Shown: positions 1 to 64,000, counted from the stretch's first letter. The stretch is DNA of 64,000 nt from an uncultured delta proteobacterium (GCA_963804955.1 CAWDSQ010000022.1:1-64000), one strand, 5' to 3'. Notes: generated from the letters alone by a model not told the origin. A program made the numbers and translations.

Positions 1-620
1 ATGGCACCAGGCCCGCAACATTTGTCGACAGCCTTACCGGTGATGCCGCATTCAGGATCAAGAACTGCCGCATCAAAGGATTTGCCATGCCCGAGCAGCT
101 TGACCGGTTCATAAAAAAAGGCGCGCTCACCTCGATCAGCTTTACCGATGCCGATCTGCAGCTTAAGCTGCGCAGGGACGCGATTGAACTGTCCGGCGCT
201 TTTATAAGCCCCCAGGCCGAGCTGCACCCCTCCGGCCAGGTCGGGCTTAATGCAGAGCTGCATGTGCAGGCGCAGCTTAAGCTGGCAACCGATGTTTTTT
301 CCAGCGATACCAAAATCGCCGACTATCTGCCCCGCGAAGGCGCATGGGTGGTGCTGCCCGTTGTGATCAAGGGAACACTGGATAACCCTTCGTGACGCTC
401 TCCGATGAAGCGCTCAGGCATATCATGCAGGTAACGCTGCCCCGGCTTTTTATGGACATGCTGGAAAAAGCCAAGCGCGAAGAAGCCAATGCCGAAAAAG
501 CCAGGCCCGAAGAAGCCAGGCCAGAAGAGCGCTGAGCCCGAAGAAGCCAGGTCGAGGAAGCTGCTGAATTTGAAAACGAGGATGACAGCCCGGAAGAGCA
601 GGGCAGGCGTGAACGTTATT
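1..620 (+). CDS. C-terminal part of an AsmA-like protein (5' truncated, frameshifted, end approximate)
   Basis: ORF 87-395 ends in 'LPVVIKGTLDNPS', typical of AsmA-like C-termini; coding-like sequence continues in another frame into an acidic repeat tail. Confidence 0.5.
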
Positions 621-629
621 ACGAAGCGG

Positions 630-1691
630 CGGTTCAAATTATATCTTTCAATCATTTCACGGGCGGCAGCAAGCACCGTCTCCGGCGTGATGAGGGTCAT
701 GCAGCGGTGGTCTGTGGGGCAGACGCGCAGATGGCAGGGGCCGCAGTCGACTTTTTCCTGCAGGACAACGGTCTTTTCAAGGTTGCAATCGGTGTGGCGC
801 GAATCGGTCGAGCCCATGATGACCACCACGGGCTTATCAAAGGCCACGCCGAAATGGCGCGGGCCGGTATCATTGGTAATGAGAAGGCCGCAGCAGACTG
901 ATAAGCGCGATGAGCACGTCAAGCGGCACGATGGTATCACCCATGTCGACGGGCTTTTCCTGCATGTGCTCGACAATACGGCGGGCTATGGGCAGCTCGC
1001 CGGGCCCGGGAGCACCAGGATTTTCGCGCCATACTGCGCAATGAGCCCGTCGCAAACGCGGGCAAAATAATCCTCCTTCCAGCATTTCGACGGGCCGAAG
1101 GTTGCGCCGGGTATGACGCGGACATTCACAAAATCGGCAGGAGTTATGCCCCGTTCCGCAAAGAAGGCGTCAACCCAGCCCTGCGCCTCAGCGCTGGTGC
1201 CAAGCTCGGTCCGGGTGCTCAGCTCTCGTGCATCCGAGAAGCCCGCACAGCCCGAGGTCCATCTCCACCTTGTTGACCGGCACGATTCGCCCCTTTTCCC
1301 GCAGCGGTTTTTTTGTGTGCGTGAGCAGGAAGCCGCGGCCATTGCGGCTGTACCCGACGCGCACCGGAATGCCCGCAAGAAAGAGCAGCTGCGCCGAGCT
1401 GAAGGAGCTGGTCATGGCAATGCCCAGGTCAAAGCCGCGCTGCCGCAGCATGCGCACAAAGGCGAGGTATCTTTTCAGCCCCTTGTGTCGGCCCTTGGGG
1501 TCCCACTCGATAATTTCGTCGATGAAGGGTAAGTTTTCAAGCATCCGCCGAAGCGACGGTTTTATAAGAACTGCTATGCGGGCCTGCGGAAACCGCTGCC
1601 TGATGCTTCTGAGCGCCGGCGTGCACATGACGACATCGCCGACCCAGTTGGGGCAGCGGATGAGGATGGAGCGCGGGCTGAGATCATGCAT
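630..1691 (-). CDS. waaF: Lipopolysaccharide heptosyltransferase II (GT9), frameshifted; 3' end approximate
   Basis: Fragments 'ILIRCPNWVGDVVM', 'PGATFGPSKCW', 'LLITNDTGPRHF', 'CGPCHLRVCPTDHRCM' spread over three frames. Confidence 0.85.
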
Positions 1692-3202
1692 TTTCTGTCC
1701 AGTCACTTCGCACTCCCATGAAGCGGTTGAACCGTATGGCATAGTGCATATGGCCTGCTGCCTGCTGCCTGCGCGACTCTTCCTCGTCGCGGGACCGCAG
1801 GGCGTCTTTTGCCTGCGCCCAGTCAGCCGCGGGCATGCTCTCAATGTCCGCCACAAGCTCGGCGTAGCGCTGTGCGCAGGCAAGAGTCGGAGCGGGCATT
1901 AACATACCAGGGAAAAGCCTGCGCAACTTTTTCAAGCCACAGGTTGTGCTCAGGCCCGAAGTCAAGGCAGGACTCGTCGGTGAAGTTTGAGAGCCTGTTC
2001 ATTTTGTCGAAATCGATGCAGCCGTTTTTCAGGCTGATATCGTAGGCCCCGGTATGGGGGAACGGGAAGAAATACCGACCAGCGGAAGCGGCCGGGCTTT
2101 GAGTCGGCCAGCAGCTGTATGGTTTCCAGTACTTCTTCCCGTGTCTCCGTGGGAAGGCCGATCATGACGAATGTTGACGAGTGCAGGCCCGCCTCTTCGG
2201 CAACGCCAGGGCCCGCGTGATTGCGTCGTTTTTCATGTGGCGGTTCATGACCTCGCGGCGCACGCGCCGGCTGCCGCTTTCAATGCCGAACTTTACGATG
2301 GAGCAGCCGGCATCTTTGAGATTGCGGGCCATGTCCGCATCAAAAATCTGCACATGGGCATTGACCGTGAAGGGAATGCTTGAGATTTTTTTATATTCGG
2401 CGCAGAACTCCCGCAGGTAGCTGCGGTCGAAGGTAAAGAGATCATCGTCGAAAATGAACATGCTGATGCCGGTATAGGTTGCCTGCAAGTGCGTGATCTC
2501 GTCAATCGCATCCTGCACCGGGTGATGGCGCACATATTTGAGCCTGCCCTGGGGCAGGCTCCAGGTCGCGGCAGTAGAGCTCGACAATCTGGTGATTGAA
2601 GCAGTAGGAGCAGCGAAACGGGCATCCGCGCGAGGCCATGAGCCCGACCCAGCCGTTTTTCGCATCGATCATTTTCTGAAAGTCAAATAGTCCGTAATCC
2701 TTGGGCGGCAACTCCTCCAGCGGGATGAAAGGGCTAACCCTGTTTTTTATGATGATTGTCCGTTTTTTTTGTAGCAGATGTTGGAAACGCCCGAGAGATC
2801 GCCTCCGGTTTCCAGGGCGCGCACATAGTCGCGCAGGGCGTACTCGCTTTCGCCGATAAAAACGGCATCAAAGAAGCCCGTAGCAAGCATCTCCTGCGGA
2901 GAGATCGTGGGATGAATGCCGCCGCAGACAATGGGCGCGCTGACATGCTTTTTTATTTCTTCAGCCATCTGTACGGCAAAGCCGGCCTGGTTGGTGACCA
3001 GTGAAAACGCAATGACATCCGGGCCGAAGGCGCGTACGTCTGAGACGATGCGGGCAAGGTCAAGGGGATACCCGAGCTGTTCGTTGACATTGAGCAGCCC
3101 TGTAGTATGGCCGGCCTGCTTGAGCACCGCCGAGAGATAGGCGATGCCGTAGTTGAAGCCGATCTGGGCGTTGAGATTGGGGTAGATGAAAAGTATTTTC
3201 AT
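1684..3202 (-). CDS. B12-binding domain radical SAM protein, frameshifted
   Basis: 'MKILFIYP', 'GGIHPT', 'IGESE', 'SRGCPFRCSYC', 'FDDDLFT', 'GIESGS', 'IGLPTET' in successive fragments. Confidence 0.85.
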
Positions 3203-3288
3203 GGTGAACCGTTTCGCGTTTATCAGAGGCTTGTTGTATACACCACAAGGCCAGCCATGTCCAGTGCCGGCGGCCGGGAGGGTCGGCT

Positions 3289-5447
3289 TTAAGCCTGTAA
3301 TCTGCGGGCCAGCTGCGTGTGGCGCAGACTTGTTTTATTGTTTTTTACCGCCATTGCCAGGGCCTTTTTCATGCCCACGAGCACGACCAGCCGCCTGCCG
3401 CGCGTAATCCCGGTATAGAGCAGATTGCGCTGCAGCATCATATAGTGCTGCGTGTGAACGGGTAGAATGACGGCCGGAAATTCCGACCCCTGCGCTTTGT
3501 GCACCGATACGGCATAGGCCGGATCAAGCTCTTCAAGCTCGGAGAACTCATACACGACCGGCCTGCCGTCAAATGAAATGATGAGCCGCTGCTGCTTTGG
3601 GTCGGCAGCAATAATTCTTCCCATGTCGCCGTTGAAAACGTCTTTGTCGTAATTGTTTTTTATCTGCATGACCTTGTCGCGCAGCCGGAAACGGAAGCCC
3701 CCGCGGGCGGCAACCGGCTCGCCGGGGTTCAAGGCATTTTGCAGCTCCAGGTTCAGCCGCTCCACGCCGATCACGCCCCGGTACATGGGGCAGAGCACCT
3801 GAATGTCGTCAACGGGGTCAAGGCCGAATCGGGCGGGAATGCGGCGGGCGGCCAGGTCAAGAATGATTTTGAGCATCTCATCGGGTTCTTCCTTTTCAAT
3901 AAAGTAGAAGTCTTCCAGACGGCCGCGCCCGGGGAGAAATCGGGCAGGCAGCCGCTGTTGACGGCATGGGCGCCTGTGATGATGCGGCTCTCGCTGGCCT
4001 GCCGGAAAATTTCCGTGAGTTCCACGACGCGAACCGCGCCCGAGGCAATGATGTCCTGCAGCACGCTGCCCGGCCCCACCGACGGCAGCTGATTTACATC
4101 CCCCACAAGTATAAGCGCTGCATCAGGCGGAACGGCTTTGAGCAGGTGATACATGAGCGGCGCATCGACCATGGACGCCTCATCGATGATGAGGGCGCCG
4201 CACACAAGAGGGTCGAGCCCGCTTTTTTCAAAAGACCCGCTCTGCGGATTGTACTTGAGCAGGCGATGAATCGTTTTTGCCTCGACGCCTGTCGTTTCCG
4301 TCATGCGCTTTGCAGCCCGGCCCGTAGGAGCTGCAAGCAGCACAGCGGCCTGCATGCGGGTAAACAGCTCCAGCACCGCACGGATAATGGTTGTTTTTCC
4401 CGTGCCCGGACCGCCGGTTATGACAAGGGCTTTTTCAGTGGCGGCAAGCAGCACGGCCCTGCGCTGAAGCGGGGCAAGCTGCATATTCAGGCCTTTCTGC
4501 ACCGCTTCAAGGAGCCTGTCGGGGCTGCCGGCGGCGCGCCGGGAGGCCGGCCTCACCGTGAGAGCCTTCAGCCGCGCGGCAATGCCTGTTTCACAGCCGT
4601 AGAGAGCGGAGGTGTAGACCCGTGTGCTTTCGTCCGCCACAGCATCAATAACAATTTTTTTTTGCGCCGCAAGCCTGTCAAGGGCTTGTTCCACGGCATC
4701 GTTTTTCACCTGCAGGAGCACGGCGCAGTGTGCGGCCAGGCCGTGGAGGGGATAGCACAGATGGCCTTCTTGAGAGAACTGCTGAAGCGCATAGAGCACC
4801 CCGGCTTCGATGCGCTGCGGCGAGTCATGGGGCAGGCCGAGTTTAACGGCAATGGCGTCGGATGTGAGAAACCCGATGCCGGAAATATCTGCGGCCATGC
4901 GGTAGGGGTTGTCCCGGATGACCTGCAGGGCATTGGCGCCGTAGTGCCGGTATATTTTTGCGGCATAACCGGCTCCTACGTCATGGCTTTGCAGAAAAAG
5001 CATGAGATCGCGTATGCCGTGCTGCGCCCGCCATGCCCGGGTTATCATGTCTATGCGTGACGGGCCGATTCCCTCAACTTCGCCCAATCGATGCGGGGCT
5101 GTGCCGATGACATCAAGCGTTGCCGTGCCGAACCGGTCGACAATCCGCTCGGCCATGACCGGGCCGATGCCCTTGATGAGGCAGGAGCCAAGATATTTTT
5201 CAATACCCTGCAGGGTGGCGGGCAGAACCGTTTCGCAGCTGCGCACCTTGAATTGCATGCCGAAGCGCGGGTGCGACGACCATTGTCCCTGCAGGCGCAG
5301 CTGCTCGCCGCTGCGTGCAGAGGGCATGGCGCCGACAATGGTCACCGGCTCGGCATGGCCCTGCGCTTTGAGCCTGCCGACAATGTAGCCATTGTCGGGG
5401 TTTGAATAAACAATCTGCTCCAGTTCACCGGAAAGGGTTGCAGGCAT
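3289..5447 (-). CDS. recD2: ATP-dependent RecD-like DNA helicase (RecD2), frameshifted near 3900
   Basis: HhH 'IKGIGPVMA', Walker A 'GGPGTGKTT', 'IIDEASMVD', 'AYAVSVHKAQGSEF', 'RNLLYTGITRG'. Confidence 0.93.
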
Positions 5448-5613
5448 GGCTTTTAAGCTGAAAAAATTTCACGTAATAAAAAAACAATAAAAAACATTGC
5501 TAATTTCGTCAGACGATTTATAATTTGTCAATAAAAAACGCCAAAGCTTCATCAGCTTTAATCTCGTTTGCCGGCGCGGATGGTAATGATACTTATTAAA
5601 GGGCTTTAAAGTC

Positions 5614-6945
5614 ATGCATAAATTATATAAACCGCACGTATTTATGATTCTTGTTTTGTGCGCTGTCCTCCCACCGGCGGCACAGGGCAAAGTATATATC
5701 GATATCTTTAACCCCTCATCGCGCAGCCTGCCGATCATCATTCCGCCGTTCAGGTCAAGCGGCGATTTCGACCGCGAAGGCATAGCATCAAAAGCCGGGC
5801 AGGTGATAGCTGACGATCTTGATTTTTCGGGTGTTTTCAGAGCTGTTGACCCCAGCGCCGCAGGCGGCGCGATTATGGACGGCGACAGAATAAAATGGGA
5901 TATGGTGTCCATGCTCGGCGCCGAGGCTATTATAACGGGCACGGTGAAGATTTCCTCGGCCAGCGCTGTTTTTGAAATTCGTTTATACGATGCAGTCCAG
6001 CAAAAGCAAATGGTCGGCAAGAAGTATGAAGGCAGCGTTGAAGATTACCGTGAAATAGCCCACCGCTTTGCCAATGAAGTTTTTAAAACAATGACCGGCG
6101 CCCGCGGCGTATTTGACACAAAGATCGCCTATGTTCGAAGCAATCTGCGCGACAAGGACATTGTGCTTGCGGATTATGACGGAGCCAATGCCCGCCAGCT
6201 GACAAACTATCATTCCCTGACCATCGGGCCTGCCTGGTCTCATGACGGCAGGCAGCTTGCATTCACATCGTATAAGGATGGGAACCCGAATCTGTATGTG
6301 CTGGGGGTTGATCTGTACCGCAGGACGGCAAAGGGATCGCCCCAACTGGTGTCAAAAAAGAAGGGCGTCAACATTACGCCGTCATGGTCCCCTGATGATG
6401 AAAGAATTGCCTTGACATTAAATTTGAATAACGGTAATTCAGAAATTTATATACACACGCTGGCTACGAAAGCGCTTGAGCGCGTCACCAATGACTGGGC
6501 CACGGACGTATCGCCGTCATGGTCGCCTGACGGCAGAATGATAACGTTTGTTTCAGACCGCACCGGGGGGCCTCAAATTTACACGGCAGACCTTTCTTCG
6601 GGGCGCTTCAAGCGTATCAGTTTCAATGAAAGCAGCTACAATACCTCTCCTGCGTGGTCTCCCCGGGGCGACAGGATCGCGTATGTCGGCCAGGTTGGCG
6701 GAAGGTTTAACATTTTTATAGCAAGCACCGACGGCCAGTATCAGCAGCAGATCACGAGCGGGCAGGGCAACAATGAAGACCCGGCATGGTCGCCGGATGG
6801 CCGGTTTCTTGCTTTCAGCTCCAGCCGAACGGGGCAGCGGGAAATATATATTATGCGCGCAGACGGCAATGGCGCAAAAAGAATAACCTTCGGAAAAGGA
6901 AATAAAACCGAGCCGGCATGGTCGTCCGGTTTTGCCAATCAATAA
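5614..6945 (+). CDS. tolB: Tol-Pal beta-propeller protein TolB
   Basis: Signal peptide, TolB_N 'IADDLDFSGVF', repeated PD40 'PAWSPDG' motifs; directly upstream of pal. Confidence 0.95.
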   Translation: MHKLYKPHVFMILVLCAVLPPAAQGKVYIDIFNPSSRSLPIIIPPFRSSGDFDREGIASKAGQVIADDLDFSGVFRAVDPSAAGGAIMDGDRIKWDMVSMLGAEAIITGTVKISSASAVFEIRLYDAVQQKQMVGKKYEGSVEDYREIAHRFANEVFKTMTGARGVFDTKIAYVRSNLRDKDIVLADYDGANARQLTNYHSLTIGPAWSHDGRQLAFTSYKDGNPNLYVLGVDLYRRTAKGSPQLVSKKKGVNITPSWSPDDERIALTLNLNNGNSEIYIHTLATKALERVTNDWATDVSPSWSPDGRMITFVSDRTGGPQIYTADLSSGRFKRISFNESSYNTSPAWSPRGDRIAYVGQVGGRFNIFIASTDGQYQQQITSGQGNNEDPAWSPDGRFLAFSSSRTGQREIYIMRADGNGAKRITFGKGNKTEPAWSSGFANQ

Positions 6946-7000
6946 AATTCAGCTTTAAGTTACTTACATATTAATAATCTTACACAAGGGAGAAAAAGAG

Positions 7001-7498
7001 ATGAAACACTACCTGAGACTGCTGTTGAATGTTGCATGCGCCGTAGCGCTTGTTTTCAGCTTTGCATGCGCCAAGAAACAGATCAAAGACGATCAGATTG
7101 AAGCGCCCGCCGACTCCGATCTGAATGCCAGCGAATTCCAGGAAATTACCGATCCGGCTATCAAGGCCATATTCCAGGATGTTCGTTTTGACTATGACCG
7201 GTTTGCACTGAGGGCCGATGCCAAGAAGACCCTGTCGGCTATCGCCGGCTGGCTCAATCAGAACCCCGGCCGCAGAGTGCTTATTGAAGGTCATTGCGAT
7301 GCCCGCGGCACTGCCGAGTACAACCTTGCACTGGGCGAGCGGCGCGCCAACAGCGCCAAGACTTTTCTGGTTGAGCAGGGTGTTGCCGACAAGAGCATCG
7401 CCACCATCAGCTATGGCAAGGAAAGACCCGTCTGTGAAGATGCGGGTGAATCCTGCTATGCAAAAAATAGAAGAGACCACTTCCTTCTGAGCAAGTAA
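7001..7498 (+). CDS. pal: Peptidoglycan-associated lipoprotein Pal
   Basis: Lipobox 'FAC', OmpA-like 'IEGHCDARGTAEYNLALGERRA', 'ISYGKERP'. Confidence 0.95.
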   Translation: MKHYLRLLLNVACAVALVFSFACAKKQIKDDQIEAPADSDLNASEFQEITDPAIKAIFQDVRFDYDRFALRADAKKTLSAIAGWLNQNPGRRVLIEGHCDARGTAEYNLALGERRANSAKTFLVEQGVADKSIATISYGKERPVCEDAGESCYAKNRRDHFLLSK

Positions 7499-7510
7499 AG
7501 TTTGCAAGCG

Positions 7511-7548
7511 GCATCTCTCCGGCCGGGTGGCCGGAGAGATGCTTTTTT
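7511..7548 (+). terminator. Intrinsic terminator-like hairpin after pal
   Basis: GCATCTCTCCGGCC-loop-GGCCGGAGAGATGC followed by T6. Confidence 0.75.
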
Positions 7549-7577
7549 ACCCTGAACCATCAGTCAGTGCAACCGCC

Positions 7578-8318
7578 ATGAAACCATATCGTTTTTTTAT
7601 TCTTGCGACACTGCTCCTGCTGCCGTCCTGCGCCCAGAACCTCCAGAATCAGATCGATGAGCAGGGAAAGGCAATTACGATTCTGCAGCGCAAAAATCAG
7701 GAGCTTGACCGGTCACTGAGGCGGCTTCGCGATGACTGCGAAAACGACATGGAAAAGCTCCGCTACGACATGAAAACCATGCGCAGCGCCACTGAGCAGA
7801 AAACCCAGCAGGAAGCCGGCGGCATGGATGCCCAGGGCGATGCTGCAGTACAGCCGGGAGAAACAGTTGAAAGCATGCCTCCGGGGAGTGCCCCTGTGCC
7901 CCGCCAGTTGCGCCCAGTGCCGCCGTCTGCGTCGCTTACCGATAAGGATATGTACAATCAGGCCTATGCTGTGTACAACGGCGGCGACTATGCAAAATCC
8001 CGTAAAATGTTTAATGATTTCCTCAAAACGCATCCCGGCAGCCAGCTTGCCGGCAGCTCACAGTACTGGATTGCAAGCGCGTATTTCAAGGAACGGCAAT
8101 ACGAGGAAGCAATTTCGACCTGTGATGATGTCATCAAAAAATATCCCCAGGGCAATAAAACTCCGGATGCCTATTATCTTCAGGCTCTTGCCTTTTGCGA
8201 AATAAAGGATTCCACGACCGCGCAGATTATTCTTGAAGACCTCATTCAAAAGTACCCGAATTCCGAGGCTGCCAATGCGGGCAAACTGAAGTATGAGGAG
8301 CTGAAAAGTAAAAATTGA
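7578..8318 (+). CDS. cpoB: Tol-Pal system protein YbgF/CpoB
   Basis: Lipoprotein signal, coiled coil, TPR region 'SQYWIASAYF...KYPQGNKTPDAYY'; downstream of pal. Confidence 0.88.
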   Translation: MKPYRFFILATLLLLPSCAQNLQNQIDEQGKAITILQRKNQELDRSLRRLRDDCENDMEKLRYDMKTMRSATEQKTQQEAGGMDAQGDAAVQPGETVESMPPGSAPVPRQLRPVPPSASLTDKDMYNQAYAVYNGGDYAKSRKMFNDFLKTHPGSQLAGSSQYWIASAYFKERQYEEAISTCDDVIKKYPQGNKTPDAYYLQALAFCEIKDSTTAQIILEDLIQKYPNSEAANAGKLKYEELKSKN

Positions 8319-8479
8319 CCATGTGAAGCCCGTCTGCCGATGCGCCATTGTACCATTGCAGAGCACGTGCCGTATTGCAAGCCTGTCCCGTCAAACTGAT
8401 TGTCAAAAGCCGCCATTTTGCCTATACTGCTTTCCTGCTGAAGTTCTTGTTCACATACCGCATAAGGAGAAAAACCACC

Positions 8480-9628
8480 ATGAAAGTACCACTTCTTGAT
8501 CTGAAGGGGCAGTACCAGTCCATTAAAGATGAAATGACGCCCGTCCTCACTGAGGTCATCGAGTCGCAGCTGTTTATTCTGGGGCCGAATGTAGAAAAGC
8601 TTGAAGCCGAAATCGCCCGCTATTGCGGCGCACCGTATGCCGTTGGGGTGACCTCGGGCTCTGATGCGCTGCTGCTGGCGCTCATGGCGATGGATATACA
8701 GCCCGGCGATACAGTCATTACGACACCCTACACGTTTTTCGCAACCGCAGGGTCCATATGCCGCATCGGGGCTGTGCCGCTTTTTGTGGATATTGCTCCC
8801 GACACCTTTACTATCGATCCGGCAAAGCTCCGCGCTCTGCTTGAGCGCCTGCCCGAGGCTGAGCGCTGCCGCGTGAAGGCCATCATGCCGGTGCATCTCT
8901 ATGGCCAGTGCGCTGATATGCCCGAAATTATGGCGATTGCCCGGCAGTACAATCTCAAAGTTATTGAAGATGCAGCGCAGGCCCTTGGCGCGGCAATCAC
9001 CATGGACGGCGCGGAGCGCAAAGCCTGCGCGATAGGGGATTTCGGCTGCATCTCCTTTTTTCCTTCAAAGAATCTCGGCTGCTTCGGCGACGGCGGCATG
9101 GTGACGGCCCGTGACGAGCAGTTCGCGCGGAAGCTTAAAAGCCTGCGCATGCACGGCCAGACGCATACGTATCATCACCAGTATATCGGCATGAACGGCA
9201 GGCTTGACGCTCTGCAGGCAGCGGTACTGCTGGTGAAACTGCCGCATCTGGACTCGTGGGCCGCGGGCAGGCGGAAGAACGCTGCAGTGTATGAAAAGCT
9301 TTTTGCAGAGGCGGGGCTTCTGGAGTTCATAACGCCACCCGCAAAACGCGCAGACCGCAGTCATGTCTATAATCAGTTCATCATCCGCGCGAACACGAGA
9401 GATGCCTTAAAAGAGCACCTTGACAGGAACGGCATCGGCACGGCGGTATACTATCCGCTGTGCCTGCACCTTCAGGACTGCTTCAGGTTTCTCGGCGGCA
9501 AACAGGGCGATTACCCTGAAGCGGAAAAAGCTTCACGGGAAACCCTGGCGCTGCCTGTTTTTCCCGAGCTGAAACGCGAGCAGATTGAATATGTCGTTGA
9601 GCAGATCACGGCGTTTTATAAAAAATAA
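8480..9628 (+). CDS. DegT/DnrJ/EryC1/StrS family PLP aminotransferase
   Basis: 'VPLLDLK', 'IMPVHLYGQ', 'IEDAAQA', 'SFFPSKNLGCFGDGG'. Confidence 0.95.
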   Translation: MKVPLLDLKGQYQSIKDEMTPVLTEVIESQLFILGPNVEKLEAEIARYCGAPYAVGVTSGSDALLLALMAMDIQPGDTVITTPYTFFATAGSICRIGAVPLFVDIAPDTFTIDPAKLRALLERLPEAERCRVKAIMPVHLYGQCADMPEIMAIARQYNLKVIEDAAQALGAAITMDGAERKACAIGDFGCISFFPSKNLGCFGDGGMVTARDEQFARKLKSLRMHGQTHTYHHQYIGMNGRLDALQAAVLLVKLPHLDSWAAGRRKNAAVYEKLFAEAGLLEFITPPAKRADRSHVYNQFIIRANTRDALKEHLDRNGIGTAVYYPLCLHLQDCFRFLGGKQGDYPEAEKASRETLALPVFPELKREQIEYVVEQITAFYKK

Positions 9629-9643
9629 TGGTTCTGCAGAGAA

Positions 9644-9677
9644 TAAAAAAAGCCCGCCTTTCACGGCGGGCTTTTTT
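9644..9677. terminator. Bidirectional intrinsic terminator
   Basis: A-tract + GCCCGCC/GGCGGGC stem + T-tract between convergent genes. Confidence 0.85.
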
Positions 9678-9697
9678 GTTGTCAGGCAAGATGTATG

Positions 9698-10480
9698 CTA
9701 TTTCTTTCCTCCCGGATAGAGTATCTGAACGGCATGAAAGCCCTTTTCCTTGAAACCCCGGTTCATGATGACAATGCGCTCGGGCACGACTTTGGTGATG
9801 ATTTTGCCGGCCCTTATCATTTCTATCAGTGCGTCAACGGAGGGCGGCTGTGGCATGGTCGGGTTGGGTGCGGGCATGGGCAGCGTCGGAATATAAATTC
9901 GCGCGGCCTTTTCAAACTCGGGGTCTGTGCCCTGCAGCACGGTTGCTTTGCCCACAATCTGTACACCCAGTGCTGAGCCGAAGTAATCGTAGTTTTCGCG
10001 CTGCTTCATATAGGCCATGGATACATTTTGATTGGATGCCATCTGAAACAGCTTTTCCGTCTGCTTTTCAGACATGGCATAAAAGGTAAAGGTTGCGGGA
10101 TCGATCACGAATTCGATGACCGTTGCAAGGGGTTTGTTTTCATAGGACGTCGCCAGGGCATAAATCTCGCGGTAGTCTCCCTTGCCCTTGAGCGTATTCA
10201 ACACGGCCTCTTCGATTTCCTTGCGCGGGGCAGTGCCCTTTTTGCTTTTTTTCATGGCCATGGTGGCCGATGTGTAAGCATCAACGCCGTCATAGCTGTG
10301 GCAGTCCAGGCACTTCATTTTTTCATCATATACGCCGTGATGGGGCGGCTTTTTTGTGGGGGTCACGTACAGCCATTTCGGCCCGCCTTTTTCCCAAGCG
10401 GTCTGCTCAGCGGCATATGCACCGTTCTGAAGCAGCGCGGTTGCGGCAAGGGCAACCAGAATAACCAGAGTTTTTTTCAT
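9698..10480 (-). CDS. Exported pyridoxamine 5'-phosphate oxidase-like (split-barrel) protein with one CxxCH and a flavinylation-like motif
   Basis: Signal peptide ending AYA; 'CLDCH'; 'VDAYTSAT'; split-barrel pattern 'ALATSYENKP...TEKLFQMASNQNVS...GVQIVGKA'. Confidence 0.7.
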   Translation of the reverse strand: MKKTLVILVALAATALLQNGAYAAEQTAWEKGGPKWLYVTPTKKPPHHGVYDEKMKCLDCHSYDGVDAYTSATMAMKKSKKGTAPRKEIEEAVLNTLKGKGDYREIYALATSYENKPLATVIEFVIDPATFTFYAMSEKQTEKLFQMASNQNVSMAYMKQRENYDYFGSALGVQIVGKATVLQGTDPEFEKAARIYIPTLPMPAPNPTMPQPPSVDALIEMIRAGKIITKVVPERIVIMNRGFKEKGFHAVQILYPGGKK

Positions 10481-10749
10481 GTTCAGTTCCTCCAAAAAAT
10501 ATTAATAATTATAATTAATTGTTTGCTTACTAAGTATAGGGAAAATACAGGCTCTTGTCAAATATCTGCTTGGTTTTTCCAAAGAGAATAATATATGCAG
10601 AATAAAAATTTGCACACAAAAAAGTGTAAACACTAAAGATTAAAAATTGTTTTCCGAAATACTATTTCATGGTTTCACCGCGGCTTGGGAAAACAGCATT
10701 TCCTAAGGCATTCAAAAGAGATAAGCACATGCTTGCGCGAGAAAGAGCC

Positions 10750-10779
10750 TTGACACCCGGAGCAAAAGATGCGTATAAT
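10750..10779 (+). promoter_or_regulatory. Sigma70 promoter of tRNA-Pro
   Basis: TTGACA-N18-TATAAT, 9 nt upstream of the tRNA. Confidence 0.85.
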
Positions 10780-10788
10780 GACTCCCGT

Positions 10789-10865
10789 CGGGGCGTAGCG
10801 CAGTCTGGTAGCGCACTTGAATGGGGTTCAAGTGGTCGCTGGTTCAAATCCAGTCGCCCCGACCA
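10789..10865 (+). tRNA. tRNA-Pro (GGG)
   Basis: Acceptor CGGGGCG/CGCCCCG, anticodon stem CTTGA/TCAAG with GGG, T-loop GGTTCAAATCC, encoded CCA. Confidence 0.97.
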
Positions 10866-10947
10866 TTTTTTTTATCCATCACTGTTCAGCTGTCCGCCTG
10901 CTCTGATCGGTGCTCCACAGCACATCGAAACGAAAAAATCCCCTTTA

Positions 10948-11484
10948 ATAAAGACTCCGGTCATTTTTTTTCTGATAGTGCTTGCCTGCTCGCTCTCGGC
11001 CTGCTCGCTGTTTAAATCAGCATCCATTGAAAAGCAGGGCCTGTCCGCTGAAGACCGCGCTTTCTACAGCACCTATTCACAAAAGCTCGGCATTCGTTTT
11101 ACGGGAACGGAAAACAAACACCTTATAAAAACCATTGACGGCTGGATGGGTGTTCCCTATCGATTGGGGGGGTGCTCCAAAAACGGCATCGACTGCTCCT
11201 GCTTCGTGCAGGCGGTGTATGCCGACGTCTACGGCATAGCCCTCAGGCGCTCGTCCAGCGAAATGTTCGGGGATGTGCGCACGGTGGCTGTAAAGGACCT
11301 CAAGGAGGGGGACCTGCTGTTCCTCAAAAAGCCCGGTAGAAAAATTTCCCATGTGGGGATTTACCTGAAGGACAAAAAGTTCGTGCACGTAACCACGGCC
11401 CGCGGCGTGGTCATAAGCAACCTGCATGAAGACTATTATCAGAAATATTTTCATGCCGGCGGCCGCATTGCAGCAAACCGGTGA
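10948..11484 (+). CDS. NlpC/P60 family lipoprotein peptidoglycan hydrolase (start uncertain)
   Basis: Lipobox 'LSACS', 'GVPYRLGG...GIDCSCFV', 'SHVGIYL...FVH'. Confidence 0.9.
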   Translation: MKTPVIFFLIVLACSLSACSLFKSASIEKQGLSAEDRAFYSTYSQKLGIRFTGTENKHLIKTIDGWMGVPYRLGGCSKNGIDCSCFVQAVYADVYGIALRRSSSEMFGDVRTVAVKDLKEGDLLFLKKPGRKISHVGIYLKDKKFVHVTTARGVVISNLHEDYYQKYFHAGGRIAANR

Positions 11485-11514
11485 CGGCCAACAGCAGAAC
11501 AGCCGCTTAGTACA

Positions 11515-11626
11515 GCCCCACACAAAAGAGGGGGCAATATTTTTATTTTTTTATTTATACAAAAAGATATGTCCTTTCCCTCCCCCTTTGTAAAAGGGGG
11601 AATTTTTCGCCCCTCTTTTGCGGGGC
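11515..11626. repeat. Nested palindromic (REP/MITE-like) element
   Basis: Outer arms GCCCCACACAAAAGAGGGG / CCCCTCTTTTGCGGGGC enclosing inner hairpin TCCCCCTTT-GTA-AAAGGGGGA. Confidence 0.55.
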
Positions 11627-11665
11627 TTTGTACTTAAGTGCCATACAGCCAGGCAGAAACCATTC

Positions 11666-13292
11666 ATGAGTAAATACAGCATCACCGCCATAGCAGCGTT
11701 TTTACTGCTGCAAACGCAACTGTGCCACGGCCATGACGTGGGCGAGGCTGCAAAGGATTTTGCCCTTCAGGACGCCGGCGGCGGGATTGTCACCCTGCGC
11801 TCGCTGATGCAGGGCCATAAGGTGACCGTTCTTGAATTTCTTTCAATCTACTGCGACGCCTGTCAAAAAAAAGTTCCCCAGCTCAACAGCCTTGCCCGGA
11901 AATACGATGCAGGAAGGCTCCGCATCATAGCCATCGCGCTGGCCAATGAGCAGCCCGAGGTAACGGCCGCCATGAACCAGTGGGGTGTTGCCTACAGCTT
12001 TCTGGCCGATCCGGAAAAATCAACTTTTCATCTGTACGGCATTCACAAGGTGCCCCGGTTTTTTGTCATAGACCAGGGGGGCATCATCCGGTACAGCGGC
12101 ACTGCCGATGATTTTTCCGGTTTTGAAAAAACCATTGAGGGTCTGCTGTCGCAGACGACGGCTGCCCGAAAGCTGCTGCAGCCGGGCGATGATGCTCCGC
12201 CACTGAAGCTGACGGACGACAAGCGGCAAAACCCGTGATCTGAGATTTGCCGACAGGCAGCAGATGACGGTGATCGGCTTTTTTACCGCGGCTGACAGCG
12301 TCAACAAGAAACAGGCTGACGTGCTGTCCCGCGTGCATGACGCGTATCAAAAGGCGGGCATTCGCGTGTACGGTGTCGGGAGCAGGCACTCTTAAGAAGC
12401 GACATGGCGGCATTTGGGAAAGCGGCGGCGCCCCGCTTTCCCCTGCTTGCCGATGCCGGCGACGGGGCAACGGGGCGGTATGGCATAACCGGCGGGCCGG
12501 AAATAGTGCTTATCGGCAGCTCAGGCCATATCGCCGCCCGCAATGCCCCCCGGACATATGATGATCTGGTAAAAATGCTTGCCCTGCCCGAGCCCGAGGC
12601 GCAGGCCTCCTCGCATGAGGAGCAGATTATGCATGCCCTTAAGAAGGCCATGCCCGATGCCCGTTTAATTGCACCAGTCAGGCTCCCGGAGGGTACGGTA
12701 TATGTCGGGACCGATGGCGGTGGCAAGAAAACGTATGCGCGCGTCGTGAAAAAGGATGTTCTCTGCGAGGTATGCACAGACGTCGAGTTTATCGCAACAC
12801 TTGACCAGAACGGACTGTACCGCTCCCTTGTGCTGGTGCAGCCCTTTGAAGTGTACGGCAAAACAGGTCGATGCAACGAAATTTCTGCAGCAGTTCGAGG
12901 GCCGCTCCTGCCGTGAAAAACTGTCAGCAGGCAGCAACGCAGACATCATATCGGGGGCCACGAAATCAAGCCTGAAGCTCATTGAGGGACTGAATGAGAC
13001 GGAAAAGGCCTTTGCCTAAATTCAGGCTGACCCGGCCTTTGACAGCACCTTCAAACAAAGCGTCTGCTTTCAGTTTCAGTCAGAGATTGAGCTTGCGCTG
13101 CAAAAGTATGCAGGCGGGCATGCGACGCAGTCCAAAACTTTCGATGTAAGCAATCTCGCGGCATACTGCCCTGAAAAAAAATTGCCCACGTGTCCGTCTT
13201 CGGGCATATATAAAGTAACCGTGCTCAACGGTATACCGCGGATCATGTGCACCGTCCATGGCGTTGATCCGCAGTCGACAATGACACATTAA
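11666..13292 (+). CDS. Exported multidomain protein: two redoxin (TlpA/AhpC-TSA) domains + FMN-binding domain + Cys/His-rich tail; frameshifted
   Basis: 'VLEFLSIYCDACQK', second 'LQPGDDAPPLKL...VIGFF', 'CEVCTD', 'ADIISGAT', tail 'CPSSGIY...CTVHG' reconstructed across frames. Confidence 0.65.
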
Positions 13293-13305
13293 GGAAGGAC
13301 TGTTC

Positions 13306-14897
13306 ATGTTGAGGCCACGCTGCATGGCAGCAAAAAAATACGCCATTATTACCTGCCTTCTGTTGTGCGCTCTTTCCGCGCAGGCAGGAGCTGCGGCAGA
13401 TAAAACTTTGCGCTTTGCCATGTATGATGCAGCCCTCGGATCGGCAGATAACGGAACGCTTGACCCGGTCAGAACCTATACGTTTCGTTATTTTACCCTC
13501 CAGCACCAGATTTTTGAAACACTGGTCGAGGTTGATTTGAATGAGCAGCAGGTCAGGCCGGCGCTGGCCGAGAGATGGGAAATAAGGCCAGCAGAAAAAC
13601 ATCAGGTTTTTTCTGCGCCGCGGGGTGCACTTTCATAATGGAGAATCCTTCACCGCCGCTTCCGTTAAATTTTCCATTGATCTCATGAAAGATCCGAGAA
13701 AAAAATTCGGTTGGCGGTTTTTGCTGGATACGATTGATTCGGTGACAGATAATCGACGACTATACGGTTGAGTTTGTTCTCAACGGGCCCGATGCCCTGC
13801 TGCTTCGGAAGCTTGCCTCCATCGGTGTCATGTTTCCCCAGGAAATACTATGAGCGCGTCGGCGCCGATTATTTTACCCGCTACCCCATGGGAACCGGCC
13901 CGTTTCGGTTTTTTTACTGTCGCATCCCAGCCGGGCGGCGGCAGGGAAATGCATCTGGTTGCCAACGAGGATTACTGGGGCGGCAAGGTTGCGCTGAAGG
14001 AGCTGATATACCTCTTTATGCCTAAAGAGCGTCAGTGGCAGGCGCTTGCTGCGGGCGAGATAGATATGCTGATTACGCAGATCCCTCCGCCGGCCTCAAT
14101 TCTTAGAAAATGCCGGGCTCAGCATAATCACGGAGCGTCCGCTCAGAAATTCTGCCTGCGTTCTGAATATCGACAAGCCGGGTCCGCTGCAGGACATCCG
14201 GGTGCGCCAGGCCCTCGAGCATGCCGTCAACCGCAGCGATATTATTGCGCAGGCCCTGGCCGGGCAGGCAGCCCCCCTGTACACGGCAGCGCCGGAAGGC
14301 TCCCTTGCCTACAGCCCGGGGCCGCCCCGGTATCCCGAAAGCAAAGAGGCCGCGCGCAGGCTCCTCAAAGAAGCCGGCCTGGAGAAGGGCTGCACCCTGA
14401 GGGTTATGGCAAGCACGATCGAGCCGGCGGTGTCGGTTGTCAATGTGCTCAAAGCCCAGCTGGCCGAGGTCGGCATAACCCTTGAGCCGCATTTTCTCAC
14501 CAGGGAGAGGATTATAAAGGAAATCGTAGCGCCCAAGCTCATGGGCAAGGCTAAGCCCGCTCCCTACGACATGTGGGTGATCAACGCCTGGCCTGATCTG
14601 TTCGGCGCAACGGCACACTTTTATTTCATGTTCCTGCATTCGCGGGGGCTGTTCAATATCGGCACGCGCATGCAGGCAGCCTCGCGCGTCGATGCGCTCT
14701 ATGCCGAGGCACTGAAGGCCCGGGACGACAGGGAGCTTGCCGTTCTGCTCCGCAAGATCGACCGCGCCATTCTCGATGAAGCCCTGCTCATACCGCTCTA
14801 TCAGCCCAGGTTTGTGTACGGCATGAAAAAAAATGTGCATTTCAAGCCCGGCCTCAACGACCTGCCGCTCAGATTTAAGCAGTGCACCATGCAGTAG
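13306..14897 (+). CDS. ABC transporter substrate-binding protein, family 5 (peptide/nickel), frameshifted
   Basis: 'TLDP', 'IFETLV', 'PALAERW', 'PMGTGPF', 'RVRQALEHAVNR', 'IPLY'. Confidence 0.85.
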
Positions 14898-15002
14898 AAA
14901 TTTATTAGTATACACACAAGACGATCTGCCGGAGCAACCGCTTCGGAGGTGCGGGCGATGCATGCTGCTAAGCCGCGCTCATCCGGCATATGAAGGGAAA
15001 TT

Positions 15003-15601
15003 ATGAAACCTGAAAAGACGATTGAAAAACTAGCTGCGGGAGAATCTGTTCGGATTGCAGCCCTCGGAGACTCGCTGACCTATGGCTGGATGGCTGAGAA
15101 AGGCTATATCGATTTCCTGCAGGACATGCTGAAAGCGAAATATCCGGCGGCAACCATACAGTTTATAAACAGGGGCATTCCCGGCGATACGGCCGAAGGC
15201 GGACTGCGGCGGCTGAAAGCGCAGGTGATCGACGACCATCCCGATCTCGTTTTTGTGCAGTTTGCATTAAACGATGCCTTTATCGGCTGCCCTCTGGCGG
15301 AATATGAAAAGAACATGGCCCTCATTGTCGACCGGCTTCAGCACGAAACCGCGGCAGAGCTGCTTCTGCTGACCTCGGTCGCGCTTGCTGATCCGCAGGA
15401 GGACAGCCCTGGCCCTGAAGTATTACGAGCGGATCGAGCAGCTGGCTCACAGCTGCACTCGTGCCGATTGCGCGGGTGCATGCTTACTGGAAGAAAAAGA
15501 CCGGCGGCAACTTTGACGGGCTGCTGCAGGCAGACGGGGTGCATCCCACCGCTGCAGGCTACCGTCTTATGGCTGAGGCCATCATGCAGGTGCTGCAATA
15601 A
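15003..15601 (+). CDS. SGNH/GDSL hydrolase, frameshifted
   Basis: 'LGDSLT', 'NRGIPGDT', 'QFALND', and 'DGVHP' in a shifted frame. Confidence 0.88.
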
Positions 15602-15605
15602 AAAA

Positions 15606-15950
15606 CAGAAGCCAGAATTAAGGAGTCAGAATTCAGCTTGAAAAAGAACACAGCAAAAACGTTTTAAGACCAGAGTACCTGGATGAAGTTTTATCCCTTT
15701 AGCATTTATGTAATTCTGGCAGATGATATGGGGTATGAAAAAATAGGCATGGGCACTCTTCATTCTTGTAAGAGCATGTATGAAAAGTCATTTAATGTCA
15801 TCCTGAACGAAGTGAAGGATCCCTGAATTCATTAAAACTACGAGATTCTTCGCTGCGCTCAGAATGACAAAACGAAGGTTCTTTGGGTTTTCGTACAGGC
15901 TGTAAGCCTATGTGTCTTCTATTCTGAATTCTGACTACTGAATCCTGGAT
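15606..15950. repeat. Inverted heptamer-repeat arms (CAGAATT-like / ATTCTGA-like) flanking about 280 bp
   Basis: CAGAAGCCAGAATTAAGGAGTCAGAATTCAG on the left; ATTCTGAATTCTGACTACTGAATCCTGG on the right. Confidence 0.6.
15796..15869. repeat. REP-like palindromic element
   Basis: TGTCATCCTGAACGAAGTGAAGGATC...GATTCTTCGCTGCGCTCAGAATGACA imperfect inverted repeat. Confidence 0.75.
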
Positions 15951-15988
15951 TTTTTTAAGGACAGTAGATTGTTTTAGAGCCAATTCTC

Positions 15989-16755
15989 ATGACAGCGAAA
16001 ACAGCAGACGGCATGCGCGTTGATAAGCTCTGCGGCGATTATGTGATTTGTCAGCCGCAGGAGGGCCAGCGCTACACAACCGATGACATGCTTGTGGCCT
16101 GGCTGGCTGTGCGGGAAGTCAAAGCGCGCTCGGTTGTGCCCGTCTCGTTTCTTGATCTTGGCTCGGGTTTGTGCTCGGTACCCATGATCATTTTGTGGTC
16201 ATTTCCTCATAGCAGTGGATTCGGCGTCGAGATCAGCCCGGAGCGTTGCAGGCTAGGTGTGCTGTCGCTTGCAAAAAACGGCCTTACCGAACGCTTCCAG
16301 CTCATGCCCGGTGATCTGCGCGGGTTAAGCCTTGCCGAACGCTTCAGCCTTGTCACCTCTTCGCCGCCATATTATCAGGAGAGCGAAGGCCCCGTGAGCC
16401 CCAATGCAGATAAGGCCGGCGTGCGTTTTGAGCTGAACGGAAGCATTGAGGATTATTGCCGGACTGCTGCAGGTCATCTTGAACAGGGTGGTATTTTCGC
16501 AACGGTGTATCCGTTTCAGTATCGCCTGCGCGCGCTTCAAGGCTGCGCGAGGCTGCGGCCTGAGCCTCGAACGCGAGGTGCGGGTCATTCCGAGGGAGGG
16601 CAAGCCGCCGCTGCTGTCGCTGTTTGTTCTGAGCCTGAAAGGGCAGGATGTTGCTGCACAGGAAGAGCTTGTCATTCGCGGTGCTGGATCACCTGTTTAC
16701 CGACGAGTTCCGCAGGGTGCGGCAGGAGGTGGGGTTCCCTGATAAGCTCAAGTGA
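15989..16755 (+). CDS. SAM-dependent methyltransferase, tRNA1(Val) A37-N6 (TrmN6/YfiC)-like, frameshifted
   Basis: 'QPQEGQRYTTDDML', 'LDLGSGLCSV', 'SSPPYY', 'RFELNG'. Confidence 0.75.
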
Positions 16756-17130
16756 GGGGTGCAATACGTGTCTGCGAATCGAAATCCAGAGTGCATATTT
16801 AGAGAGCCGTAATGTGGGATTTTTACAGGCAAGTAAGGGCACAACATATTGTGATTGCTTACCCTCCAATTTTTTCTAAAACACAGTGCAGTAATAAAAT
16901 CGTTTTAGCTGCATGTTTTGTCCGGAGCAGCGGTTTGCCGCCAGGCAGAGTTGATTCTAAAATAGAAAAAAACCAATTGACTGCCATGCGCAACGAGAGC
17001 ATAGAGTACTTGCGACTACAACCGTTAACCGAAAGCCAGGCGAAGCCTTATAGATGCAATTGCGCGACATTATTTAAAAATCGGCGCCCTTCTGCTGGTT
17101 GTGAAGATTTCCTTGGAGAGGAAGAGAAAA

Positions 17131-17853
17131 ATGAAAGAAGAGAAAAAAGACTTACTGAGATTCAATAAAATTTTACATGAAGAAATAGGCAGAAGCTTTG
17201 CATTAAGACCCCTTGATCTCCCCACGGATTTCAAACTCAGATATTCAGACAAAAAGGACACAAGCGTATACATCAAAAGTGAGTATCTGGGCTGCGATAA
17301 GACAGCGGGAGTACGCATGGGGGAAATGATTTTCGGAAAGTCCATGGTGGTTAATTTTGGCAGTGTGCCCCCGGCTCCCGGATATGATATCCCCATACTT
17401 GGATTTACATTTGTGCTTGCAGACAGGTTTCTCATATGCGTTCTTGATCTGCATCCTCTTTCAAAAAAAAGTGACTACATGGCGAGATACCTTGAGCCAC
17501 TGAAAAGCATTTCGGAAAAGTATCAATGGATACCAAAGGCCGAGGGCGGGCGCTCAGAGGTACATGAATGGGCAAAGGCTTATGACTCAGGTTTCTCGTT
17601 TTACCGCTGGTGTGACGGAGAGTATCTGCCAAACGTGGAGGAGGCGTTCAGGGAGTATGTTCTTGTTTTTTTGACCTGCATACAAAAAGCAGAGCTGATA
17701 ACCGACCCGGCAGTGCTTACGGAACATGAAGAGTATATGAAACAATACCGGTATGACTATGCGTATAAAGACCCGGGCGCTAATCCGCTGAAGCATCATT
17801 TCGGCGAAGTGTGGGGCGAGCGATACATGTCGGAATTTCTGTTTGCGCCATGA
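17131..17853 (+). CDS. Ferredoxin-dependent bilin reductase (PebA/PebB/HY2-like) family protein
   Basis: Collinear motifs 'YDIPILG', 'VLDLHPL...DYMARY', 'KDPGANPLKHHFGEVWGERYMSEFLF'; 240 aa. Confidence 0.8.
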   Translation: MKEEKKDLLRFNKILHEEIGRSFALRPLDLPTDFKLRYSDKKDTSVYIKSEYLGCDKTAGVRMGEMIFGKSMVVNFGSVPPAPGYDIPILGFTFVLADRFLICVLDLHPLSKKSDYMARYLEPLKSISEKYQWIPKAEGGRSEVHEWAKAYDSGFSFYRWCDGEYLPNVEEAFREYVLVFLTCIQKAELITDPAVLTEHEEYMKQYRYDYAYKDPGANPLKHHFGEVWGERYMSEFLFAP

Positions 17854-17975
17854 CACTCTTTATCCAGACCGGTTTTTTGATGAGCGCATCCAGATCGACG
17901 CCACAGTCATAATCCGCCAGCTTTTATTCGGTATGATGGATCTAAAAACCGCCACATTATTTTTTGGAGGGAAAA

Positions 17976-18891
17976 ATGGCAGAAATAAAATATTCAGATG
18001 AAGCTAAGGATGTTTGTGATAAATTCCTTGCCATTTTTCCAGGCGCAGGCAAAGAAGAAAACAGGATAAAAATAGTAAAAGCCGTGGAATACCATCTGCT
18101 GAAAAAAAATCTTGATGAAGCTACAAAAGATATTGTGCTGGAAGCGATAGAGAATGCCTTTCCCCGATCTTTTGCGCCTATAACCATGCGGTTCAGGGAT
18201 CCCAAATCACTCATGGAGCTTGCAGCCTCCCAAAAAAAGGTCAACTTGAAAAATCCCCTCGTCAAAGTGAGGCGCTGGGACCTGCCTCGTGTCAGGCTGG
18301 ACAGACCGGTAAAAAAAGTGCTTGCCCTGCTGGCCAGCCCCCGCAAGGGCGGTAATACAGACTGCATCATGGATGCGATGCTGGATGGCGTTCGGAAAGA
18401 GGGCTGCATTGTTGAGAAGTTTTATTTTTCCGATCTTACCATAGCGCCCTGCGCCGGATGCATGGCATGCGAAGCAAAGGAGCTTGAAAACTATTGCGCG
18501 ATACAGGATGACATGACGGACATGTATAGAAAATTTCTTGAGTACGACGGTTTTGTCATGGGATTTCCGGTGTACACGGCCCGTGAATGCAGCCAGGCTG
18601 CCGTATTTTTTGACCGCCTGAAAGCGTTGGGGACCAAAGGCCATTACAATAAACTGGGTAGAATCAGAAAAGGCGGCCTGGCGGTTACCTGGGGCTGGCC
18701 CTCGGATGACTCGTACAACCATGTTGTCGAAAATGCGGCGTTTGTCCTGAAGACTGTTTGGTGTGGAGACAACGGAGGTCGTCACCGGCTGCGGATTCTG
18801 GGAAGCCTATTATAAAAAAGGTACGGCAAAGATGGATAAAAAGGGCATGGCCGCTGCAAAACAAGCCGGCAGGGCATTGGTCACAGGATAG
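17976..18891 (+). CDS. Iron-sulfur flavoprotein / NADPH-dependent FMN reductase family protein with an extra N-terminal helical domain; frameshifted near the 3' end
   Basis: 'ASPRKGGNT', 'PCAGCMAC-x8-C', 'QDDM', 'GFPVY'. Confidence 0.85.
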
Positions 18892-19237
18892 CTGTTTCAC
18901 AATTGCCGCAACCCTGATATAATATTTTAATGACTAGCTCTATGGTCAGTGAGATCGTGCGAAGTTTTGCTTGTCGCAGTACATGAATCGGAGAACTTGG
19001 GAAAGCTGAAACAAGTTGTGCCGGGATAGATGCTTAATCCAGTGAGACTCAAAAAGGCCTGACTGCTGAATATCGCGATGGGGCCTTTTTTTTAAAAGAC
19101 CATATAACGTGTACTATGCACTGGCTCAATAATTGATTTGCCATTCACAATGCGGCACGTATGACTGCCCACAAAGGACTCTTTCTGCTGAATACAAACA
19201 GGAAACCGGGATTGCTGTCCCGGGTTTTTTTCTAAAG

Positions 19238-19913
19238 TTACACTTCCGCTTCCTGCACCATGCCGTCGCGGATGCGGATGCACTGATCGGCAAGGTCCAT
19301 GACTTCCGTATCGTGCGTTGACAGCACCATGGTGCAACCGCTCTCTCTGCCCATATCAAACATGAGCTTTATAAGGGTTCTGCCCGTAGCAGTGTCAAGG
19401 CTTGCCGTTGGTTCATCGGCCAGCAGCATTTTGGGCCTGTGGGCCATTGCCCGGGCAACGGCCACGCGCTGCACTTCTCCCCCTGACAAGTTCATGGGGC
19501 AGAGCCCGGCCTGCATCAGACAGGCCGATACGCTCCAGAAGTTCTTCCACGCGGCGATTTTTTTCACGGCCTGCCTCGGCGTTGAGCGTCAGGGGAAAAG
19601 CGATATTTTCAAAGACGGTCAAATATGAAAGCAGATTGCCGAACTGAAAGACAAAGCCCATATCGCGGCGGAGAAAAAGGCTGAGCTCCAGCGGCGACAG
19701 CCCATGCAGATCGCGGCCGTTATAGATGACACTGCCGCTGTCAGGCCGGTCGAGGCCGCCCAGGCAGTTGAGAAGAGTTGTTTTGCCTGAGCCTGATTTA
19801 CCCACAATGACCACCCTGGCAGCAGGCGCAACCGTAAAGGAAACACCTCGCAGGGCATGCACAATGCCCCTTCCCGAGCGATATTTTTTTGCAATCTCCC
19901 GGCACTCCACCAT
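19238..19913 (-). CDS. ABC transporter ATP-binding protein (LolD/MacB-like), frameshifted
   Basis: 'GKSGSGKTT', 'GFVFQ', 'LSGGE', 'LLADEPTASLD'. Confidence 0.9.
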
Positions 19914-19917
19914 AGCT

Positions 19918-21089
19918 CTAACCCACTTTGAGTATATCCGCAGCTTTTTTCCGCGCCACAAGCAGCGCCGGCCATATGGCTGAGCCAAGGCTGAACACCA
20001 GCGCGAGGGCCGGCGGCGACCACAGGGAAAAAGCCGTCAGCCTCGGGTAAATGACCCCTGACACGGCAAAATACCGGTTATGCGAGGTGAATGCCGTCAG
20101 ATCGATTCCCGTGGAGCCCACAAGCAGCACCGCAGCAGTTCCGGCAAGAATTCCCGCAACCGATGCCGCAAGGTTCATGAGCAGTATCTCCATGATGATA
20201 AGGCGCATCATTTCTCCGGCCGTCACCCCCATGGCCTTCATAATCCCGTATTCCCGGAGGTGCTTCATGATAAAAATAACAAAGGCGCAGGCTATCCCCA
20301 GAGACACAACCCCGAACACGAGCACGGTGACCATCGACATGGATACATAGTTCAGGTCAATCAGCTGCCGCAGATCCGGCATCAGCTGGCTCCATGATTT
20401 AAATGCGCCTGCAACAGATAGCTTTTCGCGGTATGCCGCAAGGACATCGTCGGGGTCGACGCCGTCTTTGAGAAATACGGAAGCTGCCCAGGGCAGCTGC
20501 GGGTCAGGATGCGCAGCAAGGCTGCAGAAAGCCAGCCCCCGGTCGAGCTGGTCGATGCCGGTATCATACACCCCCTCTACTGTATAGGGCCTGTAGTGCT
20601 CCCTGTCGCCGGGGCTGAACCTGAGCGTGTCGCCGGCACCGACCGCCAGTTCATCGGCCAGAGTCCGGCTTATAAAAACCCCCTTGCTGTCGCCAGACAG
20701 GAACGAGCCCCGCACCGTTTTTTTCCAGAAGGCCGTATTCTTTTTTTCGGCGGCAGGATCGATGCCGAGCATGATAACGGTTTCAAAATGTTTGGGTCCG
20801 GCCAGTATGCCTGCAACCGGAACACGCTTGACAATGCCGGCCACGCCATCGACCGCGAGGCTATCAGGCGGCAGTGTCTGCCGGCAGACCGGTGGCTGAG
20901 ATATGGCCTGCGTAGAGGCCTGCGGAGTTGCGGATCATGGCATCGTTAATACCCACCGCAAGGGCGGAGAGAAAAATAAGTGCGGCGACTGCGGCGACGA
21001 CCATGAGAGATAAAGCCGCGGTTGAGCGGCCTGAGCGCACAAGAAACAGCGACTGCGGTTTTCAGCCAGAAGCCGTATTGATTCAGCAT
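19918..21089 (-). CDS. ABC transporter permease (FtsX/LolE-like), frameshifted
   Basis: MacB-like periplasmic domain, 'REYGIMKAMG', C-terminal 'AIWPA...AADILK'. Confidence 0.85.
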
Positions 21090-21099
21090 AGGGCATGTC

Positions 21100-22147
21100 T
21101 CATGCGGGCAGTCCTGCGGCAGCCATAAAGTGCACTGTGCCGATGCGCCGGTACAGAAATGCAAGGGCCGGTTCAATGGCAAACCGGTCCCGTTCATCAA
21201 ACAGGGCAGTCAGACCTTCAAGCAGATAGCTGCGGGCCATATGCGCGGACTCCTTCAGCGCAGGCTGGAAGTCAAGCAGCAGGGTCGCCTTCTCCTGTTC
21301 TTCGGGCTCGGCCGCCGCCTTTTCCTGCAGCAGCTGCCACCCGGCCCGGCCGCTGCCATGGTAGATAAGGGATGCTACATAATTATGATGCGGTCTCGCG
21401 CATGTCGCGGCCCAGGTCAACCATGTCGTCCAGTATCTGGCAGCCGATGCCGATACGGTAGAGCGCTTCCTGGAGCGGCGCCACGGTGCCGGGTTTCAGC
21501 TGCTCGAGAACTGCGGGTATGCCCCAGGGGCAGTTGAACAGCAGCCCTGTTTTGTAGTGGTGCACTTTGCTCAGAATGTCCTGCGGGGTAAGTATGCTCT
21601 GTATGCCCCGCTCTTCGGTTGATTCCTGTATGCCGCTTGCGGTCAGTGCATGCAGGGATGCTGTGCTGGCCTTTAAAACCTGCTCGGAGGAAAGCTCGTG
21701 CCTGCCGTATGCCGCCATCAGTATGCTGAACATCACCCGGTCTGAAGCCATGATGTCGATAATGGAACGGAAGCGCGTGGCGCCTGCCGGCAGATCGGTT
21801 TCAAGCGTTTTTTTGTATTCATCGTCAAGGATATTGTCGCAGCCCGTTACCATGCCCCGCAGGCAGTGGTTCAGGGCTGCATACAGAACGCGCCTGCCGC
21901 GGGGTATGCCGGCACGATGATAGGAGTAGAGAAAAAGGGCTGAAAAGAAATTATTTTCAAGCTTTAAAAAACCTGCCGGCTTTTCCGTCAGGGTGATGCC
22001 GCTTCCCTGCAGAATATCCTGCGCAGTTGTCCAGTACAGGCTCAGGGCTTCGGCGAGCTCCTCTTCCAGCAGACCGAGAGCGTCAAGGGCCAGGCCGCTG
22101 TTCTGAATCAGTTTTTTGCTCTGTCGCATCAAGTCAAAAATATTCAT
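21100..22147 (-). CDS. Class I isoprenoid biosynthesis enzyme (polyprenyl synthase / terpene synthase fold), frameshifted
   Basis: Asp-rich motifs 'CDNILDD' and 'QILDDMVD', plus 'YKTGLLF'. Confidence 0.75.
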
Positions 22148-22813
22148 CCCGGTGTCCCTTGAGGTTTTTGTGTTGCAAAAAGAGCTATGTAGCCGAAAAA
22201 CATGGCATGCAGCCGCGGCTGTTCAAACCCCGCCTGGTGCATCAGCTTCGGCAGCACGCCTGAAATATTTTCCCCGATTTCGGGCTGCATGAGAAGCCAC
22301 CGTGCACCGTAGGATATGAGCCTTCCCATGAGCGTGGCAGGCGTGTGCATATCGGCCACAATAAGCAGCCCTCCCGGTCTCAGCACGCGAAAAGCTTCGC
22401 GCAGGGCCCGCTCTTTCAGGTCGAGGTCAACATGATGAAAAAAAAGGCTCGATACCACCGCGTCAAACGAGGCGGCGTCATACGGCAGGCTTTCAGCAGC
22501 GGCAGTTTCAAACCGGCAGGTCGCGCTTGCACGCTTTTTTGTGGCCACCCGGATCATGGCGGCAGCGGCATCAATGCCCAAGTGCCATGCCGCCTGCTGC
22601 AGCTTCCAGCCTGTCTCCGATAGCCCGCGTCAAAGCTCCGGTTCCGCAGCCGAGGTCAAGTACGCGATGGTGCTTTTCCAGCGACAGCAGGGTGACAATC
22701 TGCCGGTTATAGGCCGCGTGCCGGCCCATCATGACCACCGGCTCGCATATGTCGTATACGGGTGCCGCATGATCAAGGGTACGGCCCCGGGTTGGAACGG
22801 AATCGGCATGCAT
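22144..22813 (-). CDS. Class I SAM-dependent methyltransferase (UbiE-like), frameshifted
   Basis: 'VLDLGCGTG', 'LPYDAASFDAVVSSLFFHH', 'RVLRPGG'. Confidence 0.88.
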
Positions 22814-22830
22814 GGTCGTCAGGCCGTCAA

Positions 22831-23511
22831 TCAGGGTGTTATGCCGTTTACCGGCTGCAGTTCGATATGGAAATCTATCTTAACATAATCTTCAGTGCGG
22901 AATATCAAAAAGGATGGGTTTTTAATGTTGAAGTCCTTGAGTTGCAGTATGGTTGTGCCTTCTGTGATCAGGAGATTCTTCTCGGTGTACACGGTAACGG
23001 GGATGGTAATGGCCCTGGTTGTGCCGTGAATTGTCAGTTCTCCCTCAAGATTAAAGGCAAGGGGCTGTTCTTTTGTGGCCTTGGCTACAGGAGCGGCATT
23101 CTCAAGGCCCGCGCCTGCGGAGGTGGAGCGATACGTGACATCGGGATAGATGCTTATGTCCATAAATTTTTTCTTCATGCGTTCATCCCGCGCTTTGTCT
23201 TTGCTGTCCATGGTATCTGCGGCAAAGGTGAACTGCACGGCGGCGGCAGTCAGGCGGCCATCGGGGCTTATGGCAGCCGAGGCTTTGCCCCGCATTGTTT
23301 TTACATATCCGAGCGTGTCATGAACATTGCCCTTTAAGAAATAGGAGATAAAACTCACATCGGGCTTAAACGTAAAATCCCATTTCCCCGGCGAGGGGAA
23401 TGACTGTTGTGTCGAAGTAACGGCTGCCGGCGGCTCAGACCATGCGTACGAAAAGGAAATAAAAACAATGGCCATGACGGCAGGCACAATTATGCGGGCT
23501 GACTTTTTCAT
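22831..23511 (-). CDS. YceI family exported lipid/polyisoprenoid-binding protein
   Basis: Signal peptide; 'DSKDKARDERM', 'YPDVTY', 'GELTIHGTTR', 'DFNIKNP'. Confidence 0.88.
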   Translation of the reverse strand: MKKSARIIVPAVMAIVFISFSYAWSEPPAAVTSTQQSFPSPGKWDFTFKPDVSFISYFLKGNVHDTLGYVKTMRGKASAAISPDGRLTAAAVQFTFAADTMDSKDKARDERMKKKFMDISIYPDVTYRSTSAGAGLENAAPVAKATKEQPLAFNLEGELTIHGTTRAITIPVTVYTEKNLLITEGTTILQLKDFNIKNPSFLIFRTEDYVKIDFHIELQPVNGITP

Positions 23512-23923
23512 ATGCTGTCTCGAAAGAGAGGTGATTATTGAGGGCCTGTTTTAATTTTTAGAGTATATCATAAAGACGTTATTTAAAAAGAGCCTATTTT
23601 TCTTTACAGCGCGGCCCTGATGCAAGCCGGCAGCCAGGCAGCCAGAATTTTACCGGACGTGAAAATGTTACAGGGCACAGATTGCAGGCATGAGTCGCAC
23701 ATAAAGTAACTTATCGGCAACAGAGCTCTCTATTGTTTCTTGATGGCCGCTGATATTGCCCCCTTTCGAGCCACTACGGCTCTTTTTCAACCTGTTGTGC
23801 CGAAGCCGCAGAGAAACAGGCATGGGAAAAAGATAGCCGATTCAAAATTCTATGATCGCAGTAGACAGAAAGGCTTTGTTGAACTTAAAGATGCTTGACA
23901 CGTCTCGGCAGTAGAAAAAGCGG

Positions 23924-23939
23924 TGCATATTCTGTGCCA
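23924..23939 (-). promoter_or_regulatory. Possible sigma54 promoter upstream of the yceI operon
   Basis: TGGCACAGAATATGCA on the minus strand (GG-N10-GC); about 410 bp from the start codon. Confidence 0.35.
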
Positions 23940-24083
23940 TGATTTGAATAATGCCGGATTTTCTGTTACTATATTTTTATGTATATCAAAAAAGCGAAAG
24001 CGTGGTAAAATTTACTATTTATAGATACCGACCGGTAGGTATTTTAGCATGGTATTATAATTTTTTTTGCAGGGAGGCCTCAT

Positions 24084-25398
24084 ATGAAAAACAAACAGGT
24101 CAGATCATGGTGGCTTATTTGTCTGTGTCTGACCGCTGTGGTCTTTATGGGCATGGACTGCCAGAGAAAGCAGGTGATTACTGTCATCGGCGGCTATGGC
24201 TGGATGGCCAAATTTATGGATCAGAAGGGCTATGTGGCAACCGACGGCGTGTATAACGTCAACACGCAGTATAATTTCGAGAATACGGTAATCAATCAGG
24301 ATGCGGCATGGGTGCCCTATGAGGCGGACAATCACGGATCCCAAGCCGTTTGACTGCGGCGTCTGCCATACCACCGGCTACACGGCTGAAGGCCAGCCCG
24401 CTGCAGAAGGCTATGCCGGCTCGGATACCTGCAAGTCATGCCATAGCGGATGCATCTGCAATTCTTCATCGTTTGCCGAAACAGGCCATCAGCATGCGCT
24501 GACGGCGGTTGATGACAGAAGCCCCTGAGATGCCTTTTACGGACATTCCCGGAGCGCCGGAGAAATTCAAATTCGGCACCACGACCAAATATGAGTTTGC
24601 AGCTCTGCCGGGCATTGACGGGCAGTGGGTAGAGCCCAATATCGGCTGCGAAGCATGCCACGGGCCGTCAAAAGACCATGCCAATGCTTCAAGCGATCTG
24701 GCAAAAAGGCCTGACCTTGATGTTGCGCGGCAGGCCTGCAGCACATGCCATGTGTCGGGAACAATCGAGAACGGTATGGTTACAGCCGACAATGTCATCG
24801 AAACCGACGGCAATTTTATAAAGCTGGGCCAGGAATGGGAGGAGTGGCAAGCAAGCCCGCACAGCAGGCCTGATAATGCCACGGACAATGTCACGTATCC
24901 CGGACTGCGCCACCTGCCATAACCCCCATGCCTCAACAATTTATGACGATACGGCAGGCAGGCGACGGCAGAAAAGTTTATACGGATGAAGACTGCCTTG
25001 CCTGCCATGCCGGCAAAACCGTCGGAAATCAGCCGAAATGGCAGACGCAGGCGTCATGTGCATCGACTGCCATATGCCCTATGCCGGTAAAGCGGCTTTC
25101 GGCTATCCGATTATCGGCGCTGAGGGCAACTATGCCTATGCGGGCGACATTCGGTCGCATCAGTTCAAGCTGAGAATCGACGGAAAGAAAAATGACTTTA
25201 TCGACATACAACACGAAAAATGTGATTCTTGACGCCAAGGGGAAGACGCAAGGCATAACGCTTGATCTGGTCTGCCAGCCCTGCCACAGCGCCAACGGCC
25301 TGCAGCCGCACGATCTGCCTGCGGCACCAGGCTATAGCAATTTCCATGCTGCAGGACAATGCCACACAGGTGCATACGGACATGTGAAACTAGTTTAA
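24084..25398 (+). CDS. Multiheme c-type cytochrome (about 8 CxxCH), probable lipoprotein, frameshifted
   Basis: CGVCH, CKSCH, CEACH, CSTCH, CATCH, CLACH, CIDCH, CQPCH in successive frames; N-terminal hydrophobic segment ending 'MGMDC'. Confidence 0.85.
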
Positions 25399-25449
25399 CA
25401 GCAGATTGAAAAGCATTACTGTAACAACAATATTAGAAGGAGTCATTTC

Positions 25450-26472
25450 ATGGAACAAAGCACTTGAAAAAAAAGAAAAACCTCATGGCCTTGCACGCCG
25501 CTCTTTCATGAAGACTAGGCGGGCGTTTCGCTCTGTCGCTTTTTACCCTGAACGGCGCTGAAAAAGGCCCTTGGCGCGGAGGAGGACTTCTCTGAACGGG
25601 GGGTCACCGGCAATATCAGCACGGTACTGGGAAGCCGACGGCCTCACCCCGAAGCAAAGAACCGTTAAAGTTGATAATCTGAGCAATGATATCATTACCG
25701 CCAGGGTTGAAGGGGTATGGCGGAAACTCAAGATAAAGGAGCTTGATCAGGGGTTCCGCGATTTTCAAAGCAATTCCCTGGTGGCCATCTATGATTATAT
25801 TATGGAGACAGGCAAAACCTTTTTTCGGCGGCGTCTACTGCCCGGCCATTATATCCGATGGCGGCATAAAAAGAGGGGACAGCCAGTTCAAGCTCAACGG
25901 CGCATACAAATTCGTCTTCCCCTGCCCGAAAGAGGAGTTTATCGATGAGATTACCAACGGGCTCATGGATCGCCTTGATGATGCTGACGAACGCCGCACG
26001 TGGATGAAGGCTCAACTGGGCCGATCAGAGCCTGTGGAACTATAAGATACAGGTCGGCCGCGATGAAACCGTCATGGGGCCGAACGATAATATTAAGCGC
26101 AGAGATAATCCAGAGAACCGGGAAACGCACACGTTCCGCAACCTCATGGAAAACCCTCTGGCAGTGGTGTTGTACCTGTCGAGCAGCAATTTTATCAGCT
26201 ACGAAGTGAGAACAATCTGCCATTATGCCGCGCCGCCTGCGGACTTTACCACGGTGCCTGCAACCTATGAAGAGAAGATATCACGGTTTATAAATGTGCT
26301 GGGCTATACCTCGCACCAGGTTGACCATAAATTTCCGGCCATGATCTTTTATGTGGTCGAAGCTTTCGACAACAGCATGATGGTCGGCTTCGGCGAAGGC
26401 ACGCGGGTAGTCAGGATCAAGGAGAATATTAAAAATATGTATGCAAAAGCCAAAGATCGGCTGATTGGCTGA
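25450..26472 (+). CDS. Tat-exported hypothetical protein, split-barrel-like; paralogue of 56201-57241; frameshifted
   Basis: RBS AGAAGGAG, 'ARRSFMK' twin-arginine motif, 'RGDSQFKLNGAYK', 'ETHTFRNLMENPLAVVLYL', 'SYEVR'. Confidence 0.65.
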
Positions 26473-26500
26473 TTTCCATCGCACAGCAGCATATGACAGG

Positions 26501-26533
26501 CGCCCCGGCCATGCACGGCCGGGGCGTTTTTTT
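26501..26533 (+). terminator. Intrinsic terminator
   Basis: CGCCCCGGCC-loop-GGCCGGGGCG + T7. Confidence 0.85.
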
Positions 26534-26627
26534 AATGCAGGAGGGTAGTGCTGTCCGGATTTTCATATGCTATGCTTATCTATACAGGCAGCAGCGCATG
26601 TTTCTTGTAAAGGCAGGTGCATGTACT

Positions 26628-27374
26628 ATGATGAGCCTTTTTGGCTGGAGGGCATTGATGTATATGGGCATTTGTTTTTTTGCCATGACGCAGGCAAACG
26701 CCGGCGCCGGTGAGCCTGCAGGACCAGACAGATATGCTGCAGCCCGGCAGCATATGGTTGAGCAGGATCTGCAAGACCGGGATATTCGCGATCCTGCCGT
26801 GCTTGCAGCCATGGCAAAAGTGCCCCGGCATCTGTTTGTTGACGGGCGCCATCAGGCAGAAGCCTATGCCGACCACCCGCTGCCGATCGGCGAGAACCAG
26901 ACCATTTCACAGCCCTATATTGTTGCCCTTATGACACAAAGCCTGAAGCTGGGACGCCATGACCGCGTGCTTGAAATAGGCACCGGCTCGGGCTATCAGG
27001 CCGCAGTGCTGGCAGAAGTGGCCGGTCAGGTGTTTACCATCGAGCTGCATAAGAGTCTTGCCGGGCGGGCTGAAAAGCTGCTGCGCATATTGGGCTACGA
27101 TACGGTGAGCGTCAGGTGCGGCGATGGTTTTTTCGGCTGGCCCGAGCAGGCCCCTTTTGACGCCATCATGCTCACCTGTGCCCCCGGGCAGGTGCCCCAG
27201 CCGCTCATTGATCAGCTCCGCGAGGGCGGCCGGATCATTGCGCCGGTGGGCGGGGTGTTCCAGGTTCAGGCCCTGATGCTGGGGACAAAAAAACAGGGCC
27301 GGCTGAATCTGCAAAATATCGCTCCCGTGCGCTTTGTTCCCATGCGCGGCCAGGCTGAAAAAAGCACACCATAA
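26628..27374 (+). CDS. pcm: Protein-L-isoaspartate O-methyltransferase (start uncertain)
   Basis: 'VPRHLFV', 'QTISQPYIVA', 'VLEIGTGSGYQAA', 'VRFVPM'. Confidence 0.95.
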   Translation: MMSLFGWRALMYMGICFFAMTQANAGAGEPAGPDRYAAARQHMVEQDLQDRDIRDPAVLAAMAKVPRHLFVDGRHQAEAYADHPLPIGENQTISQPYIVALMTQSLKLGRHDRVLEIGTGSGYQAAVLAEVAGQVFTIELHKSLAGRAEKLLRILGYDTVSVRCGDGFFGWPEQAPFDAIMLTCAPGQVPQPLIDQLREGGRIIAPVGGVFQVQALMLGTKKQGRLNLQNIAPVRFVPMRGQAEKSTP

Positions 27375-27532
27375 GAGCAGCCAGACCGTTTTGGGCCTTC
27401 CACATTCTGCCGCTGCTTTCATTCCCAAGCCCCCTTTTTGCCAAAAACAGTGCCGCCAACAGCTTAGAGTACTGCCTGATAATGAAGCTGCTGCCTGGAA
27501 TCTGAATAACGCTAAAAGTTTAAAAAGGACAA

Positions 27533-27561
27533 TTGACGCACTTTCATTAACCTGCTATGAT
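27533..27561 (+). promoter_or_regulatory. Sigma70-like promoter of the T2SS operon
   Basis: TTGACG-N17-TATGAT. Confidence 0.55.
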
Positions 27562-27607
27562 AAGGTAAAAATGCAAGGAAAATCAATCATTAAAAAGTTC
27601 TAATCTT

Positions 27608-29314
27608 ATGCAGCACGCACATTCCACCACATTGCCTGAGGTGCTCATCGCCTCAGGAAAAGTAACAGAAGACATCCTCAAAACGGTCATGCATGAAGAA
27701 GGCCTGCCACCCTATAAGGCCTGCCAGCGCCTGATCGACATGGGCTTTATTGCCGAGGAGGAGCTGCTGAAAATTTTCAGCCTGTATTTCAAGTATCCGT
27801 ATGTGTCGCTGAAAAATTTTCAGCCCAAGGATATCTTCATAGAGGGTGTGTCGGAAAACTTCATGCGCGAGTCCAAATGCGTACCCATTGAAATGAACGA
27901 TTCCTGCATGAAGCTCGCCATCAATAATCCTTTTGACGGGACCGCCCTTGATGCCGTTAGAATGGTCACCGGGCACGACATTGATGTGTGCCTTGCCAAG
28001 GACGCTGAAATATCTGATGCCATAGAAAAAATTTTCAGCACCGGCGCATCGGCCATGGACCGCCTGATTGAAAGCACCGGCGGCAGTGAGGGAGACGGGT
28101 TTTCCATGGATGACGATGGCGACGTGGCCCATCTGAAGGATCTTGCCTCCGAAGCGCCGGTCATACGGCTTGTGAACATGCTTATTTCGCGTGCCATAGA
28201 GCTCAAGGCCAGCGATATCCACTTTGAGCCCTTTGAAAAAAGCTTTCATGTGCGCTACCGCATCGACGGCGTGCTGCACGATATGGAATCGCCTCCCAAG
28301 AACCTTCAGGCCGCAGTCATTTCACGCATCAAGATCATGTCAAAGCTCAATATCGCCGAGCGCCGGCTGCCGCAGGACGGCCGCATCAAGCTGCGGGTCA
28401 TGGGCAAGGAGATCGATTTCCGCGTTTCTACGCTCCCGACTCTGTACGGCGAGAGCGTGGTCATGCGTATTCTTGACAGCGAGAGCATTGTTTTCGACCT
28501 TGACCTGCTGGGTTTCCCCACCCATGAGCTTCAGCACTTCGAAGACCTGATCAAAAGGCCGTACGGCATCATTCTGGTTACGGGCCCCACCGGCTCGGGC
28601 AAGACCACCACGCTCTACAGCGCCCTGAGCAAGATCAACAATAATGCAAACAAGATCATCACGGTCGAGGACCCGGTCGAGTACCAGCTGAGCGGCGTCA
28701 ACCAGATTCATGTCAAGCCCTCTATCGGCCTTACTTTTGCAAGCTGCCTGCGCTCGATCCTGCGGCAGGACCCCGATATCATCATGATCGGCGAAATCCG
28801 CGATGCCGAAACTGCCGAAATCGCCATTCATTCGGCCCTTACCGGCCATCTGGTGTTTTCGACCCTGCACACCAATGACTCCGCCGGCGCCGTGACGCGT
28901 CTGCTTGAAATGGGCATGGAGAACTACCTTGTATCCTCAAGTCTGCTGGGTATTATGGCCCAGCGGCTGGTCCGCGTCATCTGCACCAACTGCAAGGAAG
29001 AGTATCCTGCAACAGAAGAAATGCTGCGCGAGATGGGCCGGGACCCGGCAGGCGCCGGCAGCATTATGCTGGCCCGCGGCAGAGGCTGCGAGCACTGCGC
29101 CAATACGGGCTACCGCGGCAGGTCGGGCATCTATGAACTGCTGCTCATGCATGATGATGTGCGCAAGCTCATCCTTGCGCAGTCCGACAGCAAAGCCATC
29201 AAGGACCGGGCCCGCGAACTCGGCATGCAGACGCTGCGCGAAGCCGGCTGGGACAAGGTGATTGCTCAGGAGACCACGGTTGCTGAAGTCATCCGCGTGA
29301 CGCAGGTGGAATAG
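27608..29314 (+). CDS. gspE: Type II secretion ATPase GspE
   Basis: 'ASDIHFEP', 'ERRLPQDGR', 'GPTGSGKTTT', 'LRQDPDIIMIGEIRD', tetracysteine motif. Confidence 0.95.
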   Translation: MQHAHSTTLPEVLIASGKVTEDILKTVMHEEGLPPYKACQRLIDMGFIAEEELLKIFSLYFKYPYVSLKNFQPKDIFIEGVSENFMRESKCVPIEMNDSCMKLAINNPFDGTALDAVRMVTGHDIDVCLAKDAEISDAIEKIFSTGASAMDRLIESTGGSEGDGFSMDDDGDVAHLKDLASEAPVIRLVNMLISRAIELKASDIHFEPFEKSFHVRYRIDGVLHDMESPPKNLQAAVISRIKIMSKLNIAERRLPQDGRIKLRVMGKEIDFRVSTLPTLYGESVVMRILDSESIVFDLDLLGFPTHELQHFEDLIKRPYGIILVTGPTGSGKTTTLYSALSKINNNANKIITVEDPVEYQLSGVNQIHVKPSIGLTFASCLRSILRQDPDIIMIGEIRDAETAEIAIHSALTGHLVFSTLHTNDSAGAVTRLLEMGMENYLVSSSLLGIMAQRLVRVICTNCKEEYPATEEMLREMGRDPAGAGSIMLARGRGCEHCANTGYRGRSGIYELLLMHDDVRKLILAQSDSKAIKDRARELGMQTLREAGWDKVIAQETTVAEVIRVTQVE

Positions 29315-29322
29315 AGCAGTTT

Positions 29323-29435
29323 TGTTGGTTGTATTTGGTTTTATTAGTTCAATTGGTTTTTAACGAACTGAACCAATTAAACACAATTAAACCAATTGAA
29401 CCAATTAAACCAATCGAACCAATCGAACCAATCAA
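29323..29435. repeat. Nonamer tandem repeats (AACCAATYR) with an inverted copy upstream
   Basis: aaccaatta/aaccaattg/aaccaatcg about 7 times, preceded by TTGGTT-rich complementary arm. Confidence 0.75.
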
Positions 29436-29443
29436 CAGAGTCT

Positions 29444-30692
29444 ATGTCTGAATATATCTATAAAGCAACCGACCGCGCCGGCAAGGTGATGGAAGGCAGT
29501 TTTGATGCTCCGGATGAAGCTGCGGTGGTGAGCCGGCTGCGCGGCATGGGCTGTATCCCCATCCGCATCGAGCAGGCCGCAGCGGGCGCCAAGCCGCGAT
29601 CCCGCAAGATTTCGATCAATATAGATTTCAAAACCAGGGTTGTCATTAAAGTTCAAGCGGGTATCAGGCGCGGAGCTGCTTTCCTTTACGCAGGAGCTTG
29701 CGACTTTGATCCGGGCGGGCCTGCCGCTTGACCGCAGCCTCTCCGTGGTGACGGAGATAACGGAAAATGCAATGCTCAAGGACATCACCGAAGAAGTTCT
29801 GCGTGATGTCCGCGGCGGCAAAGCGTTTTCCGAAGCGCTGGCCAAGCACCCGGCAGTCTTCAACCGCCTCTATGTCAACATGATCAAGGCGGGGGAGGTG
29901 GGCGGCATTCTGGATGTGGTTCTTGACCGGCTGGTGGATTTTCTCGAGCGGTCGCAGGAGCTGAAGCGCACCGTCGTCGGCGCCATGATCTATCCGCTGG
30001 TGCTGATCTTCGTCATGGGCATCGTCATGGCCGTGCTGCTCATTTTTGTCGTGCCGCGGTTTGTCGGTATTTTTGAAATGATGCATCAGGAGCTGCCGCT
30101 TCCGACACAGGTGCTTCTGGGAATCAGCACGATCGCACAGCGTTTCTGGTGGCTGATTATCGGCGGCGGCATCGGCCTGTATGTCTGGTTTCAAAAGTAC
30201 ACCGCCTCGGAAAAGGGCAAGCTGGTCTGGGACACATTCATGCTCAAGCTGCCCCTGCTTAATGCGCTGATTTTGAAAATAGAAGTGGCGCGCCTCAGCC
30301 GCACGCTGGGCACGCTCATTACCAGCGGCGTGCCGCTTCTGCAGGCCCTGGGCATCGTGCGGGAAATTATCGGCAACCTGATCATTGCAAATTCCATAAA
30401 CACCATTCAAAAAGCCGTGAAGGAAGGCAAGGGCGTATCGCTGCCCATGCGCAGCCTGGGTATTTTCCCCTCCCTTGCCGTGCATATGATCCGCGTGGGC
30501 GAAGAAACAGGCAGAATGGAGGAGATGCTTATCCGCGTGGCCGACACCTATGACCGGGACGTGCAGGTGACGGTGAAACGGCTGCTCGGGCTGCTTGAGC
30601 CGCTGCTCATTCTGGTTATGGCGCTGCTGGTCGGCTTTATCGTTATCTCCATTGTTCTTGCGCTGTTCAGCATCAATGACGTTTCGTTTTAA
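29444..30692 (+). CDS. gspF: Type II secretion platform protein GspF, frameshifted
   Basis: 'FTQELATLIRAGLPL', 'AGEVGG', 'AMIYP', 'GEETG', 'LLEP'. Confidence 0.93.
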
Positions 30693-30702
30693 GGAGGATA
30701 CA

Positions 30703-31153
30703 ATGCAAATGAAGAATGAAAGAAAAGTGCTGTGTCAGCAGGGTTTTACCCTTGTTGAAATCATGATCGTTGTCGTTATTCTGGGTCTGCTCGTGGGGCT
30801 GGTCGGCCCCCGGGTGTTCGAGCGGTTTAAAAAGGCAGAACGCAATACGGCCAAGGCTCAGATCGAGATGCTCGCCACGACCGTCGATACCTTCCGGCTG
30901 GATATGCGCCGCTATCCTAAGGAGCTGGAGGAGCTGATGATAAAGCCTTCCGACGATAAAAACTGGGAAGGGCCGTATCTGAAAAAGGACCTGCCGACCG
31001 ACCCCTGGGATCATCCCTATATGTATAAGTGCCCGGGCGATGAAGGCAGGGATTATGACATCATCTCCCTACGGCGCTGATGGTCAGCCTGGAGGCGACG
31101 GAGAAAATGCCGATATCAATAATTGGGAAAGCCTCAAAAAAAGCAAGGAATAA
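30703..31153 (+). CDS. gspG: Major pseudopilin GspG, frameshifted near the 3' end
   Basis: 'GFTLVEIMIVVVILGLL', 'WEGPYL', 'DPWDHPY', 'YGADGQPGG'. Confidence 0.93.
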
Positions 31154-31736
31154 AAGCTGCCGGTTTCGCATGCCCGGTGGTTTTTCGCTTGTCGAGCTCA
31201 TGATCGTGCTGGCCATCATGGCCCTGGTGTTCGGCATGGCAGCGCCCCGCATAGCAAAAGAGATGGGTGTGCTGCATCTGCGCACAACGGCCAAACAGGT
31301 TGCCGCATCGCTTCGCTGGGCGCGAAGCCAGGCGCTCAGCACCGGCAAAACCTATAATGCAATATTTGACGGCAGCGGTCAGCGCGTCATTATTTCCGAT
31401 TATGCGGGATCGCTCGATGCCGCCGGCACGAAGCTTGCGGGATCCGCAGCTGAGGTGGCCGGCCGGGAAGAGGCGGAAAACATTGATGAAGCCATACCGA
31501 AGCAGGTGCTGAAGATATTTGAGCTGCCCGAGGATATTTTTATAAGCCGCATCGAGATAGCCGACGTGCTGGACGCAAACCCGGGAGAGCAGAGTATCTA
31601 CCAGCTGACATTTTTCCCTGATGGCACATCCATGGGGGGAGAAATAACCATTGCCGACGAACAAAAACGCTCATTTATCATTGGCGTTGATTTCCTCACA
31701 GGAATTGTCTCCCTTGAAGAGCCCGACACCATCTGA
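31107..31736 (+). CDS. gspH: Minor pseudopilin GspH/FimT
   Basis: 'GFSLVELMIVLAIM', 'ARSQA', 'FFPDGTSMGG'. Confidence 0.85.
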   Translation: MPISIIGKASKKARNKSCRFRMPGGFSLVELMIVLAIMALVFGMAAPRIAKEMGVLHLRTTAKQVAASLRWARSQALSTGKTYNAIFDGSGQRVIISDYAGSLDAAGTKLAGSAAEVAGREEAENIDEAIPKQVLKIFELPEDIFISRIEIADVLDANPGEQSIYQLTFFPDGTSMGGEITIADEQKRSFIIGVDFLTGIVSLEEPDTI

Positions 31737-32161
31737 CCTCCCGCTGCGGCCGCGGCTTTCCCGGCAGGGATTCACCCTGCTTGAAGTGCTGGTTGCCGTC
31801 ATGATTCTGGCCATTGCCGTTACCGCCATCCTTTCCCAGTTTTCTGCAGGCATGGAGGCGGGCGGCAAATCGCGCGACATCACCAGGGCTGTCCTGCTTG
31901 CCAAGGAAAAGCTGGAGGAGCTCAAAGCTTTTGTCGAGCAGCGGCGAGGAGGGGAAGTCCGGCACCTCCGACGACGGCTATGCCTGGCAAACCCGCGTGA
32001 GCCTGTATGAACTGCCGGAGAAAGAGGCGGGAGAAAACGAAAACGAGCTCTCTTTCGAGCTTTTGAAACTGACGGTCATCGTGCGCTGGAACACGGGGGT
32101 GCAGGAGCGGCAGATGGAGCTCTCCACCCTCAAAGCAGTCAAGAAAGAGGATCGGGAATGA
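31714..32161 (+). CDS. gspI: Minor pseudopilin GspI, frameshifted
   Basis: 'QGFTLLEVLVAVMILAIA'; position in the cluster. Confidence 0.82.
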
Positions 32162-32836
32162 TGCGGCCGGGCGCGGGGCATGCAGGTGTGGAAAGAGGCC
32201 GGGGCTTTACGCTTCTTGAGCTGCTGCTGGCCATCAGCATTTTTGCCGTCGTCGTTGCCGTGCTGTTTTCATCCTTCTGGGTCGGCATCGGCGCCTGGGA
32301 GAAAGGTGAAGCGGGCATTGAGTTCCAGCAGCGCATGCGCGCGGTGTCGGAGCTGATGTTCCGTGAAATTTCGTCGACCTATCCCTATTTTTTGACGCCG
32401 AGCCAGCTCGACAAGCATACAAGCTATGTCGCTTTTTTCGGTGAGCCCGATTCCCTCCGGTTTGTTTCCTACGCCAATTTACATAAACGGGCCAGCGGGC
32501 TGTGCATGCTTGAATTCTGGGTGTCTGAGCGCAGCGGGCTGCTGCTTGGCGAGGCCGCAGCTCTTGCCGCCAATAAGGAGGATTTCGACGCAGTGCCGCT
32601 GCGCAGCCCGGAATACGCGCCTTGAAATCTGCCGGGACGTGCAGGGGCTCCAGTTCCGGTACTTCGACCAGAAGAACGACGACGAGCCTGGCGAGTGGCT
32701 TGAGCGCTGGGATCCTGTCGAGATGCAGGGCATGATGCCAAAAATTATAGAGGTGACCCTGACATTTCTCGACCAGCGGGGCGAAGAGACAACGCAGCAG
32801 TTAATTATTCCGATTATGAGCAGTCTGCAAAAATAA
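32158..32836 (+). CDS. gspJ: Minor pseudopilin GspJ, frameshifted
   Basis: 'GFTLLELLLAISIFAVV'; C-terminal 'W...MPKIIEVTL'. Confidence 0.82.
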
Positions 32837-32862
32837 CCAGGCGTTTTTTAGTTTATTAACAC

Positions 32863-34057
32863 ATGAAAAGCCTTTTGTCCTCTCTATCATAATGAACGCG
32901 GCATTGCGCTGCTGCTGGTGCTGTGGGTCGTAACGCTGCTGGCGCTGATATGCGCAGAGTTTTCGGCCTCCATGCGCATCGAGACGGCTGTGGCGCGCAA
33001 TTTCAGGGACAGCGAGCAGGCCTATTATGCCGCCGAGGCAGGCATCAACCGGGCTATCATCGAAATTATGCGAACGGCGCGCTCGCCCTCGTCGCGCACG
33101 ACAACCTCTGACGATATCACCAATCTCGATAATCAGGATGCTGACGAGCAGGCCGATATTGAATACTGGACGGCGGGAGGCTCCTATGACATCAAAATTG
33201 ACGACATGCCCTGTCAGGTGGAGATTGTGGATGAAGGCAACAAGGTCGATATCAATGAATTTCTCAAGGATGCTAAAAAAAATCATGAGCTGCTGAAGCA
33301 GGTGCTGCGCAGGAAAATCGGCCTGGAGGGCGAAGACGTCGATATCGTCGCCGACAGCCTTATCGACTGGCGGGATGCTGATAATAACATAACCGGCGTC
33401 AATGGCGCAGAGGATGATTATTACAAGGAGCTCGACCCGCCCCGCTCTGTGCCGCAATGGCGACATCCCGGTCATCGAGGAGCTGCTGCTGGTGCGCGGC
33501 GTCGATGAACAGATCCTGTTTCGGCAGACGAGGCAGGCGCGAACAGAAAATAGAGCTTTCAACGGAGGATCTGGATGATATTCTCAGCGGCAGGGTGGCG
33601 CCGGAGGATGAGGATGTGGTTATTCCTGCCGAGGATGATGATGAGGCCGGCAAGCAGTATCTGGGCCTTATAGATATTTTCAGCGCGCCGCCTTCAGGTT
33701 TCGGCACAGGGGCAAAGGTAAATGCACAGGGCGATATCACGCTTAATATAAATACGGCAACAGCAGATCAACTGCTGCTGCTCAATGGCATGACGCCCGT
33801 GACCGCCGCCGATATCGTCTATGAGCGCAGGAAGCGGCTTTTTGCAGGCAAAGAGGACCGGCTGCCGTCCTTTAACAATTATTTCCGCTGGAAAGACAGC
33901 ATTACGGTAGGGTCGGGAGGCCGGTCCATGCGGGAACATGCTGCGCATTAATGCAGCCGGCTGCACGCCCGACGGACTTGTCTGCCGGCGCATCACCTGC
34001 ACGGTTCTGTTCAGCAGCACAAGGTACTTCATTCTCAGCTGGCGGGAAATAAACTGA
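32863..34057 (+). CDS. gspK: Minor pseudopilin GspK, frameshifted
   Basis: 'RGIALLLVLWVVTLL', 'DEGNKVDIN', 'SLIDWRDAD', 'GAEDDYY', 'ININTA'-like motif. Confidence 0.85.
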
Positions 34058-34126
34058 ATTTAATATTTGCCATTGACAGCCTTTGCGGGTACAATTGATT
34101 ATTTTTTAATGAAACAATAATACATT

Positions 34127-35705
34127 ATGCAGAGTATCGGCGTCGTTTTCAAACAGGAAGAGATGGTTCTGGTTGCCCTGAAGCAGGGCTTTGCCGACTA
34201 CCAGCTCGAGGGATACCGTATCCTGCCGTTTCTTGATCTGAAGGACGAGGAGCGGGACCAGGCCATAGTGCATAATATTGAGCGTTTTGTTCAGGCGCTA
34301 TGCGGGCGGCAAGGATAATATCTTCATTGCCCTGCCTCGCGACATGGCGCTGGTTCAGTTTCTGCAGATACCGGCCGCAGCTGAAGAAAATCTGGGAGCG
34401 ACGCTCGGTTTTGAGATAGACCGCTACACGCCGTTCGGCTTTGATGATGTGTATTATGACTGGCATGTCCTCAACCGCCTGCCCGACAGCGGCCTGATTA
34501 CCGTGATGCTTATCACCATGAAGCGCACGATTGTCGACTACTATCTCGGCCTGTTCGCCAAACTCGATATACGGCCCCAGGGCATAGAGATAACCACCAC
34601 GGCTCTGTGCAATGCATTTTCCAGGCATCCAGGGCGCACTGGACCGGCTGCAGGATATGTCCTGGCTTCAGGAAAGCGGCATCATAAACAACCGTATGCT
34701 GGGTCTGGTTGGAAAAATTGCCCCAAAGGCAGCCCGGTTTTTAGAGGGCGTGCAGGACAGGAAACCAGCAACACAGAATGTTGATGTGCTGGTTGAGTTT
34801 CTCGACGCTTCCCGCTGTGAAATTGCCGTCCTTGTCCACAACTGCTTATGCTCTTTCTCAGGTGGTGCCCCTGTCAGCGTCCGCCGAAGCCGTGCAGTTG
34901 CAGGAGATTCATGAGGCAGGGCACAGGTCCCTGATCTATCTGCCTGCCCTTGGCCAGGAGCGCAATCTGCCGCTGCGTTTTTGCCTGTCGGGCAGAGAAA
35001 TGCAGCCCGATTTTCTGGACACGGCGCCTGAATCTCTGGCCGGCTCTTTTTTCGTGCAGCGAACTCTGCCTGTCCAGCATAAGAAATTCGCCCATGACAC
35101 CATAGCCGGCGCGCTGCCGGTGCTGGCCATGCCTGCAGGCGTTGCCGTCAAGGGGCTGCGGAGCACCCCTTTTGATATCAATCTAATTCCTGCGGCGCGG
35201 CGTCCGAAACGCAAAAAGAGCAAGCGCAAACTGGTGGCAGCCGCAGCCTTTCTTGCTTTGCTGGTCGCACTGAGCACCTATACGGCGGCGCGCAACATGA
35301 AGATGAAGGAGCGCCTCAATGTGCTCACTGAGGAAGTGAACGGCCTGCGCAGGCAGGTGCAGACAATTGAGGAGCTGCAGCAGGAGTCTCAGCGCCGGGA
35401 AAAATTTGTCGCCGCCATGAAGACCATACGCGGCAACGACATGAGCAAACTGCGGATACTTGAAGAGCTGACGACGCCTGATACCCGACGACAGCTGGCT
35501 GAACGAATTAAACTATAAGGCTGAAGAGAAAAAAATAAGAATTTCCGGCTTTGCCGTATCTGCGGCCAAGCTTATCCCCATTCTTGAAGAATCACCGCTG
35601 TTTGACGGCGTAAAATTTTCCACCGTCATCACCACGGACAGGCGCAGCGAAAAAGAGCGCTTCAGGATTGAGATGAATCTGAGCGGAAACACGGCCAAAC
35701 AATGA
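34127..35705 (+). CDS. gspL: GspL/PilM-PilN-like assembly protein, frameshifted
   Basis: 'FEIDRYTPF', 'INLIP' before a TM segment, coiled coil, PilN-like 'ISGFA...LEESPLF'. Confidence 0.7.
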
Positions 35706-36268
35706 AGCTCTCTAAACGCGATAAAAAACTCATCATCGCCGGCGCTGTAGCCGTAGCGATTTTTTGCCATTCTTAAATTCGGACTTTTTCCTGTATACGA
35801 CACCTTTGTTGAGCGCCGCAAAGAGATTGCACAGAAGGAGAAAACCCAAGAGAAATATCTCAAGTTTCTCAAGGAACAGGCCGATTTTCAGAAGAGTGGG
35901 AAGGACAGGGGCAAGGAAGAGGTTTTGGTGCAGCAAAGCCTTCTGAAGGGGGAAACTGCGTCCCTTGCCGCCGCCGATATTCAGAAGATAGTTGACGGGT
36001 TCGCCAAGGAGAGCAAGGTCGACATGCAGAGCGTGAAGGTGCTCGACTCGGACACCAAGGACGACTTTGTGGTCATTCCAGTCCAGATATCCTTTTCTTC
36101 AGACCTGACTCGACTGGTGAAATTCGTGCAAAGCATTGAAACGGACAAGAAGCTGCTGACGATTCCTGAGCTGAAAATCAGGGTCAAAAACGAACATGAA
36201 GCCGCAGGATGTATCGGTGACGCATGACGGTTGCCGGCTACATGAAAAAAGGGGAAAACAGGAAGTAG
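35702..36268 (+). CDS. gspM: GspM/PilO-like protein, frameshifted
   Basis: 'MKLSKRDK' + TM segment; ferredoxin-like 'LVKFVQSIE'. Confidence 0.7.
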
Positions 36269-36288
36269 GAAGGCGAGACTGAGGATTC

Positions 36289-38605
36289 ATGCGTTTATTT
36301 AAGATACGTTTCATGGCTGTGCTGCTGGCGGTTGCGCTTACGGCGTGCTCTGCTTTTAACGGACAGGTTGCACAGACTGACGATACGCTCCAGGACGGAG
36401 CGGCATTAGGCGATCAGGTCAAAGCTCCGGGCATCCCCGCTGCTTCAGCGCCTGCTCAGGCCGGGAAAAAATCAGATGCGCCCCTGCGCACAGCAGACCC
36501 CGTCCTGAAGGGCATACCCGTCCAATCAGCATCAAGGGCAATGCCCGGCCTTGGCAAAGATGCAGCTCAGGGAGAAGCCCCTGCATGCCGGCTCCGACAA
36601 TGCAAGCAGCCAGGGCCGCGGGGCTATGATAGCGCTTAATTTCGACAATGCCGATATTTTTGAAGTTATCAATGCCCTGTCGGACTTTCTTGATATAAAC
36701 TATATTATTGACCCTGCGATCAAGGGCAAGGTCAATATCCACACCACCAGCGAAGTTGACAAGCGCCAGCTGCTGTCCATTCTTGAAACAATTTTTGAGA
36801 TGAACAATATCTCTGTGGTCAAACAGGGCGAATTCTATAAAATTTTGCCGTCCAAGGATGCCCAGAAACAGGGGGTTCAGGTGGGCATGGGCCGCGATAT
36901 TGATAAGCCCGACTCACCAGACCGCATGGCAATTCAAATTATACCCCTGAAATATGTTCCGTCTGCAGAGGTCGTCAAGGTTATCAAGCCGTTTTCCAGC
37001 AAAAACGGCGAGATGGTTGAATTCACCAAGGCCAATATCATCATCCTGTTTGATACTGTTGCCAATATTCAGAAAATCGTTACGCTGGTCAATGTTATCG
37101 ATTCCGATGCATTTGAAAACAATGAAATTCGCTTTTTTAAGGTAAAAAACGCCAATGTTACGGATTTAGCCAAGGAGCTGGAGGGTATATATCACGTCCC
37201 TTGGCATTGAGAAGGCAACCGGCAAGGGGATCGGCCTTGCCGTGGTGCCTGTGGAGCGGGCCAGCATTGTTGTGGCCGTAAGCCCCATACCGGGAGTGCT
37301 TGACCAGATGCAGCACTGGGTTGATGTGCTTGATACGATCGACAAGGATGCCGACGAGCAGATATTCATTTATTTTGTAGAAAACGGCAAATCCGAGGAA
37401 ATAGCAGATATCCTGGTTCAGCTGTACGGCGGCGAAGCCTCGAACCGCTCGGGCGAAGACAGAAATGCACGTAGAAAAAGCAGAGACAGTTCATCAAAAT
37501 GGAGCAGCGCAAGCGGCCAGCGGCGCGATAGTTCAAGCGGCACCGGCACCGGCTCGCAGCAGCAGCTCCAGCAGATCAAAAGCCAGCGCCACAGGCGCCA
37601 AGGCCAAGACAAGCAGCTATATTGGAAAACAATATTATGATCGTGACCGATGAGGCCACCAATGCCATCATCGTCAGGTCGAACTCTCAGGACTATGCCA
37701 AGATCAGGGAGACCATTCAGCGGCTGGATATCATTCCGCGGCAGGTGCTCATAGAGGTTTTCATAGGCGAGGTGGGGCTGTCTGGAGATACTCAGTTCGG
37801 CGTCGAGTGGGCCCTGCTCCAGAACAATGACAAGCTGGGCGGCTACAAGGGCTCCAGCAAATCAGGGCAGAATTTCGGGGCGGGGCTTGATGCTGCCCTT
37901 GATCCGACCGCAGCGGCCAGCGTCGGGTTCACCTATCTGTTTCAATCAGATCGCCTGCAGGCATTTTTGATCGCTCAGGCCAGCAATAACAAGCTCAATA
38001 TTCTTTCAACGCCCAATATCATAGCCTCCGACAATAAAGAGGCGCGCATCGAGGTCGGCGAGGAAGTTCCCATCGTCACCAGCGAATATGTGCCCCTTGA
38101 TACCTACGGAACAGGAACCGCAACCAACAGCTTCAACTCAACATCCCGCTCCATCGAATACCGCAACACGGGCATTATTCTTGAGGTGACGCCACGCATC
38201 AATGAAAAGGGCCTGGTTGCCATGGATATCAGCCAGGAGGTGAGTAAAGCCCAGCCCATCACTGCAAGCGGCATCCAGTCGCCCACCATCACCAACCGCC
38301 TGGCCGAAACATCGGTTGTGGTGCAGGATGGCAAAACAGTGGTGATCGGCGGCATTATCAATAATGAGGGAACCTCAACCCAAAGCGGCATACCCTATCT
38401 TTCAAAAATTCCGCTCCTGGGGTATCTGTTCAGCTACACGACGGACGGCACCTCGAAACGCGAGCTCATTATCATGCTCACGCCCCATGTTATCAAGGAC
38501 ATTGGCGAAGCCGGTGCAATAACCGAAGAGTACAAGTCAAAGATGACAGAAATCAGAAGGCTGTTGAAGCGCGACGAGGGCGAATGGGCGAAAACCTATC
38601 AGTAA
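36289..38605 (+). CDS. gspD: Type II secretion secretin GspD, frameshifted
   Basis: 'LNFDNADI', 'DEATNAIIV', 'RQVLIEVFIGEV', 'YRNTGIILEVTPRI', 'IPLLGYLF'. Confidence 0.93.
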
Positions 38606-38631
38606 AGCCTCGCCTGCAGTCATACCATATC

Positions 38632-38668
38632 GACCCCGCCCGGCGTCACCCTGCCAGGCGGGGTTTTT
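38632..38668 (+). terminator. Intrinsic terminator after gspD
   Basis: ACCCCGCC...GGCGGGGT + T-tract. Confidence 0.7.
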
Positions 38669-38890
38669 GTTTTTCTGCTAATGCTTTGCCAGCGAAAGCC
38701 CTCACATACGAGTGCTTGAAATGAGCACGACGTCCCTGCAGCAATCAACGGTCGACAAGAGACTGTTCCCTTCATCTCGGGCGAACGGAGAGATCTTTAA
38801 AGATTGATGTGCACTGAGCAGTCTTTAGGACTTGGTGCCCTTGAAATGACAATGCGGCTGTAGCAATTAAGAACAGCACTTGCAGCAGCA

Positions 38891-40222
38891 TCAATGGTCT
38901 TCCGGGGTTTCGGCTTCCTGACCTGCCGGGTCGCTGACCGCCTTGAGCCTCACGAGAGTTACACTCCGCTTACCCTTTTGCAAAATCGTGCATTCATAGC
39001 CGGCGAAATTGATTGTTTCGCTTATTTCGGGGATGCGGCCGAAGGCATCGTTGACAAGCCCGCTCACGGTGTCATACTGCTCGCTTTCAGGCAGGGGAAT
39101 GGGCAGGTGCTCATTGGCATCGGTAATGGCGGCAGAGGCGCGCACATTGTATTCGTGCTCTCCTGCTTTTTCCACAATGGGCTTTTCCTCGTCATATTCA
39201 TCCTGAATTTCGCCCACCAGCTCTTCCATGATGTCCTCAAGGGTCACCATGCCCGACGTGCCGCCGAATTCATCAACCACGACGGCCATGTGAATGCGTT
39301 TGCGCTGAAATTCGCGCAGCAGCTTGTTTATGGGTTTGGTCTCGGGCACGAAATAGGCGGGCCGCACAAGATCATGCAGAATGATCAGCTGGGGGTTGCG
39401 CATGAGGGCGATAATGTCTTTGGCATGTACCACGCCGATGATATTGTCGATAGTGCCCTGATAGACCGGCACGCGCGAGAATCCCTCCTCGATGAAGAAA
39501 TCAACCACCCTGTCGCCCGCTGTCGTGATGTCAAGGGCTATAATGCGCGTTCGGGGAACCATGATCTGGCGCACCGTTCGCTCGGAGAATTCAAACACAT
39601 TGGTGATCAGCTCATGCTCTGCGGTTTTGATGGCGCCGGAGGCCTTGCCCTGGTCAAGAATAAGGCGAAGCTCTTCGGTCGAGTAGAGCTCATGCTGGCT
39701 CAGGGGCTTGATTCCGATGAGCTTGAGCAGGCCGTTTGCCGTGCTGTTGAGCGCCCAGATAAGCGGGCTGAAGATGAAGTGAAACGCGCGCAGCGGCAGG
39801 GCGACAAACATGGCCGTGCGCTCGGTGTACTGAACGGCAAGGGATTTGGGCGCAAGCTCACCAAGCACTATATGCAGGGCGGTAATCGTAAAGAACGCCG
39901 TGGGGAGCGCGAGTTTATGTATCGTTTCAGGCGACAGGGATATATGCAGCAGGCTGAAGACCGTTATGAATATCTCGGTCACGACACTTTCGCCGATCCA
40001 GCCAAGGCCAAGGCTCGCAAATGTTATGCCCAGCTGAGTCGCCGAAAGATACACGTCAAGGTGATTGACGATATGCTCGGTCACCCGCGCGACATTGCTG
40101 CCCGACTGCCCCCGCAGCTGAATCTGGGAAAGGCGAACCTTGACAATGGCGAATTCCGCAGCAACAAAAAAAGCGTTGAGAAGAACAAGCAGGATGGTCA
40201 GCAGTATGTTGAATGCTATCAT
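38891..40222 (-). CDS. Hemolysin family / HlyC-CorC CBS-domain transporter (CNNM)
   Basis: 'NAFFVAAEFA', 'TQLGIT', 'GELAPK', 'FSRVPVY', 'VVDEFGGTSG'. Confidence 0.95.
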   Translation of the reverse strand: MIAFNILLTILLVLLNAFFVAAEFAIVKVRLSQIQLRGQSGSNVARVTEHIVNHLDVYLSATQLGITFASLGLGWIGESVVTEIFITVFSLLHISLSPETIHKLALPTAFFTITALHIVLGELAPKSLAVQYTERTAMFVALPLRAFHFIFSPLIWALNSTANGLLKLIGIKPLSQHELYSTEELRLILDQGKASGAIKTAEHELITNVFEFSERTVRQIMVPRTRIIALDITTAGDRVVDFFIEEGFSRVPVYQGTIDNIIGVVHAKDIIALMRNPQLIILHDLVRPAYFVPETKPINKLLREFQRKRIHMAVVVDEFGGTSGMVTLEDIMEELVGEIQDEYDEEKPIVEKAGEHEYNVRASAAITDANEHLPIPLPESEQYDTVSGLVNDAFGRIPEISETINFAGYECTILQKGKRSVTLVRLKAVSDPAGQEAETPEDH

Positions 40223-40311
40223 CTGGTAAACTGTTTAATTAGCTTGGATTTTCATTATCTATCAGCATATAATGCCTACCGGTGTTTGTCAAGGTGGAGG
40301 CCGATACAGCA

Positions 40312-41529
40312 ATGCTGGATACAACAACATACGATTTCAATACCGTCATAGAGCGGCGCGGCACAGCTTCGGTGAAATGGGATCTCGCGGACAGGCTTTT
40401 TGGCGGGCAGGACCTGCTTCCCCTGTGGGTAGCTGACATGGACTTTGAATCCCCTCAGCCCGTGATCGACGCTCTTGCGGGTCGCGCCCGGCATGGTATT
40501 TTCGGCTACTCCGCGTGCATGGACGGCTATTATGAAGCCGCTCTATCCTGGATGCGCGAGCGTCATGGCTGGCAGCTGCAGAGAGACTGGATGGTATTCT
40601 GCCCCGGCGTTGTGCCGGCCCTCAATATGGCGGTGCAGGCTTTTACCCGTCCCGGCGGCGGGGTTATTATTCAGCAGCCGGTCTACTATCCCTTCATGCG
40701 ATCAATTCTGGCAAACGGGCGGCGCATCGTCAACAACTCCCTGCGGCTCTCGGCAGGCCGCTATGAAATGGACTTTGACGACCTTGCCCGCAAGGCCCGT
40801 GATCCTGATGTTACGCTTATGATACTGTGCAGCCCGCACAATCCGGTGGGCAGGGTCTGGACGCAGGCTGAGCTGGAGCTGCTGGGCGCCATCTGCTGCG
40901 ACAACAAGATTACCGTTGTTGCCGATGAGATTCATGCAGACCTTGTGCTGTCAGGCTATCGCCACATTCCCTTTGCCGCCATATCTCATGACTTCCTGCA
41001 GGCAGCCATCACCTGCACCTCCCCCAGCAAAACCTTCAATCTTGCAGGCCTGCATACAGCCCATGCCATTATCGCAGACCCCGAGAAGCGGAAATCATTT
41101 TCCAATGCCCTGGTGCACAGCGGTTTGCAGTGGCCCAATGCTTTCGGCACGGTGGCCCATGAGGCAGCCTACTCCAGCGGAGGGCCGTGGCTTGCGCAGT
41201 TGCTTGTCTATTTGCAGGGGAACCTTGAATTTTTGAAAGCATTCATAGCAGAGAATCTGCCGCAGGTGCAGGTCATAGAGCCCGAGGCAACCTATCTTGT
41301 GTGGCTCGATTGCAGAGCTCTCGGGCTTGACTGGAAGGGGCTAAAAAATCTTATGCAGCAAGAGGCTGGAGTCGCCCTTGATGAAGGCTATATTTTCGGC
41401 GACGAGGGGCGCGGTTTTGAGCGCATAAACATTGCCTGCCCGAGAAGCATTCTGCGGAATTGCCTCGAGCGCATGGCAGCAGCGGTGAAGCGGCATGCCG
41501 GTACTGCTCATACACCCGCCGGTCTCTAA
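40312..41529 (+). CDS. MalY/PatB family PLP-dependent enzyme (cystathionine beta-lyase-like)
   Basis: 'LWVADMDF', 'LCSPHNPVGRVW', 'DEIHADL', 'SPSKTFNLAGL'. Confidence 0.93.
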   Translation: MLDTTTYDFNTVIERRGTASVKWDLADRLFGGQDLLPLWVADMDFESPQPVIDALAGRARHGIFGYSACMDGYYEAALSWMRERHGWQLQRDWMVFCPGVVPALNMAVQAFTRPGGGVIIQQPVYYPFMRSILANGRRIVNNSLRLSAGRYEMDFDDLARKARDPDVTLMILCSPHNPVGRVWTQAELELLGAICCDNKITVVADEIHADLVLSGYRHIPFAAISHDFLQAAITCTSPSKTFNLAGLHTAHAIIADPEKRKSFSNALVHSGLQWPNAFGTVAHEAAYSSGGPWLAQLLVYLQGNLEFLKAFIAENLPQVQVIEPEATYLVWLDCRALGLDWKGLKNLMQQEAGVALDEGYIFGDEGRGFERINIACPRSILRNCLERMAAAVKRHAGTAHTPAGL

Positions 41530-43015
41530 GCCCTGCGAACCGCCGCCGGGCCTGGCGCGGCTTGCAGGCGCTCTTGCCGCCGCCGGCATCACCTGTCGCA
41601 TGTGGGACGCAAACCTTGAGGGGCTTCTGTACCTGCTGCGCCTGCCCCTGCCTGCGCAGGACATCTGGACACGTCGTGCCGTTAAAAATAGCCAGGCGAA
41701 CCTTGCTGCTCTTCGGAGCCCCGCCATAGTCGATAACCCCGACCGCTACAGCCGTAAGGTCAAAGATATAAGCCGCGTGCTGACGGCCCATGCTGAACTG
41801 CATGGCGCAGAACTTACCCTTGCGGACTACAGCGATGGGGCCCTCTCGCCGGTGCGAAGCCGGGATCTTGAACGTGCAGCAGAGCAGCCTGAAAATAATC
41901 TGTTTTACGAGTATTTCAGCCTGCGGCTGCGGGAAATTCTTGCCCGAGACGGGCCGCGGGTCATCGGGTTTTCGGTAAACTTTCTGAGCCAGGCGCTCAC
42001 GGCATGGGCCATGATGGGCTTTCTCAGGCGCGAGGGATGCCGGGCCACTATTGTGCTTGGGGGCGGGCTTATTACCTCCTGGCTGCGAAGGCCCGGCCTG
42101 CCACAGCTTGCTGCCGGTCTTGCCGATCATCTGGCAGCAGGCCCGGGAGAAGAACTGCTGTTGCGCCTGGCTGGTTGCACAGAAGACGGGGCAGATGCAT
42201 GCATGCCCGATTACTCGGGCTTTCGTCTTGACGAGTATTTTTCACCGTGCCGGATTCTGCCGTTCAGCACGGCAGCGGGCTGTTACTGGGCCGCCTGCTC
42301 GTTCTGTCCGGAACAGGCCGAAGGCAATCCATACCGGCCTCTGCCCATAGAGGTCTCAGGCGTGCAGCTTCGGGAGCTTGTGCGGCTGCATAAGCCGCGG
42401 CTGCTGCATCTTGTGGACAATGCCCTAAGCCCGGCATTTTTAAAAAACATGATAAAAAATCCGCCCGGCGCTGCCTGGTACGGCTTTGCCCGCGTGACAC
42501 CGGAACTGCAGGATGAGGGCTTCTGCAGGCAGTTGCGGGAGTCGGGCTGCGTGATGCTGCAGCTGGGGCTGGAGTCGGGCGATGACGGTGTTCTTGCAGA
42601 GCTGGGCAAGGGCATAACGGCGGCACAGTCGGCAGGGGCGCTTGCAGCGCTGCACAGGGCGGGCATCGGCGCCTATGTGTATCTGCTGTTCGGCACGCCT
42701 GCTGAAACGGGCGATTCAGCGCGGCGCACGCTTGACTTTACCGTTGCGAACAGCAGGCATATTGATTTTCTCAATCTTGCTATTTTCAATATGCCGGTCA
42801 ATGCCGTTGATGCCGCCAGTCTGGCCACCGGCGCTTTTTATGATGGCGACCTTGCGCTGTATACGGGATTCGAACATCCCCATGGCTGGGGCCGAAGCCA
42901 GGTTCGCCGGTTTCTGGACCGCGAGTTTAAGCGCCATCCTGCCATAGCGCCCATACTGCGGCGCGATCCGCCGTTTTTTACCTCGAATCACGCCCCTTTT
43001 TTTATCCGGTCGTGA
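41495..43015 (+). CDS. Radical SAM protein (B12-binding-like N-terminus)
   Basis: 'LLIHPP', 'GCYWAACSFC', 'LGLESG', 'LLFGTPAET'. Confidence 0.85.
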   Translation: MPVLLIHPPVSKPCEPPPGLARLAGALAAAGITCRMWDANLEGLLYLLRLPLPAQDIWTRRAVKNSQANLAALRSPAIVDNPDRYSRKVKDISRVLTAHAELHGAELTLADYSDGALSPVRSRDLERAAEQPENNLFYEYFSLRLREILARDGPRVIGFSVNFLSQALTAWAMMGFLRREGCRATIVLGGGLITSWLRRPGLPQLAAGLADHLAAGPGEELLLRLAGCTEDGADACMPDYSGFRLDEYFSPCRILPFSTAAGCYWAACSFCPEQAEGNPYRPLPIEVSGVQLRELVRLHKPRLLHLVDNALSPAFLKNMIKNPPGAAWYGFARVTPELQDEGFCRQLRESGCVMLQLGLESGDDGVLAELGKGITAAQSAGALAALHRAGIGAYVYLLFGTPAETGDSARRTLDFTVANSRHIDFLNLAIFNMPVNAVDAASLATGAFYDGDLALYTGFEHPHGWGRSQVRRFLDREFKRHPAIAPILRRDPPFFTSNHAPFFIRS

Positions 43016-43055
43016 ACCCGGTATGCGTTCTACGGGAAAAGAGTCTCTTGTTCAG

Positions 43056-43928
43056 CTAAAAATACCGTCCGACGGCAATGGAAAAATACGGGCCCGACAA
43101 ATCTATATCCATCCGCTGCCGCGCAGTTATATCAGCCGGTATCCGTCTGCCGCCTATTTTGAGCTCATCGGTTACATGCAGCTTCGCGTTGCCCTTGAGC
43201 CTGTTCCAGATTTGAAAGGCCGAAACCGTTACAACCCACCGGTTCATCTGCGGGGAAATATTGCCGAGGTTGACATTAAAACCCGTCATCATTTTATAGC
43301 CCCATTCGCTGCTGGTCCAGTTGCTCTGCGCCCTGTCGTAAAAATAGCCGCCCTTGCGAAACTTGAAGGCTGCTTCACTTCTGAAAAACGTATAGCCCAG
43401 CCCCGCTGCGATAAAGGGCTCAATAATCCTGCCGGAGGCATACTGATCCTTGTAGTCCGTGGTCAATGGGTAATAATAGATATTTGACCATAGCTCAACA
43501 GCGCTGTAGCGCTGCCGCATCCGGATGGCGACATCAAAGGGCGTTTGCTGAAAGCCGGTGCTTGACGATATGAGCGATCCGGTTGCCCCTGCAATCGCAA
43601 AATCAGCCTTGAAATATTTCGACAGATCTTTCCAGAGCACAAGGTCTATCGTCTGTATGGTCATGGTGTCCCAGTCTTTCAGATCACTGCCGGTCAAGCG
43701 ATTTATATCCCGTATCACGTGGTTGGCGTTGGTGAGCTTCGGCTGGCAGTTGGTCGTCTGGAGCTTAATGCCGTCAAAAAAAGGCATCTTAAATTTGCCG
43801 GCTCCGGACGCACCTGAAGCAACAGGCCCGTCATCAGCAAAGCAGGGAGCCATGTGACAAAAAAAGAAAGCTGCGCACAGCAGCAGGGCTGAAAAAAAGG
43901 CGTGAACGAAACAATGCTGTCTGGTCAT
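43056..43928 (-). CDS. Hypothetical exported protein, probable outer-membrane beta-barrel
   Basis: Signal peptide, amphipathic strands 'PFIAAGLGYTF', C-terminal 'YFSIAVGRYF'. Confidence 0.6.
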   Translation of the reverse strand: MTRQHCFVHAFFSALLLCAAFFFCHMAPCFADDGPVASGASGAGKFKMPFFDGIKLQTTNCQPKLTNANHVIRDINRLTGSDLKDWDTMTIQTIDLVLWKDLSKYFKADFAIAGATGSLISSSTGFQQTPFDVAIRMRQRYSAVELWSNIYYYPLTTDYKDQYASGRIIEPFIAAGLGYTFFRSEAAFKFRKGGYFYDRAQSNWTSSEWGYKMMTGFNVNLGNISPQMNRWVVTVSAFQIWNRLKGNAKLHVTDELKIGGRRIPADITARQRMDIDLSGPYFSIAVGRYF

Positions 43929-45896
43929 TGCGCGGTGCTCCGGTCAAGAACACAGCGGATTGCTTCTGCCATGTCACGCATCAGCAGCGGTTTTTTTATA
44001 ATGTCTCGAAATCCATGCTCTTGTGCATTATCCGTGTCACCGAAATCCAGATAGCCGGTACAGAGGATTACGGGGAGGTCTGGTTTTATGCGGAGTATCT
44101 CTCTGCCAAAATCAAAACCCGTCATACACGGCATATTTTTGTCTGTTATGACCAGATCAAACCGGTCGGGGTTTTCGTTGAACAGGTCAAGGGCTTCAAG
44201 GACATTGGTCATGGCCACCACCGAATACCCCATTTCTTCAAGCATTTCCCTGACCACCTCGACAGCCGCATCTTCGTCGTCGACAAACAGGATTCGTTCG
44301 CTTCCTGAAGTCAAGGCGGCATCCTTCTCATCCTTCTCATCGCCAGCCTGTTCTTCAAGCCGGGGCAGAAGCACAGAGAACGTTGTTCCCTTGCCGAACT
44401 CGCCGCTGACAAGAATTTTTCCCCCGTAATTCTTCACAATGCCGTGCACGACCGAAAGCCCCATGCCGGTGCCTTCGCCGGGAGCTTTCGTCGTAAAAAA
44501 GGGGTCAAAGATCCGGTCAATAACTTTGGGATTTATACCGTCGCCGGTGTCGCGTACCGTCAGTTTGAGATACTCCCCTGGAGCAAGTTCGGGAAACTGC
44601 TCCTTCGAAGCCGGATCGATATGCACTTCATCAAGCGCCACCTCAAGAATCCCGCCCTTTTCCTTCATGGCCTGCGCCGCATTGGTGCACAGGTTCATGA
44701 TTATCTGATGCACCTGCGTCGGGTCGGCAAAAACCATATCGGCGGCAGCCCGTATGTTTTCCTGAATTTGAACGTGCCGCGGAAGCCCCACGCATATCAG
44801 CTGGAGCGCCTCCTTGATAATGCTCCCGAGCTTCACCGGCATCCGCTCCTCATCCCGCTGGCGGCTGAACGTCAGAATATGTTTTATCAGGTCTTTGGCG
44901 CGGTTGCCTGCGTTTAATATCTGCGTGAAGATATACTCTGTTTTTCCCTGCTCAATGAGCTTTTTGTGCAGGCCGAGTTCGGCATACCCGACCACGGCGG
45001 TGAGGATGTTATTAAAGTCGTGGGCGATACCGCCGGCCAGCGTGCCGATCGCCTCCATTTTCTGCACCTGAATGAGCTCCTTTTCAGCGCGCTTGCGCTC
45101 CTGCATTTCCACTTCCAGGTCCCTGTTTGCCTGCATCAGCTGCTCAGTGCGCGCCTGAACCCTGCGCCTCCAGCTCCCTGTTTGCCGACTGGACCTTTTC
45201 CCGCTCCAGCTCAAGCAGCTTGGAAAAATAAAAATCCCGGCGGGAGGACATCTCGATGGAATAGCATGAAAACATCCCGATAATGTTTGCGCAGATAAAG
45301 AAGAAATTGTTATTGATAAGCACGGATACCGGCGCATCAATGAGCAGCAGTGATGCCAGCTCATAGAGCACAACAATAACCCATCCGGCAAGGGAGGCCC
45401 AGACAAAGCGAAGTCCTACAAACGTGTAGCCGTACATAAAGATAAGAATAAGGCCTGCGTAATATGAATAGCTTGCAGGCGGCGGGGCAACCAGTATCAT
45501 CTGCACGACGCAGAATCCGACCCAGATCATGGACAGGGCAACGCTGCATTGCATATACTCTCTGAAATGCCGGGTAAAAGAAAAGAGAAGGATCGCCAGC
45601 ACGCCGGGACAAATGAACGCATACCGTATCCACCACAGAACGACTTTTTTCTCTCCTGCCAGAGCAGCGTCCAGGAAACCGAAGACGGCAAAAAGCGCAA
45701 TGGCAAGGAGCAGGGAAAATCGTATCCTGCTGAGCGATTTATTAAAGTAGTTTTCAGAGTACTCCTGTTCAAGCTTCGGCGGAAACGTCAGAGACAAAGG
45801 ATTGAGCTGCATATCCCGGATGCCCGATGACGCGGCGCTCCCCGCAAAGAGAGCGTCGGCATACTTCGCCGTCTGATTTTTTATAAATTTTTTCAT
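43925..45896 (-). CDS. Hybrid sensor histidine kinase/response regulator with a multi-TM N-terminal sensor, frameshifted near 45150
   Basis: About 6 TM segments; 'QKMEAIGTLAGGIAHDFNNIL', 'NLCTNA', 'GTGMGL', REC 'ILFVDDE...VITD...KP'. Confidence 0.92.
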
Positions 45897-46050
45897 AACC
45901 TTATTGTAACACCACTACATACAATTGCCCCTGAAACTTAAAATAATACTAAAGAGGCCTGCCGGTTCTGTGTTATCGGGAGGTGGTTGACCGCATAAAA
46001 AAGAGACGGTATCCGCCGCCTCTTAATGGGAATAATGAAATTTTTTATAT

Positions 46051-47502
46051 TTATTTAATTTTAGTGATAATGGCGAAAAATATTACCCCTGACTCTTCCC
46101 GCTCAATGCTGATAGAAATGTTTTCAGCACCCATGGATGCATTAATTAACGTGATCAGCTCATCTTCATTGCGGGGAATGAAATACCAGTCGCCGTACCA
46201 GTTGAGCGCTATGGGCCGGTGAGAATCTTTATCCTTATAGGCAACAACCAGCTTGCCGCCGGCTTTGAGCTTTGCGTACGAATCGCTGAATATTTTTTTA
46301 AGCATCCGGTCCTGCAGGTAATCTGCAATGCCGATGCTGTATATCATATCCACGCTGCCGTCAGGCCCAAGGTCAAGCGCTTCAAGGCGAAGTATGTTGC
46401 CCTGCACAAGCTCAACATGTATGTTGCCCGTAGTGATCTCAGACAGCGTCTGCCGGGAATACTCAAGGGCGATCGGGTCCTGATCAACACAGGTAATGGT
46501 TACACAGCCGGGGTGGCTTAGCGGGCGCCGGAACATTTCGCGGATATCCCTGCATGCCCCGCTTGCAAGATTGATAATATGAAGCGATTGTTCCCTGCTT
46601 GCACCAATAAAATCATAGAGGATGTCCCGCATCTTATCTTTGCGGCGCCGGATCGCAACCGCATAGGGAACGTCAAGGCCATACCGGTCGATATACTGGC
46701 CGATGCCGCTTGACAGTTCGAGATTGTTGTAGACGCCCTCAAGCATTTTGAAATCGCCGGGATAGCCGTGAGGTTTTTCAAAGCCCCGCTTAAACACGGC
46801 CGACTGGTAGATAAAATGCCCCAGCAGCAGGCGCACCCTGTTTTTGATGTCGCTGTTCAGGGAGGGGTTATCAAGGCAGCTTTCAAGCCGGTCTCCGGCC
46901 TCCACAAGGCTGTCAAGCGTTGCATTGCATTCAGCCTGAATGAGCGCGCCGGGCCGCCCCTGGGATATCATGGTATCTATATCTATAAGGCTTTCAAGGG
47001 CAAGCCGTACATCAATCATGAAAAAAGTCTTTATTTCAGTGACCGCCGCACTATCGCCCGCTCTGCGCGCAACGGCTTCGGCATGGCTCAGCAAAAGAGG
47101 TTCGTTCAGCAGAAATCGTTTTCGCAGCTCGCTGCGCTCCTGAATCGAGAGGTCCAGAAAGGTAACTCCGTATTGCCCGCTGCCGCCATTATCGCTTTCT
47201 TCAGACCAGATTCTTTTACACGAGAGCTTTTTATTGCTTAGAAAAGGCACGCCCATGGTAAACAGGGAAGCTCCGTTCCCGGGAGCCCTGTCCATCTCGA
47301 TGCGGGCGCCGGTATCACTTATGTCCTGCAGCGAGCCATACAAGACTTCATCCCCTTCATGTATAAAGGTGAGGGTGTTCAGCCCGATGCGGTATGCCCC
47401 TCTGCGGTCAAAGTTTCGCCTTTGCCGTGTCCTGATGAAAGGATTGGTTCTTCTGTCTCCGAGTTGAGCCCACGTCCCAGCCTGTTCAGCCTGTTTCAGC
47501 AT
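46051..47502 (-). CDS. PilZ domain + class I SAM methyltransferase (PhcB-like)
   Basis: 'RRGAYR' and 'DISDTG' PilZ motifs; 'KPHGYPGDF', 'NLASGACRD', 'VDQD', 'YSIGIADYL'. Confidence 0.75.
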   Translation of the reverse strand: MLKQAEQAGTWAQLGDRRTNPFIRTRQRRNFDRRGAYRIGLNTLTFIHEGDEVLYGSLQDISDTGARIEMDRAPGNGASLFTMGVPFLSNKKLSCKRIWSEESDNGGSGQYGVTFLDLSIQERSELRKRFLLNEPLLLSHAEAVARRAGDSAAVTEIKTFFMIDVRLALESLIDIDTMISQGRPGALIQAECNATLDSLVEAGDRLESCLDNPSLNSDIKNRVRLLLGHFIYQSAVFKRGFEKPHGYPGDFKMLEGVYNNLELSSGIGQYIDRYGLDVPYAVAIRRRKDKMRDILYDFIGASREQSLHIINLASGACRDIREMFRRPLSHPGCVTITCVDQDPIALEYSRQTLSEITTGNIHVELVQGNILRLEALDLGPDGSVDMIYSIGIADYLQDRMLKKIFSDSYAKLKAGGKLVVAYKDKDSHRPIALNWYGDWYFIPRNEDELITLINASMGAENISISIEREESGVIFFAIITKIK

Positions 47503-47657
47503 GCCTTTGCTCCTTTTTTCAGTTGATAAAAGAAGAATAACCTCTTGATAGATAATTAGAATCGACAATGCCTCATGGCTAAAAACACCCGCCGGTAAAG
47601 GTTCCATGCGGCGGATACGCAACGCCTCTGCAGGTGAAGCTTACATGCCGATGGCCG

Positions 47658-47673
47658 TGCAGTCATAATGCCA
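47658..47673 (-). promoter_or_regulatory. Possible sigma54 promoter
   Basis: TGGCATTATGACTGCA (GG-N10-GC) about 155 bp upstream of the PilZ-methyltransferase. Confidence 0.45.
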
Positions 47674-48019
47674 TGCGAGCTGCTTTTTTTTGCACTGCCT
47701 GACGTTCATAGCGCACTGCTTTGCCCTGTTCGCAGAATCATGGTCCAGGGGCTGTGCAGGTAAAGCAGACACAGTAAATCAGTAGTAATTATCGGAACTT
47801 TCCGGCATCTCTTTAATTTAAATGGTGCGCGCTGCACGATGCCGGCGCAGTCCGGTTCCGGAGGGCAGCAAGCATGAAGTTTCGATACGAGGCAGCGATA
47901 AACAGGGTTGATAAGGATTGACAAAATAAAATCCGTTTTTCTAGAAAACGTACAAATAGTATTTAGTGCAAACGTATTGTTCTTGCCTGCTTAAAAAAAG
48001 TCGAAGCCTTGCTGTCGAA

Positions 48020-49304
48020 TCAAAAAAGCGCAGGCTGTTTGACTCGTCGCTCGCCTGCCGATACTATGCCCACAGTGCCGTACTCGCCGTCATAGCCGGG
48101 GTTGATGTCAACCTGGCCGCTGCGCATTCTATCGATGGCCTCGGCAAGCAGATTCCCATCCTGCTGCGCGCAGACCGGCGGTGGGGCAGGCGCGGAGGAT
48201 GGACAGTTCGCTGCCGTAGCGGACGAGCAGTTTTTCATAGTCATTTTTGACGCGGTTGGTGTTAACGCCCATGCCATGCACTTCGGCAATAATTTCGGCA
48301 AGGGGTATAAGGCTCTCAAAGCCTGCCGCCTGCGCCGGCCGAAAGCCTGCATCGCGGTCGGCAAGCAGGCTCACCCTGTGCATGACGCCCACGGTTACCT
48401 TGCGTCCGCAGACCGGGCACAGGCCATCGTGCTTGCGCGTCTCCTGCGGCGTGAGGCGTGTATCGCAGGCCCGGTGACCGTCGAGATGATATTTGCCCTC
48501 TTCAGGAAAAAACTCCAATGTGCCCTTAAAGCCGGCAGGGTCTTTATCGCGCAGGCTTTTCATCATGGCCGGATAGGTCATATCGCAGGCAAAGATGTTT
48601 GCCTCACGGGCAAGCTTTGCGGGGGAATGGGCATCGGAGTTTGACACGAGCGCGAACCGGTCCAGGGTCGACAGCATCCAGTTCATGGCCGGGTCTGATG
48701 ACAGGCCCGTTTCAAGGGCGAAAATCTCAGGCGTCAAATCCTCAAAGCACTCGTCGATGGAGTCAAAGCCGCTTGCCGCGCCGAGCACGGAGAAATGCGG
48801 CGTCCAGATATGGGCCGGTATGAGAACATTGTCGGGCGATGCCGCAAGGGCGAACTCAAGCAGCCGCTTACAGTCCATGCCGATAATAGGCCTGCCGTCG
48901 GAGGTGATATTAGCGCCGATTTCCTGCAGCCGGGCATTGAGCTTTCCTGCTCCGGCAAAGTCTGGCGAAAGAATTACGCTGTGCACCTTGCGCGTGCGGT
49001 CATTTTTTTTATAGATAGTGCTCACCTCGGCGCTCAGCACGAACCTCACCGGCGCGCGGCATGATTCGGGAATATCGGCATCAATAGGCGCGCACAGAGC
49101 GTCTTTCAACTTATACAGGCCGGGCTCGGCAGGCTCCATCTTCTCCTGCATCTCGGCAAACCAGCGAGGGTGGGTGAAATCGCCCGTTGCCACCACGGCA
49201 AGACCCTTAAGCTGCGCCCACCGGTACAGCGATTCAAGGTTCATGTCTTTGCTTGTAGCGCGCGAATAGGCGGAATGTATATGCAGATCGGCGATGAATT
49301 CCAT
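48020..49304 (-). CDS. Endonuclease Q family (PHP domain + Zn finger), frameshifted near the 3' end
   Basis: 'ADLHIHSAYSRATS', 'TGDFTHP', 'PAHIWTP', 'SNSDAHS', 'GKYHLDGH', 'CPVCG', 'PGYDGEYG'. Confidence 0.9.
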
Positions 49305-49589
49305 GCGTGCTCCTGTTGTTTAGCTGTTTGAAAGGCCATAGGAGCATAGCAATATGCCGCCGGCCGTTCAACTGAAATTATCGTCAGCGCCGGCGACATG
49401 GCGGATTGAATTATGGAACGTATTTTGATACGTTCCTCAAAATTACCAAACAGTTCAATTTTTTCATGTTGATGATAGCTGCTTCCTTGCTTGTTTAGCG
49501 CTTGACTCAGGGTGTGGCCGTGATCCCCTGCCGGCTTGACAGCCCCGCCAATTGTTCTATACTCTTCAGAAAAAAGAAAGAAGGTGTCT

Positions 49590-49931
49590 ATGTTTCTGCT
49601 GCGCGTTATCTGCACCATGGTGGCGATTCTCATCATCGCCTATATGTTCCCGTCAATTATGTGGGTCGAAGGGGTGGCGTCGGCCCTTGCGGCGGCCTTT
49701 ATACTGGGCATTGTGAACGCCATTGTCAGGCCCGTGCTCATTATTCTCACGCTGCCCATAACGCTTCTGAGCATGGGATTTTTTCTGCTCATCATAAACG
49801 GCCTCATGCTGGGCCTGGCTGCTTTTTTCGTGCCGGGATTCCATGTCAATGGCCTGCTCGGAGCAGTGATAGGCTCGGTGCTGGTGAGCATTGTCAGTTG
49901 GATTCTCTCGGCCACAGTAGGCGATAAATAA
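49590..49931 (+). CDS. 4-TM membrane protein, YvlD/DUF360 ('phage holin family')
   Basis: 'GIVNAIVRPVLIILTLPITLLSMGFFLLIING'. Confidence 0.88.
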   Translation: MFLLRVICTMVAILIIAYMFPSIMWVEGVASALAAAFILGIVNAIVRPVLIILTLPITLLSMGFFLLIINGLMLGLAAFFVPGFHVNGLLGAVIGSVLVSIVSWILSATVGDK

Positions 49932-49968
49932 TATCCTGGCCACGAGATCTGCAGCAAACGGCTATGCC

Positions 49969-50457
49969 ATGGCAAAAGAAAAAACCCCGGTAACTCCTGC
50001 AGTGCGCGCCCTGCGCGCGGCAAAGGTTGCCTTCACGGACCATCTGTATGCCTATGAAGACCACGGCGGCACGGCACTGTCCGCCCGCGAGCTTGGCGTG
50101 GATGAGCACTGCGTCGTCAAGACCATTGTTATGGAGGATGACCGGAAAAAGCCCCTTATCGTGCTCATGCACGGCAATCTGGAGGTATCGGGCAAACAGC
50201 TTGCCCGCCTCACCGGAGCCCGCAGCATTACCGCCTGCACCCCTGAAGCGGCAAACAAGCATACGGGCTATCTTGTCGGGGGCACCTCGCCTTTCGGCAC
50301 GCGCAGCACCATGCCGATCTACATGGAAGAGACCATTCTTGCCCTTCCCCGCATATACATAAACGGCGGCAAGCGCGGCTATCTGGTGGGCATGGACCCC
50401 AAAGATGCGGAGCGCATGCTGAACCCAAAACTGGTAAACGTCGGGCTTGAAAAATGA
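49969..50457 (+). CDS. ybaK: Cys-tRNA(Pro) deacylase YbaK
   Basis: 'TPAVRAL', 'VVKT', 'TGYLVGGTSPFG', 'INGGKRG'. Confidence 0.92.
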   Translation: MAKEKTPVTPAVRALRAAKVAFTDHLYAYEDHGGTALSARELGVDEHCVVKTIVMEDDRKKPLIVLMHGNLEVSGKQLARLTGARSITACTPEAANKHTGYLVGGTSPFGTRSTMPIYMEETILALPRIYINGGKRGYLVGMDPKDAERMLNPKLVNVGLEK

Positions 50458-50549
50458 AGTCCTTGTGAAAAATTAAAGAAGTTGTCATTGACACGTCCGG
50501 GGCTTTTTACGAAAGCACCAAAAACAATCTGCTGAAAGAGGCTTTGTTT

Positions 50550-51443
50550 ATGGAAAAAATAGGTTTCATCGGCCTTGGCATCATGGGTACGCCCATGGCC
50601 CTCAATATCCGAAAAGCAGGCTATCCGCTCTGCGTCTGGAACCGCAACCCGGCAAAGGCTATACCGTTCAATAATCTCGGCATTATGGTTTGTGCCACAC
50701 CTGCCGAGGTTGCGGCAGCCTGTGATGTTCTGGTCATTATGGTATTCGGCCCGGAGGCGCTGCATGATGTGCTTCATGGCGATTACGGCCTGTGTGAGAG
50801 GCTCAAGCCGGGCTGCACGGTTATCAACATGAGCACGGTGTCGCGCGAGGCGACTCTGGCTGCGGCTGCTGCTGTTGAGGCCTGCGGCGGAGTGTTTGTC
50901 GATGCGCCGGTTGCCGGCAGCAAAAAGCCGGCTGAAGACGGCGCGCTGACGATTCTTGCGGGCGGCGAGAAGGCGGTGATCGACCGCATGACGCCCCTTC
51001 TCAATACCATGGGCAGAGTGGTTATCTACTGCGGCCCCACGGGGCAGGGCACGGCCATGAAGCTTTTTATCAACCTGTTCCTGGGCACCCTCATGCAGTC
51101 CCTTGCCGAGGGCCTTTGCGTGGGCGCGAAGATGGGGCTTGGCATCTCCGACATGCTGGCTGTGATTGAAAACAGCGCTGTCGCCTGCCCCCTGTTTAAG
51201 GTAAAAGGGGCAGCTATCGCCAGCGGCGATTTCAGTAAAAACTTTTCAGTTGATCTTATCTTTAAAGATTTGGCCCTGCTGCTGGAGGCAGCAGATAAAC
51301 TGGGCGTTCCTCTGCCCCTGACCGCCGCGGCATGCGAGGCATTCTCAGGCGCACGGGCAATGAAATTTGGCGACCAGGACATGGCAGCGGTCATTAAGGT
51401 AATTGAGGCGGTTACGGGTTCCCGGGTTAGAGCTCCAGTATAA
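50550..51443 (+). CDS. NAD(P)-dependent oxidoreductase, 3-hydroxyisobutyrate dehydrogenase family
   Basis: 'IGFIGLGIMG', 'VDAPVAGS', 'MKLFIN', 'KDL'. Confidence 0.92.
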   Translation: MEKIGFIGLGIMGTPMALNIRKAGYPLCVWNRNPAKAIPFNNLGIMVCATPAEVAAACDVLVIMVFGPEALHDVLHGDYGLCERLKPGCTVINMSTVSREATLAAAAAVEACGGVFVDAPVAGSKKPAEDGALTILAGGEKAVIDRMTPLLNTMGRVVIYCGPTGQGTAMKLFINLFLGTLMQSLAEGLCVGAKMGLGISDMLAVIENSAVACPLFKVKGAAIASGDFSKNFSVDLIFKDLALLLEAADKLGVPLPLTAAACEAFSGARAMKFGDQDMAAVIKVIEAVTGSRVRAPV

Positions 51444-51932
51444 CAGCGGCGGGTGAATCCTCCGCGGCGGACGAACCCGCCATGACGATACAATGAAGCA
51501 CATGATGAGCTGTAATATGAGGACCTTTCAGTCAATAAGAATCTCTGTATAGAAAAAACCTGGCGAACTTGAGCCGAAGGAAAAAAGTGGCAAAGCAGTG
51601 CAGGGCGGAGTTGCGGCTTGACTCATGACTTTGAATGCTGCGTAACACACTATCGTGTCCCGTGCTGCTCTTCCAGAAATTCCCATTACGGCTCTAAATG
51701 AACTCATTACACCAGACTATACATGGCCACCGGGTCATCTGCCGTGTTGGATTCGATGATACATTCGATTTTTCTGTTGCGTGCTCTCGGCGCACCACTT
51801 CGCAGTTGATTTTTTCCTGCTTTTCCTCTATATCTGTGCACCTGCCCAACGGCTGTGGAAATAGTCTTAAAATCCGTCTCTGCGGCTTTTTGAGGTATTT
51901 GTAAAGACAGTATCCGAATAAAGGAGATAATC

Positions 51933-52826
51933 ATGTCAAACGGCGTTGTTCTCAAAACAGATTTTACCGGCCTCACGCTTATCAACCGGGGCAAGGTGCG
52001 CGATCTCTATGACCTTGGAGACAGCCTGCTCATCGTTTCCACGGACCGCATATCGGCCTTCGACGTGATACTTCCGAACGGCGTTCCGCGCAAGGGTGAA
52101 GTGCTCAATAAAATGTCCATTTTCTGGTTCGCGCAGGTGCGGGACATCGTCCCTAACCACATTATCACAACCGATGTGAGCCGTTTTCCTGCTGCCTGCC
52201 TGCCCTATGCCGATGTGCTGGCGGGACGCAGCATGGTTGTGAAAAAGGCAAAGCCCCTGCCCATCGAGTGCATCGTGCGCGGCTATATTTCCGGCTCGGG
52301 CTGGAAGGATTACCAGAAAACCGGCGCCGTCTGCGGCATCAGGCTGCCGGCGGGGCTGCGCGAATCAGAGGTGCTGCCCCAGCCCATCTTCACGCCATCG
52401 ACCAAGGCCGATGTCGGCGTTCATGATGAAAACATAAGCTTTGAAGAGGCCTGCAAAACCGTGGGCGCCGAGCTGGCAGGGTCGGTGCGCGATCTTGCGA
52501 TTGCCGTGTACCTGCAGGCCCGGCAGGTGGCGGAGAAGCGCGGCATCATCATCGCCGATACGAAAATGGAATTCGGCACGCTTGATGGAAAGGTTATCCT
52601 GATCGATGAGCTGCTCACGCCCGACTCCTCGCGCTTCTGGCCGCAGGACTCATACGCGCCCGGCCGTTCGCAGAACAGCTACGACAAGCAGTTCGTACGA
52701 GACTACCTGCTCTCCCTTGACTGGGATCAGAAAGCGCCTGCGCCGAACCTTCCTGCGGATATTATCGAGAAAACCTCGAATCGCTATATCGAGGCATATC
52801 GCAGGCTCACGGGCACAGAGCTGTAG
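51933..52826 (+). CDS. purC: Phosphoribosylaminoimidazolesuccinocarboxamide synthase
   Basis: 'GKVRDLY', 'TDRISAFD', 'ECIVRGY', 'ADTKMEFG', '[12 protein letters not shown]'. Confidence 0.97.
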
Positions 52827-52836
52827 GGAATAAAAA

Positions 52837-52949
52837 CCAGAAATCAGAATTCAGTAGCCAGAATCCAGAATAAAAGGCACAGAGGCTTCAGGGAGTTTAT
52901 TTTTTTTCTGGCTCTGGCTCTGGCTTCTGAATTCCGACTTCTGAATTCT
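52837..52949. repeat. Inverted heptamer arrays (CAGAATT-like / TTCTGAA-like)
   Basis: CCAGAAATCAGAATTCAGTAGCCAGAATCCAGAAT ... TTCTGGCTCTGGCTCTGGCTTCTGAATTCCGACTTCTGAATTCT. Confidence 0.7.
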
Positions 52950-52991
52950 TTTTTATCGACAGACCTGCTATAACCGTGGCATATAAAAGCC

Positions 52992-54108
52992 ATGGGGTCA
53001 CACACCACCATCCTGTATCTCATTACCGCAACAAATGCGGGCGGCACGGAGAAAGCGCTCTGGGAGCTTGTGCGCAGGCTGGATGCCGGCCGCTTCAAAG
53101 CCCATGTCTGCTCTCTGAAAAAACCCGGCATTTTCGGACCCCGCCTTGCCTCTGCTGCTGTTGGTTTTTATACCCTTGCGCTTCCCGAGGCCGGCGGCCT
53201 CAGGGCCGCTCTGAATTTTTTGCCGGCCTGTGTCCGCCTGGCGGGCCTTGTGCGCAGGGTGAAGCCGGATATCATCCACTCTTTTCTTTTTCGCGCCAAT
53301 ATCTGCGGCAGGCTTGCCGGCAGGGTACTCGGGGTGCCGATTATTATTTCCTCCCTGCGCGTAACCGAAGCTGAAATTCTGCCGCATCTTGTTGACCGCA
53401 TGACCGCAGGAATGGTAGATGCATACACGGCGGTTTCAGAGGCGGTGAGGCAGGAGGCGATTAGCCGTGCAGGCATTGCCCCTGAAAAAATCATCACGAT
53501 TCCCAATGGCATTGAGTGTCCCGACCTGCTGCATGAACCCGCTGCAGCTGAACATTCGGGCTCTTTTACTATAGCCCTGCCCGGCCGGTTTCACCGTCAG
53601 AAAGGGCATGCGGTTCTGCTGCATGCCCTGAAGCGTATGGCCGGTCAGGAGCCACCGGCGCAGGCCTTTTTTTGGGGTGAAGGCCCTGATGCAGCGGCGC
53701 TTGAAAAAATGGCCTTTGATCTGGGCATTGCAGACCGTGTGCGTTTTATGGGCGTTGTCGATAATCCCATTGAGGCAATGGCAGGCATGGATGCAATCGT
53801 GCTGCCGTCGCTGTGGGAAGGCATGCCCAATGCCGTGCTTGAGGCCATGGCCGCAGGCAAGCCCGTTGTGGCATCGCGCATTGCCGGGATGGATGAGCTG
53901 GTGCAGGATGGCAGTTACAGGCCTGCTCTGCGAGCCGGGCAATGCCGAAGAGCTGGCAGCAGCCCTGCGGCGGCTTGCCAGCGACCGGCAGCTCGCCTGT
54001 GCCATGGGCCAGGCGGGCCGAAGGCTCGCCAGAGAAAAATTTTCCATTGATGCCACTGTCGCAGCTACCGTCGGCCTGTATGATGAACTGCTCTGCGTTA
54101 AGAGGTGA
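52992..54108 (+). CDS. Glycosyltransferase family 4, frameshifted
   Basis: 'GGTEK', 'IPNGI', 'KGH', 'LPSLWEGMPNAVLEAMAAGKPVV'. Confidence 0.92.
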
Positions 54109-54214
54109 TTCCGGATTCCAGATTCAAGAAGGTGAAATAAATTCAAGATTCCGGATTCGAAATTCAAGATAGTTTTGGCTTTAGTTTTGAATCCTGAATC
54201 AGGAATTTTGAATC
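54107..54214. repeat. Inverted heptamer arrays (GATTCMR / TGAATC)
   Basis: GATTCCGGATTCCAGATTCAAG...ATTCAAGATTCCGGATTCGAAATTCAAG ... TTGAATCCTGAATCAGGAATTTTGAATC. Confidence 0.7.
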
Positions 54215-54250
54215 AAACATGTATCGTCTCTACACCAATGGAGAAGAACA

Positions 54251-55279
54251 ATGCAGCTGCTACGTATAGGGTTCTTAGGTGAATGTTTCTTTTCATTCAT
54301 TCTGGCCATTGGCCTGAGCCTGTATCTCACGCCCATTGTTATTGAGGCTGCCCTGAAATATGATATCGTCGACCGGCCCGACGGTAAGCTGAAAACCCAT
54401 GACCGGCCAACGGCTTACCTTGGAGGTCTTGCCGTCTACCTTGCATTTTTGTTTACCCTGGCCCTCACTTTCGACTTTTCAAGTGACGTGCTTGGCATCC
54501 TGCTTGCCGGATCCATGCTTGTCATGCTGGGCGTGATTGACGATCTGCGGCCCCTGGGTCCCGGGCTGAAACTGATCGGTCAGGCCGTGGCAGTGCTCGT
54601 TCTCATGCGGGCTGGGCTCTATATTAAAATAGCCGTGCTGCCGCCCGGCATTGCTCTTGTGCTCACCTTCTTCTGGCTCATGGCCACCATTAATGCCTTC
54701 AATATCATCGACATCATGGATGGCCTTGCCTCGGGCATTGCCTGCATAGCATCGGCTGTGCTTTTCATTGTGGCGCTTATCAACCGGGAAACCATGATGG
54801 CCATTCTTACCGTAGCACTGTGCGGAGCACTTATCGGCTTTCTGCGCTACAATAAGCGCCCCGCCCGCATTTATCTGGGAGACGCGGGCAGCATGCTTCT
54901 CGGGCTCACGCTGGGCGCCCTTGCCATGATGGGCCACTACTCGGAGCGCAATCACGTGGGCTATTTTGCCCCTCTGCTGATTCTTGGAGTACCCCTGTTC
55001 GACACGGCCTATGTTATGTTTCTTCGCTGGCGCAAAGGCCTATCAGTCATACAAGGCAGTCCTGATCATTTCGCGTTGCGGCTGCGGCGGGCGAACTGCT
55101 CGGTCTGGACAACGGTGCTTCTGTCCTGCTGCGCCGGCTGCGTACTGGGTCTGCTTGGTCTTGCCTGCATGCTCGTGCAAAGCCCTGGTGCAGCCATTGC
55201 CATTTTTGGGGCAACTGTATCGGCGCTGATTGTTTTCGGCATCTGCCTGTCGCGCATTGATATGACCTCGCAGGTGTAA
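54251..55279 (+). CDS. Undecaprenyl-phosphate GlcNAc-1-P transferase, WecA/TagO-like (MraY superfamily)
   Basis: 'LGGLA', 'GVIDD', 'NAFNIIDIMDGLA', 'IYLGDAGS'. Confidence 0.9.
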   Translation: MQLLRIGFLGECFFSFILAIGLSLYLTPIVIEAALKYDIVDRPDGKLKTHDRPTAYLGGLAVYLAFLFTLALTFDFSSDVLGILLAGSMLVMLGVIDDLRPLGPGLKLIGQAVAVLVLMRAGLYIKIAVLPPGIALVLTFFWLMATINAFNIIDIMDGLASGIACIASAVLFIVALINRETMMAILTVALCGALIGFLRYNKRPARIYLGDAGSMLLGLTLGALAMMGHYSERNHVGYFAPLLILGVPLFDTAYVMFLRWRKGLSVIQGSPDHFALRLRRANCSVWTTVLLSCCAGCVLGLLGLACMLVQSPGAAIAIFGATVSALIVFGICLSRIDMTSQV

Positions 55280-55284
55280 AACAG

Positions 55285-55956
55285 GTGAAGATAACCGATA
55301 CCATATGGCAGGTGGGCGGCGAGAGCCTGTCGGCAGCAGGGGATGGGGCTGTGTATCTTGCCCTGTTCGGAGCCCAGGCAGCAATCATCGATGCGGGCTG
55401 CGGCCACGGGCATAAAAAAATTGTGGCCAATATAAAACAAATTATCAGCCTGGCAGTGCCGATCAAATATCTTTTTCTCACGCATTGCCACTTTGATCAT
55501 ACCGGCGGCGCCGATGCACTGCGCAGGGAATTTGGCTGCAGCATCGTCGCCCATGAGCAGGATGCCGTTTTTCTTGAAACGGGCGACAGCGAGGTGACGG
55601 CTGCTTCCTGGTATCAGGCTGAGCTCAGGAAATTCAGAATACATCATAAAATTCAAGGAAGCAAAGAAACCTTTTCTGTGGGAAACGGCTCCATAACGGC
55701 CCTGCATGCGCCGGGCCATTCACCGGGGTCAGTGGTGCTGCTCACGGAAAGCCGGGGGGAGAAGGTTCTATTCGGCCAGGATGTCCATGGCCCGCTGCAT
55801 CCGTCGCTTCTGTCCAATCGCGTGGACTATATCTCCTCTCTTGCCATGCTGCTGGGGCTTGAGGCCGATATACTTTGCGAGGGCCATCTCGGCATCTACC
55901 GGGGCAGGGACAATGTGCGCCGGTTTATTCAGTCGTTTATTCCTGTTGCCGGCTAG
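55285..55956 (+). CDS. MBL-fold metallo-hydrolase
   Basis: 'THCHFDHTGG', 'PGHSPGS', 'GQD', 'CEGH'. Confidence 0.9.
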   Translation: MKITDTIWQVGGESLSAAGDGAVYLALFGAQAAIIDAGCGHGHKKIVANIKQIISLAVPIKYLFLTHCHFDHTGGADALRREFGCSIVAHEQDAVFLETGDSEVTAASWYQAELRKFRIHHKIQGSKETFSVGNGSITALHAPGHSPGSVVLLTESRGEKVLFGQDVHGPLHPSLLSNRVDYISSLAMLLGLEADILCEGHLGIYRGRDNVRRFIQSFIPVAG

Positions 55957-56013
55957 AGCTGGGGTCTAAATAGTGTCGCCTTCACACAACTACTTCTGAA
56001 AACACAAACTCGA

Positions 56014-56086
56014 TCCGTTCGCCCCGGGCCTGTCGAAGGGCTGAACGGTCGAATGCACGCAGGGCAACTTTCCGTTCATGGTTCGA
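56014..56086. repeat. Degenerate REP-like palindromic element
   Basis: TCCGTTCGCCCCGGGCCTGTCGAAGGGCTGAACGG ... TCCGTTCATGGTTCGA. Confidence 0.45.
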
Positions 56087-56112
56087 ACCCGTTTTTCTCC
56101 AAGAGCACCCAT

Positions 56113-56156
56113 AAAAAAGCCGGCCCCGCTGTTTTTTAGCAGGGCCGGCTTTCTTT
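56113..56156. terminator. Bidirectional intrinsic terminator
   Basis: A6-GCCGGCCC...GGGCCGGC-TTTCTTT between convergent genes. Confidence 0.8.
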
Positions 56157-56200
56157 GAAGATATTTTCTCCGTAAAGGGAGTATAAACGTACCGATCAGC

Positions 56201-57241
56201 TCAGACTTTCCCCACCATCCGTTTCAGATTATACTCTGCGTGGGATACATATTGGAAGCCGGGAGGAACAACTCTCACGCCTCTGCCGGGAGGAGTTTCG
56301 CTGTCCTTGTTATCAAACAGCTCTGCGATGTGAAAAACAATACCAATATGGTTCTCCGTGCGGCCGTGCTGGAGCATGTGCGGATAGAGGACAGCTTTGC
56401 GGTATTTCTGATAGAGCAGCGTTGTTGCATCCTGATCAGGATTGTTCCAGTGGGTATTGGCTACTATGCCGCGCAGTTCCCAGGTGGGGGCGGCGTTGCT
56501 GGTAAAGCTGTCCAGATAGAGAAAATTTGCCACGGGATTCACCATGGTATTGAGCAGATAGTGGCTTTCCTTGTAGCCGAAGGTCTGTTCAACATCAGTT
56601 TCACCTGTGGTCAGGTCAACAGTCTTGGCATTTTGATTGGAGTAGAGGTCGGTCGAGATAAGCAGCCGGCGGTCCCAGAAATCGGGAGTTCTGAGCAGGT
56701 TTTTTTTCCAGTCCAGAGAATATTCGCCGGGCTCCCCATTAATGGCCTGCTCGTAGACACCAAGATAATAATCAAGATTTTCCGCCTTCGGGGCAATGGT
56801 AACGCTTTTGAACGCGCTGTTGAGATGAAAGTTGCTGTCACCACGGCCTTTTCTGTTGCCATAGGTTGAGATGCCCGGAGTATGATGTCCGCCATTCGGG
56901 GGGGACTTGCCCTCAGAAAAAATTATATCATACCACTTAAACGTATCCTCGACAAACCAGTTGAAAAATTCCTCGCTATACTCGGACAACTCATATTTCT
57001 GCCACCAGCAATCAACCTTAGCCCATATAAGGTTGTCAGTATTGACAAACTTGGCATTGACGACTTTTTGGCGGAAATATTCCTCCGCGGTCCCCGGATT
57101 GACCCAGAACCTCCCCCCGGATACTGTAGAGGGGCTAACGGCGGCACCGGCCTGGCTGGATTTGAATGGGAGCGCCATACCTGCCATGGCAGCTCCGGCC
57201 ATTTTCAGAAACGATCTTCTTTGTATCTTCGTGGTATCCAT
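56201..57241 (-). CDS. Tat-exported hypothetical protein, split-barrel-like; paralogue of 25450-26472
   Basis: 'QRRSFLKMAG' Tat signal; 'RGDSNFHLNSAFK', 'ESHYLLNTMVNPVANFLYL', 'TWELRG'. Confidence 0.7.
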   Translation of the reverse strand: MDTTKIQRRSFLKMAGAAMAGMALPFKSSQAGAAVSPSTVSGGRFWVNPGTAEEYFRQKVVNAKFVNTDNLIWAKVDCWWQKYELSEYSEEFFNWFVEDTFKWYDIIFSEGKSPPNGGHHTPGISTYGNRKGRGDSNFHLNSAFKSVTIAPKAENLDYYLGVYEQAINGEPGEYSLDWKKNLLRTPDFWDRRLLISTDLYSNQNAKTVDLTTGETDVEQTFGYKESHYLLNTMVNPVANFLYLDSFTSNAAPTWELRGIVANTHWNNPDQDATTLLYQKYRKAVLYPHMLQHGRTENHIGIVFHIAELFDNKDSETPPGRGVRVVPPGFQYVSHAEYNLKRMVGKV

Positions 57242-57468
57242 TGCAACTCCTCCTTTGTTTAAAGTGGTTTACCATTTAAAAAACGGTTGTTGCGGATTGT
57301 TAGCCTCTTTCGGAGGCGGAAGATCAAGGCAGTGAACCATCAGTTTTTTTGTTTTAGAAAATTTTATCCTCCCCTGTCTTAGGTTGCGGACTGCATCACC
57401 CGGCAGCGACCCGGCTGCCCTTGTGCAGACAGCTGCCGCAGATTTTTGCGGTTTGGCCGCCCCCCTGG

Positions 57469-58855
57469 TTAAGAGGTTCTTAAAATGCCTTTGAATGTTT
57501 TAATGGACTCAATGAGTGCCGGAGAATATGCATAATATGCATCAACAAGACCTTCCCCGCCGGGTAGAGACCGTTTGACCGTATCCCTGACTTTTCTCAG
57601 GGGGGCAAGCGCAGGTGATTTTTCTCCCAGCAGATAGGTGAGCACGCAGGGCTTCTTTTTTGGCATCTGGTTTTCATACCAGATCATCTGGTTCTCACCC
57701 ATGCCGGCAAGCACTACATCCAAATCCCCGTCTCCGTCAACATCATTGAGGGAGATATCCCCTGGGAGGGTAATGTTATCATCAAGAACATACTCAGTCC
57801 ACGCCATCTCGCCAGTTCCATCTAAGGCTGAAAACCAGGATATTTTATTAAGAAACAGTCCGGAAACAATCAGCTCATTTTTGCCGTCCCGGTTGATATC
57901 ACCGGTATACATGTCCGTGCCTTCAAAGGTTTCGCTTATGGTGTGCTTTGTCCAGGGATCGCCGCTTTTTCGCGGAGCCTCATACCAGTAAAGGCCGGGT
58001 AACTGAAAAATGCTCACCATCACATCGTTTCTAAAATCGCCGTTTACATCCATAACATTTACATCAAAGGACCTGGTCAGGTTATCATCAATCATGGTCC
58101 TCTCAAATGTGACTTCCCCGTTTTGATAGACCACATCAAGCCAGGATACAGTGCCCTGGTACTCGGGCTTGCCGCCCAGATCAGAATTTATTATTTCCAG
58201 TTTTCTATCACAGTCCATGTTTGCCAGGTAGTTGGAGCTTCCGGTACCTTCAAGCAGCATCCGTTCCCACTGAGCACCTTCCTGCGCAGGGTTTCCGGGA
58301 TTAATATAGACATAGCTGCCTGAGTTGGTGCCGGCAATAATATCCTGCTTCCTGTCCTTATTAACATCCATAGTATACATTTTCATAAACGAAATGTCAG
58401 TTGCCGGCTCTACCTGAAAGCGCTGCCAGTTTTCCTGCGCAGGATCTTCCGGCGCCTTAAACCAGTACACGGTTCCTTCCTGTGTGGTTACACGCCCGGT
58501 GCCGACGATAACATCGAGACCGCCGTCATCATCAATGTCTGCTACCACAATGCCATTGCAGTTGGTGGTAGGATTTACCGCATCACTGGCGCTGATAATA
58601 ATCTTTTTCCACTCTTCACCTGTACTAAGGTTGTTTTGAAACCATGCGACTTCAGAGTCGTATATGGCCGGATGGACATTGGTTGTTGATACAACATCAA
58701 GGTCGCGGTCACCGTCCATATCCGCTACATAGAGATAGATAGGGCTGGTCTGGTCGCCGATACCATGCCGCTCCCAGCCTTCAGCAACCGTTGCACGCGC
58801 AGCCGCCGGCAGACAGGCTAAGATCATAGTTAATAAAACAAATTTTTTTTCTCAT
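57469..58855 (-). CDS. Exported FG-GAP/VCBS repeat beta-propeller with a CFI-box-CTERM-like C-terminal domain
   Basis: Repeated 'D(M/I/V)DGDGDLDV'-like Ca-binding motifs with 'WY/WF'; tail 'PCVLTYLLG...LRKVRD...GEGLVDAYYAYSP'. Confidence 0.8.
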
Positions 58856-59407
58856 TGCACATCCTCCTGTGAGTTCATGGTTCTGCTTAAGGTTTCATAA
58901 TAATAAATCAAAGAAACGCAACCAGGGACAAAGCCCGTAATGTGTCTATTTGAAAAGAAGCTGTTTTTACGGATGGGAGCAGTAGTGATGACAGAAGGAG
59001 CTTCGCCTGCAGATGAGAAAAAAAGAGAAGCCAGTATGTTGTTTTGAGCCGTGCGCATGGGAAGAGACCCGCCTCAGCGGCATACAGTGTTTCTAAAGTC
59101 GAATAGTTTTATTGTCTAACTAATGGTTTTATGTAATGATGTCAAGCGGTTATTTCAAAAATGTTGCGATCTTGTAAGCAGTATCCAGGCAGAGAGCAGT
59201 GGTTTATTGGGTGCCGGGCTTTTTGCCATGCGTTTAGAGCTTGAGTCAATATGGCTAAACTGCTGTCCTGAAAATAGCATGAAACTTATTAACGGACTCT
59301 TTTCTATAATAATCTTACTCTATTGTTTGAGATGACATATAAAAAACACCAAATTTTTTATGAGTATGCCCGCTGCCGAATTTTTAAAAAATATTTTTAA
59401 AAAAAGC

Positions 59408-59438
59408 TTGACAGGAAACCAGCCTCGTATTAATACGA
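59408..59438 (+). promoter_or_regulatory. Sigma70-like promoter with an overlapping palindromic operator
   Basis: TTGACA at 59408, AT-rich UP-like tract upstream, perfect palindrome TCGTATTAATACGA at 59425-59438. Confidence 0.55.
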
Positions 59439-59535
59439 TACTTAAAAGGTTCGAAGTTCAAAATATTATTTGGCTTTAACCAGTGTTCCACGCCACGCCG
59501 TCTGTAAAAACTGACGAAGACAGGAGATAAAGACA

Positions 59536-61878
59536 GTGAAGAAGTTTTCAGAACTTATCGTGCGTCACAGGGTAAGTATCCTGATCCTCATCGGTCTGAT
59601 CACAGCCTTTTTTCTGTATGAATGCACACATCTTACCCTGAAGGCCGACTTTAACAGCCTTCTCCCGCAAAAACATCCATTCATAAAAGTTCACAATATG
59701 ATCCGCAATATTTTCGGCGGCGCCAACCAGGTGCTCATCATGGTGCAGGTGCGCAAAGGAGATATTTTCAACCAGAAGACTCTGGAAAAGGTTCAGTGGA
59801 TTACCCGCGAAGCTGAAAAGATACCCGGGGTCGATCCTTACAAAATAAGGTCCCTGGCTTCATCAAAGCTTAAAGATTTTAAATTCAGCGCAGGGTCAAT
59901 GGCCATCAATACGCTCATGTTCCCCGATCTGCCCAAAAACGACCAGGAGATGCAGGAGCTGAAGGACAAGATTTTCAGCAATCCGCGATACTATGGGCAG
60001 TACGTGGCCTATGACAGTAAAAAAACGCTGGTCATGGTTGATTTTTTTGAACAGGACCTTGATTACAATACTATTTTTAAGATGCTGAGCAGCATACGGG
60101 AGCATACTGAAGACGAAAACCACATCATAAGCATTGGCGGTGAGCCCATGCACATGGGCTATGTCTATCAGAGCACGCCGGAGGTGCTGGGTATCATTGC
60201 CGTTACGATATGCGCAGTTATTATCATGCTGTTTGTCTATTATCGAAGCATGCGTGCTGTTATTGCCCCTCTGCTGGCTGCGGCAATAAGCACGGTCTGG
60301 GGTTTGGGCTTTATGGGGCTTATGCGCTATAATCTTGACCCCCTTATTCTGGTGATTCCGTTTTTTCTCGCTCTCATGACCGTGCCCCATGCCATGCAGT
60401 GCATCACCCGGTTTATGGAAGAGTATGAACAAGTAAGAAATATGAAACAAGCGGCAGCTCAGACCATTGAGGCGCTGTTTCTCCCCGGGGTCACCAGTGT
60501 GGTCACTGATGCCCTCGGCATAGCCCTGGTTGCTATCGCGTCCATACCGATTCTTATTGATATTGCCATTACATCGGTATTCTGGTGTATTGCCGCCGCG
60601 ACTATTCTTTCTCTTATTATGACCCCCCTTCTTCTTTCGTTTATTCCTGAAAGCAAACGGCTGCGAAAAGCTTTGGAAGAAAAAATGGAGCACAATCGCA
60701 GTGACTACCGGACAAGATTGCTCTCGGCAATCGGAAACTGGATACCGCAAAAGGGGAAATGGTATATTGTTATTCTTGCCGTTATTATTTCAAGCGTGGG
60801 AATCTTTTATGCCCGGCAGATTCAGATCGGGGATTTCATGCCCGGCTCGTCAATACTCTGGCCTTTTCACCGGTATAATAAAGATGCCTTCAGGATTACA
60901 TTCAGCATACCGCTGCTCAACCCCCTGTATATCATCGTTGAGGGAACTGAAGGCGGTTATATATCCAAGGGGTCTACGCTTCGCGAGATTGACAAATTTC
61001 AGCGCTACATTGCCAAACACGACAGAGTGATGTTCACCTATTCGATTGCAAACAATCTCCCCGGTTTTTTTATGTCGTCCAATGAAGATGACCCCCAGTG
61101 GTGCCATCTGCCCAAGGATGACAGGACATTGAGCTTTATCTGCCGAAGGCTTCTCTATGCCGGCGAGCCCGGCACCTGGGACCGCTATGTGGATATGCAG
61201 GACAAATACGGGAATATCGTTGTGTACTGCAGGGACAAAATGCCCGCAACCGTTCAAAGCATTACAGACTATATAAAAAAATATCTGGAACAGACACCCG
61301 GCCCGCCGGGAGGCAAGTATCTGCTGGCAGGCGGAGCTGTGGGTGTTCAGGCGGGCATTCGCGACGTGATTGCCGATTCGCAGGTGTTAAACCTGGTGCT
61401 GGCGCTTTCAGGAGTATTTCTTTTCTGCGTGCTTGTTTTCAGGTCACTGTGGGCAGGGGTTATTCTCGTTCTGCCACTTACGGTTGCCAATGTCATCACC
61501 TTTGCCCTTATGGGCGCTTTTCATATCGGATTAACGACCAACACGTATCCCATAGCATCCATCGGCATCGGGTTCGGCGTGGACTACGGCATCTATCTGA
61601 TGAGCCGCCTTATTGAGGAGCGGAAAAAAGGATACGTGCTTAACGAGGCAATCCGGCAGGCTCTTACAACAAGCGGCCGGGCAGTTTTTCAGGTTTCGAC
61701 AACCCTGACCGTCGGGCTTCTGCTGTGGATGTTTTCAGCCTTGAAGTTTCAGGCCGAGATGGGCGTGCTGCTGGCGATTCTGCTGCTTCTAAATATGCTC
61801 GGCGCAATTTTTCTTGTGCCGACCCTGATTTGTTTTATAAAGCCGAAATTCCTTATGCGGATACAGAAGGCGGCATAA
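59536..61878 (+). CDS. MMPL/RND family transporter
   Basis: Two repeats of TM + periplasmic + 5TM; 'FGGAN', 'SVVTDALG', 'GIGFGVDYGIY', 'LKFQAEMG'. Confidence 0.9.
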   Translation: MKKFSELIVRHRVSILILIGLITAFFLYECTHLTLKADFNSLLPQKHPFIKVHNMIRNIFGGANQVLIMVQVRKGDIFNQKTLEKVQWITREAEKIPGVDPYKIRSLASSKLKDFKFSAGSMAINTLMFPDLPKNDQEMQELKDKIFSNPRYYGQYVAYDSKKTLVMVDFFEQDLDYNTIFKMLSSIREHTEDENHIISIGGEPMHMGYVYQSTPEVLGIIAVTICAVIIMLFVYYRSMRAVIAPLLAAAISTVWGLGFMGLMRYNLDPLILVIPFFLALMTVPHAMQCITRFMEEYEQVRNMKQAAAQTIEALFLPGVTSVVTDALGIALVAIASIPILIDIAITSVFWCIAAATILSLIMTPLLLSFIPESKRLRKALEEKMEHNRSDYRTRLLSAIGNWIPQKGKWYIVILAVIISSVGIFYARQIQIGDFMPGSSILWPFHRYNKDAFRITFSIPLLNPLYIIVEGTEGGYISKGSTLREIDKFQRYIAKHDRVMFTYSIANNLPGFFMSSNEDDPQWCHLPKDDRTLSFICRRLLYAGEPGTWDRYVDMQDKYGNIVVYCRDKMPATVQSITDYIKKYLEQTPGPPGGKYLLAGGAVGVQAGIRDVIADSQVLNLVLALSGVFLFCVLVFRSLWAGVILVLPLTVANVITFALMGAFHIGLTTNTYPIASIGIGFGVDYGIYLMSRLIEERKKGYVLNEAIRQALTTSGRAVFQVSTTLTVGLLLWMFSALKFQAEMGVLLAILLLLNMLGAIFLVPTLICFIKPKFLMRIQKAA

Positions 61879-62021
61879 CAGGAAGTGCGCACGATGCGTG
61901 CAGAGGAATGGTACATGCCTATGGCCTTTTTTAATGATCCCAAAATAAACGGGAGCGCCCATGATGTATCGCTCAGGAAGGGTACACAAACAAGGCAACA
62001 CGAGAAAAGGGGGATGATGGT

Positions 62022-63647
62022 ATGAAAGCAAAACAGGTAGTTGTTTTTTCCATGCTGGCGCTTATGGGCGCTTATTTCATTCTGCCCGGATACTGCTTTG
62101 CCTCGCTGATGCTTTTTGATGACAAGCTGCGGGTCAAGGGGTCGGTATATGAATTCGGCATGTACATGACCAAGCTCACGCCGAATGACAAGCAGTACAA
62201 CAATAATAACTGGGGCCTGATGCGGACGAAGGGAACGCTGGAGCTTCTGTACAATGCCTATGAGCAGGGAGATACCAATTTCAACCTGTTCGGCTTTTTT
62301 CAGTATTGGCATGAGTCGTCTTCCGATTTTGACGGGGCAATCAAAGACTCCATGACCTCGCGCTCGCGCCGCCATTACCAGGGGCCCAATGAGCGGGCCG
62401 ACGACTGGATCAATGAGCTGTATGCCGACTTCTATAAAGGGCCCTGGAACATCCGGGTCGGCAAGCAGATCGTTTTCTGGAGCGAAGTTGAGATGGTGCG
62501 CACCATCGACCGGATCAACCCGCTTGACCTGCGGTATACAACACCCGGCATCGACCCCTTTGATGAAATGAAGCTGGGGCTGTGGATGGTGCGGGGCTTT
62601 TACACCTCGGACCTGCCGGGGCAGCTTGTCTTTGAAGGCATCTGGACTCCTGATTTCCAGCGGGTCAGAACACCGCTCGAAGGGACCGCCATGGGCAGCA
62701 ATCCCGGGCCGCAGGGCCCCGAGAAGCTCAGGCCCCGCGCCTACGGCCAGAATGCCGCTATCGACACCATGTTCCGCCATGACATGCCGGATATCAGTTT
62801 GAAAAATACAACGTTTGCCTTCAGGGTCAAGGGCACGTCGCAGCTGCCGTACAACTATCTTTTGGACTGGTCTCTGAGCTGGTATCACGGCATGAACACA
62901 ACGCCGGTTGCCGAGGGCGATACGCTCGGCTATCCCAACTCACTGAACCTTAATACGAACACCTTAAACGGCTATCTGGACAATCTTGCCGTCAGCCGCG
63001 TGTTCGGCGCAAAGCACCTGCCCGGCTTGAACAATAAAGATTTCTGGGACTATAAATATTTTGACGCCGTCGGCGCAAGCGGCCAGACCTTTGTCCCCTG
63101 GCTGAAAGGCGTGCTGCGCGGCGAGGTGTCCTATGAAATCGGGGTGCCCGAAAACAAGGCATTTACAAAAGATATTGACGACAGCCCGTCATACTCAAAG
63201 GTGATAACCGGCACGACGGAACGCGACCAAATCAATGTCGGAATAACTTTTGACCGGCCCCTCAGGTGGGAGTGGCTGCAAAATCAGACCTGGCTGGCCT
63301 CGAGCGGCATTATAGACACCACGGTCGGCTGGTTCGCCCAGCGGCGCCAGGGAGATGTTAAGCGCATACGAAGAACATTCGGCTATTATGACCGGTCAGC
63401 CAGTCAAACTGGACCCTCACTATGCGGGGCAATTTATGGCATAACGAACTGTATCCCTACGGTGCGTTTTCTCTACAATTCAAGAAACTGGGGCTATGGT
63501 GTGGCTGCGCTGCGCTATCAGCCGGGCAAGCATATGCGCTATGAAATGGGTTACACATGGTTTTTCGCCAAAGAACCCTGGGATTCACCGGAAGCATACA
63601 GCGAAAACAAGGATTTTGCCTATTTCAGGATAGGCTATGAATTCTAA
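62022..63647 (+). CDS. DUF1302-like outer-membrane beta-barrel protein
   Basis: Signal peptide, 'ELYAD', 'IRVGKQIVFW', 'DRINPLDL', C-terminal 'RIGYEF'; position between the MMPL and DUF1329-like genes. Confidence 0.72.
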   Translation: MKAKQVVVFSMLALMGAYFILPGYCFASLMLFDDKLRVKGSVYEFGMYMTKLTPNDKQYNNNNWGLMRTKGTLELLYNAYEQGDTNFNLFGFFQYWHESSSDFDGAIKDSMTSRSRRHYQGPNERADDWINELYADFYKGPWNIRVGKQIVFWSEVEMVRTIDRINPLDLRYTTPGIDPFDEMKLGLWMVRGFYTSDLPGQLVFEGIWTPDFQRVRTPLEGTAMGSNPGPQGPEKLRPRAYGQNAAIDTMFRHDMPDISLKNTTFAFRVKGTSQLPYNYLLDWSLSWYHGMNTTPVAEGDTLGYPNSLNLNTNTLNGYLDNLAVSRVFGAKHLPGLNNKDFWDYKYFDAVGASGQTFVPWLKGVLRGEVSYEIGVPENKAFTKDIDDSPSYSKVITGTTERDQINVGITFDRPLRWEWLQNQTWLASSGIIDTTVGWFAQRRQGDVKRIRRTFGYYDRSASQTGPSLCGAIYGITNCIPTVRFLYNSRNWGYGVAALRYQPGKHMRYEMGYTWFFAKEPWDSPEAYSENKDFAYFRIGYEF

Positions 63648-63663
63648 CACAAAGGAGAAGGTC

Positions 63664-64000
63664 ATGAAAAAAACCGCCGCTCTACTGCCGTATCTTATCG
63701 CCGCGATGCTCTGCTGCAGCCTGCCGTGCAGCGCAGCAGAAGTAAAATTTCCGACCCTCTCCTATGAGGGCGCAGAGCTTGCCAAAGTGAAGGAATGGGA
63801 GAAAACCTGGGCCGGCAAGAAGGTAACAACGGAAAATATTGATCAGGTAAAAGAGTTTCTCCATGAAGCTGTGTACAAGGCGATGAAAGACCCAGCCATT
63901 TTCGGGGCGAAATCTCTCTGGTTCGATATAGTTCCGTACCGGCCCTATGAGGTGTCCAAAGGGCTTATTGAGGCGACACAGAAATATGCCCCTGCAAGCA
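63664..64000 (+). CDS. DUF1329-like exported protein (3' truncated)
   Basis: Signal peptide; 'LAKVKEWEKTWAGKKVTTENIDQVKEFL'; operon context. Confidence 0.6.
   Translation, partial: MKKTAALLPYLIAAMLCCSLPCSAAEVKFPTLSYEGAELAKVKEWEKTWAGKKVTTENIDQVKEFLHEAVYKAMKDPAIFGAKSLWFDIVPYRPYEVSKGLIEATQKYAPAS

What the first reader, a model, noticed from the sequence alone, without database searches (positions are those of the whole stretch)
17131..17853. Ferredoxin-dependent bilin reductase homologue in an apparently non-photosynthetic anaerobe
Seen: an intact 240-aa ORF whose motifs line up by eye, in order, with cyanobacterial PebA as I recall it: 'YDIPILG' ~ YDHPLMG, 'VLDLHPL..DYMARY' ~ VLDFQPL..DYLDRY, 'KDPG...HFGEVWGERYMSEFLF' ~ RDPA...HFGKDWSNRFLHEFLF. 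The VLD and DP aspartates are kept, but the Asp of PebA 'GVDLL' appears as Thr ('GFTFV'). Known: FDBRs (PcyA, PebA/B, PebS, HY2, and the related RCCR) reduce linear tetrapyrroles, usually in phototrophs and their phages, using biliverdin from O2-dependent heme oxygenase. No heme oxygenase, phytochrome or phycobiliprotein gene is in this window. Inference: a divergent FDBR with a different substrate or regiospecificity, for example scavenging bilins or chlorophyll catabolites.
Basis: partly seen in the sequence, partly recalled or inferred. Interest (0 to 1): 0.85.

Follow-up and report, generated by a model that had tools for sequence, protein, structure and literature searches.

The report
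Bilin-reductase relative in an anaerobe
An uncultured, apparently oxygen-avoiding bacterium carries an intact relative of the enzymes that make plant and cyanobacterial bile pigments, one of many such copies in a lineage where no known way to make those pigments was found, which points to an untested oxygen-free way of chemically reducing scavenged haem- or chlorophyll-type pigments.

Summary
Confirmed: window 17131-17853 encodes an intact 240-aa FDBR-fold protein (Pfam 115 bits; model pLDDT 92.7, Z 27 to PebB/HY2/PebA). It is not PebA, PebB/HY2 or PcyA: below every NCBIfam cut-off, and AU tests reject all three placements (p<=0.004). It heads a tight clade, sister to Ca. Schekmanbacteria proteins that papers list only as 'outgroup' or 'Unknown'. 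It keeps the distal Asp (D214); Thr93/Phe76/Tyr210 replace the central Asp, His/Asn and PebB Arg; 14 of 62 orthologues keep the Asp. The larger finding is the lineage: 31 of 41 related genomes hold 6-22 FDBR matches; 0 of 41 have haem oxygenase or phytochrome; the 31 have no dsrA, but 29 carry HemF/CPO-like and all 31 ferrochelatase-like paralogues. Best reading (0.55): a ferredoxin-driven reductase in an anaerobic network that processes imported tetrapyrroles, perhaps as an electron sink. No substrate is shown.

The parts
17131..17853 (+). FDBR-fold protein, 240 aa (P0001); member of a tight uncharacterised clade; D106 and D214 kept; T93, F76, Y210, G64 at the sites of PcyA/PebS D105, H88/N88, PebB R215 and PcyA E76
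17115..17121 (+). Shine-Dalgarno-like GGAGAGG, 9 nt before the ATG
   Evidence: read directly
17976..18815 (+). Downstream NADPH-dependent FMN reductase / flavodoxin-like ORF with an extra N-terminal part; possible electron donor. Same order only in the 93%-identical relative L018; a homologue lies nearby in L030
   Evidence: Pfam FMN_red 52 bits. The link to P0001 is inferred and weak
9698..10495 (-). CxxCH-bearing PNPOx-like split-barrel protein, 6.6 kb upstream; its family (6 copies in the genome) lies within 8 kb of 3 of 14 FDBR loci, and a 30%-identical homologue sits directly upstream of orthologues in L021, L024, L026, L040
   Evidence: The link is circumstantial

Best explanation
P0001 is a soluble, single-domain, ferredoxin/flavodoxin-dependent reductase of the FDBR fold. 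It adds two electrons and two protons to a double bond of a tetrapyrrole-derived substrate (an open-chain bilin or phyllobilin, or a partly reduced or demetallated ring) that the cell imports rather than makes. It is one accessory specificity variant among many paralogues that, with HemF/CPO-like, ferrochelatase-like, split-barrel and flavin enzymes and MMPL/DUF1329 envelope cassettes, process pigment remains without oxygen, probably to dispose of reducing equivalents and/or to break them down. Shown: fold, clade, residues, paralogue counts, co-occurrence, absences in the genomes searched. Inferred from family knowledge: radical two-electron chemistry with D214 as proton relay (as HY2 Asp256 and PEBB Asp219). 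Inferred only: substrate, import, and the electron-sink role. The T93/F76 floor predicts that this subtype will not do PebA's 15,16-reduction of biliverdin.
For: FDBR fold, TM 0.81-0.84 and Z 27.0-27.4 to PebB, HY2 and PebA. 34 invariant columns at 54-89% identity, including D106 and D214. Every characterised family of this fold acts on tetrapyrroles (PMC13193486 section 7). Two more families with tetrapyrrole-enzyme folds share the distribution: HemF/CPO-like in 29 of 31 FDBR-positive and 0 of 10 FDBR-negative genomes; ferrochelatase-like in 31 of 31 and 1 of 10. No known bilin source or user found: haem oxygenase 0 of 41, PHY 0 of 41, HutW over cut-off 0 of 41. One paralogue is fused to a two-cluster 4Fe-4S ferredoxin. 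DUF1329 genes lie within 8 kb of 6 of 14 FDBR loci against 0.53 at random. dsrA is over cut-off in 0 of 31 FDBR-positive but 5 of 10 FDBR-negative genomes; COX1-family matches in 2 of 31. Land-plant HY2 is active with Asn at the central-Asp site. Bilirubin is proposed as an anaerobic electron acceptor for gut BilR (PMC10769871 passages).
Against: No activity or ligand data. P0001 lacks both the central Asp and the Arg that PMC6755814 calls essential for selective A-ring reducers (Y210 in 62 of 62), so catalysis itself is not assured. This gene has no conserved neighbourhood: the most shared neighbour family occurs in 5 of 28 loci, and it is not within 8 kb of a DUF1329 or ferrochelatase-like gene. 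It is patchy: 16 of 41 genomes, 4 of 16 in its own family. No ring-opening enzyme was identified, so the substrate's origin is open. Co-occurrence follows family lines (f1, f2, f4, f5 against f3, f6) and amounts to one or two events, not 41. The direction of the MMPL cassettes (import or export) is untested. The proximity queries were chosen after seeing the neighbourhoods. Phylogeny predicts FDBR regiospecificity poorly.
Confidence: 0.55

Rival explanations
1. The T93/F76 subtype is a non-catalytic tetrapyrrole binder or carrier (buffering or channelling a toxic pigment) within the same network.
For: Both polar floor residues and the PebB Arg are replaced. A D-to-N change at this site made a pre-3 FDBR co-purify with haem and protoporphyrin IX and lose most activity (PMC13446030 passages).
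Against: D214 is invariant in 62 of 62; the D91N change in pre-2 kept activity and plant HY2 has Asn there; T and D subtypes differ at only 3 diagnostic columns.
Confidence: 0.17
2. The fold has been recruited to a non-tetrapyrrole hydrophobic or heteroaromatic substrate, reduced in an anaerobic degradation pathway.
For: Neighbours of the paralogues are generic (MMPL/DUF1329/YCF48, SDR, AFOR, geranylgeranyl-reductase-like below cut-off). Active-site residues diverge strongly among paralogues.
Against: Three families with tetrapyrrole-enzyme folds (FDBR-, CPO- and ferrochelatase-like) are expanded in the same genomes. I know of no non-tetrapyrrole substrate for this fold (recalled; consistent).
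Confidence: 0.14
3. The paralogues build an unknown endogenous modified tetrapyrrole (cofactor, metallophore or electron shuttle) that is exported through the MMPL cassettes; P0001 is one tailoring reductase.
For: HemF-like and ferrochelatase-like folds are biosynthetic in known pathways; MMPL/RND proteins are usually exporters (established knowledge); the ferrochelatase-like protein is 63-89% conserved across four families.
Against: 6-22 scattered, variably retained paralogues suit a broad substrate range better than one product; P0001 is in no conserved operon.
Confidence: 0.11
4. It is an ordinary PebA/PebB/PcyA-type chromophore synthase, or a contig from a phototroph contaminant.
For: Best NCBIfam score is the PebA model (92 bits); some databases auto-label homologues as 15,16-dihydrobiliverdin:ferredoxin oxidoreductase.
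Against: 92 bits against a cut-off of 263; AU p 0.0037, 0.00044, 0.00037; no haem oxygenase, PHY, phycobiliprotein or type II reaction centre found; orthologues in 16 of 41 relatives; genome contamination 2.16%.
Confidence: 0.03

Closest known systems
Ca. Schekmanbacteria FDBR-like proteins (OGL42116 cluster, OGL42193 cluster, RMF92493 = D6734_12105); 'outgroup' in PMC10151467, 'Unknown' in Table S1 of PMC13193486
   Same: Nearest named relatives: query clade plus P0065/P0066/P0067 at 98/95, plus P0086 (D6734_12105) at 98/76. Non-phototrophs; uncharacterised.
   Different: The query clade is separated by a long branch (0.93, support 100/100). The three sequences keep Asp at the central site where P0001 has Thr. 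The passages read do not mention a deltaproteobacterial clade, a paralogue expansion or an anaerobic pathway; the published tree figures could not be seen.
PebB / HY2 (PDB 6qwq, 6qx6, 6kmd, 6kme)
   Same: Best sequence and structure matches (E 6e-15; Z 27.4 and 27.3). Distal Asp kept; land-plant HY2 also lacks the central Asp.
   Different: 22-26% identity; Tyr210 replaces the conserved Arg215/Arg252; Phe76 at the site of HY2 Asp116; AU rejects membership; no haem oxygenase or biliprotein found.
PebA / PebS (PDB 2x9o, 2vck)
   Same: Motif order, length and fold (Z 27.0); best NCBIfam model.
   Different: Essential Asp84/Asp105 is Thr in 48 of 62 orthologues; far below cut-off; AU p 0.0037.
PcyA and the pre-PcyA lineages of heterotrophs (PMC10151467, PMC13446030)
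   Same: Precedent for active FDBRs in non-phototrophs, including deltaproteobacteria.
   Different: Pre-1 and pre-3 cluster with haem oxygenase and bilin-binding globins and keep an acidic central residue; P0001 has G64/F76/T93 for E76/H88/D105, no haem oxygenase, and is rejected from the PcyA side.
Red chlorophyll catabolite reductase (RCCR; PDB 2zxk, 3aga) and O2-dependent coproporphyrinogen oxidase (HemF/CPO)
   Same: Same fold (Z 22.8 and 17.5). Weak RCCR-family matches (13 of 41 genomes) and clear CPO-family matches (29 of 41) occur in the lineage.
   Different: P0001 has no RCC_reductase match and is structurally closer to FDBRs; the known enzymes work with or after O2-dependent steps.
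Gut bilirubin reductase BilR (PMC10769871)
   Same: Functional analogy only: anaerobic reduction of a scavenged bilin, proposed as a terminal electron acceptor.
   Different: Unrelated Old Yellow Enzyme fold, flavin/hydride chemistry, gut host.

Membership tests
FDBR family (Pfam PF05996) | Profile score above the gathering cut-off over the whole domain | tested here: met
   115.2 bits against 31, positions 4-227 of 228
FDBR family (Pfam PF05996) | alpha/beta/alpha sandwich fold | tested here: met
   pLDDT 92.7, pTM 0.91; Z 27.4, rmsd 2.3 over 231 residues to 6qwq
FDBR family (Pfam PF05996) | Acidic active-site pair (central Asp, distal Asp) | tested here: inconclusive
   Distal D214 in 62 of 62; central site Thr in 48 of 62, Asp in 14 of 62; land-plant HY2 also lacks the central Asp
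FDBR family (Pfam PF05996) | Ferredoxin-dependent reduction of a bilin | not testable with these tools
   needs an in vitro assay; the ferredoxin fusion in a paralogue is indirect
Canonical bilin biosynthesis pathway (HO + FDBR + biliprotein) | Haem oxygenase and a bilin-binding client in the genome | tested here: not met
   PF01126 0 of 41, PHY 0 of 41, phycobilisome family 0 of 1; BBAG globins not searched; own genome 87% complete
PebA/PebS/PUBS | NCBIfam cut-off, essential Asp84/Asp105, placement in the clade | tested here: not met
   92.1 against 263; Thr93; AU p 0.0037
PebB/HY2 | Distal Asp219/Asp256 | tested here: met
   D214 aligns with PebS D206, the equivalent of AtHY2 D256
PebB/HY2 | Conserved Arg215/Arg252, NCBIfam cut-off, placement in the clade | tested here: not met
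   Tyr210 in 62 of 62; 66.5 against 327; AU p 0.00044
PcyA / PcyX / pre-PcyA | Glu76-His88-Asp105 (or acidic 105 in pre-PcyA) and placement on the PcyA branch | tested here: not met
   G64/F76/T93; 46.5 against 206; AU p 0.00037. Three of the six reference rows are unlabelled sequences taken as pre-PcyA-like from their tree position
RCCR (PF06405) | RCC_reductase profile match | tested here: not met
   0 matches in G000; none for P0001 at E 0.01
RCCR (PF06405) | Placement with RCCR in a rooted tree | not tested
Ca. Schekmanbacteria-type uncharacterised FDBR-like lineage | Groups with the Schekmanbacteria sequences outside the three known branches | tested here: met
   98/95 with the OGL42116-cluster representative, 98/76 with D6734_12105; the three Schekmanbacteria rows are themselves not one clade
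Hypothetical 'pre-PebA' (sister to PebA+PebB) | Forms one side of a branch with PebA/PebS + PebB/HY2 | tested here: inconclusive
   not in the best tree; AU p 0.058

The most novel reading that the evidence does not exclude
One class of uncultured Desulfobacterota-type anaerobes without dsrA lives by taking up haem- and chlorophyll-derived tetrapyrroles and reducing them stepwise with a battery of FDBR-, RCCR- and HemF-fold enzymes, using the pigments as electron sink and food. This radiation holds deeper diversity than all characterised FDBRs together and is the 'archae-FDBR' pool from which the oxygen-linked enzymes were drawn, against the proposal that the fold arose only after oxygen. P0001's clade is the paralogue that stayed most FDBR-like.
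Probability: 0.27. Interest if true: 0.93.

Novelty: new variant of a known kind. Interest (0 to 1): 0.78.

Why it matters
[quoted passage not shown] Here is a concrete, soluble, well-conserved candidate from genomes in which no oxygen-linked bilin pathway was found, with a natural pair of active-site variants (F76/T93 and Y76/D93) ready for the standard anaerobic FDBR assay. If the lineage reduces scavenged pigments, it would supply organisms and enzymes for the anaerobic microbial fate of chlorophyll and haem remains (poorly known to my recall; searches listed no paper whose title or abstract start names such enzymes), and a new use for the lost sulfate respiration in a deltaproteobacterial class.

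Tried and rejected
Homodimer prediction gave no answer (score 0.00); not evidence either way. No RNA holder was listed, so expression is untested. A search for longer, fused forms found none among 7998 candidates, which is weak evidence. Promoter scan: 5 sites against 3.6 +/- 2.1 in shuffles, not above chance. A conserved operon around the orthologues was sought and not found. HutW/ChuW as ring opener: 0 of 41 over cut-off, matches are 145-261 bits against 400; HemS 0 in G000. Rooting on CPO-like proteins was dropped: profile comparison gave 0.5% probability. My first idea of an HY2-like A-ring reductase was weakened when Y210 proved to replace the conserved Arg. Perfect covariation of columns 76 and 93 in 62 rows reflects only 2 changes on the tree, and L023/L066 is an exception, F76 with D93. 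The idea that W160 replaces a propionate-binding Arg (a one-propionate, chlorophyll-type substrate) could not be checked: the papers were not held. FastTree put all known FDBRs on one side (88), but the careful tree leaves that node unresolved, so 'known FDBRs nest inside the anaerobe radiation' is not shown. Atlas recognition was low (1690), so its 0.96 scores are weak. Not tested: type I reaction centres, BBAG globins, bd oxidase beyond G000. Literature searches without a relevant hit: 'bilin reductase'+'Desulfobacterota' 0 papers; 'Schekmanbacteria'+'bilin' 1 paper; (listings only). The Rockwell 2023 SI, the 2017 paper and tree figures could not be read and may already include these sequences.

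Full report
1. The observation. Window 17131-17853 (+) is an uninterrupted 240-aa ORF behind a GGAGAGG ribosome site, in a window where many other ORFs are frameshifted. It matches Pfam Fe_bilin_red at 115.2 bits (cut-off 31). Against solved structures it matches Guillardia PEBB (E 6e-15), Synechococcus PebA (5e-12), tomato HY2 (2e-8) and PcyA (1e-6). The AlphaFold model (62-row alignment, pLDDT 92.7) overlays PebB, HY2, PebA and PcyA at Z 27.4, 27.3, 27.0 and 26.1 (rmsd 1.9-2.4, 226-231 residues), RCCR at 22.8 and CPO at 17.5; the next unrelated row is 5.6 (Foldseek agrees).

2. Own clade. 63 of 200 scored candidates are homologues at 54-89% identity, 61 of them full length; I aligned the query with those 61 (A1, 62 rows; two fragments left out): 34 invariant columns, mean column identity 69%. 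The 16 genome loci found carry titles such as 'delta proteobacterium' or 'Thermodesulfobacteriota bacterium' (11 of 16), 'Proteobacteria bacterium' (3), 'Deltaproteobacteria bacterium' (1) or 'uncultured bacterium' (1); the closest is 93% identical. Orthologues occur in 16 of 41 genomes searched, across four families but only 4 of 16 in the host family: an old but accessory gene. Its GC (45%) is below the genome's (52%) but within the range of seven paralogues (40-56%).

3. Not a known subfamily. All NCBIfam scores are far below cut-off (PebA 92/263, PebB 66/327, PcyA 46/206). I labelled references among 116 profile hits by NCBIfam and added annotated phage PebS and PcyA. A FastTree of 222 rows and an IQ-TREE of 75 rows picked from them (LG+C20) recover PebA/PebS (100/97), PebB/HY2 (100/98) and a PcyA-like group (97/87), with the query clade (100/100) outside each. 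AU tests reject it inside PebA/PebS (p 0.0037), PebB/HY2 (0.00044) and the PcyA-like group (0.00037); these groups were named after I had seen the trees. A position as sister to PebA+PebB is not in the best tree but is not rejected (p 0.058). Its sisters are P0065, P0066 and P0067 (98/95), then P0086 (98/76). P0067, P0072 and P0086 belong to Ca. Schekmanbacteria clusters. PMC10151467 (parts 1-2 of 9 and passages) places Schekmanbacteria sequences in the outgroup with RCCR; PMC13193486 (section 7 part 1, section 16, supplement text) lists D6734_12105, which is P0086, as 'Unknown' and mentions two uncharacterised clades of uncertain placement. So the wider lineage has been glimpsed; I found no text on this clade or its expansion ('desulfo' 0 times in the three papers searched for it), but the SI trees could not be seen (figures are not held). 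The trees have no RCCR and no root.

4. Active site. Numbered on P-SSM2 PebS, T93 = D105, F76 = N88, D214 = D206, D106 = D119; Table 2 of PMC13446030 (passages) ties these to PcyA D105/H88 and AtHY2 N133/D116/D256. Two pairwise alignments put N75 rather than F76 at the His88 site; the ungapped register and covariation favour F76. D214, the A-ring proton relay of HY2, PEBB and PebS (bioRxiv 2022.08.22.504806 passages), is invariant. The central Asp, essential in PebA (PMC6755814 passages), is Thr in 48 and Asp in 14 of 62, always paired with Phe and Tyr at 76; this is 2 changes on the tree, and one locus outside the alignment breaks the rule. One genome carries both subtypes (G028), which hints at different jobs. 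Tyr210 (62 of 62) replaces the Arg that is strictly conserved in PebB/HY2, and Gly64 replaces PcyA Glu76. No characterised FDBR in the table has this set.

5. The genome. G000 (87% complete, 2.2% contamination) has 10 Fe_bilin_red matches, 8 over cut-off; a custom iterated profile finds 11 intact ORFs and pieces of about 5-6 more. P0001 scores highest (115 bits against 62 or less). One paralogue carries an N-terminal two-cluster ferredoxin. Not found in G000: haem oxygenase, HemS, phycobiliprotein, type II reaction centre, COX1, bd oxidase (each family rang in control genomes). Paralogue neighbours include MMPL/DUF1302/DUF1329/YCF48 cassettes, PNPOx-like split barrels, NmrA-like reductases, flavodoxin-domain proteins, geranylgeranyl-reductase-like flavoproteins, AFOR, ETF and a ferrochelatase-like protein. 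Within 8 kb of the 14 FDBR loci: DUF1329 6 (random 0.53), CxxCH split-barrel 3 (0.34, including the window gene), small split-barrel 4 (0.7), AFOR 4 (1.2; 20 copies); four control families showed no excess (queries chosen after seeing the loci). P0001 itself stands apart from those islands, and its orthologues share no operon: among 28 loci (some overlapping) the commonest neighbour family is in 5, AFOR and the CxxCH split-barrel in 4-5.

6. The lineage. 31 of 41 genomes (own plus 40 relatives) hold 6-22 matches each: families f1 15/16, f2 4/4, f4 10/10, f5 1/1, f3 0/8, f6 0/1. In an even sample of 401 genomes of the phylum, 13 pass the cut-off, all in this class; the other 388 do not. Many paralogue subfamilies have members in several families, so the expansion predates their split. 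Haem oxygenase 0 of 41, PHY 0 of 41, HutW over cut-off 0 of 41. dsrA passes its cut-off in 5 of 41, all among the 10 FDBR-negative genomes; COX1-family matches occur in 2 of the 31 positives. The ferrochelatase-like protein is in all 31 positives and 1 of 10 negatives. HemF/CPO-family proteins, the third branch of the same fold, occur in 29 of 31 positives (1-6 matches) and 0 of 10 negatives, at loci separate from the FDBRs (three genes in G000). Weak RCCR-family matches occur in 13 of 41, not in G000. These patterns follow family lines and count as one or two events; most genomes are incomplete.

7. Mechanism. Shown: fold, clade, residues, counts, absences as searched. From family knowledge: FDBRs bind a tetrapyrrole between sheet and C-terminal helices and reduce it in ferredoxin-fed one-electron steps. 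Inferred: P0001 reduces, by two electrons and through D214, a tetrapyrrole-derived substrate that the cell imports, with low-potential electrons from AFOR/PFOR-type enzymes via ferredoxin or flavodoxin; the paralogue set covers different pigments or successive bonds; and in hosts without dsrA or oxidases this serves as an electron sink and/or entry to catabolism, by analogy with BilR (PMC10769871 passages). Confidence 0.55. Rivals: non-catalytic binder 0.17, non-tetrapyrrole substrate 0.14, synthesis of an unknown exported tetrapyrrole 0.11, ordinary chromophore synthase or contaminant 0.03. The weakest links are the missing ring-opening step, the loss of two catalytic-site residues, and the gene's lack of context.

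8. Earlier notes. My reading was recorded before the look-up. Eight unchecked notes on other pieces of this genome describe FDBR/transporter/ferrochelatase-like islands with the same idea; they are not independent evidence. Look-ups by words, sequence and place returned nothing for this gene or for HemF-like paralogues. Several notes call the host a sulfate-reducer type; dsrA was not found in G000 (best 25.5 bits against 393).

9. Verdict. A real, intact, uncharacterised variant of the FDBR family; not PebA, PebB/HY2, PcyA or RCCR by the tests run. Interest 0.78, mostly for what it opens: a direct assay of a deep FDBR from an apparent anaerobe, and a class-wide co-expansion of three tetrapyrrole-enzyme folds where sulfate respiration was not found.

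Noticed in passing
G000:C5:239677-240498, C5:13264-14298 (L038:6265-7209), C15:20598-21447; L142-L145: HemF/CPO-family proteins, 1-6 matches per genome in 29 of 41 genomes, co-distributed with the FDBR expansion in apparent anaerobes. PMC13193486 used a 'candidate CPO' MCX5884553 whose number is close to that of an orthologue of the query, MCX5887101: a hint only, not checked.
   Followed up: partly
L013:6599-7585 (G000:C20:76598-77587): FDBR paralogue fused to an N-terminal two-cluster 4Fe-4S ferredoxin, followed by a second, frameshifted FDBR gene; similar-length relatives in other genomes and P0167.
   Followed up: partly
L010:7083-7859 (G000:C32): FDBR paralogue with a hydrophobic N-terminal stretch (possible membrane anchor), downstream of a flavodoxin-domain protein and a geranylgeranyl-reductase-like flavoprotein.
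   Followed up: no
window 9698-10495 (-): Protein with a leader, a CxxCH motif and a PNPOx-like split-barrel domain; 6 copies in the genome, the closest directly after the FDBR on C5.
   Followed up: partly
41 related genomes: dsrA and the FDBR expansion exclude each other within the class: 0 of 31 against 5 of 10.
   Followed up: partly
G000 whole genome: About 20 aldehyde:ferredoxin oxidoreductase loci; AFOR is directly adjacent to several FDBR genes (L034, L024, L031). An aldehyde substrate such as the formyl group of chlorophyll catabolites is a guess.
   Followed up: partly
L018:2254-3840 (-), L019:8656-10260 (+): MFS transporter with a C-terminal PCP_red (protochlorophyllide reductase tail) domain, near orthologues of the query in two genomes (domain scanned in L018 only).
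   Followed up: no
window 59536-63644 (+): MMPL-family gene followed by a 541-aa ORF without Pfam match; probably another envelope cassette, 42 kb from the FDBR gene.
   Followed up: no
window 27608-38602 (+): Type II secretion gene cluster (E, F, G, D), partly frameshifted.
   Followed up: no
window 11618-26472: Many ORFs are split by apparent frameshifts (peptide-binding protein, GDSL lipase, methyltransferases, multihaem cytochrome), as in other contigs; likely assembly errors.
   Followed up: no
L011:4792-6612; L015:5429-6774; L014:7826-9055: ORFs directly upstream of FDBR paralogues with no Pfam or NCBIfam match (607, 229, 220, 410 aa).
   Followed up: no
Atlas clusters: An Actinomycetota-rich cluster with mixed Fe_bilin_red (69%) and RCC_reductase (27%) labels and an unnamed 59-member cluster (Bacillota, phylum known for 2) score 0.94-0.95: possible further non-phototroph lineages.
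   Followed up: no
L138-L140: RCC_reductase matches over cut-off in family f4 at loci that were not among the Fe_bilin_red matches listed for G030.
   Followed up: no
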